NCBI GenBank assembly: GCA_040902395.1
Contig: JBBDXH010000084.1
Span: forward strand, 1-33,970
Origin: Dehalococcoidia bacterium
GTDB taxonomy: Bacteria; Chloroflexota; Dehalococcoidia; UBA2979
Length of the DNA: 33,970 bases
Direction: 5' to 3'
Both the position numbers and the translations under genes were made by a program. Numbering within the stretch: position 1 is the first letter of the stretch; each line of letters begins with the position of its first letter. Positions 1-33,970 of the stretch are shown here, in pieces. The notes beneath the pieces are model-generated. The model was not told where the DNA came from, ran no database searches, and saw only the letters and a program-made list of their open reading frames with translations.

Positions 1-268
1 CTCAGGATGAGCGGAGGGCGGCACGATTGCCGGCCGGGCGATTGACCGGCGGTTGGAGCGCCTGCGGCCCTTCCACAGGCTCGGGATGAGCGCAGCGCGG
101 CACGATTGCCGACCGGGCGATTGACCGGCGGTTGGAGAGATCGCGGCCTTTCGACAGGCTCAGGATGAGCGGAGGGCGGCACGATTGCCGACCGAGCGGT
201 TGACCGGCGGTCGGAGCGCCCGCGGCCCTTCCACAAGCTCGGGATGAGCGGAGCGCGGTCGGTCTGAC
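1..268. repeat. 79-bp direct tandem repeat: 3 full units plus a partial 4th; the array may continue left of the window
   Basis: Units begin at 1, 80, 159 and 238 (CTCRGGATGAGCG..GGCACGATTGCCG..TTGACCGGCGGT..). The whole 79-nt unit is conserved between copies, with only a few substitutions per unit. The 4th copy diverges after about 20 nt. Translations give PEPVEGP / FDRLRMSG-like pseudo-peptides typical of GC-rich intergenic repeat families. Confidence 0.85.
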
Positions 269-288
269 ATGCGATCTCCAACCCCCAA

Positions 289-318
289 TTGCCCACCGAT
301 CCGCGCCCGCCATACACT
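289..318 (+). promoter_or_regulatory. Candidate sigma-70-type promoter for the ileS leader (TTGCCC-18 nt-TACACT)
   Basis: TTGCCC at 289-294 and TACACT at 313-318. This places a start site just upstream of the predicted T-box Stem I at about 331. Motif match only. Confidence 0.3.
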
Positions 319-330
319 CCCGCGCACAGG

Positions 331-671
331 CTGTGACGGAGACGAGTAGCCCGGCGGTTCTTCCGTTCGCGGAAGGAACCGCACAGCGAGTCCGGGACGG
401 TGCGAGCCGGACGCGAGCCACGCCGGGTGAAGATCCCTCCCGAGCCGCCGACCGAACGTCCTCCCGCGCGGCGGCAGGACAAGTAGGCTCGGCCGGAACG
501 CCCACCGTGACCAGGGGCAGCGTCATCGGTCCTTCCGCCCAACGGACGGACCCGCGACGCGAGAGCGGTCCTTCCCGGTGACGGGAAGGGCAACGCGGGT
601 GGTACCGCGGGTCCCCGGCGCGCATGCGTCGTGAGCCCGTCCCGCAGCGAAGCGGGGCGGGCATTTCTGTG
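331..671 (+). promoter_or_regulatory. T-box riboswitch leader (tRNA-Ile sensing) with terminator/antiterminator switch
   Basis: The diagnostic T-box sequence AACGCGGGTGGTACCGCGGG lies at 592-611. GGAGACGAGTAGC at 338-350 resembles the Stem I GA/AGUA motif. Helices 349-356/421-428 and 338-341/437-440 frame a specifier-like loop containing GAAGAUCC (429-436; AUC at 433-435). A Stem III-like hairpin lies at 570-589. The antiterminator can form from GCGGG 595-599 with CCCGC 641-645 and GCGGGU 607-612 with GCCCGU 635-640, around the 7-nt bulge UGGUACC (600-606). The competing terminator hairpin is 635-645/652-662, followed by ATTTCTGTG. An aminoacyl-tRNA ligase gene lies directly downstream. Confidence 0.8.
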
Positions 672-749
672 CCACCGTCGGGCCACGACGTGTCACGACC
701 TGCCTGCCGCACAGCCGGGCGTTCGGCCCGGCGCAGTGTGGAGCGGCGT

Positions 750-3700
750 ATGTCGACCTTCGATGCGGTGCCCTCGCGCGTCTCGTTCCCGCGGCAGGAA
801 GAGGGCATCCTCGACCTCTGGCGAGCACGCGACGTCTTCCATCGCTCCGTGACGGAGCGGCCGGCCGATCGCATCTTCACCTTCTACGAAGGCCCGCCGA
901 CGGCGAACGGCAATCCCGGCATCCACCACGTGCTCGCGCGCGTCTTCAAGGACCTGATCCCGCGCTACCGCACCATGCGCGGCGACCGCGTGCCGCGAAA
1001 GGGCGGCTGGGACACGCACGGCCTGCCGGTGGAGCTCGAGGTCGAGAAGCAGCTCGGGTTCAGCTCGAAGCGCGAGATCGAGGCGTATGGCGTGGAGGAG
1101 TTCAACCGCCGCTGCCGCGAGTCGGTCTTCCGCTACGTCGCCGAGTGGGAGCGCATGACCGAGCGCATCGGCTTCTGGATCGACACCGAGGACGCGTACG
1201 TCACGTACCACCCCGACTACATCGAGAGCGCGTGGTGGATCTTCAAGCGGCTCTGGGACAACGGTCTCATGTTCCGCGAGTTCCGCGTCACGCCGCACTG
1301 TCCGCGCTGCGAGACCAGCCTCTCGAGCCACGAGATCGCGCAGGGCTACGAAGACGACACGCCCGACCCCGGCGTCACGCTGCGCTTCCGCCTGCCCGCG
1401 GGCGGCGTGATCCGCGACTCGGCGCGCGCGGCGCTGCGGCTCGCCGACGGCGTGCCAACGTCGCTGCTCGCCTGGACGACCACGCCGTGGACGCTCTCGG
1501 GCAACACCGCGCTCGCGGTGTCGCCGGAGGCGACCTACGCGCTCGTCGAGCGCGAGGACGATCACCTCGGGCGCGAGCGCGTGGTCGTCGCCCAGGCGCT
1601 CGTCGGCGCATCAGTCGGCGACGGCGGGAACGTCGTCGCGACGTTCCCTGGCACGACGCTGCTCGGCATCGAGTACGAGCCGCTCTACGAAGCGTCCGCC
1701 TGGGAGGGCGTGGAAACGCTCGCCTTCGTGGACGGGCGCACGCAGCGCCTGAAGGCGCTGGACGCGCTCCCCGGCCGCCGGGTGGTCGCCTCGGCCGAGG
1801 TCACCACCGACGAGGGCACCGGCATCCTCCACGTCGCCCCCGCCTTCGGCGAGGTCGACTACGAACTGGGCAAGCGCGAAGGGCTGCGCTTCCTCCAGCC
1901 GGTGCGCCTCGACGGCACGATGATCGGCGGGCCGGGCGACGGCATCTTCGCCAAGGACGCCGACGCGCTGATCTCGCGCGACCTGCGCGAGCGCGGGCTG
2001 CTCTTCAAGTCGGAGACGATCCGCCACACCTACCCGTTCTGCTGGCGCTGCCACGCGCCCGTCCTCTACTACGCGAAGCCCTCGTGGTACATCCGCACGA
2101 CCGCCGTCGCGCAGCAGCTGATCGAGCACAACCAGCAGATCCACTGGGTGCCGGATCACGTCCGCAACGGCCGCTTCGGCGAGTGGCTCGCCGGCAACGT
2201 GGACTGGGCGGTCTCGCGCGAACGCTACTGGGGGACGCCGCTGCCGCTGTGGGTGTGCGAGCACTGCGGCAACGTCACCTGCGTCGGCTCGTTCGACGAG
2301 CTGCGCGCGCTCGCGCTGCCGGGGACGGCGCAGGCACTGGAAACCCCGGACGGCTTCGATCCGCATCGCCCGTTCGTCGATGCCGTGCGCATCAGCTGCG
2401 AGCGGTGCAGCGGGCTGATGCAGCGCACGCCTGAGGTCGCCGACGCCTGGTTCGACTCGGGCGCGATGCCGTACGCGCAGTGGCATATCCCGTTTGAGCA
2501 CAACGAGATGCTCACGGAGCGCTTCCCCGCGGACTTCATCTGCGAGGCCGTGGACCAGACGCGCGGGTGGTTCTACACGCTGCACGCGCTCGCCACGCTG
2601 CTCCACCGCACCGAGGACGTGCCGGAGGGCATCGCCTATCGCAACGTGATCTGCCTGGGCCACATCCTCGACGCCGAGGGCCGCAAGATGTCGAAGTCGA
2701 TCGGCAACGTGATCGATCCGTGGACCGTGCTGGACGAGCACGGCGCCGATGCCGTGCGCTGGTACATGTACTCGGCGTCGCCGCCCGGCAACTCGCGGCG
2801 CTTCTCGAGCGAGCTGGTGGGCGAAACCGCGCGGCGCTTCATCGCCACGCTCTGGAACACGTACTCGTTCTTCGTCACCTACGCGAACATCGCGGACTTC
2901 AACCCGTCCGCGCCGGCGCCGCCCGGCCCACGCACGGAGCTCGACCGCTGGATCCGCTCCGAGCTGCATCACACGGTGCAGCGCGTGACGGCGGCGCTCG
3001 ACGCCTACGAGGTCGCCGACGCCGCGCGCCCGATCGAGCAGCTCGTGGAGCAGCTGTCGAACTGGTACGTGCGGCGCAACCGCCGGCGCTTCTGGAAGTC
3101 GGAGGACGACGCCGACAGCGCCGCCGCGCTCGCCACGCTCTACGAGTGCCTGGCCACGATCGCGCGGCTGCTCGCGCCGTTCACGCCGTTCCTGGCGGAG
3201 TCGCTCTACCAGAACCTCGTGGTCGGGAAGATCTCGGGCGCGCCGGACTCGGTGCATCTCGACGCCTGGCCCGCGGCGGACGGCTCGGCGATCGACGAGC
3301 AGCTCTCGAGCGAGATGGCGCTCGTGCAGCGCGTCGTCTCGCTCGGGCGCGGCGCGCGCTCGAAGGCGCAGACGAAGGTGCGCCAGCCGCTCGCGGTGGC
3401 GGTCGTCGTGCCGCGCACGGCCGCCGAGCGCGCCGCGCTCGAACGGCTGCACGAGCCGATCGCGGACGAGCTGAACGTGAAGCGCGTCGAGGTGGTCGAG
3501 GACGCCGGCGACCGGCTGGCCTACGCGTTGCGTCCGAACCTCCCGGTGCTCGGGCCGAAGCTCGGGCAGGACGTGGGCAAGATCCGCGCCGCGCTCAACG
3601 CCGCTCACCCGGCGGACGTCGTGGCGAAGATGCGCGCCGGCGAGCCCGTGACGCTCGCGGGTTTCGAGCTGTCCGGCGCGGACATCCTCGTCGGCGTCGA

Positions 3701-4064
3701 GGCCGCCGACGGCTGGGCGGCAGCCGAGGAGTCGGGCTACGCCGTGCTGATCGACACGCGCCTCACGCCGGAGCTGGTCGCGGAAGGCACGGCGCGCGAG
3801 CTCGTGCGCCGCCTCCAGGATCTCCGCCGCGAAGCCGGCCTCGAGGTGACCGATCGCATCCACGTCCGCTACCAGGCGGAGGCGGCGGTGGCCGACGTGA
3901 TCGCAGGGCACGGCGACTACATCGCGCAGGAGACGCTCGCGCTCTCGATCGAGCCGGGCGCGCCCGAGACGGGCGCAACCATCGCCGAGGCGACCGTAGA
4001 CGGACACGCGATCACGCTCGCGGTGCGGAAGGCGCCCTCACCCCCCAACCCCCGCTCCCGATAA
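750..4064 (+). CDS. ileS: Isoleucine--tRNA ligase (type 2, long form), 1104 aa
   Basis: The ORF track frame is 624..4064. I chose the ATG at 750 (MSTFDAVPSRVSFPRQEE..) because GGAG lies 6 nt upstream. HIGH-type motif PGIHHVLAR, KMSKS motif GRKMSKSIGN, and the WCxxC / CExCG zinc-type motifs typical of IleRS are present. Confidence 0.95.
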   Translation: MSTFDAVPSRVSFPRQEEGILDLWRARDVFHRSVTERPADRIFTFYEGPPTANGNPGIHHVLARVFKDLIPRYRTMRGDRVPRKGGWDTHGLPVELEVEKQLGFSSKREIEAYGVEEFNRRCRESVFRYVAEWERMTERIGFWIDTEDAYVTYHPDYIESAWWIFKRLWDNGLMFREFRVTPHCPRCETSLSSHEIAQGYEDDTPDPGVTLRFRLPAGGVIRDSARAALRLADGVPTSLLAWTTTPWTLSGNTALAVSPEATYALVEREDDHLGRERVVVAQALVGASVGDGGNVVATFPGTTLLGIEYEPLYEASAWEGVETLAFVDGRTQRLKALDALPGRRVVASAEVTTDEGTGILHVAPAFGEVDYELGKREGLRFLQPVRLDGTMIGGPGDGIFAKDADALISRDLRERGLLFKSETIRHTYPFCWRCHAPVLYYAKPSWYIRTTAVAQQLIEHNQQIHWVPDHVRNGRFGEWLAGNVDWAVSRERYWGTPLPLWVCEHCGNVTCVGSFDELRALALPGTAQALETPDGFDPHRPFVDAVRISCERCSGLMQRTPEVADAWFDSGAMPYAQWHIPFEHNEMLTERFPADFICEAVDQTRGWFYTLHALATLLHRTEDVPEGIAYRNVICLGHILDAEGRKMSKSIGNVIDPWTVLDEHGADAVRWYMYSASPPGNSRRFSSELVGETARRFIATLWNTYSFFVTYANIADFNPSAPAPPGPRTELDRWIRSELHHTVQRVTAALDAYEVADAARPIEQLVEQLSNWYVRRNRRRFWKSEDDADSAAALATLYECLATIARLLAPFTPFLAESLYQNLVVGKISGAPDSVHLDAWPAADGSAIDEQLSSEMALVQRVVSLGRGARSKAQTKVRQPLAVAVVVPRTAAERAALERLHEPIADELNVKRVEVVEDAGDRLAYALRPNLPVLGPKLGQDVGKIRAALNAAHPADVVAKMRAGEPVTLAGFELSGADILVGVEAADGWAAAEESGYAVLIDTRLTPELVAEGTARELVRRLQDLRREAGLEVTDRIHVRYQAEAAVADVIAGHGDYIAQETLALSIEPGAPETGATIAEATVDGHAITLAVRKAPSPPNPRSR

Positions 4065-4075
4065 TGGGAGCGGGG
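4050..4075 (+). other. GC-rich hairpin (CCCCGCTCCC-GATAAT-GGGAGCGGGG) with the ileS stop codon in its loop
   Basis: Perfect 10-bp inverted repeat 4050-4059/4066-4075. TAA at 4062-4064 sits in the 6-nt loop. There is no U-tract, so it is not a canonical intrinsic terminator. Confidence 0.5.
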
Positions 4076-4163
4076 CGCCGGAACCGCACGGGACAGGACG
4101 CCGCTCGCATCCTCACTACGGCCGGTCGAGCATCTCCTCGGCAGTGAGGGTCATACTGGCCGC

Positions 4164-4745
4164 GTGATCACCAGCGAGCGGATCGAGCTGCGGAGGATGA
4201 GCGTCGAACTGCTCGACGCGCTGGCGGCGGGCGATCACGCCCACGCGCAGGCGCTCGCCGGATTCGCGATCGCGGACGCGTGGAGCCTGTGGGACCGCGC
4301 ACATGCGCGGACGCGCGCGGCCGAGCTGCGCGCCGTGCCGGAACGCGCGCCGTGGATCTCGCGCGCGATCGTCGAACGCGCGTCGGCTGTCATGGTCGGA
4401 CGCATGGGCTTCCACGACCGTCCCGGCGCGGACGACCTCGAGCCCTGGTCTCCGCGCGGCGACGGCCCCGGCGCGGTCGAGATCGGCTACGCGGTGTTCG
4501 CGCCGTATCGCGGCCGCGGCTACGCGAGCGAGGCCGCGGCCGCGTTGATCGACTGGGCGACCCGCCGCGGGATCGCGCAGGTGGTCGCGTCGGTGAGCCC
4601 GACGAACGCGGCCTCGCTGCGGGTGATCGCGCGGCTGGGGTTCGTGCGCGTGGGTGAGCGGATGGACGAGCGCGACGGGCTCGAGCACGTCTTCGTGCGG
4701 GACGCCCGCGTCGCGGCATGCGCGCCTGTGGCACCGCGACCATGA
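4164..4745 (+). CDS. GNAT family N-acetyltransferase (RimJ/RimL-like), 193 aa
   Basis: GTG start. N-terminal SERIELRR motif, acetyl-CoA motif YRGRGYASEA, and C-terminal SNxxSxRVxxKLGF-like motif (SPTNAASLRVIARLGFVRVG). Confidence 0.85.
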   Translation: MITSERIELRRMSVELLDALAAGDHAHAQALAGFAIADAWSLWDRAHARTRAAELRAVPERAPWISRAIVERASAVMVGRMGFHDRPGADDLEPWSPRGDGPGAVEIGYAVFAPYRGRGYASEAAAALIDWATRRGIAQVVASVSPTNAASLRVIARLGFVRVGERMDERDGLEHVFVRDARVAACAPVAPRP

Positions 4746-5308
4746 CGGCGCAGTCCGACGCCACGATCACGACGGCGCGGCTCGAGCTGCGCACCATGAC
4801 CGCGGACTTCCTCGAGGCCACGCTCTTCGGCGATCTCACGCGCGCGGAGGAGCTGGGCGGCTTCACGCTCTCCGAAGATTGGCCAGGTGAGTCGCCGCGG
4901 CTGCTGCGTCACTGGATCGACGCGCTGCGTGCGGACCCGGCCCGCGAGCCGTGGACGGCCCGCGCGATCGTGCAGCGCAGCGACGGGCTGATGGCCGGCC
5001 ACATCGGCTTCCACGACCGTCCGGGCGCCGCCTACCTCGAGCAGTGGGCGCCGGGCGCGAACGCGGTCGAGATCGGCTACACGGTCTTCGCCCGGCACCG
5101 CATGCTCGGCTATGCCACGGAGGCGGCGGCCGGGCTGATGGACTGGGCGTGGCTTCGTCACGGCGTCGACCGCTTCATCGCCTCGGTCAGTCCGGACAAC
5201 GCGCCGTCGCTGCGCGTGGTCGCGAAACTCGGCTTCGTCCGCATCGGCTCGCACATGGACGAAGTCGACGGGCCGGAGGACGTGTTCGAACGGCGCGTCC
5301 CGTCGTAG
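4742..5308 (+). CDS. GNAT family N-acetyltransferase, paralogue of the preceding gene, 188 aa
   Basis: ATG at 4742 overlaps the upstream TGA (ATGA at 4742-4745). TTARLELRTM.., HRMLGYATEA and SPDNAPSLRVVAKLGFVRIG align well by eye with the upstream GNAT. Confidence 0.85.
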   Translation: MTAQSDATITTARLELRTMTADFLEATLFGDLTRAEELGGFTLSEDWPGESPRLLRHWIDALRADPAREPWTARAIVQRSDGLMAGHIGFHDRPGAAYLEQWAPGANAVEIGYTVFARHRMLGYATEAAAGLMDWAWLRHGVDRFIASVSPDNAPSLRVVAKLGFVRIGSHMDEVDGPEDVFERRVPS

Positions 5309-5330
5309 CCGCGTGGCGGCGACCGGCCGC

Positions 5331-6068
5331 TCAGCCGGTCCGACGCCGCAGCGTGGCCGCGCCCAGTGCCAGCGCGATGAGCGTGGTCGCCAGCACCACG
5401 CCCGCGTCGAACGCCAGCCGGGCCGTGAGCGCCTGCGAGCCCGCGATCCGGGAGAGCGCCTCGAAGGCGTAGGTCATCGGCAGGTAGTCCGACGCGATCT
5501 CGAGCGGGCGCACCATCCCGCTGCGCGGCCCGAGCAACCCGCTCAGCAGGATCTGTGGGAGCAGGAACGCCGGCATGAACTGCACGGCCTGGAACTCGCT
5601 CTGCGCGAAGGCGCTGAGGAAGAGGCCGAAGGCCATGCCGTGGAGCGCGTTGAGCACCGCGATCGCGAGCACGGTCCAGAGCGGCGCGGAGATGCGCAGG
5701 TCGAGCACGGTCAGCGCGAAGACGGAGACGAGCAGCGTCTGCACGGCGGCGATCGCCGAGAAGGCCAGCGCGTACCCGGCGAGCAGATCGAGCTTCCCGA
5801 GCGGCAACGTCATCAGCCGCTCGAGCGTCCCGGAGCTGCGCTCGCGGAGCATGGTGATCGAGGTCACCAGGAACATCGAGACGAGCGGAAAGATACCGAG
5901 CAGCGGCACGCCGATGCCCTGGAAGATGCCGGGCCGGGCGTCGAACACCCAGCGAACCACGGCCAGCAGGAAGATCGGCACGGCCAGCAGCAGCACGATC
6001 GTGCGCGGATCGCGACGCAGCTGGCGGAGCACGCGTCGCGCGGTCGCGAGCGTCGCGCGCGCCGTCAC
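5331..6068 (-). CDS. ABC-2 type transporter permease, 245 aa
   Basis: This is the C-terminal 245 codons of track ORF 5331..6674. The GTG start at 6068 overlaps the upstream stop (GTGA). The protein has six hydrophobic segments and an N-terminal RRVLRQLRRDPRTIVLLL motif typical of ABC-2 permeases. The upstream part of the ORF is an Arg-rich shadow. Confidence 0.85.
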   Translation of the reverse strand: MTARATLATARRVLRQLRRDPRTIVLLLAVPIFLLAVVRWVFDARPGIFQGIGVPLLGIFPLVSMFLVTSITMLRERSSGTLERLMTLPLGKLDLLAGYALAFSAIAAVQTLLVSVFALTVLDLRISAPLWTVLAIAVLNALHGMAFGLFLSAFAQSEFQAVQFMPAFLLPQILLSGLLGPRSGMVRPLEIASDYLPMTYAFEALSRIAGSQALTARLAFDAGVVLATTLIALALGAATLRRRTG

Positions 6069-7912
6069 GATCGCTGCTCTCCGGCACCGCCGTGGCGCAC
6101 CAGCGCGAGGAACGCGCCTTCGATATCCCGGGCGCCCGTGCGCGCGAGCAGGCCGGCGGGCGTGTCCTGCGCAAGCACGGCGCCGTCGCGCATCAGCAGC
6201 ACCTCGTCGCAGCGCTCGGCTTCGTCCATGACATGCGTGGAGACGAGCAGCGTGGCCCCGCGCGCGGCGAGCGCGTGAAAGGTCGACCACAGCTCCTCGC
6301 GCAGCAACGGGTCGAGGCCGACCGTTGGCTCGTCGAGCACGAGCAACTCGGGATCGCCGAGCAGCACGGTCGCGAGCGAGACGCGCGCGAGCTGCCCGCC
6401 GGACAGGCGGCCGGTGATGCGCAACGCTTCGCCGCTGAGCCCGACCGCGTCGAGCGTCGCGTCGATCGCGTCGCGCCCGACGCCGAGCACGTGCGCGAAG
6501 TAGTCGAGGTTCTCGCGCACCGTGAGGTCGCGGTAGACCGACGGCGCCTGCGTGAGGTAGCCGACGCGGCGGCGCAGCGGCGCCGCGCCGGCGGGCAAGC
6601 CGAGCACGTCGACCGTGCCGGCGGCCACGGTCTGCACGCCGACGATCGCACGCATGAGCGTCGTCTTGCCGCATCCGCTCGGCCCGAGCAGCCCGGTGAC
6701 CCGCCCATGCGGGATGCGCAGCGAGAGGTCGCGCAGCACGACGTGGCCGCCCCGCACCACGCGCAGCGCGCGCACGTCAACCGCGGCGGCGGGCTCAACC
6801 TCGCCGGGCGGGCGGGCGCCCGGCGCGGCGGCGCCGCGCCGGCCGGCCGCCGCGGGCCGGGGGAGAGACCCCGCGTCGGGCGACGCGGGGCGGGAGAGCT
6901 GTCCGTCCTCGTCGACCGGATGGCCGTCATCGTCGCCTGCGAGCACGAGCCCGCGCGCGAACGACCACAGCGATCGTCGCCAATCGCCCACGTCTTCGCC
7001 ATTCGCGCGCCCCTGGCGGCCCTGGTCGCGCAGCACGTACGGCACCTCCGACGCGATCTCCGCGCCGAAGAGCGTGATGTTCGCCGTGAGGTATACCCAG
7101 AACATCAGCACGATCACGCTCGAGAGCGGGCCGTAGACGAGATCGAAGGCGGCGACGTTCGCCAGGTAGAAGGCGAAGCCCACCTTCAGGCCTTCGAACA
7201 GCAGGGCGGCGATCAGCGCACCCGGCCACGCATCGCGCACGCGGACCTCGCGGTTCGGGATCTGCCAGTAGAGCAGCAGGAAGGCAGCGAACGAGAGGGC
7301 CAGCGGGATCAGGAACGCGCCCAGCTCCCACAACCAGGACGTCCGCGCGAGGACGACGGGCAGCTCCTCGACGCGTAGCTGGGCGAGCCGCCACGCCGTG
7401 GTGAGCACGAGGCCACCGACGAACGGCAGCCCGATAATCGGGAGCAGCACGTAATCGAGCAGCTTGCCGCGGAGCATCGGACGGCCGCGTTGCGATTTGA
7501 AGATCACGTTCAGCGCCGAGCGGATCGCAGCGGCGAGCGCGCCGGCCGTCCACAACGCACCCACCAGCGACACGACCGATAGCGTCGGCCCCAGCGTCGC
7601 CGCGTTCGCGAGCGCCTCGCGCACGGTGTCGGTGTTGTCCGGGTTCAGTGGGAGCTGCGTGAAGAGCTGCTGGAGCACGCGCTCGCGCACGGAGCTCGAG
7701 CGCAGCACGATGCCGAAGACGGAGGCGGCGAGCAGCGTCACGGGGAAAAGGGCGAAGAGCCCGTAGTACGAGATCGCCGCGGAGAGGTGCGTCCCGTGGT
7801 CCTCGACGAAGCTCACCGTCGCGCGACCGAGGATGCGCAGTGCGACGCGGTGGGGCGCCCGCCACACGCGCACCGGGGTCGCGCTTGCGGTGTCCGCGCG
7901 CACGGGTGTCAC
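6065..7912 (-). CDS. YihY/BrkB-family membrane domain fused in frame to an ABC transporter ATP-binding domain, 615 aa
   Basis: GTG start at 7912. Residues about 25-295 carry the motifs AISYYGLFALFPV...ITLFGAEIASE (YihY/BrkB). Residues about 380-615 carry Walker A GPSGCGKT (6662-6685), LSGGQ, Walker B LLVLDEPT and the H-loop STH. No stop codon lies between the two domains, and the linker keeps the G/C third-position bias. Confidence 0.75.
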   Translation of the reverse strand: MTPVRADTASATPVRVWRAPHRVALRILGRATVSFVEDHGTHLSAAISYYGLFALFPVTLLAASVFGIVLRSSSVRERVLQQLFTQLPLNPDNTDTVREALANAATLGPTLSVVSLVGALWTAGALAAAIRSALNVIFKSQRGRPMLRGKLLDYVLLPIIGLPFVGGLVLTTAWRLAQLRVEELPVVLARTSWLWELGAFLIPLALSFAAFLLLYWQIPNREVRVRDAWPGALIAALLFEGLKVGFAFYLANVAAFDLVYGPLSSVIVLMFWVYLTANITLFGAEIASEVPYVLRDQGRQGRANGEDVGDWRRSLWSFARGLVLAGDDDGHPVDEDGQLSRPASPDAGSLPRPAAAGRRGAAAPGARPPGEVEPAAAVDVRALRVVRGGHVVLRDLSLRIPHGRVTGLLGPSGCGKTTLMRAIVGVQTVAAGTVDVLGLPAGAAPLRRRVGYLTQAPSVYRDLTVRENLDYFAHVLGVGRDAIDATLDAVGLSGEALRITGRLSGGQLARVSLATVLLGDPELLVLDEPTVGLDPLLREELWSTFHALAARGATLLVSTHVMDEAERCDEVLLMRDGAVLAQDTPAGLLARTGARDIEGAFLALVRHGGAGEQRS

Positions 7913-8004
7913 GCTGCAGTCCTCGTGATCTCGCTCGTCTCGATCGTCCGGCCCCGAACACCGATGCTAAGGGGCCTCAGGCTACGGGGCACCGGTGGAG
8001 AGCG

Positions 8005-9162
8005 ATGACCGGCGAGCGACTCAGACCCCAGCACATCCAGCATCGACGCGTGGTCGTGAAGGTCGGATCGAACGTCCTGACCGCCGGCAGCGACCGGCTG
8101 GACACGCGCACGATGGCCGGCCTGGTCGATCAGATCGCGGCGCTGATTGAGCGCGGCGGGGAAGTGGTGCTCGTCAGCTCGGGCGCGATCGCGGCGGGGC
8201 GCCAGCGCGTGGGGACACCCGCGGCGAACAGCGCGCTGAAGGCGCGCGGGGTGCACAGCCGCCAGGTGCTGGCCGCGATCGGGCAGAGCCGCCTGATGGC
8301 GCTGTGGGACACGATGTTCGACCAGGCACAGATCGTGATCGCGCAGGCGCTGCTGACGCGTGCCGACATCGCCGACCGGCTGCGCTACCTCAACGCGCGC
8401 AACACGCTCATGGGCCTGATCGAGATCGGCGTCGTGCCGATCGTGAACGAGAACGACGTCGTCTCCGTGGAGGAGCTGTCCACGTCCACGATCGGCGACA
8501 ACGACAACCTCTCGGCGCAGGTCGCCAACCTGATCGACGCCGACCTGCTGCTGATCCTGACCGACATCGACGGGCTGTACACGGCCGACCCCGCGCGTGA
8601 CCCGCACGCGCGCCTGATCGAACGCGTCGAGCGCGTGGATGCCGCGATCGAGCGCGCCGCGCGCGGCGCGCCGGGTGCGCGGGGCACCGGCGGCATGCTG
8701 ACCAAGGTGCAGGCCGCGCGCATCGCCACGCAGTCCGGGACGCACGTCGTGCTCGCGCGCGGCGCCGCGGAGGACGTCGTGCTGCGCGCGGCCGCAGGCG
8801 AGCCCGTGGGCACGCACTTCCTGCCGACCGGCGATCGCCTGGAGAGCCGGCTGCGTTACCTGCTCTCCGGACTCCAGATGCGGGGCCGCATCGAAGTGGA
8901 CGCGGGCGCCGCGCGTGCGCTGATGCAGGGCGGGAAGTCGCTGCTCCCGGCGGGCGTGACCGGGAGCACGGGCGAGTACCGGCGCGGTGACGTCGTACAG
9001 GTCGTCACCGCCGATGGGCAGGCCCTCGCGCGCGGCACGGTGAATTACGCGTCCGGCGAGGTGGCCCGCATCCTGGGCAAGCACTCCGATCAGATCGTCG
9101 GGATACTCGGCTACGAGTACGGGGAAGAGATCGTGCACCGCAACAACCTGGTGATCGTCTAG
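8005..9162 (+). CDS. proB: Glutamate 5-kinase with C-terminal PUA domain, 385 aa
   Basis: ATG at 8005 with GGTGGAGAG just upstream. Motifs: VVKVGSNVLT, VLVSSGAIAAG, NENDVVS, DNDNLSAQVA, and a PUA-like C-terminus (GRIEVDAGAARAL...RGDVV). Confidence 0.93.
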   Translation: MTGERLRPQHIQHRRVVVKVGSNVLTAGSDRLDTRTMAGLVDQIAALIERGGEVVLVSSGAIAAGRQRVGTPAANSALKARGVHSRQVLAAIGQSRLMALWDTMFDQAQIVIAQALLTRADIADRLRYLNARNTLMGLIEIGVVPIVNENDVVSVEELSTSTIGDNDNLSAQVANLIDADLLLILTDIDGLYTADPARDPHARLIERVERVDAAIERAARGAPGARGTGGMLTKVQAARIATQSGTHVVLARGAAEDVVLRAAAGEPVGTHFLPTGDRLESRLRYLLSGLQMRGRIEVDAGAARALMQGGKSLLPAGVTGSTGEYRRGDVVQVVTADGQALARGTVNYASGEVARILGKHSDQIVGILGYEYGEEIVHRNNLVIV

Positions 9163-10019
9163 TGGCCGCGCTGCCGCCGCACGCGCTGCGGCCGTCCGCG
9201 AGCGAGGCGCTCGCGGCGTGGCGCGCGCTGATCCTCGCGAACCGGGAACAGATCGAGCGCCTGCGCGAGGACGAGCGCCGCGCCGACTTCTACGCGCGAC
9301 GCGCCGTGCAGTTCCGCCCGGGCGCGCTCGAGTCGGCGGAGACCGCGCACATCGCGTCGCTCGCTCGCCCGGGCGACCGACTGCTGGACGTCGGCGCAGG
9401 CGGCGGCCGTTTCGCCGTGCCGCTGGCGGCGAGCTTCGAGGCGGTCGCAGCGGTCGAGCCCTCGCCGGCGATGCGCGAGATGCTCGCCGCAGCAGCCGCG
9501 GAGCACGGCGTGGCGAACATCACGGTCCACGACCACGTATGGCCGGCGCCGGCCGGCGTAGCGCCGCCGAGCGGCGACGTCAGCCTCGTCGCGCATGTGC
9601 TCTACGACATCGACGAGCTCGGCGCGTTCCTGGACGCGCTCGAGGCGCAGACGCGGCGGACGTGCGCGGTGATCTTCGGCAACCGCGCCCCGAGCACCGC
9701 CTTCGAGCCCGTCTGGAGCGCACTGCACGGCGAGCCGCTGCACGCGCTGCCGGCGCTGCGCGAGTTCCTCGCGGTGCTTGCGGCGCGCGGCCGGCGCTTT
9801 GACGTGCGCACCTTCGACACGCGCGGGGACGGCGCGCCGCTCCCCGCCGACGAGGCGCACGCACTGGCGCGCCGGCTGTACTGGGTGGCGGAGGGTTCGC
9901 CGAAGGACGTGCAGCTGGGCGAGCAGCTACGCACGCACTTCGCCGCGGGTGACGGCATGGTCGCGCTGCCGCGGCGCCTCGGCTTCACCGCCGTGGTGAC
10001 GTGGACGGCGAGCGCCTAG
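9162..10019 (+). CDS. Class I SAM-dependent methyltransferase, 285 aa
   Basis: The GTG start overlaps the proB TAG by 1 nt. Motif I LLDVGAGGGRFAVPLA is present. Third-position G/C bias is good. Confidence 0.8.
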   Translation: MAALPPHALRPSASEALAAWRALILANREQIERLREDERRADFYARRAVQFRPGALESAETAHIASLARPGDRLLDVGAGGGRFAVPLAASFEAVAAVEPSPAMREMLAAAAAEHGVANITVHDHVWPAPAGVAPPSGDVSLVAHVLYDIDELGAFLDALEAQTRRTCAVIFGNRAPSTAFEPVWSALHGEPLHALPALREFLAVLAARGRRFDVRTFDTRGDGAPLPADEAHALARRLYWVAEGSPKDVQLGEQLRTHFAAGDGMVALPRRLGFTAVVTWTASA

Positions 10020-10077
10020 CCGCCGGCTCTCGCCGCGCACCGGCCCGAAGCGGACGGCGGCGCGAGCGGCCGCCGCC

Positions 10078-11604
10078 CTATGGCCAGCGGTAGTTTTCAA
10101 ACGCCCAGTCCAACAGCCCCTGCGCGTCGGGGAAGCGATCCGCATCGTTCAGCAGCACCGCGATCAGACGATGACCGTCGCGGGTCGCCGACACCGCGAG
10201 CGTGCGCCCGGCCTCCTCGGTGAAGCCCGTCTTCAGGCCATCCGCACCCGGGTAACTGGTCAGGAACTTGTTCAGCGTGCGCAGTGCCAGCGGGCGCGAG
10301 CCCTGCGCCGTCCAGGACTTCGCGGAGACGACCTCCCCGAACAACGGCAACGTCATGCCGTAGCGCGCGATCATCGCGAGGTCATAGGCGGACGAGTAGT
10401 GTCCCTGCCCGCCCAGGCCGTGCGGGTCGATGAAGGCGGTGTCCTGCAGACCGAGCCGTGCGGCGAGCATGTTCATCCCGCGCACGAAGTCGTCGTCGCG
10501 TCCGGCGACGTAACGAGCGATCGCCAGTCCGGCATCGTTCCCCGACGGCAGCATGAGCCCGTAGATCAGGTCCCGGAGCGAGAAGCAGTCGCCGGGTCTC
10601 AGGCCCATGACGCTGCTGCCGGGCATCGCCCGGTAGTCCACGCTGTCGTTGACCACCCACTGACCGATGTCGGCGCCCTCGATCGCGACGACGGCGGTCG
10701 CCATCTTCGTGAGGCTCGCGGGCGCGAGTCGCAGGTGTGCGTCGTGTTCGTAGAGCACGGCGCCCGAGGCGGCGTCGATCACGACCCCGGACAGCCCGGC
10801 GATCTTCGGCGCGGGTGCGCCGCCCAGGAGCGTGGGCGCGCCCGCAGACGAGAGCACGATCGGCACGGTCGCCTGCGTCGGCTCGCCGCAGACCACGAAC
10901 AGGATCGTGCCGGGCGGGATGCCGCCGCCGTACTGCGCCTGCCAGTCTCGGTTCACCCAGGACGGCACGCGCGTGAGGTAACCAACCAGCGCGCCGGTGG
11001 CTTCGCGCTGCGCCCAGATCGAGTTCGCGTGGCAGCCGCGCAGCAGCGCCTGCGTCACCACGCCGTTCGTCGTGCCGCCTCCCCAGAGCACCGCACCGAC
11101 GCCGGTCGCCGGGAGTTCGCCGCTGATGCCGGGACGGACCGCGGCGGTCGCGGCGTTCGGCGCCCCGCACGCCGCGCGCTCGCCCTCGGCGATCAGGAAC
11201 TCGTCGGCGACCCAGCCGAGCAGGCTGCCCGCGAGCACGAACTGCCAGCGGTAGTTGTCGTCGGCCTCTACGGACGGCATGACGAGCACCGACGTGCCTT
11301 CGGCGAGGCAGGTGAGGACGGTCGCGTTCGTGCCCGCTCCATCGCGAAGGCGGAGGCACGATCCGTCGGCCTGGACGATCGCGCGGGTCCCCGGCGTCAA
11401 CGGTTGATCGCGGAGCGCGAGCACCCCGGTGATCACGATCGGCGCCGGCGCTGCGTCCGCGGCAGCGACCGGCGGCTGGGGGCGAGGCGACGGCGGCGCG
11501 CCCGCGGCGGACGCGGGCGCGGTATTGAGCAGCGCCAGGGCGAGCAGGAATACGAACAGCGGCGGCAAGGCGCGGAGGGCACGGCGGGGCATCATTCGGC
11601 ACAT
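10078..11604 (-). CDS. D-alanyl-D-alanine carboxypeptidase (peptidase S11 / PBP5-like) with a long N-terminal extension, 508 aa
   Basis: Signal peptide MCRMMPRRALRALPPLFVFLLALALLNTAPASA. SxxK motif ASLTK, SxN motif PSGND and KTG motif LKTGFT lie in the C-terminal approx. 240 aa. Confidence 0.88.
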   Translation of the reverse strand: MCRMMPRRALRALPPLFVFLLALALLNTAPASAAGAPPSPRPQPPVAAADAAPAPIVITGVLALRDQPLTPGTRAIVQADGSCLRLRDGAGTNATVLTCLAEGTSVLVMPSVEADDNYRWQFVLAGSLLGWVADEFLIAEGERAACGAPNAATAAVRPGISGELPATGVGAVLWGGGTTNGVVTQALLRGCHANSIWAQREATGALVGYLTRVPSWVNRDWQAQYGGGIPPGTILFVVCGEPTQATVPIVLSSAGAPTLLGGAPAPKIAGLSGVVIDAASGAVLYEHDAHLRLAPASLTKMATAVVAIEGADIGQWVVNDSVDYRAMPGSSVMGLRPGDCFSLRDLIYGLMLPSGNDAGLAIARYVAGRDDDFVRGMNMLAARLGLQDTAFIDPHGLGGQGHYSSAYDLAMIARYGMTLPLFGEVVSAKSWTAQGSRPLALRTLNKFLTSYPGADGLKTGFTEEAGRTLAVSATRDGHRLIAVLLNDADRFPDAQGLLDWAFENYRWP

Positions 11605-11772
11605 CCCGGTTCACCCCGCCAACCGATCGGGCCCGATGCTAGGTGCCGCGCCCGGCTCCCACAACCCTGCGTTCCGGGCAACCGGGGCGCCGTCGATCCG
11701 CGCACGGTTTGCCACCGGGCCCGGCGCGCCGGGATGATGGAGGTCCCACCCCCGGCGGGCGAGGAGCGAACG

Positions 11773-12387
11773 ATGGCTCAGCAGGGAAGACGACGACCAA
11801 ACACGGAGACCGCGCCGCCGGTCGCGTCCGCACGCCCCACGCGACGGTCGGGCTGGCGCGCCACCGTCGAGTCGTGGGGCGGCTTCACCGTGATCGGCGT
11901 GATCGTTGCGGCAGTCGTGATCATGGGCGCCGTGGTCTGGGTGAGCCTGCCGGACTCGACCTCGAGCGACGCACTGCTCGGCGAAGCGATCCCGATCGGC
12001 CCGGCGACGCACATCAACTCGCTCGAGCAGATGGAGATCGTCGCCGGGCGTCCGCCCGTGGGCGGACCGCACTTCCCGCGCTGGCAGGCGGCCGGCGTCT
12101 ACGAGGAACCCGTCTCCGACGGCCTCGCCGTGCACGCGCTCGAGCACGGAGTGATCTGGCTCAGCTACAACCCGTCGCTCGTCACGGACGACGACCTCGG
12201 GACGCTGCGCGCCGTCGCCGACGACTTCAGCCGTGACGTCATCCTGTCGCCGCGCCCGGGGAACTCGATGGCGGTCGCCGCGGCGTCCTGGGGACAGCTG
12301 CTCTCGCTCGAGCGGGCGGACAACGGCGAGCTCCGGCGCTTCGTGGAGACGAACCGCAACCGCTCCCCCGAGCCCGGCGTGCGCTGA
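11773..12387 (+). CDS. DUF3105-like membrane-anchored protein, 204 aa
   Basis: ATG at 11773 with GAGGAG at 11761-11766. Basic N-terminus, one TM segment, then HALEHGVIWLSYNP and AAASWGQ motifs. Only the last 204 codons of track ORF 10171..12387 are credible. Confidence 0.75.
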   Translation: MAQQGRRRPNTETAPPVASARPTRRSGWRATVESWGGFTVIGVIVAAVVIMGAVVWVSLPDSTSSDALLGEAIPIGPATHINSLEQMEIVAGRPPVGGPHFPRWQAAGVYEEPVSDGLAVHALEHGVIWLSYNPSLVTDDDLGTLRAVADDFSRDVILSPRPGNSMAVAAASWGQLLSLERADNGELRRFVETNRNRSPEPGVR

Positions 12388-12501
12388 CACGGCCTCGGAT
12401 CGGCAGGACGAACGTCCGTTGTTCGCCGCAGCCGCTCATTCGATCATCGATGCAGTGCAGGTGCGTGCGCACGCTCCGGGCCGCAGGAGAGGACCGACTT
12501 C

Positions 12502-13308
12502 GTGAGTGGAAACCGACGACGCGGCAGCCGGCGGCGCGAGCGAGCGGAGCGGCCTGCCGGGGAGACGCGAGCGGCCGGCGGTGGCGCGGGACGAGCGAAC
12601 GCGCGCCCCGGCTGGCGACGCACGCTCGACTCATGGGGCGGCTTCTCGGTCGTGGGGTCGATCCTCGGCGCGGTCGCCGTGGTCGTGGTGCTCGTGGTGC
12701 TCAACCGGCCCGGCTCGAGCGTGAGCGACGACCCGTACGTGCCCATCGCCCGCGCGGCGGTCGACGGCAAGAGCTGGGGCAGCGCAAGCGCGCCCGTCAA
12801 GGTCATCGAGTTCGCCGACTTCCAGTGCCCGTTCTGCCGAGCGTTCTCGCACGATGTCGAGCCGCTGCTCGCACAGGAGTTCATCGACGCCGGCACGGTG
12901 CAGTTGACCTACCACCACCTCGCGTTTCTCGGCCCGGAGTCCGGCCGCGCCGGGGAAGCGGCGGAGTGCGCGGCCGACCAGGGGCGCTTCTGGGACTATC
13001 ACGATCTGCTCTTCCTGCGGCAGGGCCGGGAGAACAGCGGCGCGTTCTCCAACGGCAACCTGAAGGACTTTGCCCGGGAACTGCGGGACGCATACGCGGA
13101 CTTCGACGTGGACACCTTCAATCGCTGTCTCGACTCCGGCGGCAAGCGCGCAGTGGTCGATGCCGCCACGCAGGAGGCGGCGAGCGCGGGGATCGCGCAG
13201 ACGCCGTCTTTCCTGATCAACGGGAAGTTGCTGACGGCGAGCCAGAGCATCGAGGTCTTCCGCCAGGCGATCCAGCAGGCGCTGGCGGCGTCGGGGGCGG
13301 GGAGCTAG
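12502..13308 (+). CDS. DsbA-family thiol:disulfide oxidoreductase, membrane-anchored, 268 aa
   Basis: GTG start with AGGAGAGG upstream. One TM segment. Active site CPFC at 12826-12837 in EFADFQCPFCRAF, with QTPSFLINGK near the C-terminus. Confidence 0.88.
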   Translation: MSGNRRRGSRRRERAERPAGETRAAGGGAGRANARPGWRRTLDSWGGFSVVGSILGAVAVVVVLVVLNRPGSSVSDDPYVPIARAAVDGKSWGSASAPVKVIEFADFQCPFCRAFSHDVEPLLAQEFIDAGTVQLTYHHLAFLGPESGRAGEAAECAADQGRFWDYHDLLFLRQGRENSGAFSNGNLKDFARELRDAYADFDVDTFNRCLDSGGKRAVVDAATQEAASAGIAQTPSFLINGKLLTASQSIEVFRQAIQQALAASGAGS

Positions 13309-13314
13309 CGGGGC

Positions 13315-13770
13315 GTGCGGTCGCGGCGCGTCGACGCGTTGACTGCGCTTTCGGCCGTGGGCGTCGCGATCGCGGCCTACCTCACGTTCGTGGCGTTCGA
13401 CGCGAACGCGGAGGCGTTCTGCACCGGCGTCGGCGACTGCCGGCGGGTGCAGGACTCGCAGTACGCCCGCGTCGCCGGGGTCCCGGTGGCGGCGCTCGGC
13501 CTGGCGATGTACATCGCGCTGCTCGGCCTCGGCCTCGCGCGTCGCGCGGGGCTGACGGTGCTGGGGCCGGGCACGCCCCGCCTGCTGGGCACATGGACGT
13601 TCGCGCTCGCCTTCGCCGGCGCGCTGTATTCGGGGTACCTCACGTACCTCGAGTTCTTCGTGATCGACGCGATCTGCGATTGGTGCGTGACCTCGGCTGC
13701 GATCGTGACGACGATCGCGGTACTCGCATGGCCCGATCTGCGGCACCCCACAAGCGATGCCCCGCCCTGA
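13315..13770 (+). CDS. Vitamin K epoxide reductase (VKOR) family protein, 151 aa
   Basis: Four hydrophobic segments. Loop cysteines in FCTGVGDC, and CDWC (13675-13686) at the start of the last TM segment. The gene begins 6 nt after the DsbA gene. Confidence 0.85.
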   Translation: MRSRRVDALTALSAVGVAIAAYLTFVAFDANAEAFCTGVGDCRRVQDSQYARVAGVPVAALGLAMYIALLGLGLARRAGLTVLGPGTPRLLGTWTFALAFAGALYSGYLTYLEFFVIDAICDWCVTSAAIVTTIAVLAWPDLRHPTSDAPP

Positions 13771-13833
13771 TCACCATTGGCCCGCGAGCGGCGGCGCTCC
13801 TATCATGCGCCCAGTCTGAGCGGAGGACCGCAG

Positions 13834-14172
13834 ATGGTGCAGGCGAACCCCGAGCCGTCCGTCGACGAGCGATCGCAGACGCTGATCGCGACCTATGACG
13901 ACTTCGAGTTGCTCGGGACGGGCGACGTCGACGCCTTCGTGCTCGACCTGAACGAGCGGCCCGGCACGCCGCCGTTCTTCGTCCATGTCGACGGTCGCCG
14001 CTTCGTGCTTCAACGCGACACGTTCCTGGTCCGCGGCCACGGCGCCACGATGCCGCAGTGGATCCGCGAGCAGGAATCCGACGGGCGGCTCGTGCTGCTC
14101 GCCGAACGCGACGGCCGCTACATCGTCTACGTCTTCGACCCGGACGCCACGGACGACGAGGGCGACGAGTAG
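13834..14172 (+). CDS. Hypothetical acidic protein, 112 aa
   Basis: ATG at 13834 preceded by GGAGGA (13822-13827). Third-position G/C bias is good. Followed by a strong terminator. No motif recognised. Confidence 0.6.
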   Translation: MVQANPEPSVDERSQTLIATYDDFELLGTGDVDAFVLDLNERPGTPPFFVHVDGRRFVLQRDTFLVRGHGATMPQWIREQESDGRLVLLAERDGRYIVYVFDPDATDDEGDE

Positions 14173-14199
14173 GCGCCGCGTGCCTGCCGGCGCGCCGTC

Positions 14200-14227
14200 A
14201 ACGCCCCGCCGTGCGGGGCGTTTTCAC
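14200..14227 (+). terminator. Intrinsic terminator
   Basis: AACGCCCCGC-CGT-GCGGGGCGTT stem at 14200-14222, followed by TTCAC, so the 3' side reads GCGGGGCGTTTTCAC. Confidence 0.7.
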
Positions 14228-14326
14228 GCCCGCTTGTGTCTGCGTGCGCACGCACACGCGCCGTCCACGGATCGTGTATCACTGGGCGACGCTCGGGCGG
14301 AGGCGCGTGCGGGACAGGCGGACCGA

Positions 14327-15019
14327 ATGTCGATCGTCACACTGACCGGTCACCTCGGCTCGATGGGCACCATCGCCGTGCGCGTGGCGCGGGAGCTCGA
14401 CTATGCGCTCGCCGACCGCGAGTTGATGACAGAGGCCGCGGCCGCGCTCGGCTGGCCCGAGGATCAGGTCGCCGCCTTCGACGAGCGCACCAGCGGGCTG
14501 GGCAGCCGGCTCACGCGCCTGCTGCGCGCATTCGTAGAGCGCGCGGGCATGACGAACGTCGACCCGATGATGTCGCCCGGCGCGCTCGAAGCCGTGCTCG
14601 GGCGTACCTACGGCGAAACCGCCGTCGCGGACATGCGACCCGACGACCGCCAGTACATCGACACCCTGCGCTCGGTGATCCTCGAGCTCGCGGAGCGCGG
14701 GTCGGTGGTCATCGTCGGACGCGGCGCACAGGCCCTGCTTGCGGAGCACCCGCACGCGGTACACGTGCGCGTCGCGTGCGACCAGGATGAGCGCATTCGC
14801 CGCGTCGCCGAGCGCGACCAGATGACGGCCGCCGCGGCGGGCGAGCGTGTCCGCGACTCGGACACGCAACGGGAAGCGTGGCACCACAAGTACTTCGCGA
14901 TCGACTACCGGTCGCCGTACCTCTACCACCTCGTCGTGAACTCGGGGAAGGTGAGCGATGCGCTGGCGGCCGAGCTGATCGTCACGCTGTCGCGCAAGAA
15001 GGCGCCGCGCGCCGGATGA
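14327..15019 (+). CDS. Cytidylate kinase-like family protein (function unknown), 230 aa
   Basis: ATG at 14327. N-terminus MSIVTLTGHLGSMGTIAVRVARELDY has a P-loop-like turn lacking the Lys, as in the cytidylate-kinase-like family. VIVGRGAQ and HVRVxxxxxxRIRRV motifs are present. Confidence 0.7.
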   Translation: MSIVTLTGHLGSMGTIAVRVARELDYALADRELMTEAAAALGWPEDQVAAFDERTSGLGSRLTRLLRAFVERAGMTNVDPMMSPGALEAVLGRTYGETAVADMRPDDRQYIDTLRSVILELAERGSVVIVGRGAQALLAEHPHAVHVRVACDQDERIRRVAERDQMTAAAAGERVRDSDTQREAWHHKYFAIDYRSPYLYHLVVNSGKVSDALAAELIVTLSRKKAPRAG

Positions 15020-15074
15020 ACGCGACCGCTGAGGCCGGCGTCCTCGGCGACCGTTCCCCTCGCCGCCACACCGC

Positions 15075-16310
15075 GTGACCGCGCGCGACGAGGCCGGCGC
15101 TCGCGCCGGTACCCCGCCCGTGGAGCTGTTCACGCGCCCGTACCTGCTCGCAATCGTGGCCGTGCACGCGTACTTCGTGTCGTACTACATGTCGCTCGTC
15201 CAGATCCCGAAGGTGCTCGAACACGAGCCGGACTGGGTCGTCGGTCTCGTCGTCGGCATGCTGGGCATCGCCGGGATGGTCACCCGGCCGCTGGTCGGCG
15301 TGTGGGTGGACGCGGGCAACCGCCAGCGGTGGTTGCGCATCGGCGCAGCAGCGACCGTGGTCGCGTTCGCCGGCTACGCGTTCGACCTCGGCCCCTGGTG
15401 GGCGCTCCCATTGCGCGCCGTGCACGGCATCGCGATGGGGCTCTTCACGACGGCACTGCTGGCGATCGTCACCGGTCTGCTCCCGCCCGACCGCCGTGGG
15501 TTCGGCGTCGGGGTCTATCAGACGTCGAATACGGTCGCCGGCCTGTACAGCGCCGCCCTGGCGATCTGGCTGATCAGCACGGCTTCGTTCACGGCCGCGT
15601 TCATGATCGCGGCCGGCGCCGCCGGCATGGCGCTGCTCTTCGGCGCGCTCGTGGGCGACCCCGATCCGCCGGAGGCCGCCCCCGCCGCGCCGCGCGTGCC
15701 GCTGCGCGCGCGCCGCTGGATCTCCACGACGGCGCTGCTCCCGGCGGCGGTCTTCCTCACGGTGACTACGCCGTTCGGCGCGGTCACGACCTTCCTCCCG
15801 CTCTTCGCCGATGAACGCTCGCTCGGCAACGTGGGCTTCTTCTACACGGCGCTCGCGCTGGCGCAGCTCACCGCGCGCTCATCGTCGGGTTGGCTCTCGG
15901 ACCGGCTCGGACGCACGCGCGTAGTCGTGCCCGCGCTCGCGGTCGCGGTGCTCGGTGGGATCGTGCTCGCGAGCGCGCACCGGCAGTCCACGCTGCTCGC
16001 CGCCGCGGCCCTGTACGGGCTCGGCATCGCCGGCACACAGACCAGCATCGTCGCGCTGATCGTCGATCGCACGCCGCGCGGCGCGCTCGGTTCTGCGATG
16101 GCGACCTACACCATGGCCTGGGACGTCGGCTCCGTGATCGGGAGCGTGCTCCTCGGCGTCGTCGCCGGCGCCACGTCGTACGGGACCGTGTTCGCGCTGT
16201 GCGCCCTCTTCCCGGTGCTCGGCATCGCGCTCTTCCTCGGCCGCGTACGCGACCGTCCGCGCGGCACCGGCGCTCGCGCAGACGAGTCTCGGCTTGCGGC
16301 GGGCGGCTGA
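15075..16310 (+). CDS. MFS transporter, 411 aa
   Basis: GTG start. About 12 hydrophobic segments. MFS loop 2-3 motif GMVTRPLVGVWVDAGNRQR and second-half motif GWLSDRLGRTRV. Confidence 0.85.
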   Translation: MTARDEAGARAGTPPVELFTRPYLLAIVAVHAYFVSYYMSLVQIPKVLEHEPDWVVGLVVGMLGIAGMVTRPLVGVWVDAGNRQRWLRIGAAATVVAFAGYAFDLGPWWALPLRAVHGIAMGLFTTALLAIVTGLLPPDRRGFGVGVYQTSNTVAGLYSAALAIWLISTASFTAAFMIAAGAAGMALLFGALVGDPDPPEAAPAAPRVPLRARRWISTTALLPAAVFLTVTTPFGAVTTFLPLFADERSLGNVGFFYTALALAQLTARSSSGWLSDRLGRTRVVVPALAVAVLGGIVLASAHRQSTLLAAAALYGLGIAGTQTSIVALIVDRTPRGALGSAMATYTMAWDVGSVIGSVLLGVVAGATSYGTVFALCALFPVLGIALFLGRVRDRPRGTGARADESRLAAGG

Positions 16311-16330
16311 TCGCCGGCCCCGCGGCGCCG

Positions 16331-16951
16331 TCAGAGGTCCGCCCACATCCACGGGTAGCGGGCACGGTGCTGCCGGCGCAACGTCGCGACGCGGGCGCGC
16401 GTCGACGGCTCGGCAAGCCCGGACGACGTCATCACCATGGCGTCCTCGCCGTCGTCGGTGTAGTAGCCCTTGAGCCGCCCGGCGACCGTGAGACCGAAGC
16501 GCTCGTACAGCGCTCGAGCGCGCGCGTTCGACTCGCGGACCTCGAGCGCAATCGTCGCCAGCTCCGCCTCGTACGCGAGCGCGAAACACTCGAGCAGCAG
16601 CCGTGCGCCGAGCCCCTCGCCCTGCCGCCCGGGGTCGACGGCGATCGTCGCGATGTGCAGCTGATCCTCCATGAACCACACGCCGACGAAGCCGACGAGC
16701 GGCGGACCGCCACGTCCGAGTAGCCAGCGCCGCCAGCCGCGTCGCTGCGCCGTCTGCGCGCCCGAGCCGTCCCCGCCCTCCTCGATCGCGACGAGATAGC
16801 GCGCGAACGCGTTGCGGAGCTCGTGCTCAAAGGTGCGCCGGGACCACGCGTCGGGATACGCAGCGCTTTCCACGCGGCGCACGGCCGAAAGATCCTCGTC
16901 GGTCATGTCCCGGAGCACGAGGCGCGGCTCGCGCCCCGCGTCCGCCGTCAT
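16331..16951 (-). CDS. rimI: Ribosomal-protein-alanine N-acetyltransferase (RimI-like GNAT), 206 aa
   Basis: Motifs: DLSAVRRVESAAYPDAWS, IATIAVDPGRQGEGLGARLL, LEVRESNARARALYERFGL, and GRLKGYY..DGEDAMVM. Confidence 0.8.
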   Translation of the reverse strand: MTADAGREPRLVLRDMTDEDLSAVRRVESAAYPDAWSRRTFEHELRNAFARYLVAIEEGGDGSGAQTAQRRGWRRWLLGRGGPPLVGFVGVWFMEDQLHIATIAVDPGRQGEGLGARLLLECFALAYEAELATIALEVRESNARARALYERFGLTVAGRLKGYYTDDGEDAMVMTSSGLAEPSTRARVATLRRQHRARYPWMWADL

Positions 16952-16972
16952 CCCGGCGCGTCCCGTATACGC

Positions 16973-17000
16973 AGTGTCCTTATGAGCACATACGTTCTAA
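16973..17000 (-). promoter_or_regulatory. Candidate rimI promoter (TTAGAA-16 nt-GACACT on the minus strand) in the most AT-rich patch of the window
   Basis: The minus strand reads GCTTAGAACGTATGTGCTCATAAGGACACTGCGTATACGGG, ending 13 nt before the rimI ATG. Motif match only. Confidence 0.25.
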
Positions 17001-17117
17001 GCTGCGCCCGCACCGCGACTGTCGTCCAGGCATCCGCCGCGCGACGGGGGAGCGCGGGGCCCGTGTCGCCCCCGGCGCGCGGGCTCCGCGCGAGCGCAAC
17101 CGGCGCGCGGCTCCGGG

Positions 17118-17534
17118 TCATCGCGAGACGGCTGGGCAGCTCAGGTCGACGCGCGTGTGCACCTTTTCGCCGAGCGTGTTGCACAGCGGGCACTCGCACG
17201 ACGCGATCTCGATTGCCTCGTGCTGCTCGAGCAGCGCGGGGTCGACGACCTCGAGACGAATCGCCACGTCGATGCGGTCGATGCGCGCAGGGTTCGGGAT
17301 GATCGCGGCCTCGAGCACGGCGGACGCATGGAGCACCTCAGCGTCGCGCAGCAGTGCGTGGTTCAGCAGCGCGCCGAGCGTGCAGTTGCCGACCGCGATC
17401 AGCAGGAGTTCGGTCGAGGTGTAGCCCACCGGTCCCTCGTCCGCCGCGGGCGTGCGGATGTTCGTGAAGTGCCTGCCGCGCGCCTCGAACACGATTCGTG
17501 CGCGCTCGCGGTAGTCCGCCGTCACCGTCGCCAT
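17118..17534 (-). CDS. OsmC family protein, 138 aa
   Basis: ATG at 17534 with GGGAGGGG upstream. Motifs: STELLLIAVGNCTLG and IEIASCECPLCNTL. The N-terminal 42 codons of the track ORF are rejected. Confidence 0.82.
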   Translation of the reverse strand: MATVTADYRERARIVFEARGRHFTNIRTPAADEGPVGYTSTELLLIAVGNCTLGALLNHALLRDAEVLHASAVLEAAIIPNPARIDRIDVAIRLEVVDPALLEQHEAIEIASCECPLCNTLGEKVHTRVDLSCPAVSR

Positions 17535-17578
17535 CAGCCCCTCCCTCGCCGAGACACGTGTCGGCGGCATGATACCGG

Positions 17579-17618
17579 CGAGCTGGTGTTCGCCTGCCGA
17601 ACACCAGTTCTGTATAGT
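17579..17618 (+). promoter_or_regulatory. Two adjacent LexA (SOS) box-like sites overlapping a TGTATAGT -10-like element upstream of ruvB
   Basis: CGAGCTGGTGTTCG at 17579-17592 has one mismatch to CGAAC-N4-GTTCG. CGAACACCAGTTCT at 17598-17611 matches GAAC-N4-GTTC. Together they form a perfect 10-bp inverted repeat, 17583-17592/17598-17607. TATAGT lies at 17613-18, and the ruvB ATG is at 17639. Confidence 0.5.
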
Positions 17619-17638
17619 GGCGTACGCAGGAGGGCCCG

Positions 17639-18685
17639 ATGTCCGAACGTGCCGGACCACTGACGCCAGCCCTCACCGACGACGATGCCGGCGTCGAGTC
17701 GACGCTTCGTCCTCGGCGCCTGGAGCAGTACTTCGGCCAGGAGCGCATCAAGGAGAGCCTGCTCATCGGCATCGAGGCGGCGCGCATGCGCGAGGAGCCG
17801 CTCGACCATCTCCTCTTCCACGGCCCGCCCGGACTGGGCAAGACGACACTCGCGATGATCGTCGCCGCCGAAATGGGCGTCTCGATCCGCATCACCTCCG
17901 GCCCGGCGATCGAACGCGCGGGCGATCTCGCCTCGCTGCTCACCAGCCTCCAGCCCGGCGACATCCTCTTCATCGACGAGATCCACCGGCTCTCGCTCGC
18001 GGTCGAGGAGGTGCTCTATCCGGCGATGGAGGACTTCTCCGTCGATATCATCCTCGGCAAAGGCCCCAAGTCCCGGGACGTGCGCCTCAAACTGCATCGC
18101 TTCACGCTGATCGGTGCGACGACGCGCTTCGCGCTCGTCTCACAGCCGCTGCGCGACCGCTTCGGTGCGTCCTACCGGCTGGAGTTCTACGACGAAGCGG
18201 CCCTCGCGCAGATCGTGCGTCGGTCCGCTGTCGTGCTCCACTGCCGCATCGACGAGGGCGGCGTCGGCGAGATCGCGCGACGCTCGCGCGGAACGGCGCG
18301 CGTGGCGAACCGCCTGCTCCGCCGCGTGCGCGACTACGCCGACGTGCGGGCCGACGGCGTGATCACCAGCGCAGTCGCGTCGGACGCACTCGCCCAGCTG
18401 CAGATCGACGGGCTCGGACTGGACCAGATGGACCGCGAACTGATGACCGCGCTCGCCGAGCGCTTCGGTGGCGGCCCCGTCGGCCTCGAGACGCTCGCCG
18501 CCGCAATCTCGGATGAGTCCGACACGATCATGGACGTCTACGAGCCATACCTGCTCAAGATCGGCTTTCTCCAGCGCACGCCCCGCGGGCGCATCCTCAC
18601 GCGCCTCGGCTACGGACACCTCGGGCTCGAAGCGCCGACCGGCGCCGGACTCATGCAGTCGTCGCTGTTCGACGACGACGAGTAG
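17639..18685 (+). CDS. ruvB: Holliday junction branch migration DNA helicase RuvB, 348 aa
   Basis: Motifs: [17 protein letters not shown], Walker [12 protein letters not shown], Walker [11 protein letters not shown], and TLIGATTR. Winged-helix C-terminus with [14 protein letters not shown]. Confidence 0.96.
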
Positions 18686-18693
18686 CCGGCTCC

Positions 18694-19092
18694 GTGGCGC
18701 CCCGTACGCGCGTCAGCTCCGGCGGTCCGTGGGAGGAGCGCATCGGCTACTCGTCCTTCCGCCAGGCCGGAAGGATCGGCGATCGCGTATGGGTGAGCGG
18801 CACGACGGGCACGCACCCGGACGGCGCGATCCCGCCGGCACCCGACGCGCAGGCGCGGCTGGCGCTCGCAACGATCGCGCGCGCCCTCGACGAAGCCGGC
18901 GCCTCGCTCGCGGACGTCGTCTCCGCACGGTGCTTCGTGATCGACCTGGCGGACTGGGACCTGATGGTCCCCGTGGTGCGCGAGCACTTCGGTGCAGTGC
19001 GCCCGGCGATGACGATGGTGCGCGTCGCCGGCCTGATCGACCCGCGCCACCGCATCGAGATCGAGGTCGAGGCGGTGATCGGGTCGGCATGA
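18694..19092 (+). CDS. RidA/YjgF family protein, 132 aa
   Basis: GTG start 8 nt after ruvB. Motifs: VWVSGTTG, LATIARALDEAGASLADVV, and the C-terminal RIEIEVEAV typical of the family. Confidence 0.82.
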   Translation: MAPRTRVSSGGPWEERIGYSSFRQAGRIGDRVWVSGTTGTHPDGAIPPAPDAQARLALATIARALDEAGASLADVVSARCFVIDLADWDLMVPVVREHFGAVRPAMTMVRVAGLIDPRHRIEIEVEAVIGSA

Positions 19093-19163
19093 GAAGCACG
19101 CGAATACCACCCGTGACCGCCATCCCTGCCGTGTGCCCGCCCGTCCGCTGCGGCGTCATGCCG

Positions 19164-19191
19164 TCCCGCGAGGGGCATGCGCCTCGCGGGA
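19164..19191. terminator. Hairpin between convergent genes (possible bidirectional terminator)
   Basis: TCCCGCGAGG (19164-19173) and CCTCGCGGGA (19182-19191) form a perfect 10-bp stem with an 8-nt loop. There is no clear U-tract. Confidence 0.4.
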
Positions 19192-19218
19192 ACGCGTCGG
19201 CCGCGCGAGCGTTCGCGG

Positions 19219-19638
19219 TCAGCTACGAATGATCGTGTAGGTCGCGCGACCGACCGCGACCAGCGTGTCGGCCTCGTCTCTGACCTCGACTGCCACGAAC
19301 GCGAGCACCCGTCCGCCGCGCAGCACGCGCGCTTCGGCGATCACGGGACCGGTCGCCGCGCTCACAAACGTGACGTTGAGGTCGGTGGTGGCCTGGCCGG
19401 ACCACGTCTCGTCGTCCTCGCGGCGGGTGGTCGCCGTGGCGGCGCCGGCGGCCGCGTCGATCAGCGACGCGATCGCGCCGCCGTGCATGACGTCGGCGCG
19501 GCGCGTGCCGAGCTCCGGTCGCATCTCGAGCCGAAGCCGGACGTGCCCCGACTCCGCGTCGAGCACAGTGATGCCGAGCGTCCGCCAGTACGCGATCTCG
19601 TCGGCAGCGATCAGATCGCGGAGGCGGTCCGCGGTCAC
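19219..19638 (-). CDS. PaaI-family (hotdog fold) thioesterase, 139 aa
   Basis: GTG at 19638 overlaps the pspC-like stop (GTGA at 19635-19638). Motifs: MHGGAIASLIDAAAG and the C-terminal LVAVGRATYTI typical of PaaI/4HBT. Confidence 0.8.
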   Translation of the reverse strand: MTADRLRDLIAADEIAYWRTLGITVLDAESGHVRLRLEMRPELGTRRADVMHGGAIASLIDAAAGAATATTRREDDETWSGQATTDLNVTFVSAATGPVIAEARVLRGGRVLAFVAVEVRDEADTLVAVGRATYTIIRS

Positions 19639-20195
19639 GACGGTCGGTCGGCGTCGTCGCCCGCGGGCGCGGCGGACGGCTGCTCCGGCTGCGCGTCGGC
19701 GCCGCCTCCGGCGCCGGCGGTGGTGGTGTCGGCGGGCGCCGGAGCGTCCGCGCGCCGCGCCGGCTGATGCGCGATGTCGGAGAGCTCCTCGGCCACGGTG
19801 CGAGCGGCGTCCGCGGCGGTGCGCGCGGCGTCCGCGGCGGTGCGCGCCGCCTCGGAGGCGAGGCGAGCGGCGTCGCTGATGCGGTCCGCAGCGCGGCGGG
19901 CGGCGTCGCCCGCCTCCCGGGCAGCGGTGGCGACCTCGCCGGGACGCAGGCGCTCGCGCAGCGGGCGCGGCGCAGCGGGCGCGGAAGCGCCCGCCTCGTC
20001 CAGCTGATCGGGCCGCGGCACGAGCATCCACGCCGCGAGATAGAGCACGATCGCGAGGCCGCCCGTGGGGATGATCGCGATCAGGGCGAGCAGGCGCAGC
20101 AGCGTCGCGTCGAGATCCCAGCGGCGCGCCGCGCCCGCCAGCACCCCGCCCAGCATGGCGTCATCGAGATCACGGGTGAGGCGATCGCCGGTCAT
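19635..20195 (-). CDS. PspC domain-containing membrane protein with an Ala/Arg-rich repetitive tail, 186 aa
   Basis: ATG at 20195 with a strong AAGGAGGA upstream. LTRDLDDAMLGGVLAGAARRWDLDATLLRLLALIAIIPTGGLAIVLYLAAWMLVP matches the PspC-domain pattern. The rest of track ORF 19635..21323 is antisense to htpX. Confidence 0.8.
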   Translation of the reverse strand: MTGDRLTRDLDDAMLGGVLAGAARRWDLDATLLRLLALIAIIPTGGLAIVLYLAAWMLVPRPDQLDEAGASAPAAPRPLRERLRPGEVATAAREAGDAARRAADRISDAARLASEAARTAADAARTAADAARTVAEELSDIAHQPARRADAPAPADTTTAGAGGGADAQPEQPSAAPAGDDADRPS

Positions 20196-20392
20196 CGTTC
20201 GTTCCTCCTTCGCATGAGCGGCCGCATGCGATGGGTCGGTGGGTCGGCGCTCAGCGTAGCGCGAGCCGGCACGCCGGCGACATGGACGCGAATGCGCAGC
20301 GACGCCGGCATGCGGCACGTCTGATTGAGGTCGCCCGCTGCCCGTCGTATGGCGACGTGCGCGCCGACCTGCGCTCGACCGGTCGTCACCGA

Positions 20393-20398
20393 TATAAT
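20393..20398 (+). promoter_or_regulatory. Perfect TATAAT -10 hexamer upstream of htpX
   Basis: GATATAATGAG lies 53 nt before the htpX ATG. I did not find a good -35 element. Confidence 0.35.
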
Positions 20399-20450
20399 GA
20401 GTTCCGTACCGCAACCGCGCGCACCACCGTTCGAAGAGTGTGAATCCCCG

Positions 20451-21263
20451 ATGCAGAATCTGAAGACCGTCGTCCTGCTCGCCGCGATCAGCGGCTTGTT
20501 GATCGCGATCGGAGGGGCGATCGGCGGAACCAGCGGCGTGATCGCGTTTGCCGTGATCGCGGCCGTGATGAACTTCGCTTCGTACTGGTTCTCCGCCGAT
20601 ATCGTGCTCCGCACCGCGCACGCCCGCGAGATCGAGCGCTCCGAGGATCCCGAGTTGTTCCGCCTGATCGAGCAGGTGGCCGCGGACGCCGGCATGCCGA
20701 TGCCGCGCGTCTACTCGATCGATTCGCCCCAGCCGAATGCGTTCGCCACCGGACGTGGCCCCAGTCACGCGGCTGTGGCCGTGACCTCCGGGATTCGCGC
20801 GCTGCTGACGCCGCGTGAGCTGCGGGGCGTGCTGGGCCACGAAATGGCGCATGTGAAGAACCGCGACATCCTGACGTCGTCGATCGTGGCGACGATCGCG
20901 TCCGCGATCTCGATGGTCGCGTGGATGTCGCTGTGGTTTGGTGGGCGACGCGATGGCGCGACCGGACTGGTCGCGGCGCTGATCGCGCCGATCGCGGCGA
21001 CGCTCATCCAGCTCGGGATCAGCCGCTCGCGGGAGTACCAGGCAGACAGCGACGGCGCGCGCATCGTGCAGGATCCGGACGCGCTCGCATCGGCGCTCGC
21101 GAAGCTCGAAAGCGGCGCGCGACGCGTGCCGATGCAGGTGCCGGAAGCGACCGCGCACCTCTTTATCGTGAACCCGTTCAGCGGACGCCAGGCCGCGGGG
21201 CTGTTCGCCACACACCCGCCGATTGAGCAGCGCATCGAGCGCCTGCGGCGTATGCGCGTCTAG
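20451..21263 (+). CDS. htpX: Zinc metalloprotease HtpX (peptidase M48), 270 aa
   Basis: ATG at 20451 (MQNLKTVVLLA..). Motifs: NAFATG, HEMAH zinc motif (GHEMAHVKNRD), SRSREYQADSDGA, and THPPIEQRIERL. Confidence 0.93.
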   Translation: MQNLKTVVLLAAISGLLIAIGGAIGGTSGVIAFAVIAAVMNFASYWFSADIVLRTAHAREIERSEDPELFRLIEQVAADAGMPMPRVYSIDSPQPNAFATGRGPSHAAVAVTSGIRALLTPRELRGVLGHEMAHVKNRDILTSSIVATIASAISMVAWMSLWFGGRRDGATGLVAALIAPIAATLIQLGISRSREYQADSDGARIVQDPDALASALAKLESGARRVPMQVPEATAHLFIVNPFSGRQAAGLFATHPPIEQRIERLRRMRV

Positions 21264-21344
21264 CGCCCGGGGCAGCGGCGATCCGGAGCAGACGGGGCGC
21301 ACCCGCGCGCTCGCGGTATGCATTGCGAGGCGCGCCGTAGGCGG

Positions 21345-22325
21345 TCAGCGCGCCGGCGTCGAGGCGCCGATCGCGAGCGGAAAGCGCACGCGAACGCAGG
21401 TGCCGTCGGCGAGGTCAGGGTCGATCCAGACCGAGCCTCCGAGGCTCGTGACGAGGTCGCGCACCGTCGCCAGCCCGAGGCCGGAGCCCTGGCCGGCCGC
21501 GTTCGAGCCGCGCACGCGCTCCAGGAAGACTCGCTCGCGCTCGTCCTCCCGGATCCCGCGACCCTCGTCGCGCACGGCGATGTCGACGCCGTACGCGCGT
21601 TCGCTCCCGACGATCTGCACGCGCGGTGCGGTGCCGGACTTCGTGTAGCGCAGCCCGTTCTGAACGAGATTCTCGAAGATGCGGTAGTACGCCGCTTCGC
21701 TGCCGCGGACCGGGGGCAGTGACCCGACCGATACCAGCGCGTGGCTGCGGGTGATGTCGGCGCCCAGCGAGAGGATCACGTCCCTGAGCACGGAGTTGAG
21801 GTCGACCAACACGGCCGGTGCGCGCGCCTCGGAGCGCTCGCCGAGGCTGGCGGCGAGCGTGGCATCTACGAGCATGCGCGATCGTGTGGACGCACGCGTC
21901 GCCCGCTCGGCGGCGGCCTTCGCAGCCGCCGGCAGCGGGCCGAACTCGCCGGCGGCGAGCAATTCGAGGTAGGAGTTCACGGTCACCAGGGGCGCGCGCA
22001 TGTCATGCGCCACGGCTGCCGTTTGCCGCCGGAGCGCGGCGTAGTCACTCAGGAGACGTGCCATCTCATCGCGCAAGACGCGACGCATGGAACGCATTCG
22101 CTGCAGGATCACCGCGGCGGCAAGCGCGAGCCATGCGTGCAGGAACAGCACGGCCGACAACAGGACCGCCCGCTCGCCCGCGCGGGATGCGGCGATCAGG
22201 GCAACGCTCAGCGCCACGGCTTCGAGCAGCGCCAGCGCCCAGGAGGCGGCGCCCGGCCGGCGGATGCGCTGCGCCGCGAGGTGAAGTGTGTGAGGCCTCG
22301 TTGCCATGACCCGCCTATCAGCCAT
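21345..22325 (-). CDS. Sensor histidine kinase, two closely spaced TM helices, no adjacent response regulator, approx. 326 aa
   Basis: H-box AAVAHDMRAPL. N-box IFENLVQNGLRYT. G-boxes VRDEGRGI and GSGLGLATV. The start could be 22325 (MADRRVMATRP) or 22307. Confidence 0.85.
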   Translation of the reverse strand: MADRRVMATRPHTLHLAAQRIRRPGAASWALALLEAVALSVALIAASRAGERAVLLSAVLFLHAWLALAAAVILQRMRSMRRVLRDEMARLLSDYAALRRQTAAVAHDMRAPLVTVNSYLELLAAGEFGPLPAAAKAAAERATRASTRSRMLVDATLAASLGERSEARAPAVLVDLNSVLRDVILSLGADITRSHALVSVGSLPPVRGSEAAYYRIFENLVQNGLRYTKSGTAPRVQIVGSERAYGVDIAVRDEGRGIREDERERVFLERVRGSNAAGQGSGLGLATVRDLVTSLGGSVWIDPDLADGTCVRVRFPLAIGASTPAR

Positions 22326-22441
22326 CTCGGTCTCGTGACATACCGTATGCACGCAGTGTCGGCGCACACATCGGTGATCACCCTGACAGGTTATGGACGG
22401 AAGCAGTGCCGACGGGATCGCGGGATCGGCGGGATGCGCGC

Positions 22442-23029
22442 ATGGATGAGGAGCAGATCCGCGCAAGCACCGCGGACGAGCTGCCCCGGAGACTGCTCGC
22501 GCACATCGATCGCGTCGTCGCGCTTGGCGCGGCGCTGGCGGCACGGCACGGCCTGGCGGTCGCCACTGTGCGGCTGGCCGCGCGCGGGCATGACCTGCTG
22601 CGGGCAGTCCCTCCCGCGGAGCTGCTCGCCCGCGCGGAGCGGCGGGGGCTCCCGATCGATCCGGTCGAGCGCCGCGAGCCCGTGCTGCTGCACGGGCCAC
22701 TGGCCGCGCTCGAACTCGCCGAGCGCTTCGCCATCGCCGATCCCGATGTGCTGTTCGCGATCCGCTGGCATACCACCGGCCACCCCGACTACTCGCCGGA
22801 GGCGTGGGCCATGTTCGTCGCGGACAAGGTCGAACCGGACAAGGTGCGACGCCGGCCCGAACTGGAGCGCGTGCGGACGCTGGCCGAAGCGGACCTCGAG
22901 GCTGCCGCGCTCGCGTACCTGGACCTCTCGCTCCAGGCAGCGGTGGCTGAGGGCTGGCAGCTGCACCCGATGGCGAACAACGCCCGCAACGCGCTCATCG
23001 CCCGCGTGGGCAGTCGTGCGCGCGCTTGA
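22442..23029 (+). CDS. yqeK: HD-domain protein, YqeK-like (bis(5'-nucleosyl)-tetraphosphatase family), 195 aa
   Basis: ATG at 22442. The ordered motifs H..(ARG)HDLLR..LLHG..RWHTTG..VADKVEP match the YqeK HD pattern. Confidence 0.7.
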   Translation: MDEEQIRASTADELPRRLLAHIDRVVALGAALAARHGLAVATVRLAARGHDLLRAVPPAELLARAERRGLPIDPVERREPVLLHGPLAALELAERFAIADPDVLFAIRWHTTGHPDYSPEAWAMFVADKVEPDKVRRRPELERVRTLAEADLEAAALAYLDLSLQAAVAEGWQLHPMANNARNALIARVGSRARA

Positions 23030-23075
23030 CGTAGCAGCGACGATGACGGCGCACCGCGGGCGCATGACCGCATGG

Positions 23076-23102
23076 AAAAGGGCCGCCCGATGGGCGGCCC
23101 TT
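23076..23102 (-). terminator. Intrinsic terminator of the acyl-CoA dehydrogenase operon
   Basis: The minus strand reads AAGGGCCGCCC-ATC-GGGCGGCCCTT followed by TTCC, giving an 11-bp perfect stem and a T-run that includes the stem's terminal TT. It lies 24 nt downstream of the stop at 23126. Confidence 0.75.
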
Positions 23103-23125
23103 CGCGCTGTGCGGCGTGGCGGGCG

Positions 23126-24241
23126 TTAGATGCCGAGCTGCTGCGCCACGAGCTCGCGGTGGTAGTCGGCATCGCCGAAGGCCAGCTCGGCTCGCTTCTG
23201 CCGGCGGAAGTACAGCTGGATCTTGTAGTCCTTCGTGAAGCCGATCCCGCCGTGGATCTGCTGACCGTGTGCGACGACGCGACGCGTGGCCTCGGACGTC
23301 CACGCCTTCGCCATGTTCACCGCGAGCTGGGCCTCGTCGGCGGGCTGATCGGTGGCCAGCGACCACGCGGCCTTGTACATGATGAAGCGCGAACCGTCGA
23401 CGTCGGTGACCATGTCCGCGCACTTGTGCTGGATCGCCTGGAACGATCCGATGGGGCGCCCGAACTGGACGCGCTCCTTGGCGTAGTCGACCGAGATCTC
23501 GAAGTCCATCTGCGAGAGCCCCACGAGGTACGCGCACTCGGCGACGGTGTAGCGCTGGATCACCGGCGCGAGCAGCGCCCAGCCCTGCCCGTTCGCGCCG
23601 AGCAGCTGGCCCTTCGCGTTGTTCAGCTTGACCTCGGCCTGCTTGTCGCGGGCGATCGTCAGCAGCGACGTGACTTCAACGCCGGCCTGGTCCGTGGGCA
23701 CGATGCCGAGCGTGATGCCGGCGGCGGAACGCCCGGCGACGATCATGTAGTCGGCCACGTTGGCGTCGGAGACGAACAACTTCGTGCCGGTGAAGGTGAC
23801 GTCGTTGCCGCTCACGGTCGCCTGGCACTGCACGCCCTGCTCGTCGAAGCGCGCGGAGGGTTCCGTCAACGCGAGCGTGAAGATCAGGTCGCCGGAGGCG
23901 ATCTTCGGGAGGAACTCTGCCTTCTGGGCGTCGGAACCGGCAGTCATCAGCGGCACCGCGCCACCGAGCACCGTGGACATGAACGGCCCCGGGACGAGCG
24001 CGCGGCCGAACTCTTCGAGCAGCACGCAGAGATCCAGAAAGTCGAACCCCGCGCCGCCGAGCTCCTCGGGGATGAGCAGACCCTGCCAGCCCTGTTCTGC
24101 CATCTTCTGCCAGAGCTGCGGGGAGTAGCCCTTCTCGTCCTCCTCCATCTCGCGCACGAGCGCCTCCGGGCATTCGTTCTCGAGGAAGTCGCGGGCCGCG
24201 TTCTTCAGGAGTTCCTGCGTTTCGCTCAGACCGAGATCCAT
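23126..24241 (-). CDS. Acyl-CoA dehydrogenase family protein (possible non-catalytic partner subunit), 371 aa
   Basis: ATG at 24241 (MDLGLSETQELLKNAARDFL). Motifs: TEPSA, FGRPIGSFQAIQHKCADM, and HGGIGFTKDYKIQLYFRR. The C-terminal AELAFGDADYH occupies the position of the usual YEGT motif. Confidence 0.9.
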   Translation of the reverse strand: MDLGLSETQELLKNAARDFLENECPEALVREMEEDEKGYSPQLWQKMAEQGWQGLLIPEELGGAGFDFLDLCVLLEEFGRALVPGPFMSTVLGGAVPLMTAGSDAQKAEFLPKIASGDLIFTLALTEPSARFDEQGVQCQATVSGNDVTFTGTKLFVSDANVADYMIVAGRSAAGITLGIVPTDQAGVEVTSLLTIARDKQAEVKLNNAKGQLLGANGQGWALLAPVIQRYTVAECAYLVGLSQMDFEISVDYAKERVQFGRPIGSFQAIQHKCADMVTDVDGSRFIMYKAAWSLATDQPADEAQLAVNMAKAWTSEATRRVVAHGQQIHGGIGFTKDYKIQLYFRRQKRAELAFGDADYHRELVAQQLGI

Positions 24242-24317
24242 GTCCTGTCCCTCTCTAGGTGCCCACGTGCGTCGGGGCGGCCGTGTTATATCGACTGGCT
24301 CGCGTCGCGTCCAGCCG

Positions 24318-25532
24318 CTAGCCGCGCGGCAGGCCGAGGCCGCGCGTGGCAATCACGTTGCGCTGAATCTCGGACGACCCCGAGAAGATCGTGTGTGGCA
24401 CCGAGCGGACGTAGTCGCGCGTAAAGCGCGCCTCGAGCGGCGCGCGCGGCGTCGCGCGATCCCAGATGTTCCCGTACAGCCCGAACGCGCGCGCCCCGGT
24501 GAGCGCGAGGCGCTGATGCAGCTCCGAGCCGAAGAGCTTGTTCGCGGATGCCTCGTAGTTCGGCACCATCCCACGGTTCTGCAACGACACGATGCGGAAC
24601 GCGAAGTTGAACAGCACTTCGGTCTCGATCCGCCGGTCGGCCAGCGCGAGGCGCGTGGTCGCGAAGTCCGGACGGGCGAAGCCCTTGCCCGCGTCCGTGT
24701 GCACGAAGTCGACCAGCGTCGTGATCTCGCGTGCGTACTGCGTAGCGCCGGCGATGCCCGACCGCTCGAAGTCGAGCAGCGTCATCCCGACGTACCAGCC
24801 GCGGTTCTCCTCACCGACGCGGTTCCGCACAGGCACACGCACGTCTTCGAAGAAGGTCTCGTTGAACGGCTGTTGCCACCCCATGTCTGTGAGCGGCCGC
24901 ACGGTGAGACCCGGGGTCTTGATGTCCATCATGACGAAGGAGATGCCACGGTGCTTGGGCGCCTCCGGATCGGTGCGCACGAGCGCGAACAACCAGTCCG
25001 CGAACTGCGCGCCTGAGGTCCAGATCTTCTGACCGTTGATCACGTAGTCGTCGCCATCACGGACCGCGCGCGTCTGGAGCGACGCGAGGTCCGAGCCGGC
25101 GCCGGGCTCGGAGTAGCCCTGTGCCCACGCAACCTCGCCGGAGAGGATCTTCGGGAGATGCTCCTGCTTCTGCTCGTCCGAACCGTGGACGATCAGCGTC
25201 GGCCCGATCAAAGAGACACCCATGCCGCCGACGGCGGGCGCCTCCGCGGTGGCCATCTCCTGATTGAAGATGAACTGCTCGATCACCGACAGGCCGGCAC
25301 CACCGAACTCCGTCGGCCAGTGGGGGGCGACCCATCCCTTCTCGGCGAGCGCGTTCGCCCACTCGATCGCCGTTTGCCGACGGGCCGGATCTGCGGACTT
25401 GCGGTCCGCCTGCCAGCCGCTCGCCTCCTCACCATCCGCCGCGGTGCGGTACGGGTCCGGCAGTCGAACCCGGAGGAATTCGCGGACTTCCGCCCGGAAC
25501 GTCGCCTGGGTTGCGCTATCGCTCCAATCCAT
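24318..25532 (-). CDS. Acyl-CoA dehydrogenase family protein, 404 aa
   Basis: ATG at 25532 (MDWSDSATQATFRAEVREFL) with AGGAAGAAGG upstream. Motifs: GYSEPGAGSDLAS, KIWTSGA, LLDFERSGIAG, and IFSGSSEIQRNVIA. Confidence 0.9.
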   Translation of the reverse strand: MDWSDSATQATFRAEVREFLRVRLPDPYRTAADGEEASGWQADRKSADPARRQTAIEWANALAEKGWVAPHWPTEFGGAGLSVIEQFIFNQEMATAEAPAVGGMGVSLIGPTLIVHGSDEQKQEHLPKILSGEVAWAQGYSEPGAGSDLASLQTRAVRDGDDYVINGQKIWTSGAQFADWLFALVRTDPEAPKHRGISFVMMDIKTPGLTVRPLTDMGWQQPFNETFFEDVRVPVRNRVGEENRGWYVGMTLLDFERSGIAGATQYAREITTLVDFVHTDAGKGFARPDFATTRLALADRRIETEVLFNFAFRIVSLQNRGMVPNYEASANKLFGSELHQRLALTGARAFGLYGNIWDRATPRAPLEARFTRDYVRSVPHTIFSGSSEIQRNVIATRGLGLPRG

Positions 25533-25795
25533 TGGGACCTTCTTCCTGCCGGCGGTGTTCGGCCGCTCGACCATGGCGTAGACAAACTCAGCGCTCCGCC
25601 GCATGCGGTCGGAGCGTCACGACGCTAGGCTGGCCACTCTCGGGCGCGCCGGCCGTCACCGAGTATGGTCAACAGCGTGAGCACTATCTGGCGCGCCCGT
25701 GCGCGGGTCAACCTGAGGACGGGGCGCCGTTCTCAGGAGGGTTGCCCCGGATCATCAGAATGACTCCGCAGCATCTTGGTGGGGGGAAACCCTAG

Positions 25796-27961
25796 TTGAC
25801 CCGTTCCAGTCCTACTACGCATGATTCTCCTGTGCCGGACCAGTTATTGCGGGTCGGTCAGGTGACAGGTGACGGGCGATGGAGCTCGCACGTGTGGAAT
25901 CCGGGCCGGTGGGCACTTGCGATCGTCATCGCCGTACTGGCGGTGATGTTCGGCGCTCCCGCGACCGCGCACGCGGACGATACGTTCGCCGACCTGTGCG
26001 CCCGCGTCTCAGATGAGGCCGCGGGCTCCAGGGTGAAGATGGGGATCGTGGTGATTGACCTCGCGACCGACGCGCGGTGCGACGTAAACGCCGACGACAC
26101 GTTCCGAACGGCGTCGCTCTACAAGCTCGTGGTGCTCGCGGAAGCCTACCGCCAGGCGGCGGAGGGGACGTTCGACTTCTCGGCTCCGATCGACCTCGAG
26201 CCGCGACACGCGATCGATGACCCGCCGAGCTTCCAGCTCACGGAGACGATCACCATCGGGCGCACCGAAGCACTGGGCCGCATGATCCGGCTCTCGGACA
26301 ATGCCTCGGCCGCCGCCTTGCGCGAGCGCCTCGGCTATGCGGAGGTCGCCGCCGAGCCCGCGCGCCTGGGCATGCAGCACACCGAGCTCAGTGAAACGGC
26401 GTTCGTCTCGACACCGTCGGACATCGCACAGCTGGTCACGAATCTCTACCGCGGGACCGTGGTGGACGCCGCCAGCAGCGAAGCCATGATGGACCTGCTC
26501 AAGCAGCAGGGGGTCACCGACCTCATCCCCGTGGGCCTGCCGGACGGCACGGTGATCGCCCACAAGACCGGCACCCTCGACACCGTGCTCCACGACGTCG
26601 GCGTGGTCTATGCGCCGGCTGGCGACTACGTGCTGGTCGCGATGACGCAGCACGAGTCCGACTACCCCGCCGCCGCGCGGGCGATCCAGGAGCTCTCGCG
26701 CACGGTCTACGCGGCATACGGCGGAACCACGCCGCCGTACGCCGTCAACGAACGCCTGGAACAGCGAGTCGCGGCGACGCGGCTGATCAACGTGATCCCG
26801 GTCGAGCTCCTGCAGACGGCGCCGGCCGAAGCTCTCGTGGCCGCGCCTGCAGCGGCGATCGCGCCCGCTGCGGAGCCCCCCTTCATTGAGTCGTCCGGGT
26901 CGCCCTTCGGGCGGCTCGACGCGCCGGTCGTCCCTGCCGTCGCACTCGCGATGTTGCTGTTGACACCGGCCATGGTGTTCGCCGCGCGCACCTGGAACGC
27001 GCGGCGGGGACGGCGACCGGTATTCGCCGAAGTTGAGAGCCGGCTCATTCCGGCGGGAAGGTCTCCCCAGATGCGTTTTGGAAACAGGCGAGAACAAGAT
27101 GATCAGTACGACCAGTACGAGGAGGAACAGCCCGTGACACGCGCGGCCGCGACCACCGAGATGGGCGCGCCGGCGATGCTGCCCTCGCGCCGCTTGCAGC
27201 GCGTTGGCGAGCTGTTCCGCACGCACGCCGAGTTGCTCGACCAGATGCGCGCGCAGTTCCAGGACGAACTGCAGCCGCTCAACGAGCTGCTCGCTCGTCA
27301 GGCGGCGACCATGCAGCAGCTCCTGCTCAACCTCGAGCAGCGGCTGCGCCCGCTCAACGAGTACGCGGACAGCGAAGAGTCGAACCTCGAGTCGCTGGAG
27401 CGACGCATGCGCGAGTCCGGCAGCGACTTTGTGACGCGCTCGTTCTCCGAGTACGTCCTGCAGCAGCGCAAGCGGATCGCCGAGACGCGCCAGCAGATCG
27501 ACCAGCAGCGCACGCCGTTCTCGCAGTACGGCGAAGATCAGCGCGACGCGGTCGAAGTCGCGCTCGCGCGCTTCGATGAAGACGTGGAGAACCTCGAGCT
27601 CAACCTCGCGGACCAGCGCAAGGTCATGATGCGGATGCTCGACTCGATGCGCTCGGAGAGCTTCGCCGCGGTCAAGGAGTACCTCCAGAACCGCGAAGAA
27701 GTGATGTCCGAGCTGGCCACAAGCGGCATGACCGACCCGAGCGAGATCGGTCGCTCGGTGCAGGCGCTCCGCCAGAGCATCGAGGCGATGGCGCAGGAGT
27801 CGGCGCACATCCAGTCCGTCCTCCAGACGACGGACGAGGCAGACCGCCGCCTGTCACGCACGGTAGCGGGAAGCACCGCCGGGCCGCGCCCACTGCCGAG
27901 CCAGACCCGGCAAACCGCCTCGGTCGCGGTCTCGGCGAACGATGAGGAAGCGAGCGCCTAG
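25796..27961 (+). CDS. Membrane protein of 721 aa: N-terminal signal/anchor, class-A beta-lactamase-like (serine hydrolase) ectodomain, TM helix, approx. 320-aa cytoplasmic coiled-coil region
   Basis: TTG start at 25796 (uncertain). Hydrophobic segment WALAIVIAVLAVMFGAPATAHA. SxxK motif ASLYK (Ser codon 26114-26116), SDN in RLSDNASAAAL, and KTG in AHKTGTLD. Second TM segment VVPAVALAMLLLTPAMVFAA (approx. 26924-26992), followed by NARRGRR. The Q/E/L/R-rich heptad-like C-terminus keeps strong third-position G/C bias. Confidence 0.8.
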   Translation: MTRSSPTTHDSPVPDQLLRVGQVTGDGRWSSHVWNPGRWALAIVIAVLAVMFGAPATAHADDTFADLCARVSDEAAGSRVKMGIVVIDLATDARCDVNADDTFRTASLYKLVVLAEAYRQAAEGTFDFSAPIDLEPRHAIDDPPSFQLTETITIGRTEALGRMIRLSDNASAAALRERLGYAEVAAEPARLGMQHTELSETAFVSTPSDIAQLVTNLYRGTVVDAASSEAMMDLLKQQGVTDLIPVGLPDGTVIAHKTGTLDTVLHDVGVVYAPAGDYVLVAMTQHESDYPAAARAIQELSRTVYAAYGGTTPPYAVNERLEQRVAATRLINVIPVELLQTAPAEALVAAPAAAIAPAAEPPFIESSGSPFGRLDAPVVPAVALAMLLLTPAMVFAARTWNARRGRRPVFAEVESRLIPAGRSPQMRFGNRREQDDQYDQYEEEQPVTRAAATTEMGAPAMLPSRRLQRVGELFRTHAELLDQMRAQFQDELQPLNELLARQAATMQQLLLNLEQRLRPLNEYADSEESNLESLERRMRESGSDFVTRSFSEYVLQQRKRIAETRQQIDQQRTPFSQYGEDQRDAVEVALARFDEDVENLELNLADQRKVMMRMLDSMRSESFAAVKEYLQNREEVMSELATSGMTDPSEIGRSVQALRQSIEAMAQESAHIQSVLQTTDEADRRLSRTVAGSTAGPRPLPSQTRQTASVAVSANDEEASA

Positions 27962-27988
27962 CCCGGCGCTCCCCCGCGCACGTTGACA

Positions 27989-28025
27989 ACGACGGACGGC
28001 GGCCGTGGGGGCCGCCGTCCGTTGT
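27989..28025. terminator. Strong hairpin between convergent genes (possible bidirectional terminator)
   Basis: ACGGACGGCGGCC (27992-28004) and GGCCGCCGTCCGT (28010-28022) form a perfect 13-bp stem with loop GTGGG, extendable by 3 more pairs. Followed by GCGTGTTGG, which is a weak U-tract. Confidence 0.5.
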
Positions 28026-28062
28026 GCGTGTTGGCGACCAGGACCGCCGATCGGCGACCGGC

Positions 28063-28890
28063 CTACTCGCCTCCGGAGCCGCCTCCGAGCACCACGCCCT
28101 TCGACAGGTCGATCTGGTCTTCGGGCTCGGGGGCGAGGCCGGCATCGAGCTCGGACACGTCGACGACGTTCCCGCGTTCGAGTTCACGCTCGAGCTCGCC
28201 CAGCCGCTCCTCCCGACGCTCTCGCGCCTCGCGCGTGAGCTCCAGCTCGGTCTCGAGCCGCTCGCGGAGCACGCGCTCGGGCGCCTCGAAGTCGCGGGGC
28301 ACCTTCGCCTCGAGCGCGCGGTGCAGCGTGGCGTAGATGTTGCCGCCCAGGAAGTGCAGGGGCTGTGTCTCCTCGTGGCCCCCGAGCCGCCACTGCTCAC
28401 CGAACGAAGCAGGGTTCACCTGCACCGCCATCACGAGGCCGATGAAGAGCACATGATCGCCGAACGGCATCACCTCTCGCACCTCGCACTCGATCCAGCC
28501 CGCGCAGTTGACCAGGAGCGGCGCTGAGATGTGCGTCGGCGAGAAGGTCTCCAGCTGGGTCGCTTCGAACTTGTCGACACGGTCGCCGTGCAGCGCGCCC
28601 AGGTATTGCACGTGGTGGAGCAGGGGTCGCGTGGGGAAATTGAGCGCGAACTCCTGGGAGTGCGAGATCATGTCGACGCTGTGGCGCGACTGCTCGACGG
28701 CGATCGCCACGAGCGGTGGGTCGGTCGAGATCGGCATGTGCCAGGCCAGCGGCATCACGTTGTGCGCGCCGCGCCAGCTCGTCGTGACCAGCGCCACCGG
28801 ACCGCCGAGCATCAGTCGGGCGGCGGCGGTCACCGGCCGGGCTTCGATCCCACCGGGCGCAGGCTTGAGCAAGGGGTCGTCGGCGGTCAC
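28063..28890 (-). CDS. Flavin reductase family protein (FMN-binding split barrel) with an approx. 80-aa charged C-terminal extension, 275 aa
   Basis: GTG start at 28890. Motifs: PVALVTTSWRGAHNVMPLAWHMPIS, EFALNFP, GDHVLFIGLV. The tail reads ERVLRERLETELELTREARERREERLGELERELERG...GGGSGGE. Confidence 0.85.
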   Translation of the reverse strand: MTADDPLLKPAPGGIEARPVTAAARLMLGGPVALVTTSWRGAHNVMPLAWHMPISTDPPLVAIAVEQSRHSVDMISHSQEFALNFPTRPLLHHVQYLGALHGDRVDKFEATQLETFSPTHISAPLLVNCAGWIECEVREVMPFGDHVLFIGLVMAVQVNPASFGEQWRLGGHEETQPLHFLGGNIYATLHRALEAKVPRDFEAPERVLRERLETELELTREARERREERLGELERELERGNVVDVSELDAGLAPEPEDQIDLSKGVVLGGGSGGE

Positions 28891-28979
28891 GGAACGAGTA
28901 TATGAGCCCCCGCAGCGCGTCGCCGGACGGGGACATCGGCAGCAGTCGCGCGCGGCACGCCGGCGCGCGCCGATGGCGG

Positions 28980-29174
28980 CTACCGCACGACGAGCTTGCG
29001 GCCGCGTACGCGATACGCGAGGAACTCGTCGCGGCAGTCCTGGCAGATGAACCCCATCGCCTGCGCGTCGTCGTGCATCACCTCGGGGCCGCGCCAGCGC
29101 GGGATGAGGCGCGCATGCCGACAGTGGGGCGTGTCCTCCCGCTGACCGCCGAAGATGGCCGAAACCAGGCCCAT
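28980..29174 (-). CDS. Small hypothetical Cys/His protein (possible zinc ribbon), 64 aa
   Basis: ATG at 29174 with GGAAGGA 7 nt upstream. HCRH ... CQDC ligand-like pairs are present. The longer track ORF (to 29339) would overlap the S8 gene and lacks an RBS. Confidence 0.5.
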   Translation of the reverse strand: MGLVSAIFGGQREDTPHCRHARLIPRWRGPEVMHDDAQAMGFICQDCRDEFLAYRVRGRKLVVR

Positions 29175-29244
29175 GGCGAGTTCCTTCCCGCGAGCGCAGC
29201 GACAGTACCGCCGGACCGTGCGACCGTGAAGCGCGCCGGGAAAG

Positions 29245-31131
29245 TTGTGCGCCCGCCCTCGGCTACACTCGCGGGCCAGGAGTCTCACCCGCAGTCTGGC
29301 TTGGGTCGTGTCAGACGTCCGTTCGCCCACAGATCGCATCCTGATCGCACTTGCGACCGGCGTGCTCGTCGTTCTCGCGTGCCTCTTCGCGCGCGCTGAC
29401 TCCGGCCCCGCTCAGGGAGCCGCCCGCAGCCTCCCCGAACGCATCGAGGTGACCGCGCTCCGCGGCGTGGACGACGCCGCGGCCCTGATCCGGGAGCACG
29501 GCGGTGTGATCGAGCTGCAGTCCGGCGGGCGCGTACAGGCGCTCGTGCCGGGAGACCGGATAGACGAGTTGCGAGCCATGTCGGATCGCGTCCGCCTGGA
29601 GCGGCCGCAAACGCCGATCCAGCTGCAAGTCGCACCGCTCACCGCGCTCTCGCGCATCGGCGCGGACCGCTGGCAGGTCGCCGGCTTCACCGGGCACGGC
29701 GTGCGCGTCGCGATCGTCGACTCCGGCTTCCGCGGCCAGGCCGCCGCCCTCGGCTCGACGCTTCCGAGGACTGTCGTCACGCGGAGCTTCCGCGCCGATC
29801 GGAACCTCGAGGGCGGAACGAGTCACGGCCTGCGTGCCGCCGAGATCGCGCACCGCGTAGCGCCGCGCGCGGAGCTGTATCTCATCAACTTCGCCACGGT
29901 CACTGAGCTCTCGGCGGCGGTGGACTACTTGATCGAGGCGCAAATCGATCTGGTCTCGTTCTCGCTCGGCTTCATCCACAACGGGCCCGGCGACGGGACC
30001 GGGCCGGTCGACGAGATCGTGGACCGGGCGACCAGCGCCGGCATCGCGTGGGTTGCGGCGTCGGGCAACTGGGCGCAACAGCACTGGTCAGGGGTGTTCC
30101 GCGACACGAACCGCGACTCCGTCCACGAGTTCATGCCGGGCGCGCGCGACAACGGTCACTTCTTCAGCACCGGCGACCTGATCATCGCGTCGCTGCGCTG
30201 GGACGACGCCTGGGGTGCGGCGTGCGCCGACTACGACATCGAACTCTTCGGTCCCGACGGTGCGCTGGTACGCGCCTCCCGCGACACGCAGGCCTGCACC
30301 GGTGACCCCGTTGAGGCGCTCCAGGTGCTCGCGACAAAGCCCGGGCGCTACGCGACACGCATCGTCCAGGCCGGCAACGTGCCGCCCCGGATGCTCGACT
30401 TGATGGTCGTCGGCTCGCCGGATCGCGGTCAGCCACTCGACTTCTGGACGCCGATCGGATCGTTGTCGCAGCCGGCGGATGGGATCGGCGTGCTCACGGT
30501 CGGCGCGGCGACCGGCGAACAGTTGTCCACGGAAGCGCCGTACTCGTCACGCGGACCAACAACGGACGGACGCGATAAGCCGAACCTGTTGGCGCCCACC
30601 GGCCTGCTATCGGCCGCGACCGAGGCGTTTGCCGGCACCTCCGCCGCCGCACCGCACGTTGCCGGCGCCCTCGCACTGCTGAAGGAAGCGTTCCCCGGAG
30701 ACGGAGGCGCGGAGCTTGCCGCTCGCCTGCGAGATCGGTCGACGCCGGCCGAGCCGTCGGAAGGTCGACGGGCGGAGCTGCTCGTCGTCGGGCTCGGATC
30801 GCTCGCCGGCGTGGGTCCATTGCTCCCGGCGGGAGCCGAGGAGGCGTACGTCGTCGGGCAGCTGCCGGCGACCGGCGGCTTCGCGCTGGTGTCGTACCAG
30901 GGACCGGACGACTATCCGATGCGCTTCGCGCATCTGCTGGTCGGCGACCGCCAGGTCGTCGCCGCATTCCGTTACGACGCGCCTGCCCGGCGCTTTCGCG
31001 TCTACCTGGCGGGGGCACCTGCGTTCGTGAGCGACCTCGTCCGGCTGCGCAACGGAGAAATCGTAATCCTGGAGCTGCTGGGACCGGCAGAGAGCGCTGC
31101 CGCGCGCCGGGCTGAGCGCCCGGCCGGGTAG
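29245..31131 (+). CDS. S8 family (subtilisin-like) serine peptidase with N-terminal anchor/signal, propeptide-like region and C-terminal domain of unknown function, 628 aa
   Basis: Catalytic triad motifs: Asp in VAIVDSGF, His in GTSHGLRAA, Ser in GTSAAAPHVAGALALL, with the oxyanion Asn in ASGN. Hydrophobic segment ILIALATGVLVVLACLFARA. The start could be 29245 (GTG) or 29308 (GTG). Confidence 0.88.
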   Translation: MCARPRLHSRARSLTRSLAWVVSDVRSPTDRILIALATGVLVVLACLFARADSGPAQGAARSLPERIEVTALRGVDDAAALIREHGGVIELQSGGRVQALVPGDRIDELRAMSDRVRLERPQTPIQLQVAPLTALSRIGADRWQVAGFTGHGVRVAIVDSGFRGQAAALGSTLPRTVVTRSFRADRNLEGGTSHGLRAAEIAHRVAPRAELYLINFATVTELSAAVDYLIEAQIDLVSFSLGFIHNGPGDGTGPVDEIVDRATSAGIAWVAASGNWAQQHWSGVFRDTNRDSVHEFMPGARDNGHFFSTGDLIIASLRWDDAWGAACADYDIELFGPDGALVRASRDTQACTGDPVEALQVLATKPGRYATRIVQAGNVPPRMLDLMVVGSPDRGQPLDFWTPIGSLSQPADGIGVLTVGAATGEQLSTEAPYSSRGPTTDGRDKPNLLAPTGLLSAATEAFAGTSAAAPHVAGALALLKEAFPGDGGAELAARLRDRSTPAEPSEGRRAELLVVGLGSLAGVGPLLPAGAEEAYVVGQLPATGGFALVSYQGPDDYPMRFAHLLVGDRQVVAAFRYDAPARRFRVYLAGAPAFVSDLVRLRNGEIVILELLGPAESAAARRAERPAG

Positions 31132-31201
31132 GCGTGGTGGCACGAGCGGGCGCAACGGTGTCGACCATTCCGTTGACACGCCCGCCGCCCTCTGGATACC
31201 G

Positions 31202-31230
31202 TTGTCGATCTGCGCATCAGCAGGTACACT
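31202..31230 (+). promoter_or_regulatory. Candidate rpoB promoter (TTGTCG-17 nt-TACACT)
   Basis: -35-like hexamer at 31202-31207 and -10-like hexamer at 31225-31230. Motif match only. Confidence 0.35.
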
Positions 31231-31277
31231 GTCGGGTGCGTGGGGCGCGGTCAATCCAATCGTCGTAGTTCTTGAAT

Positions 31278-31312
31278 CCCCGGCGGCCGGCCTGGCCGTG
31301 ACGGGGTTTCTT
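31278..31312 (+). terminator. Imperfect hairpin plus TTTCTT in the rpoB leader (possible attenuator, or the S8 gene terminator)
   Basis: CCCCGGCGGCC..GGCCGTGACGGGG at 31278-31306, followed by TTTCTT at 31307-31312. Confidence 0.3.
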
Positions 31313-31400
31313 CATGTCTCCGCACATCGGAGCACGAACGAGCTGCTGACGCCGCCGCATCCGCCCCGCCACCGCGACGGGTCCGCGAGGGGAGTATCGC

Positions 31401-33970
31401 TTGACCATTGACCGCCGCATCGTCTCGTCCCTGCGAAAGGTGCCTACCCTCAAGAGGGACTTCGGCAAGGCCGTGCATGTCATGGAGATGCCGAACCTGA
31501 TCGACATGCCCCGTCGGTCGTACGAGCGCTTCCTCCGAGAGGGGCTGCGCGAGCTGTTCGACGAGATCTCGCCGATCGAGGACTTCACGGGCGGCCGCAT
31601 GGAACTGCGCTTCGGCGAGTACCACTTCGAGGATGCGAAGTACTCGGAAGCCGAGTGCCGCGACCGCGAGCGCACCTACGCCGCGCCGATGCGCGTACGC
31701 GTCGAACTGCTGGTGAAGGAGACCGGGGAGGTCAAGGAGCAGGAGCTCTTCATGGGCGATGTGCCCATGATGACCAACCACGGCACGTTCATCATCAACG
31801 GCGCCGAGCGCGTCGTGGTTTCGCAGCTCGTCCGGTCGCCGGGCGCCTACTTCACCGCCGACACGGATCCCGCCACCGGCCGCAGGCTGACCGCCGCCAA
31901 GCTCATTCCGAACCGCGGCGCATGGCTCGAGTTCGAGACCTCGAACAAGGACCTGATCTCGGTCAAGGTCGACCGCAAGCGCCGCATCCCGGTCACCGTG
32001 CTGCTGCGCGCGATCGACCAGGAAGAGGGCCTCACGAACGACGAGCTCGGCGTGGACGATCGCGTGCGTGCGCTGCTCCAGGACGTGGACACGAACGAGG
32101 ATCACTCCTACCTCGAGGCCACGCTCGCGAAGGACCCGACCGAGAACCGCAAGGAAGCGCTCGAGGAGTTCTACCGGCGCCTGCGCCCCGGCGATCCCCC
32201 CACGACCGACAATGCCAACGCGCTGCTCGAGACGTTGTTCTTCACTGACCGTCGCTATGACCTCGGCAACGTCGGCCGCTACAAGCTGAACAAGCGCCTG
32301 GCCCTCGTCGACGCACCAGAGACCCGCACGCTCCGGCGCGCAGACCTCGTCGCGATCGTGCGGCGCATCTTCGACATCAATAACGGCAAGGGCACGGCGG
32401 ACGACATCGACCACCTGGGCAACCGCCGCGTGCGCTCGGTGGGTGAGCTGATGCAGAACCAGTTCCGCATCGGCCTGCTGCGCATGGAGCGCGTGGTTCG
32501 CGAGCGCATGACGATCACCGACCCCGAGGAGGCCACGCCGTCGGCGCTGGTCAACATCCGTCCGGTGGTCGCGTCGATGAAGGAGTTCTTCGGCGGCTCG
32601 CAGCTCTCGCAGTTCATGGACCAGGTGAACCCGCTCTCGGAGATCGCGCACAAGCGCAAGCTCTCCGCGCTCGGCCCCGGCGGTCTCTCGCGTGACCGCG
32701 CGGGCTTCGATGTGCGTGACGTACACCACAGCCACTACGGCCGCATCTGCCCGATCGAGACCCCCGAAGGTCCGAACATCGGCCTGATCGGCAGCCTGGC
32801 GTCCTACGGCATCGTGAACGACTTCGGCTTCATCGAGACGCCGTACCGCCCCGTGATCCACGAACTGCCGAAGCGAAACAACCGGCAGCTCACGGGCCGC
32901 ATCCTGGCCGACACCGTGAAGACCGAGACCGGCAAGATCCTCGGTCGCGAGGACCAGACGGTCGACGAGGACATGGCGCGCGCCCTCGGCGACGCCAAGG
33001 ACGACATGATTCCCGTGCGCCCCTTCGCCTCCGCCGAGGTCGTCTATCTCGACGCGCACGAGGAGGAGAAGTTCCGCATCGCGCAGGCAAACACGGCCGT
33101 CGATGCGAGCGGCAACATCCTCGACCAGCGCGTCGAGGTGCGGCACGGCGAGGAGCTCGCGATGATCGCGCCGGTGGACGTCGACTACATCGACGTCTCA
33201 CCCAAGCAGATCGTGTCTGTGGCCGCCGCGCTCATTCCGTTCCTCGAGCACGACGACGCGAACCGCGCCCTCATGGGCGCGAACATGCAGCGGCAGGCCG
33301 TGCCGCTGATCCGCCCCGAGGTGCCGCTCGTGGGCACGGGTGTGGAGCTGCAGGCGGCGGTCGACTCCGGCCAGGTGATCGTGGCCGAGGAGGACGGCGA
33401 GGTGCTCGTCGCGACGGCGAACTTCATCACCGTCCGCTACCAGTCGGGCCGCGAAACGCGCCACCCGGTGCTCAAGTTCGTGCGCTCGAACCAGGGCACG
33501 TGCGTCAACCAGCGTCCGATCGTCGAGCCCGGACAGCGCGTGCGGCGCGGCCAGCCCCTCGCCGACTCATCCTGCACGCAGGACGGCGAGCTCGCGCTCG
33601 GTCAGTCGCTGCTCGTCGGGTTCATGTCCTGGGAAGGCCTGAACTTCGAGGACGCGATCATCCTCTCGGAGTCCATCGTTCGCGACGACAAATTCACCTC
33701 GATCCACATCGAGAAGTACGAGGTGGAGGCGCGCGACACCAAGCTCGGGCCTGAGGAGATCACGCGCGACATCCCGAACGTCGGCGAAGAGGCGCTTCGT
33801 GACCTCGACGACGAGGGCATCATCCGCATCGGCGCCGAGGTCCGTGAGGGCGACATCCTCGTCGGCAAGATCACGCCGAAGGGCGAGACGGAGCTGACGC
33901 CGGAGGAGAAGCTGCTGCGCGCGATCTTCGGTGAGAAGGCGCGCGAGGTGAAGGACACGAGCCTGCGCGT
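31401..33970 (+). CDS. rpoB: DNA-directed RNA polymerase subunit beta, 5' partial (856 codons; continues beyond the window)
   Basis: This frame is not listed in the ORF track because it has no stop in the window; I translated it by hand. TTG at 31401 with GAGGGGAG 6 nt upstream. [23 protein letters not shown].., [84 protein letters not shown]. Confidence 0.96.

What the first reader, a model, noticed from the sequence alone, without database searches (positions are those of the whole stretch)
5331..7912. YihY/BrkB membrane domain covalently fused to an ABC ATPase and coupled to an ABC-2 permease
One uninterrupted 615-codon frame joins a complete YihY/BrkB-type polytopic domain (residues about 25-295) to a complete ABC nucleotide-binding domain (residues about 380-615; Walker A at 6662-6685). 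The joining linker is about 85 residues long and rich in Pro, Ala, Gly and Asp. Codons across the linker (approx. 6776-7030) keep the strong G/C third-position bias of this frame, which argues that it is translated rather than being a spacer between two genes. The stop overlaps the GTG of an ABC-2 permease (GTGA, 6065-6068), so all parts are made together. YihY/BrkB has no established biochemical function, and the old RNase BN label is regarded as erroneous. A physical link to an ATP-driven ABC-2 exporter would therefore be a direct functional clue, pointing to an accessory transmembrane or substrate-handling module of an exporter. I do not recall this architecture being described.
Basis: partly seen in the sequence, partly recalled or inferred. 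Interest (0 to 1): 0.65.

Follow-up and report, generated by a model that had tools for sequence, protein, structure and literature searches.

The report
Young YihY–ABC ATPase gene fusion
In one uncultured Dehalococcoidia lineage, a membrane protein of unknown function (YihY) and the ATPase of the neighbouring ABC-2 exporter have merged into a single reading frame; the merger is real but recent and confined to that lineage, so it says little about what YihY does in general.

Summary
Window 6065-7912 (-) is one 615-codon ORF with a full YihY/BrkB domain, a full ABC ATPase domain with all motifs intact, and a GTGA overlap with a 245-aa ABC-2 permease. Four independent assemblies carry the same 615-codon ORF with no length change, so it is not an assembly error.

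The functional reading is weakly supported:
- The "linker" is the native C-terminal tail of this YihY clade: a conserved helix followed by a variable low-complexity tail.
- The closest relatives have yihY and the ATPase as separate genes, with an ATGA or GTTGA overlap or an 11-nt spacer. The ATPase frame is open far upstream there, so a single indel would fuse them.
- One relative has deleted the cassette and keeps only a scar. Three others lack it.
- None of 80 other YihY loci has an ABC ATPase within 5 kb. None of 80 loci with the nearest ATPases has yihY.
- Related ATPases are fused to unrelated upstream enzymes, and another YihY is fused to a NUDIX domain.

Both domains stay under purifying selection. 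The product is most likely a tolerated, membrane-tethered ATPase that still drives the ABC-2 permease. Interest is modest.

The parts
6065..7912 (-). 615-codon YihY-ABC ATPase fusion ORF (GTG start at 7912, TGA stop at 6065-6067)
   Evidence: the same ORF in L001, P0391 and L169
7920..7924 (-). Shine-Dalgarno-like GAGGA, 8-12 nt upstream of the fusion start
   Evidence: duplex -5.9 kcal/mol against a background mean of -2.6; identical in L001
7040..7804 (-). YihY/BrkB membrane domain (residues 37-291), six TM helices, N-in/C-in
   Evidence: Pfam, E 5.9e-56; TIGR00765 at 123.6 bits against a cut-off of 73; AF2 model pLDDT 83.7; hydropathy and K+R distribution
6923..7027 (-). Conserved cytoplasmic tail of this YihY clade (residues 296-330; GDWRRSLWSFARGLVLAG, helix 311-323)
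   Evidence: Alignment A1 with 30 stand-alone YihY proteins; AF2 helix; 0 of 35 aa differences among the four fusion proteins
6788..6922 (-). Variable Ala/Pro/Gly/Arg-rich tail that now acts as the tether (residues 331-375). It contains the former stop/start junction of the two genes
   Evidence: 10-11 of 45 aa differ among the fusion proteins, with no indel; dN/dS about 3.6, from 11.5 non-synonymous against 1.5 synonymous changes
6068..6787 (-). ABC nucleotide-binding domain (residues 376-615). Walker A 6662-6685, Q-loop 6548-6556, LSGGQ 6392-6406, Walker B 6329-6346, D-loop 6311-6319, H-loop 6233-6241
   Evidence: dN/dS 0.17 against L001
6773..6775 (-). In-frame GTG (residue 380), used as the start of a 236-aa ATPase in the public annotation of this record (P0273). 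It has no Shine-Dalgarno site
5331..6068 (-). ABC-2 permease, 245 aa. Its GTG start overlaps the fusion's stop (GTGA)
   Evidence: the same arrangement in L169
6077..6082 (-). Shine-Dalgarno-like GGAGAG upstream of the permease start, inside the end of the ATPase coding sequence
   Evidence: -6.6 kcal/mol; the same in L001
7913..8004 (.). 92-nt divergent intergenic region between the fusion and proB, presumably holding the promoters (none recognised)
8005..9162 (+). proB (glutamate 5-kinase with PUA domain), the conserved divergent neighbour of this yihY clade (context only, not part of the transporter)

Best explanation
This is a recent, lineage-restricted fusion of two neighbouring genes that were already translationally coupled.

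How it arose (inferred from relatives): an ancestor of this Dehalococcoidia sub-clade acquired a two-gene ABC-2 exporter cassette (ATPase plus permease) directly downstream of yihY. Relatives still have yihY and the ATPase as separate genes joined by an ATGA or GTTGA stop/start overlap or by an 11-nt spacer. In the window's lineage, change in the variable GC-rich yihY tail removed the stop and put the ATPase in frame. The net length difference from L167 is 37 nt, which is 1 mod 3.

What is made (inferred from the sequence): every ribosome that starts at GTG 7912 now produces a 615-aa protein. It consists of a six-helix YihY domain with its C-terminus in the cytoplasm, its native tail helix, an unconstrained tether of about 45 residues, and an intact ATPase domain.

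How it most likely works (inferred, not shown): two tethered ATPase domains dimerise on a dimer of the co-translated ABC-2 permease and drive export as in ordinary ABC-2 (DrrAB-like) exporters. YihY keeps its own unknown function. The fusion is tolerated, not required, and reveals little about YihY biochemistry beyond co-expression.
For: Real ORF: four independent assemblies carry 615 codons, with substitutions but no indel.

Derived and young:
- L167 (YihY 78%, ATPase 85% identity) has an ATGA overlap.
- L002 has a GTTGA overlap.
- L166 has a stop, 11 nt, then ATG.

Easy to make: the ATPase frame is open for 36, 527 and 281 codons upstream of the ATPase start in L167, L002 and L166, so one indel in the tail gives an in-frame fusion.

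The linker is the native YihY tail.

The cassette is not tied to YihY:
- L168 keeps yihY followed by only the last 34 permease codons.
- L003, L165 and L105 have yihY directly followed by a GNAT gene, with no cassette.
- 0 of 80 YihY genome loci have an ATPase by tblastn or by motif scan, while the motif scan finds 72 of 80 positive controls.
- 0 of 80 loci with the nearest ATPases have yihY, although 65 have at least 300 nt and 49 at least 900 nt of upstream sequence.

Fusions of neighbours are common here: carboxyltransferase, PAP2 and BKACE domains fused to ATPases of 50-65% identity, and YihY fused to NUDIX.

Still functional: dN/dS is 0.05 for YihY, 0 for the conserved tail and 0.17 for the ATPase, against 0.17 for proB. 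All ATPase motifs are intact.

Topology fits: six TM helices, positive-inside loops and a cytoplasmic C-terminus (bioRxiv 10.64898/2026.03.31.715626).

The long product is expected: the fusion and permease starts have Shine-Dalgarno sites, and the internal GTG 6775 has none.
Against: No expression or protein data exist; no RNA runs were found.

The cassette has stayed directly behind yihY, translationally coupled and without its own Shine-Dalgarno site, across lineages that differ by about 30% in protein sequence. That could reflect selection for co-production rather than chance.

The fused state has persisted to dS of about 0.07 with both halves constrained. This is also what a beneficial fusion would show.

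Literature reports physical association of the YihY paralogue YhjD with ABC ATPases: LptB (PMC3219608) and RbbA (PMC3083400, retracted).

My searches cannot enumerate every PF03631+PF00005 protein in nature, so independent fusions elsewhere are not excluded.
Confidence: 0.6

Rival explanations
1. Functional module. In this sub-clade YihY is a genuine accessory or substrate-handling membrane subunit of the ABC-2 exporter. Operon coupling came first, and the fusion fixed a 1:1 stoichiometry, as in other ABC half-transporters.
For: yihY, the ATPase and the permease are co-directional and translationally coupled in L167, L002, L166 and the window, and the ATPase has no Shine-Dalgarno site of its own. 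The ATPases of the window and L002 group together, consistent with one old acquisition that was retained. Both domains are under purifying selection after the fusion. The C-in topology is compatible. The YihY paralogue YhjD co-purified with LptB and bound rough LPS (PMC3219608).
Against: The cassette is deleted or absent in four close relatives that keep yihY. There is no ATPase near 80 other YihY genes and no yihY near 80 closest ATPases. The tether sequence is unconstrained. The same ATPase clade is fused to unrelated enzymes. The conserved partner of this yihY clade is proB, not an ABC system.
Confidence: 0.22
2. Two products in practice. Although the frame is continuous, the working ATPase is made on its own from the internal GTG 6775, as the public annotation has it, or is released by proteolysis in the disordered tail. 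The 615-aa chain is then a minor or transient species.
For: The record's own annotation calls a 236-aa ATPase from GTG 6775 (P0273). Residues 331-375 are low-complexity, unconstrained and likely disordered, so they are protease-accessible. Stand-alone homologues start within about 5 residues of that position.
Against: There is no stop codon between 7912 and 6065, so YihY translation must run into the ATPase. GTG 6775 has no Shine-Dalgarno site (-2.4 kcal/mol, equal to background), whereas the fusion and permease starts have one. Other gene callers (JGI, ENA, Logan) aa.
Confidence: 0.13
3. Artefact. A sequencing or assembly indel in the GC-rich tail falsely joins two genes.
For: The region is about 85-90% GC and low-complexity. 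Relatives have separate genes in different frames. The Logan contigs of the best-matching run break at 6843-6850.
Against: Four assemblies from different pipelines and samples have the same frame and length while differing by 10-11 amino acids in the tail. No indel is seen in contigs of four runs.
Confidence: 0.03

Closest known systems
Two-gene ABC-2 (DrrAB/NodIJ-like) exporters: a stand-alone ATPase plus an ABC2_membrane permease
   Same: The ATPase domain (all motifs) and the 245-aa permease are ordinary members. 76 of the 80 nearest loci have the same ATPase-then-permease order.
   Different: Here the ATPase has a complete, unrelated six-TM protein on its N-terminus. Scores are below the equivalog cut-offs for DrrA, DrrB, NodI and RbbA, so the substrate is unknown.
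Stand-alone YihY/BrkB proteins of Dehalococcoidia (340-390 aa), divergent from proB
   Same: 49-78% identity. They share the six-TM domain, the conserved tail motif GDWRRSL..RGLVLAG, a variable low-complexity C-terminus and the proB neighbour.
   Different: They end in a stop codon after the variable tail. Here the tail runs into an ATPase.
L167 / L002 / L166: yihY, ATPase and permease as separate, translationally coupled genes
   Same: Same synteny (S11 peptidase, methyltransferase, proB, yihY, ATPase, permease, GNAT, ileS) and the same cassette.
   Different: They have a stop/start overlap (ATGA, GTTGA) or an 11-nt spacer instead of a continuous frame.
ATPase-permease fused half-transporters of the same ATPase clade (for example P0058, P0065, P0081; 440-550 aa)
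   Same: The same ATPase family is covalently linked to a membrane domain.
   Different: There the partner is the cognate ABC-2 permease, on the C-terminal side. Here it is YihY, on the N-terminal side, and the permease stays separate.
E. coli YhjD (a YihY-family paralogue) and its reported links to ABC machinery
   Same: A YihY-family protein associated with ABC ATPases or exporters. YhjD co-purified with LptB (PMC3219608). A YhjD substitution suppresses Kdo-depletion lethality together with MsbA (Mamat 2008, as cited). Co-purification with RbbA was also reported (PMC3083400, RETRACTED).
   Different: There is no fusion and no adjacency there, the setting is the LPS pathway of a diderm, and part of the evidence is retracted. 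That YhjD belongs to PF03631 is from my own knowledge and was not tested here.
Accidental read-through fusions of neighbouring genes in high-GC genomes
   Same: Carboxyltransferase, PAP2 and BKACE domains fused to closely related ATPases, and YihY fused to NUDIX. Alternative frames are open for long stretches.
   Different: Here the fusion is verified in four assemblies and both halves are shown to be under purifying selection.

Membership tests
YihY/BrkB family (PF03631; TIGR00765 yihY_not_rbn) | Profile match above the curated cut-off | tested here: met
   PF03631 at 190.4 bits (cut-off 33.7), profile positions 2-256 of 259. TIGR00765 at 123.6 bits (cut-off 73.15).
YihY/BrkB family (PF03631; TIGR00765 yihY_not_rbn) | Six transmembrane helices with N- and C-termini in the cytoplasm | tested here: met
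   Hydropathy peaks near residues 52-70, 112-130, 155-173, 197-215, 232-250 and 262-284. K+R is enriched in the N-terminus, loops 135-154 and 216-231, and the tail. The AF2 model has pLDDT 83.7. Topology as stated in bioRxiv 10.64898/2026.03.31.715626. This is a prediction only.
ABC ATPase (PF00005) | Walker A, Q-loop, LSGGQ signature, Walker B with catalytic Glu, D-loop, H-loop | tested here: met
   GPSGCGKT 410-417, LTQ 453-455, LSGGQ 503-507, LLVLDE 523-528, GLD 532-534, STH 558-560. PF00005 at 98.7 bits.
ABC-2 type exporter (ATPase + PF01061 permease) | ABC2_membrane permease encoded next to, and coupled with, the ATPase | tested here: met
   PF01061 at 91.6 bits (cut-off 26.9). GTGA overlap and a Shine-Dalgarno site at 6077-6082.
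DrrAB daunorubicin-type exporter (TIGR01188 / TIGR00025 / TIGR01247) | Score above the subfamily cut-off | tested here: not met
   drrA 156.3 bits against 312.45. Mtu_efflux/DrrB family 100.6 against 146.9. drrB 38.6 against 223.
RbbA (NF033858: two ATPase domains plus ABC-2 permease in one chain) | Full-length match above cut-off; two ATPase domains fused to the permease | tested here: not met
   187 bits against 1050. Only one ATPase domain is matched (profile positions 262-504), and the permease is a separate gene.
Informative 'Rosetta-stone' fusion (a fusion that signals a functional partnership) | Fusion found in several independent lineages | tested here: not met
   Only one 90% cluster (three members) plus the window. 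None of the best 150 among 1.84 billion representatives has both domains. Caveat: rare fusions can be hidden inside clusters of single-domain proteins.
Informative 'Rosetta-stone' fusion (a fusion that signals a functional partnership) | Conserved adjacency or co-occurrence of the separate components across the family | tested here: not met
   Adjacent only in L167, L002 and L166. Absent in L003, L165, L105 and L168, in 80 YihY genome loci and in 80 ATPase loci.
Informative 'Rosetta-stone' fusion (a fusion that signals a functional partnership) | Partner domains are not promiscuous fusers | tested here: not met
   The same ATPase clade is fused to carboxyltransferase, PAP2 and BKACE domains and to its permease. 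YihY is fused to NUDIX.
Informative 'Rosetta-stone' fusion (a fusion that signals a functional partnership) | Physical or functional interaction of the two parts | not testable with these tools
   This needs multimer modelling with co-evolution, pull-downs or transport assays.

The most novel reading that the evidence does not exclude
YihY-family proteins are membrane partners of ABC-2 type exporters. For example, they could present or release a lipid-linked or amphipathic substrate. This Dehalococcoidia lineage would then have captured that partnership in one polypeptide, giving the first structural handle on the long-unknown function of YihY/BrkB. It would echo the reported YhjD-LptB/MsbA links in E. 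coli.
Probability: 0.15. Interest if true: 0.6.

Novelty: new variant of a known kind. Interest (0 to 1): 0.28.

Why it matters
YihY/BrkB is one of the most widespread bacterial inner-membrane families without a function, so any physical link would be valuable. Here the link turns out to be a young, one-lineage fusion of neighbouring genes. It is of a kind that high-GC genomes with overlapping stop/start junctions produce easily, and its value as a functional clue is therefore low.

It is still useful in three ways:
- It is a clean, datable natural example of gene fusion by frame change at a coupled junction, with separate, fused and deleted states all sampled.
- It shows that an ABC ATPase seems to tolerate being tethered to an unrelated six-TM protein.
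- It flags an annotation problem. The public record calls only a 236-aa ATPase, so no product of this ORF includes the YihY domain.

Tried and rejected
It returned only ATPase loci and not even L001. I used it as a test of what lies upstream of the nearest ATPases instead.

2. The representative-library search found no two-domain protein in the best 150. The fusion's own cluster was not shown as such either, so this library can hide rare fusions. I treat it as weak negative evidence.

3. A MAFFT alignment of the fusion with YihY-only and ATPase-only proteins (A2) placed the ATPases over the YihY part. I therefore did not predict the full-length structure. With only near-identical full-length sequences available, no inter-domain co-evolution signal would exist anyway.

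4. The fold search of the YihY model against the PDB gave no significant match (best E 0.09, TM 0.24 or less).

5. No RNA runs were found. There were no Rfam families, no tRNAs, and no sigma-70-like promoter or intrinsic terminator in 5100-8150.

6. I rejected GC3 periodicity as evidence of translation of the tail, because GC1 and GC3 are almost the same there.

7. Literature searches found no description of a YihY-ABC fusion and no established YihY function.

8. I considered independent double acquisition of the cassette. The neighbour-joining tree of the ATPases groups the window/L001 with L002, and L168 keeps a deletion scar. These favour one gain followed by losses, though the tree is a simple distance tree without support values.
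Full report

Yes. The minus strand of 6065-7912 is a single 615-codon ORF.
- Pfam places a nearly full-length Virul_fac_BrkB domain at residues 37-291 (190 bits) and ABC_tran at residues 393-530 (98.7 bits).
- NCBIfam agrees: yihY_not_rbn is above its cut-off. For the ATPase there are many ABC hits, none above an equivalog cut-off.
- Walker A is at 6662-6685 as stated, and all six catalytic motifs of an ABC ATPase are intact.
- The TGA at 6065-6067 overlaps the GTG of a 245-aa ABC2_membrane protein at 5331-6068.

The frame is not an assembly error. The 90% cluster of the nearest homologue holds three 615-aa proteins from JGI, Logan and ENA assemblies. The ENA contig shows the same fusion and the same overlapping permease. 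Contigs of four further runs laid on the region show no indel in the linker. The four proteins differ at 10-11 of 45 positions in the variable tail yet have the same length.

**2. What is the 'linker'?**

I aligned the window protein with 30 stand-alone YihY proteins of the same clade, which are 338-447 aa long.
- Residues 296-330 (...GDWRRSLWSFARGLVLAGDD...) are a conserved tail motif of these proteins. It is predicted to form a helix at 311-323 (AF2 model of residues 1-330, pLDDT 83.7).
- It is followed in every homologue by a variable Ala/Pro/Arg/Glu-rich tail before the stop.
- The 85-residue linker is therefore simply the complete native C-terminus of YihY, now without its stop.
GC by codon position there is 0.93/0.73/0.91, and other frames are open too.
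- The better evidence for frame maintenance is comparative: no indels among four assemblies.

**3. Where does it come from?**

YihY relatives come from uncultured Dehalococcoidia and other Chloroflexota MAGs. The sources are sediment, soil and groundwater metagenomes. The neighbourhood is conserved in close relatives: ileS, GNAT, [cassette], yihY, divergent proB, methyltransferase, S11 peptidase, DsbA, VKOR.

**4. State of the junction in relatives**

| Locus | Identity to window | State of the junction |
|---|---|---|
| L167 (GCA_027622315.1) | YihY 78%, proB 86%, ATPase 85% | yihY stop and ATPase start overlap as ATGA |
| L002 | YihY 69%, ATPase 72% | GTTGA overlap |
| L166 | YihY 69% | stop, 11-nt spacer, ATG |
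| L168 | YihY 78% | yihY stop followed directly by the last 34 codons of the permease: a deletion scar |
| L003/L004, L165, L105 | YihY 66-68% | yihY followed by the GNAT gene, no cassette |

A neighbour-joining tree of YihY plus proB puts (window, L001) as sister to ((L105, L165), (L003, (L166, L002))). The ATPases of the window/L001 and L002 group together. The simplest history is therefore:
1. one acquisition of the two-gene cassette behind yihY;
2. retention as coupled but separate genes;
3. several losses;
4. one late fusion.

In the relatives, the ATPase frame is stop-free for 36, 527 and 281 codons upstream of the ATPase start. A single indel of the right phase anywhere in the variable tail would give an in-frame fusion. 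The window differs from L167 by a net 37 nt (1 mod 3) across this stretch.

**5. Is the pairing general?**

No.
- Of 80 genome loci with YihY relatives (30-66% identity, 5-kb flanks), none has any ABC ATPase, whether tested by tblastn or by an independent motif scan that recovers 72 of 80 positive controls.
- The conserved neighbour is proB, which lies adjacent and divergent in 30 of these loci.
- Of 80 metagenome loci with the nearest ATPases (40-72% identity), 76 have the ABC-2 permease downstream and none has yihY. Of these, 65 have at least 300 nt and 49 at least 900 nt of upstream sequence.
- Protein searches found no other two-domain protein. They cannot enumerate architectures exhaustively.
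- The same ATPase clade occurs fused to a carboxyltransferase, a PAP2 phosphatase and a BKACE fragment, and very often to its own permease. A different Dehalococcoidia YihY is fused C-terminally to a NUDIX domain.
- Read-through fusions with whatever lies next door are thus a recurrent by-product of high-GC genomes. The ABC ATPase is a promiscuous fusion partner.

**6. Is the fused protein functional?**

Probably. dN/dS values between the window and L001:

| Segment | dN/dS | Note |
|---|---|---|
| YihY domain | 0.05 | |
| Conserved tail | 0 | |
| ATPase | 0.17 | |
| proB (neighbour, for comparison) | 0.17 | |
| Variable tail | about 3.6 | 11.5 non-synonymous against 1.5 synonymous changes; not significantly above 1 |

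The variable tail is therefore unconstrained in sequence.
- The predicted topology (six TM helices, positive-inside, C-terminus in the cytoplasm) puts the ATPase on the correct side of the membrane.
- A tether of 45-80 residues is long enough to reach a permease dimer (inference).
- Shine-Dalgarno-like sites precede the fusion start (-5.9 kcal/mol) and the permease start (-6.6 kcal/mol). The internal GTG 6775 scores -2.4 kcal/mol, equal to the ORF background.
- In L166 and L002 the separate ATPase gene also lacks a Shine-Dalgarno site. Even before the fusion, its translation probably depended on ribosomes arriving from yihY.
- The public annotation of this very record nevertheless calls a 236-aa ATPase from GTG 6775 (P0273). 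The JGI, ENA and Logan gene calls give 615 aa.

**7. Mechanism proposed**

Shown:
- a continuous ORF;
- intact domains;
- coupling to the permease;
- the derived and restricted nature of the fusion;
- purifying selection on both halves.

Inferred:
- The 615-aa product sits in the membrane through YihY.
- Its ATPase domains dimerise on the ABC-2 permease dimer and power export of an unknown substrate.
- YihY keeps its own role.
- The fusion is selectively near-neutral.

I give this 0.6. A true YihY-exporter partnership gets about 0.2. Support for it comes from the long-lasting translational coupling and from reports that the paralogue YhjD associates with LptB, MsbA and RbbA (PMC3219608; PMC3083400, retracted). 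Separate production of the ATPase, or cleavage of the long chain, gets about 0.13. An artefact gets about 0.03.

**8. Comparison with known systems and novelty**

The parts are ordinary members of PF03631, PF00005 and PF01061. The ATPase and permease do not reach the DrrA, DrrB, NodI or RbbA cut-offs, so the system is a generic ABC-2 exporter of unknown substrate. I found no description of a YihY-ATPase chain in the literature held here, and YihY itself remains of unknown function. The architecture is therefore a new variant of a known kind. It is shallow and probably incidental.

**9. Verdict**

Interest is about 0.28.

Noticed in passing
window 6065-6775 (-) versus 6065-7912 (-): The public record behind this window annotates only a 236-aa ABC ATPase starting at the internal GTG 6775 (P0273, listed as the window's own protein). 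The exact 615-aa sequence is not in the protein collection. No product of this ORF in that annotation therefore includes the YihY domain.
   Followed up: partly
L168:1054-1180: In a relative with 78% YihY identity, the yihY stop (GTGA) is followed directly by the last 34 codons of the ABC-2 permease (71% identical to window permease residues 212-245). This is a deletion scar that removed the ATPase and most of the permease.
   Followed up: yes
L167:6712-7454: In the closest relative with separate genes, the permease matches in two overlapping pieces in different frames (residues 1-228 and 203-245), and no gene is called there. It is either a frameshifted pseudogene or a MAG assembly error.
   Followed up: partly
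L085 (WHSU01000006.1), protein P0008: Another Dehalococcoidia YihY (547 aa) carries a C-terminal NUDIX domain (residues 360-435) after its BrkB domain. This is a second, unrelated C-terminal fusion of the YihY tail.
   Followed up: partly
proteins P0066, P0075, P0059 (homologues): ATPases 50-65% identical to the window's are fused N-terminally to a complete carboxyltransferase, a PAP2 phosphatase and a BKACE fragment. These are probably read-through fusions with upstream neighbours.
   Followed up: partly
window 7913-9162 and loci L085-L112, L117, L118: yihY is divergently paired with proB (glutamate 5-kinase with PUA domain) in 30 of the 80 genome loci and in all close relatives. In 11 more distant loci proB lies 3-5 kb downstream. 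This is a much more conserved linkage than the one with the ABC cassette, and it is unexplained.
   Followed up: partly
window 4164-4745 and 4718-5308 (+): Two tandem GNAT (Acetyltransf_3) paralogues overlap by 28 nt. L167 also has two, whereas L003 and L165 have one.
   Followed up: no
window 6923-7027 (-), residues 296-330: The tail motif GDWRRSLxxxxRGLVLAG is conserved in this Dehalococcoidia YihY clade. It is predicted to be helical (residues 311-323) and is invariant among the four fusion proteins. Its role is unknown; it lies outside the Pfam domain.
   Followed up: partly
window 12388-13770 (+): A DsbA-like thioredoxin-fold protein is followed directly by a VKOR-family protein, a likely disulfide-bond formation pair. 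It is syntenic in L003.
   Followed up: no
window 25796-27961 (+), 29230-31131 (+), 31350-33970 (+): A 721-aa protein with a Beta-lactamase2 domain, a 633-aa subtilase (S8) and the 5' part of rpoB running off the window end. Also present are two adjacent acyl-CoA dehydrogenase genes (23126-25616, -), ruvB (17618-18685) and an M48 peptidase (20325-21263).
   Followed up: no

Follow-up and report, generated by a model that had tools for sequence, protein, structure and literature searches.

A PBP-A-type ectodomain joined through one transmembrane helix to an undescribed cytoplasmic helical module in a Dehalococcoidia bacterium

A 33,970-nucleotide stretch of DNA from a Dehalococcoidia bacterium (JBBDXH010000084.1; hereafter the window) contains one reading frame whose predicted product joins an ectodomain resembling class A beta-lactamases to a long cytoplasmic region. 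The initial annotation read this protein as a candidate transmembrane sensor of a new type. The locus raises the question of whether such a fusion is genuine and, if so, whether it carries a signal inward or serves some other purpose. We asked whether the frame is intact, to which enzyme family the outward domain belongs, whether the inward domain is part of a known family and which function best accommodates both.

Coding integrity, start codon and membrane topology

The two halves of the protein could in principle be neighbouring genes that were joined by an assembly or frameshift error at about 26,900-27,100, a possibility that the initial annotation itself had raised. Some loci point that way, because the halves are out of frame or interrupted in the MAG contigs L001, L005, L007, L008 and L016-L018, and the module is a separate gene in other genomes. 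These apparent splits are single frameshifts, in-frame stops or truncations, however, and they come from low-coverage or multiply damaged contigs; no clean pair of intact, adjacent enzyme and module genes was found among them. The frame in the window is uninterrupted, and its GC3 stays between 0.70 and 0.97 over the full length, junction included, in keeping with the strong third-position G/C bias noted earlier. A genome scan with the single protein as query recovered related loci in only 4 genomes. The wider survey for the same fusion yielded 41 complete proteins from many samples (identity down to 43 %, >85 % query coverage), in which the junction residues R403, M426, R427 and G429 are conserved. 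About 40 full-length homologues share the layout at 43-82 % identity, and one fusion lies on a 1.87-Mb contig. Because GC3 is unbroken and the 41 fusions retain the junction residues, we reject a chimeric origin, whose probability we regard as negligible, and take the frame as confirmed, real and continuous. In L016-L018 the module part is frameshifted or truncated and the enzyme part is intact, which suggests that the enzyme is apparently able to persist without the module; the breaks may also be sequencing errors.

The called TTG start is probably not the true one. A GTG at position 25892 (codon 33) is the more plausible candidate, since GGAG lies 7 nt upstream of it, the homologues P0001, P0002 and P0007 begin at the equivalent position, and codons 1-32 of the called frame show no conservation across homologues. 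Translation from this codon would produce a typical signal peptide that ends in A58-H59-A60, with predicted cleavage before D61 of the DD pair. The features of the frame are collected in Table 1.

Table 1. Features of the reading frame and its predicted product, in window coordinates
Feature	Coordinates	Strand	Details or basis
Whole ORF	25796..27961	+	721 aa, TTG start, stop codon counted in
Probable start and predicted Sec-type signal peptide, MWNPGRW-ALAIVIAVLAVMFGAP-ATAHA	25892..25975	+	Family consensus PAxAxA
Predicted extracytoplasmic PBP-A-type (class-A-like) penicillin-binding DD-peptidase domain, residues 62-310	25979..26725	+	PF13354, PBP-A match, pLDDT >90
SxxK motif (S107-L-Y-K110)	26114-26125	+	
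SDN motif (S167-D-N169)	26294-26302	+	
KTG motif (K257-T-G259)	26564-26572	+	
Ala/Pro-rich extracytoplasmic stalk, residues 311-377, predicted disordered	26726..26926	+	pLDDT <50 over 333-377
Single TM helix, residues 378-403	26927..27004	+	AlphaFold2 helix, hydropathy 2.3
Cytoplasmic acidic linker, residues 404-462, variable, predicted disordered	27005..27181	+	pLDDT <50
Embedded putative old module N-terminus, M426-R-F-G	27071-27082	+	
Conserved all-helical cytoplasmic module, residues 465-691 (~230)	27188..27868	+	AlphaFold2, alignment
Disordered C-terminal tail ending ...DEEASA	27869..27958	+	pLDDT <50

We propose that the product is a type I membrane protein, with a signal peptide, an enzyme outside the cell, a stalk, one TM helix and a cytoplasmic module. 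The four-part layout first described is borne out by the AlphaFold2 model, in which the TM helix is followed by ARTWNARRGRR. This segment contains the NARRGRR flank already interpreted as a positive-inside signal, and the first 15 residues beyond the helix carry a net charge of +5. All 41 complete homologues share this pattern, a single strong TM helix with net positive charge in the segment after it. The segments on either side of the helix are far less constant; across these homologues the stalk ranges from 50 to 149 aa and the cytoplasmic linker from 52 to 108 aa. Neither the model nor the 41 homologues contain a HAMP-like or continuous-helix connection across the TM region. Long linkers that differ in length between homologues and are predicted to be disordered on both sides of the membrane argue against the relay of a conformational signal. 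The cytoplasmic linker also contains a trace of the protein's likely history. Within the fusion family, R427 and G429 never vary and M426 hardly does, and at least 25 standalone module proteins start either at MRFG or 16 residues before it. From these sequence comparisons, MRFG at residue 426 appears to be the surviving former N-terminus of a once-separate module gene.

The extracytoplasmic domain resembles PBP-A

The three motifs of class A beta-lactamases lie at the residues at which they were first recognized. S107, K110, S167, N169, T258 and G259 are invariant among 29 family members, and K257 is kept in 28 of them. C68 and C95 form an invariant Cys pair of the ectodomain family. Residues 83-284 match Pfam PF13354 (Beta-lactamase2) over profile positions 1-214 of 214 (E = 4.9e-44, 150.7 bits against a cut-off of 22). 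The best solved relative by sequence is PBP-A (2j7v/2j9o; E = 5e-21, identity ~24 %), which is also the best Foldseek match to the confidently modeled AlphaFold2 ectodomain (pLDDT >90; TM-score 0.85, rmsd 2.4-2.6 Å). The closest structures are PBP-A and LRA-5, which lacks Glu166.

These data bear on whether the protein could be a true class A beta-lactamase, anchored in the membrane and conferring antibiotic resistance. Its three motifs occur in the class A order, and the E-values for both PF13354 and the NCBIfam bla_class_A model are significant. The bla_class_A score, however, reaches 81.6 bits where the cut-off is 200, and all named bla families in NCBIfam score far under their own cut-offs. 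The initial annotation had suggested looking for the omega-loop Glu, and no equivalent was found. The loop is truncated to residues 196-203, with only 6-7 residues between the invariant T196 and F203, which leaves a gap of 6 residues relative to PBP-A and of 11 residues relative to 4ewf. Neither an equivalent of Glu166 or Asn170 nor any other acidic residue is conserved within it, and the residues found at 197 and 200 differ between members (E, D, S, R, A and others). Given the shortened omega loop and the sub-threshold NCBIfam score, we reject a true beta-lactamase and consider this reading very improbable.

PBP-A has been shown experimentally to be a DD-carboxy/endopeptidase without an omega-loop Glu, and its residue at the position equivalent to 166 is Leu158 (PMC11189452). 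The ectodomain has the hallmarks of that family: a full-length PF13354 match, PBP-A as its closest relative and the absence of a Glu166 equivalent. By homology to PBP-A, we infer that it is a PBP-A-type DD-peptidase rather than a true beta-lactamase. Like PBP-A of Thermosynechococcus elongatus (Tll2115; 2j7v, 2j8y, 2j9o, 2jbf), which is itself class-A-beta-lactamase-like, it is a predicted extracytoplasmic PF13354 protein with the SxxK/SxN/KTG triad and no catalytic Glu in the omega loop. The two differ in that they are only ~24 % identical, the omega-loop segment of the present family is 6 residues shorter still and the invariant Cys pair belongs to the present family. Moreover, PBP-A lacks the stalk, the TM anchor and the ~230-residue cytoplasmic module. 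Low-molecular-weight PBPs with a C-terminal anchor, such as the S11 DD-carboxypeptidases (PBP5/DacA), are also periplasmic or extracellular DD-peptidases that are held to the membrane at the C-terminus through a stalk, but they belong to another fold family (S11 rather than class-A-like), and a short amphipathic helix or TM segment anchors them without any cytoplasmic domain. The window itself encodes a paralogous S11 DD-carboxypeptidase, together with a DsbA-like protein and VKOR, which indicates that the organism makes peptidoglycan and oxidizes extracytoplasmic cysteines. For annotation and resistome surveys, the comparison suggests that 'class A beta-lactamase' calls of this kind are PBP-A-like peptidases and not resistance enzymes.

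The cytoplasmic module and its relatives

AlphaFold2 modeling of the module with 95 sequences gave a mean pLDDT of 92.6 and predicted two arms of ~77 residues that fold back on one another as a hairpin, with three or four short helices after them. The initial annotation had described this region as having heptad character, as in a coiled coil. That description is only partly borne out. The hydrophobic periodicity peaks at 3.55-3.6 in the two long helices and is 3.5 only in the last segment, and the confident monomer model suggests an intramolecular helical hairpin or bundle more than a canonical coiled coil. The repeated L-x-P-L-N-E motifs are real, with P494, P519 and P574 invariant in all 95 module proteins and internal repeats at offsets of 25 and 80 residues. 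The module has more than 50 invariant columns and is conserved at least as well as the enzyme domain, which is consistent with a specific interaction surface. Beyond it, the tail closes with a conserved peptide of small residues; 31 of 47 fusion proteins have a terminal Ala, typically in ASA, ATA or AGA.

The region had been described as lacking any recognizable domain, and wider searches agree. We found no Pfam family match for the query protein or, among the families listed, for the 95 members when these were scanned, no match in NCBIfam, PADLOC or PHROGs, no significant match among PDB sequences in a profile search, and no Foldseek match between the module model and PDB or BFVD with E <0.5. 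Only generic long-helix families appeared below threshold, namely the ExoVII linker, DUF1664, Mce4_CUP1, apolipoprotein, spectrin and the ZorA tail. Spectrin_SYNE1 was seen in this way in 41 of the 95 members, and membership of the spectrin repeats was rejected, since the best score of 25.6 bits does not reach the gathering threshold of 35. A search of the literature found no description of this architecture. We conclude that the module is an undescribed domain family and that the whole protein is a new architecture built on it.

The weak top Foldseek matches of the module are ESCRT-III and PspA proteins, together with PspA and TelA in BFVD; the best has E = 0.59 and a TM-score of 0.27/0.38. 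Comparison with hhalign, using manually entered PspA and Snf7 target sequences, gave probabilities of 0.9 % and 1.5 %. PspA_IM30 and Snf7 (PF04012/PF03357) were absent among the 25 most frequent of the 262 Pfam families seen when the 95 members were scanned. Membership of the ESCRT-III/PspA/Vipp1 group was rejected on the hhalign and Foldseek values. The likeness to this group and to spectrin-like scaffolds such as EzrA is one of gross anatomy only, comprising an N-terminal hydrophobic peptide (in standalone forms), a long hairpin with shorter helices, disordered spacers and a conserved C-terminal peptide. Unlike ESCRT-III, PspA and Vipp1, the module has much longer arms and internal repeats with invariant prolines.

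Among 1.84 billion proteins searched, about 100 representatives of the module remain when sequences are clustered at 50 % identity; they come from Chloroflexota and from contigs labeled Acidobacteria and Methylomirabilales. The module occurs alone as soluble proteins in several phyla, and standalone proteins of ~290 aa make up a large distant family. At L003/L004, a standalone 284-aa module gene lies at the corresponding syntenic position, and no enzyme gene accompanies it. Standalone forms begin with a short conserved hydrophobic/aromatic peptide (MxWRSLF or SSFLSRW), which the fused forms lack. In related Dehalococcoidia, the module is fused behind signal peptidase I of the SipW type (ER/archaeal type, TIGR02228), again after a C-terminal TM helix; this is a different enzyme, and it matters here only because it carries the module independently of the PBP-A-type proteins. 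Modules of the PBP-A-type and SipW-type fusions are only ~25 % identical. A further fusion places the module after an AAA ATPase (P0131). The module is thus an autonomous unit that has been fused recurrently.

Sensing, membrane binding or tethering

A transmembrane sensor would work from the outside in, such that acylation or muropeptide binding alters the module through clustering or regulated proteolysis and the module then acts on a cytoplasmic target. The bitopic layout, in which a PBP-like domain able to bind ligands faces outward and a conserved domain faces the cytoplasm, would suit this role, as would the invariance of the penicillin-binding residues. Conserved terminal peptides could serve as degrons or docking motifs. 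Genes for envelope stress are also near: those for a PspC-domain protein, a histidine kinase and an M48 peptidase lie within 6 kb, in varying order, and the syntenic locus L001 encodes an ECF sigma factor. Two acyl-CoA dehydrogenase genes on the other strand part the target from these stress genes, however, and the survey for conserved neighbours that had been suggested found no convincing operon partner for the module at the loci compared. The flavin-reductase gene beside the module is convergent, and its synteny may reflect relatedness only. The protein itself also fits a sensor poorly, because its TM helix sits between two disordered, length-variable linkers without a HAMP-like or continuous-helix link, the module has no recognizable output function (kinase, HTH, protease or anti-sigma), and the same module is found as a soluble standalone protein or on a signal peptidase or ATPase, neither of which is a ligand sensor.

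Known beta-lactam sensors differ in layout. BlaR1/MecR1 likewise combine an outward penicillin-binding domain and a cytoplasm-facing part in one polypeptide. In BlaR1, the sensor is class-D-like and C-terminal, sits on a four-TM zinc-protease (M56) domain and has BlaI cleavage as its output, whereas the present protein has an N-terminal class-A/PBP-A-like domain, a single TM helix, disordered linkers and a helical module that lacks protease motifs. Neither M56 nor class D was matched in Pfam or in the 25 listed NCBIfam families, and Pfam gave no PASTA or Pkinase match at E <=1, which sets the protein apart from the PASTA Ser/Thr kinases with their extracellular PASTA repeats and cytoplasmic Hanks kinase domain. 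With an ectodomain nearest PBP-A, disordered linkers and an autonomous module that is also carried by an unrelated ectoenzyme and an ATPase, the proposal of a beta-lactamase-like sensor has lost ground, and we now consider a sensor unlikely.

The module could instead have a membrane-directed function of its own, such as surface binding, remodeling or stress protection, as PspA/ESCRT-III or apolipoprotein-like amphipathic-helix proteins do. The TM anchor would then merely replace the N-terminal targeting peptide, and the enzyme and module would be independent. The absence of the MxWRSLF or SSFLSRW peptide from fused forms speaks for this reading, and the decayed module beside an intact enzyme in L016-L018 agrees with it. 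Its other attractions are structural: a long hairpin with short helices whose weak top matches are ESCRT-III and PspA, apolipoprotein and Mce4_CUP1 matches below threshold in about half of the members, and proline-punctuated helices with an amphipathic periodicity of 3.6 residues. The distant module family lies among the envelope genes Maf, ExbB/ExbD, DedA and Tat, but this context comes from one lineage only. The homology lacks statistical support (Foldseek E >=0.59, TM-score 0.27-0.38, hhalign ~1 %), PspA_IM30 and Snf7 are not among the 25 most frequent Pfam families, and independent fusion to two C-terminally anchored ectoenzymes suggests more than a convenient anchor. We consider an independent membrane function doubtful, though a shade less so than a sensor.

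We tentatively favor a third possibility, at somewhat under even odds, in which a cytoplasmic scaffold tethers or clusters ectoenzymes from the inside out; this role is suggested by the architecture. After removal of the signal peptide, the outward domain would be an active-site-serine DD-peptidase of the PBP-A type that trims or cleaves peptidoglycan stem peptides containing D-Ala-D-Ala, and beta-lactams would acylate it without being efficiently hydrolyzed. The flexible Ala/Pro stalk (50-150 residues) would let the enzyme reach into the wall, with the single TM helix as its anchor. The module, a predicted helical hairpin that was probably once encoded by its own gene, would receive no conformational signal from outside. 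By self-associating or by binding a partner in the cytoplasm or at the membrane face, it would set the position and company of the attached ectoenzyme, and it could perform the same task on the SipW-type signal peptidases of related Dehalococcoidia. Because the module occurs both as a standalone protein and in fusions to a signal peptidase and an AAA ATPase, a general tether or scaffold fits better than a dedicated output domain for muropeptides or beta-lactams. Some observations sit less easily with a tether. The loci compared show no conserved operon partner for the module. Disordered linkers are compatible with signaling via ligand-induced clustering or proteolysis, and the enzyme apparently persists without an intact module in L016-L018.

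Little is understood of the envelopes of Chloroflexota or of the machinery with which they divide and remodel the wall. In this case, one conserved cytoplasmic module is tied to a predicted wall-trimming PBP and, in relatives, also to a dedicated signal peptidase, which points to an unexplored positioning or coupling of extracytoplasmic enzymes from the cell interior. In its most far-reaching form, which we offer as speculation with a small chance of being right, the module would represent an unrecognized family of scaffold or polymer proteins at the cytoplasmic membrane face, comparable in function to ESCRT-III/PspA or EzrA yet without sequence relationship to them. Such a family would organize envelope enzymes (PBP-A-type DD-peptidase, SipW-type signal peptidase) from inside in Chloroflexota, and standalone forms in other phyla would do likewise via their conserved terminal peptides; alternatively, the module would be a new output domain and hence define a new class of cell-wall sensor. 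The module is a compact, confidently modeled family that is missing from Pfam and NCBIfam, and its definition would clear a block of 'hypothetical proteins'. On contig L015, a SipW-type fusion and a PBP-A-type fusion lie 1.7 kb apart, and the SipW-type fusion adjoins a camelysin/TasA-like gene.

Gene start and ectodomain identity

The 721-codon frame described in the initial annotation is present in the window (GC about 70%), with a TTG start and strong third-position GC (GC3), which is 0.83-0.97 in the enzyme domain, 0.70-0.85 in the linkers and 0.88-0.95 in the C-terminal region and runs on unbroken through the suspected junction. Conservation is absent from the first 32 codons, where GC3 is also lower and the model has pLDDT < 40. 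Codon 33 is a GTG with GGAG 7 nt upstream, and homologue starts coincide with that position. Because of this start context, the homologue starts and the unconserved leader, the called TTG is probably 32 codons too early and we prefer the GTG. From there, the protein opens with a standard signal peptide that ends A-H-A before D61 (DD), where the family consensus is PAxAxA.

Pfam profile PF13354 (Beta-lactamase2) is covered entirely by residues 83-284 (E = 4.9e-44), and the penicillin-recognising motifs lie exactly where they had been placed, at S107-x-x-K110, S167-D-N169 and K257-T-G259. S107, K110, S167, N169, T258 and G259 never vary in the family, and 28 of 29 sequences keep K257. The closest solved relative by sequence is Tll2115, the PBP-A of Thermosynechococcus (E = 5e-21). 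The AlphaFold2 model of the ectodomain (pLDDT > 90 over residues 62-310) likewise has PBP-A as its closest structural match (TM-score 0.85, rmsd about 2.5 Å); 4ewf (Sphaerobacter, Chloroflexota) and LRA-5, termed a class A 'precursor' and carrying Val at position 166, come next. By sequence and fold, the window protein is a member of the PF13354/PBP-A group.

Experiments have established PBP-A as a DD-carboxypeptidase/DD-endopeptidase that prefers amidated muropeptides and that, unlike class A beta-lactamases, has no omega-loop glutamate to activate the water for deacylation (PMC11189452). In the window-protein family, the omega-loop segment is shorter than that of PBP-A (6-7 residues between the invariant T196 and F203), and the family alignment contains no conserved acidic residue between these positions. 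Given the invariant active-site residues and this omega loop, homology leads us to expect an acylatable, catalytically competent penicillin-binding peptidase, not a beta-lactamase. Two defining class A features are lacking: the omega-loop Glu is absent, and the generic NCBIfam bla_class_A model gave only 81.6 bits where its curated cut-off is 200; all named beta-lactamase families in NCBIfam scored far under their own cut-offs. A real beta-lactamase, to which the PF13354 match and the motifs would also lend themselves, is very improbable.

C68 and C95 are invariant in the ectodomain family and would suit an extracytoplasmic, disulfide-bonded domain. Elsewhere in the window are genes for a DsbA-like protein, VKOR and an S11 DD-carboxypeptidase, indicating an organism with a peptidoglycan-processing, oxidising exterior. 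The DsbA-like thioredoxin gene adjoins that of VKOR, an arrangement that points to extracytoplasmic disulfide formation and fits the ectodomain Cys pair. In the 508-residue S11 D-alanyl-D-alanine carboxypeptidase, the S11 domain spans residues 265-487, and the N-terminal extension of ~260 residues has no Pfam match.

Integrity of the fusion

A word-index search yielded ~30 proteins (664-801 aa) that align over 85-95% of the query with 43-82% identity; every one comes from a Chloroflexota/Dehalococcoidia metagenome bin. HMMER, used to scan 1.84 billion cluster representatives exhaustively with query residues 400-721, added further homologues. In all 41 complete fusions the parts follow one order: enzyme domain, linker, one strongly hydrophobic helix, net-positive flank, linker and module. 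In a 29-sequence alignment, R403, M426, R427 and G429, which span the junction, show little or no variation, and invariant columns are more numerous in the C-terminal part than in the enzyme domain. One enzyme-module fusion lies on a 1.87-Mb contig (L006).

The initial annotation had allowed for a chimera of two ORFs joined by an assembly or frameshift error. The 41 complete fusions, the retained junction residues, the long contig and the continuous GC3 speak against this, and we give an artefact in the window only the slightest probability. The architecture is genuine and conserved, and full-text searches found no paper describing it. Relatives that appear 'split' or 'enzyme-only' are copies of the fused gene with a single frameshift, an in-frame stop or a truncation (contigs L001, L005, L007, L008 and L016-L018), and represent either decaying genes or sequencing errors rather than clean two-gene pairs. 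Where the enzyme part is intact and the module part is broken (see table), the cause is either real module decay or assembly error.

A mobile cytoplasmic module

Residues 400-721, in which the initial annotation recognised no enzymatic motif, have no significant match in Pfam. The all-helical module within this region (about residues 465-691) had no family match in Pfam (single protein and 95 members), NCBIfam, PADLOC, PHROGs or a profile search of all PDB sequences, which gave just sub-threshold matches to generic long-helix models. Its family is small: among the 1.84 billion, 100 representatives pass E <= 1e-3, of which 41 also pass E <= 1e-30. AlphaFold2 with a 95-sequence alignment produced a confident model (mean pLDDT 92.6) with helices at module residues 11-87, 90-137, 140-164, 167-188, 194-205 and 216-238 (add 454 for protein numbering); the second and third of these are continuous in the full-length model, leaving two arms of ~77 residues each. 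Profile self-comparison revealed repeat offsets of 25 and 80 residues, and P494, P519 and P574 are invariant, with P599 present in 64% of members. On the basis of these offsets and prolines, the two hairpin arms look like an internal duplication. The heptad character noted earlier is borne out only in part: hydrophobic periodicity is 3.55-3.6 rather than 3.5 in the two long helices and reaches 3.5 just in the last segment, a pattern that suggests amphipathic helices packed in a bundle more than a classic coiled coil.

Foldseek searches with the module model gave nothing significant in BFVD or in the PDB, where the best match was a CHMP2A/CHMP3 chain (E = 0.59, TM-score 0.27/0.38) and other weak matches were to ESCRT-III, PspA, chemoreceptor, BAR and SMC helices. 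The likeness to ESCRT-III/PspA lies in gross anatomy alone: standalone forms open with a hydrophobic peptide, the long hairpin leads into short helices, the spacers are disordered and the C-terminal peptide is conserved. Membership of that group found no support by profile or by fold; the profile comparisons with PspA and Snf7 sequences are no more than leads. The module is an undescribed domain family, and the novelty of the window protein is the joining of a PBP-A-type peptidase to it. The conserved terminal peptides, which disordered spacers separate from the helical core, may serve in docking or as degrons. Fusion-protein C-termini in our alignments (A1, A3) read ...EEASA, EEATA or TVAGA, with Ala last in 31 of 47.

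The module also occurs on its own. In a closely related lineage, two independent assemblies (L003/L004) carry a standalone 284-aa module gene at the equivalent syntenic position, with a convergent flavin-reductase gene downstream of it and RuvB, PspC, histidine kinase and M48 genes nearby. No enzyme gene adjoins it there, and it is preceded by 343 nt of non-coding DNA with a GAGAAGGGG ribosome-binding site. At least 25 standalone proteins start at MRFG(S/N)R..., or 16 residues before at M-x-WRSLF. This MRFG corresponds to the nearly invariant M426-R427-F-G429 of the fusions, and the module-family (A3) profile alignment to the window protein likewise begins at residue 426; the fusion joint is thus visible in the sequence. 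GGGAAGG lies 9-15 nt upstream of the Met426 codon, and internal initiation there, giving a free cytoplasmic module, is conceivable. A distant standalone family (~290 aa, 22-27% identity to the window's module) is common in other phyla, with source names that include Acidobacteria and Methylomirabilales, and has conserved N-terminal (M..SSFLSRWTGRPE) and C-terminal (R-[LVI]-E-[AP]-A-S) ends. This form sits in a conserved block of envelope genes, with all examples from a single lineage.

Other enzymes are joined to the module as well. In other Dehalococcoidia, it comes after the C-terminal TM helix of a signal peptidase I of SipW/ER type (TIGR02228; 96 bits, cut-off 52). On the 14.6-kb contig L015, a PBP-A-type fusion (P0022) and a signal-peptidase fusion (P0101) share a strand and are separated by 1.7 kb, so that a single genome has two paralogous modules, about 25% identical. 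P0101 is followed by a gene for a camelysin/TasA-like M73 protein, the classic type of SipW substrate (PMC4551309), and by one for an fn3 protein. One representative (P0131) joins the module to an ExeA-like P-loop ATPase. By its distribution, the module is an autonomous, mobile unit.

Coordinates of features in the window and at related loci
Feature	Sequence	Position	Strand
PBP-A-type fusion gene, TTG start as called	window	25796..27961	+
First 32 codons	window	25796-25891	+
GTG, probable start	window	25892	+
GGGAAGG and Met426 region	window	27052-27082	
C-terminal peptide of fusion	window	27941-27958	
BrkB/YihY-ABC ATPase fusion gene, with ABC-2 permease	window	5331-7912	-
S11 carboxypeptidase	window	10078-11604	-
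DsbA-like thioredoxin and VKOR gene pair	window	12502-13770	+
ORF with PspC domain	window	19635-21323	-
Peptidase_M48 gene	window	20325-21263	+
631-aa ORF	window	31251-33146	-
PBP-A-type module fusion P0022	L015	727-2829	
SipW-type signal-peptidase module fusion P0101	L015	4562-6091	
P0022 to fn3/M73 segment	L015	727-7237	
Module part frameshifted, in-frame-stopped or truncated; enzyme part intact	L016	2823-3278	
Same	L017	6392-7437	
Same	L018	3851-4945	
Same	L001	7890-8768	
Distant standalone module in block: glycosyltransferases, UDP-glucose dehydrogenase, WecA/MraY-like GT4, DUF4321, Maf, module, ExbB/ExbD, DedA, PhoU-like, TatA/TatC	L009-L014	around 7001-7879	

Topology and possible role

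The TM segment, its positive flank NARRGRR and the L-x-P-L-N-E motifs were all recovered in the window protein. Both linkers are modelled as disordered (pLDDT < 50 over residues 333-377 and 404-462), and among 41 homologues they range from 50 to 149 aa (ectodomain to TM; median 70) and from 52 to 108 aa (TM to module; median 61). Known transmembrane receptors that relay conformational signals depend on rigid helical continuity, which the modelled layout does not provide. The initial annotation had read the topology as that of a sensor. With disordered, length-variable linkers and an autonomous module on unrelated ectoenzymes, this is not the best-supported interpretation, and outside-in signaling through clustering or proteolysis is unlikely.

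Because the module is autonomous and is joined to two unrelated ectoenzymes that each end in a C-terminal TM helix, and because the linkers are disordered and variable, an inside-out tether or scaffold is the most economical reading, which we favor tentatively. The module would act at the cytoplasmic membrane face, through self-association or partner binding, and would thereby set where, or in what assembly, the tethered ectoenzyme works; the outer part would be a stalked DD-peptidase extending into the wall. Alternatively, the module could have a membrane-directed function of its own, the enzyme merely supplying an anchor. The standalone forms would suit this, and the recurrence of ectoenzyme fusions suits the tether; we consider such an independent function rather unlikely. 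The remaining probability falls to functions beyond these readings. As a tethered peptidase, the window protein would work like an anchored low-molecular-weight PBP; it is neither BlaR1/MecR1-like nor a PASTA kinase. It offers a solid lead on the organisation of envelope enzymes in Chloroflexota, and its module a clean new family for definition.

Several other window genes are of note. One 615-aa protein has a BrkB/YihY membrane domain (residues 37-291) fused with an ABC ATPase domain (393-530), an unusual-looking combination, and an ABC-2 permease comes after its gene. A long minus-strand ORF has a PspC domain only near its C-terminus and overlaps the strong Peptidase_M48 gene; the PspC gene is probably much shorter than this ORF, a high-GC artefact. 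For the 631-aa ORF, Pfam gave nothing at E <= 1e-3, and its position is occupied at related loci by an ECF sigma factor and unknown genes.
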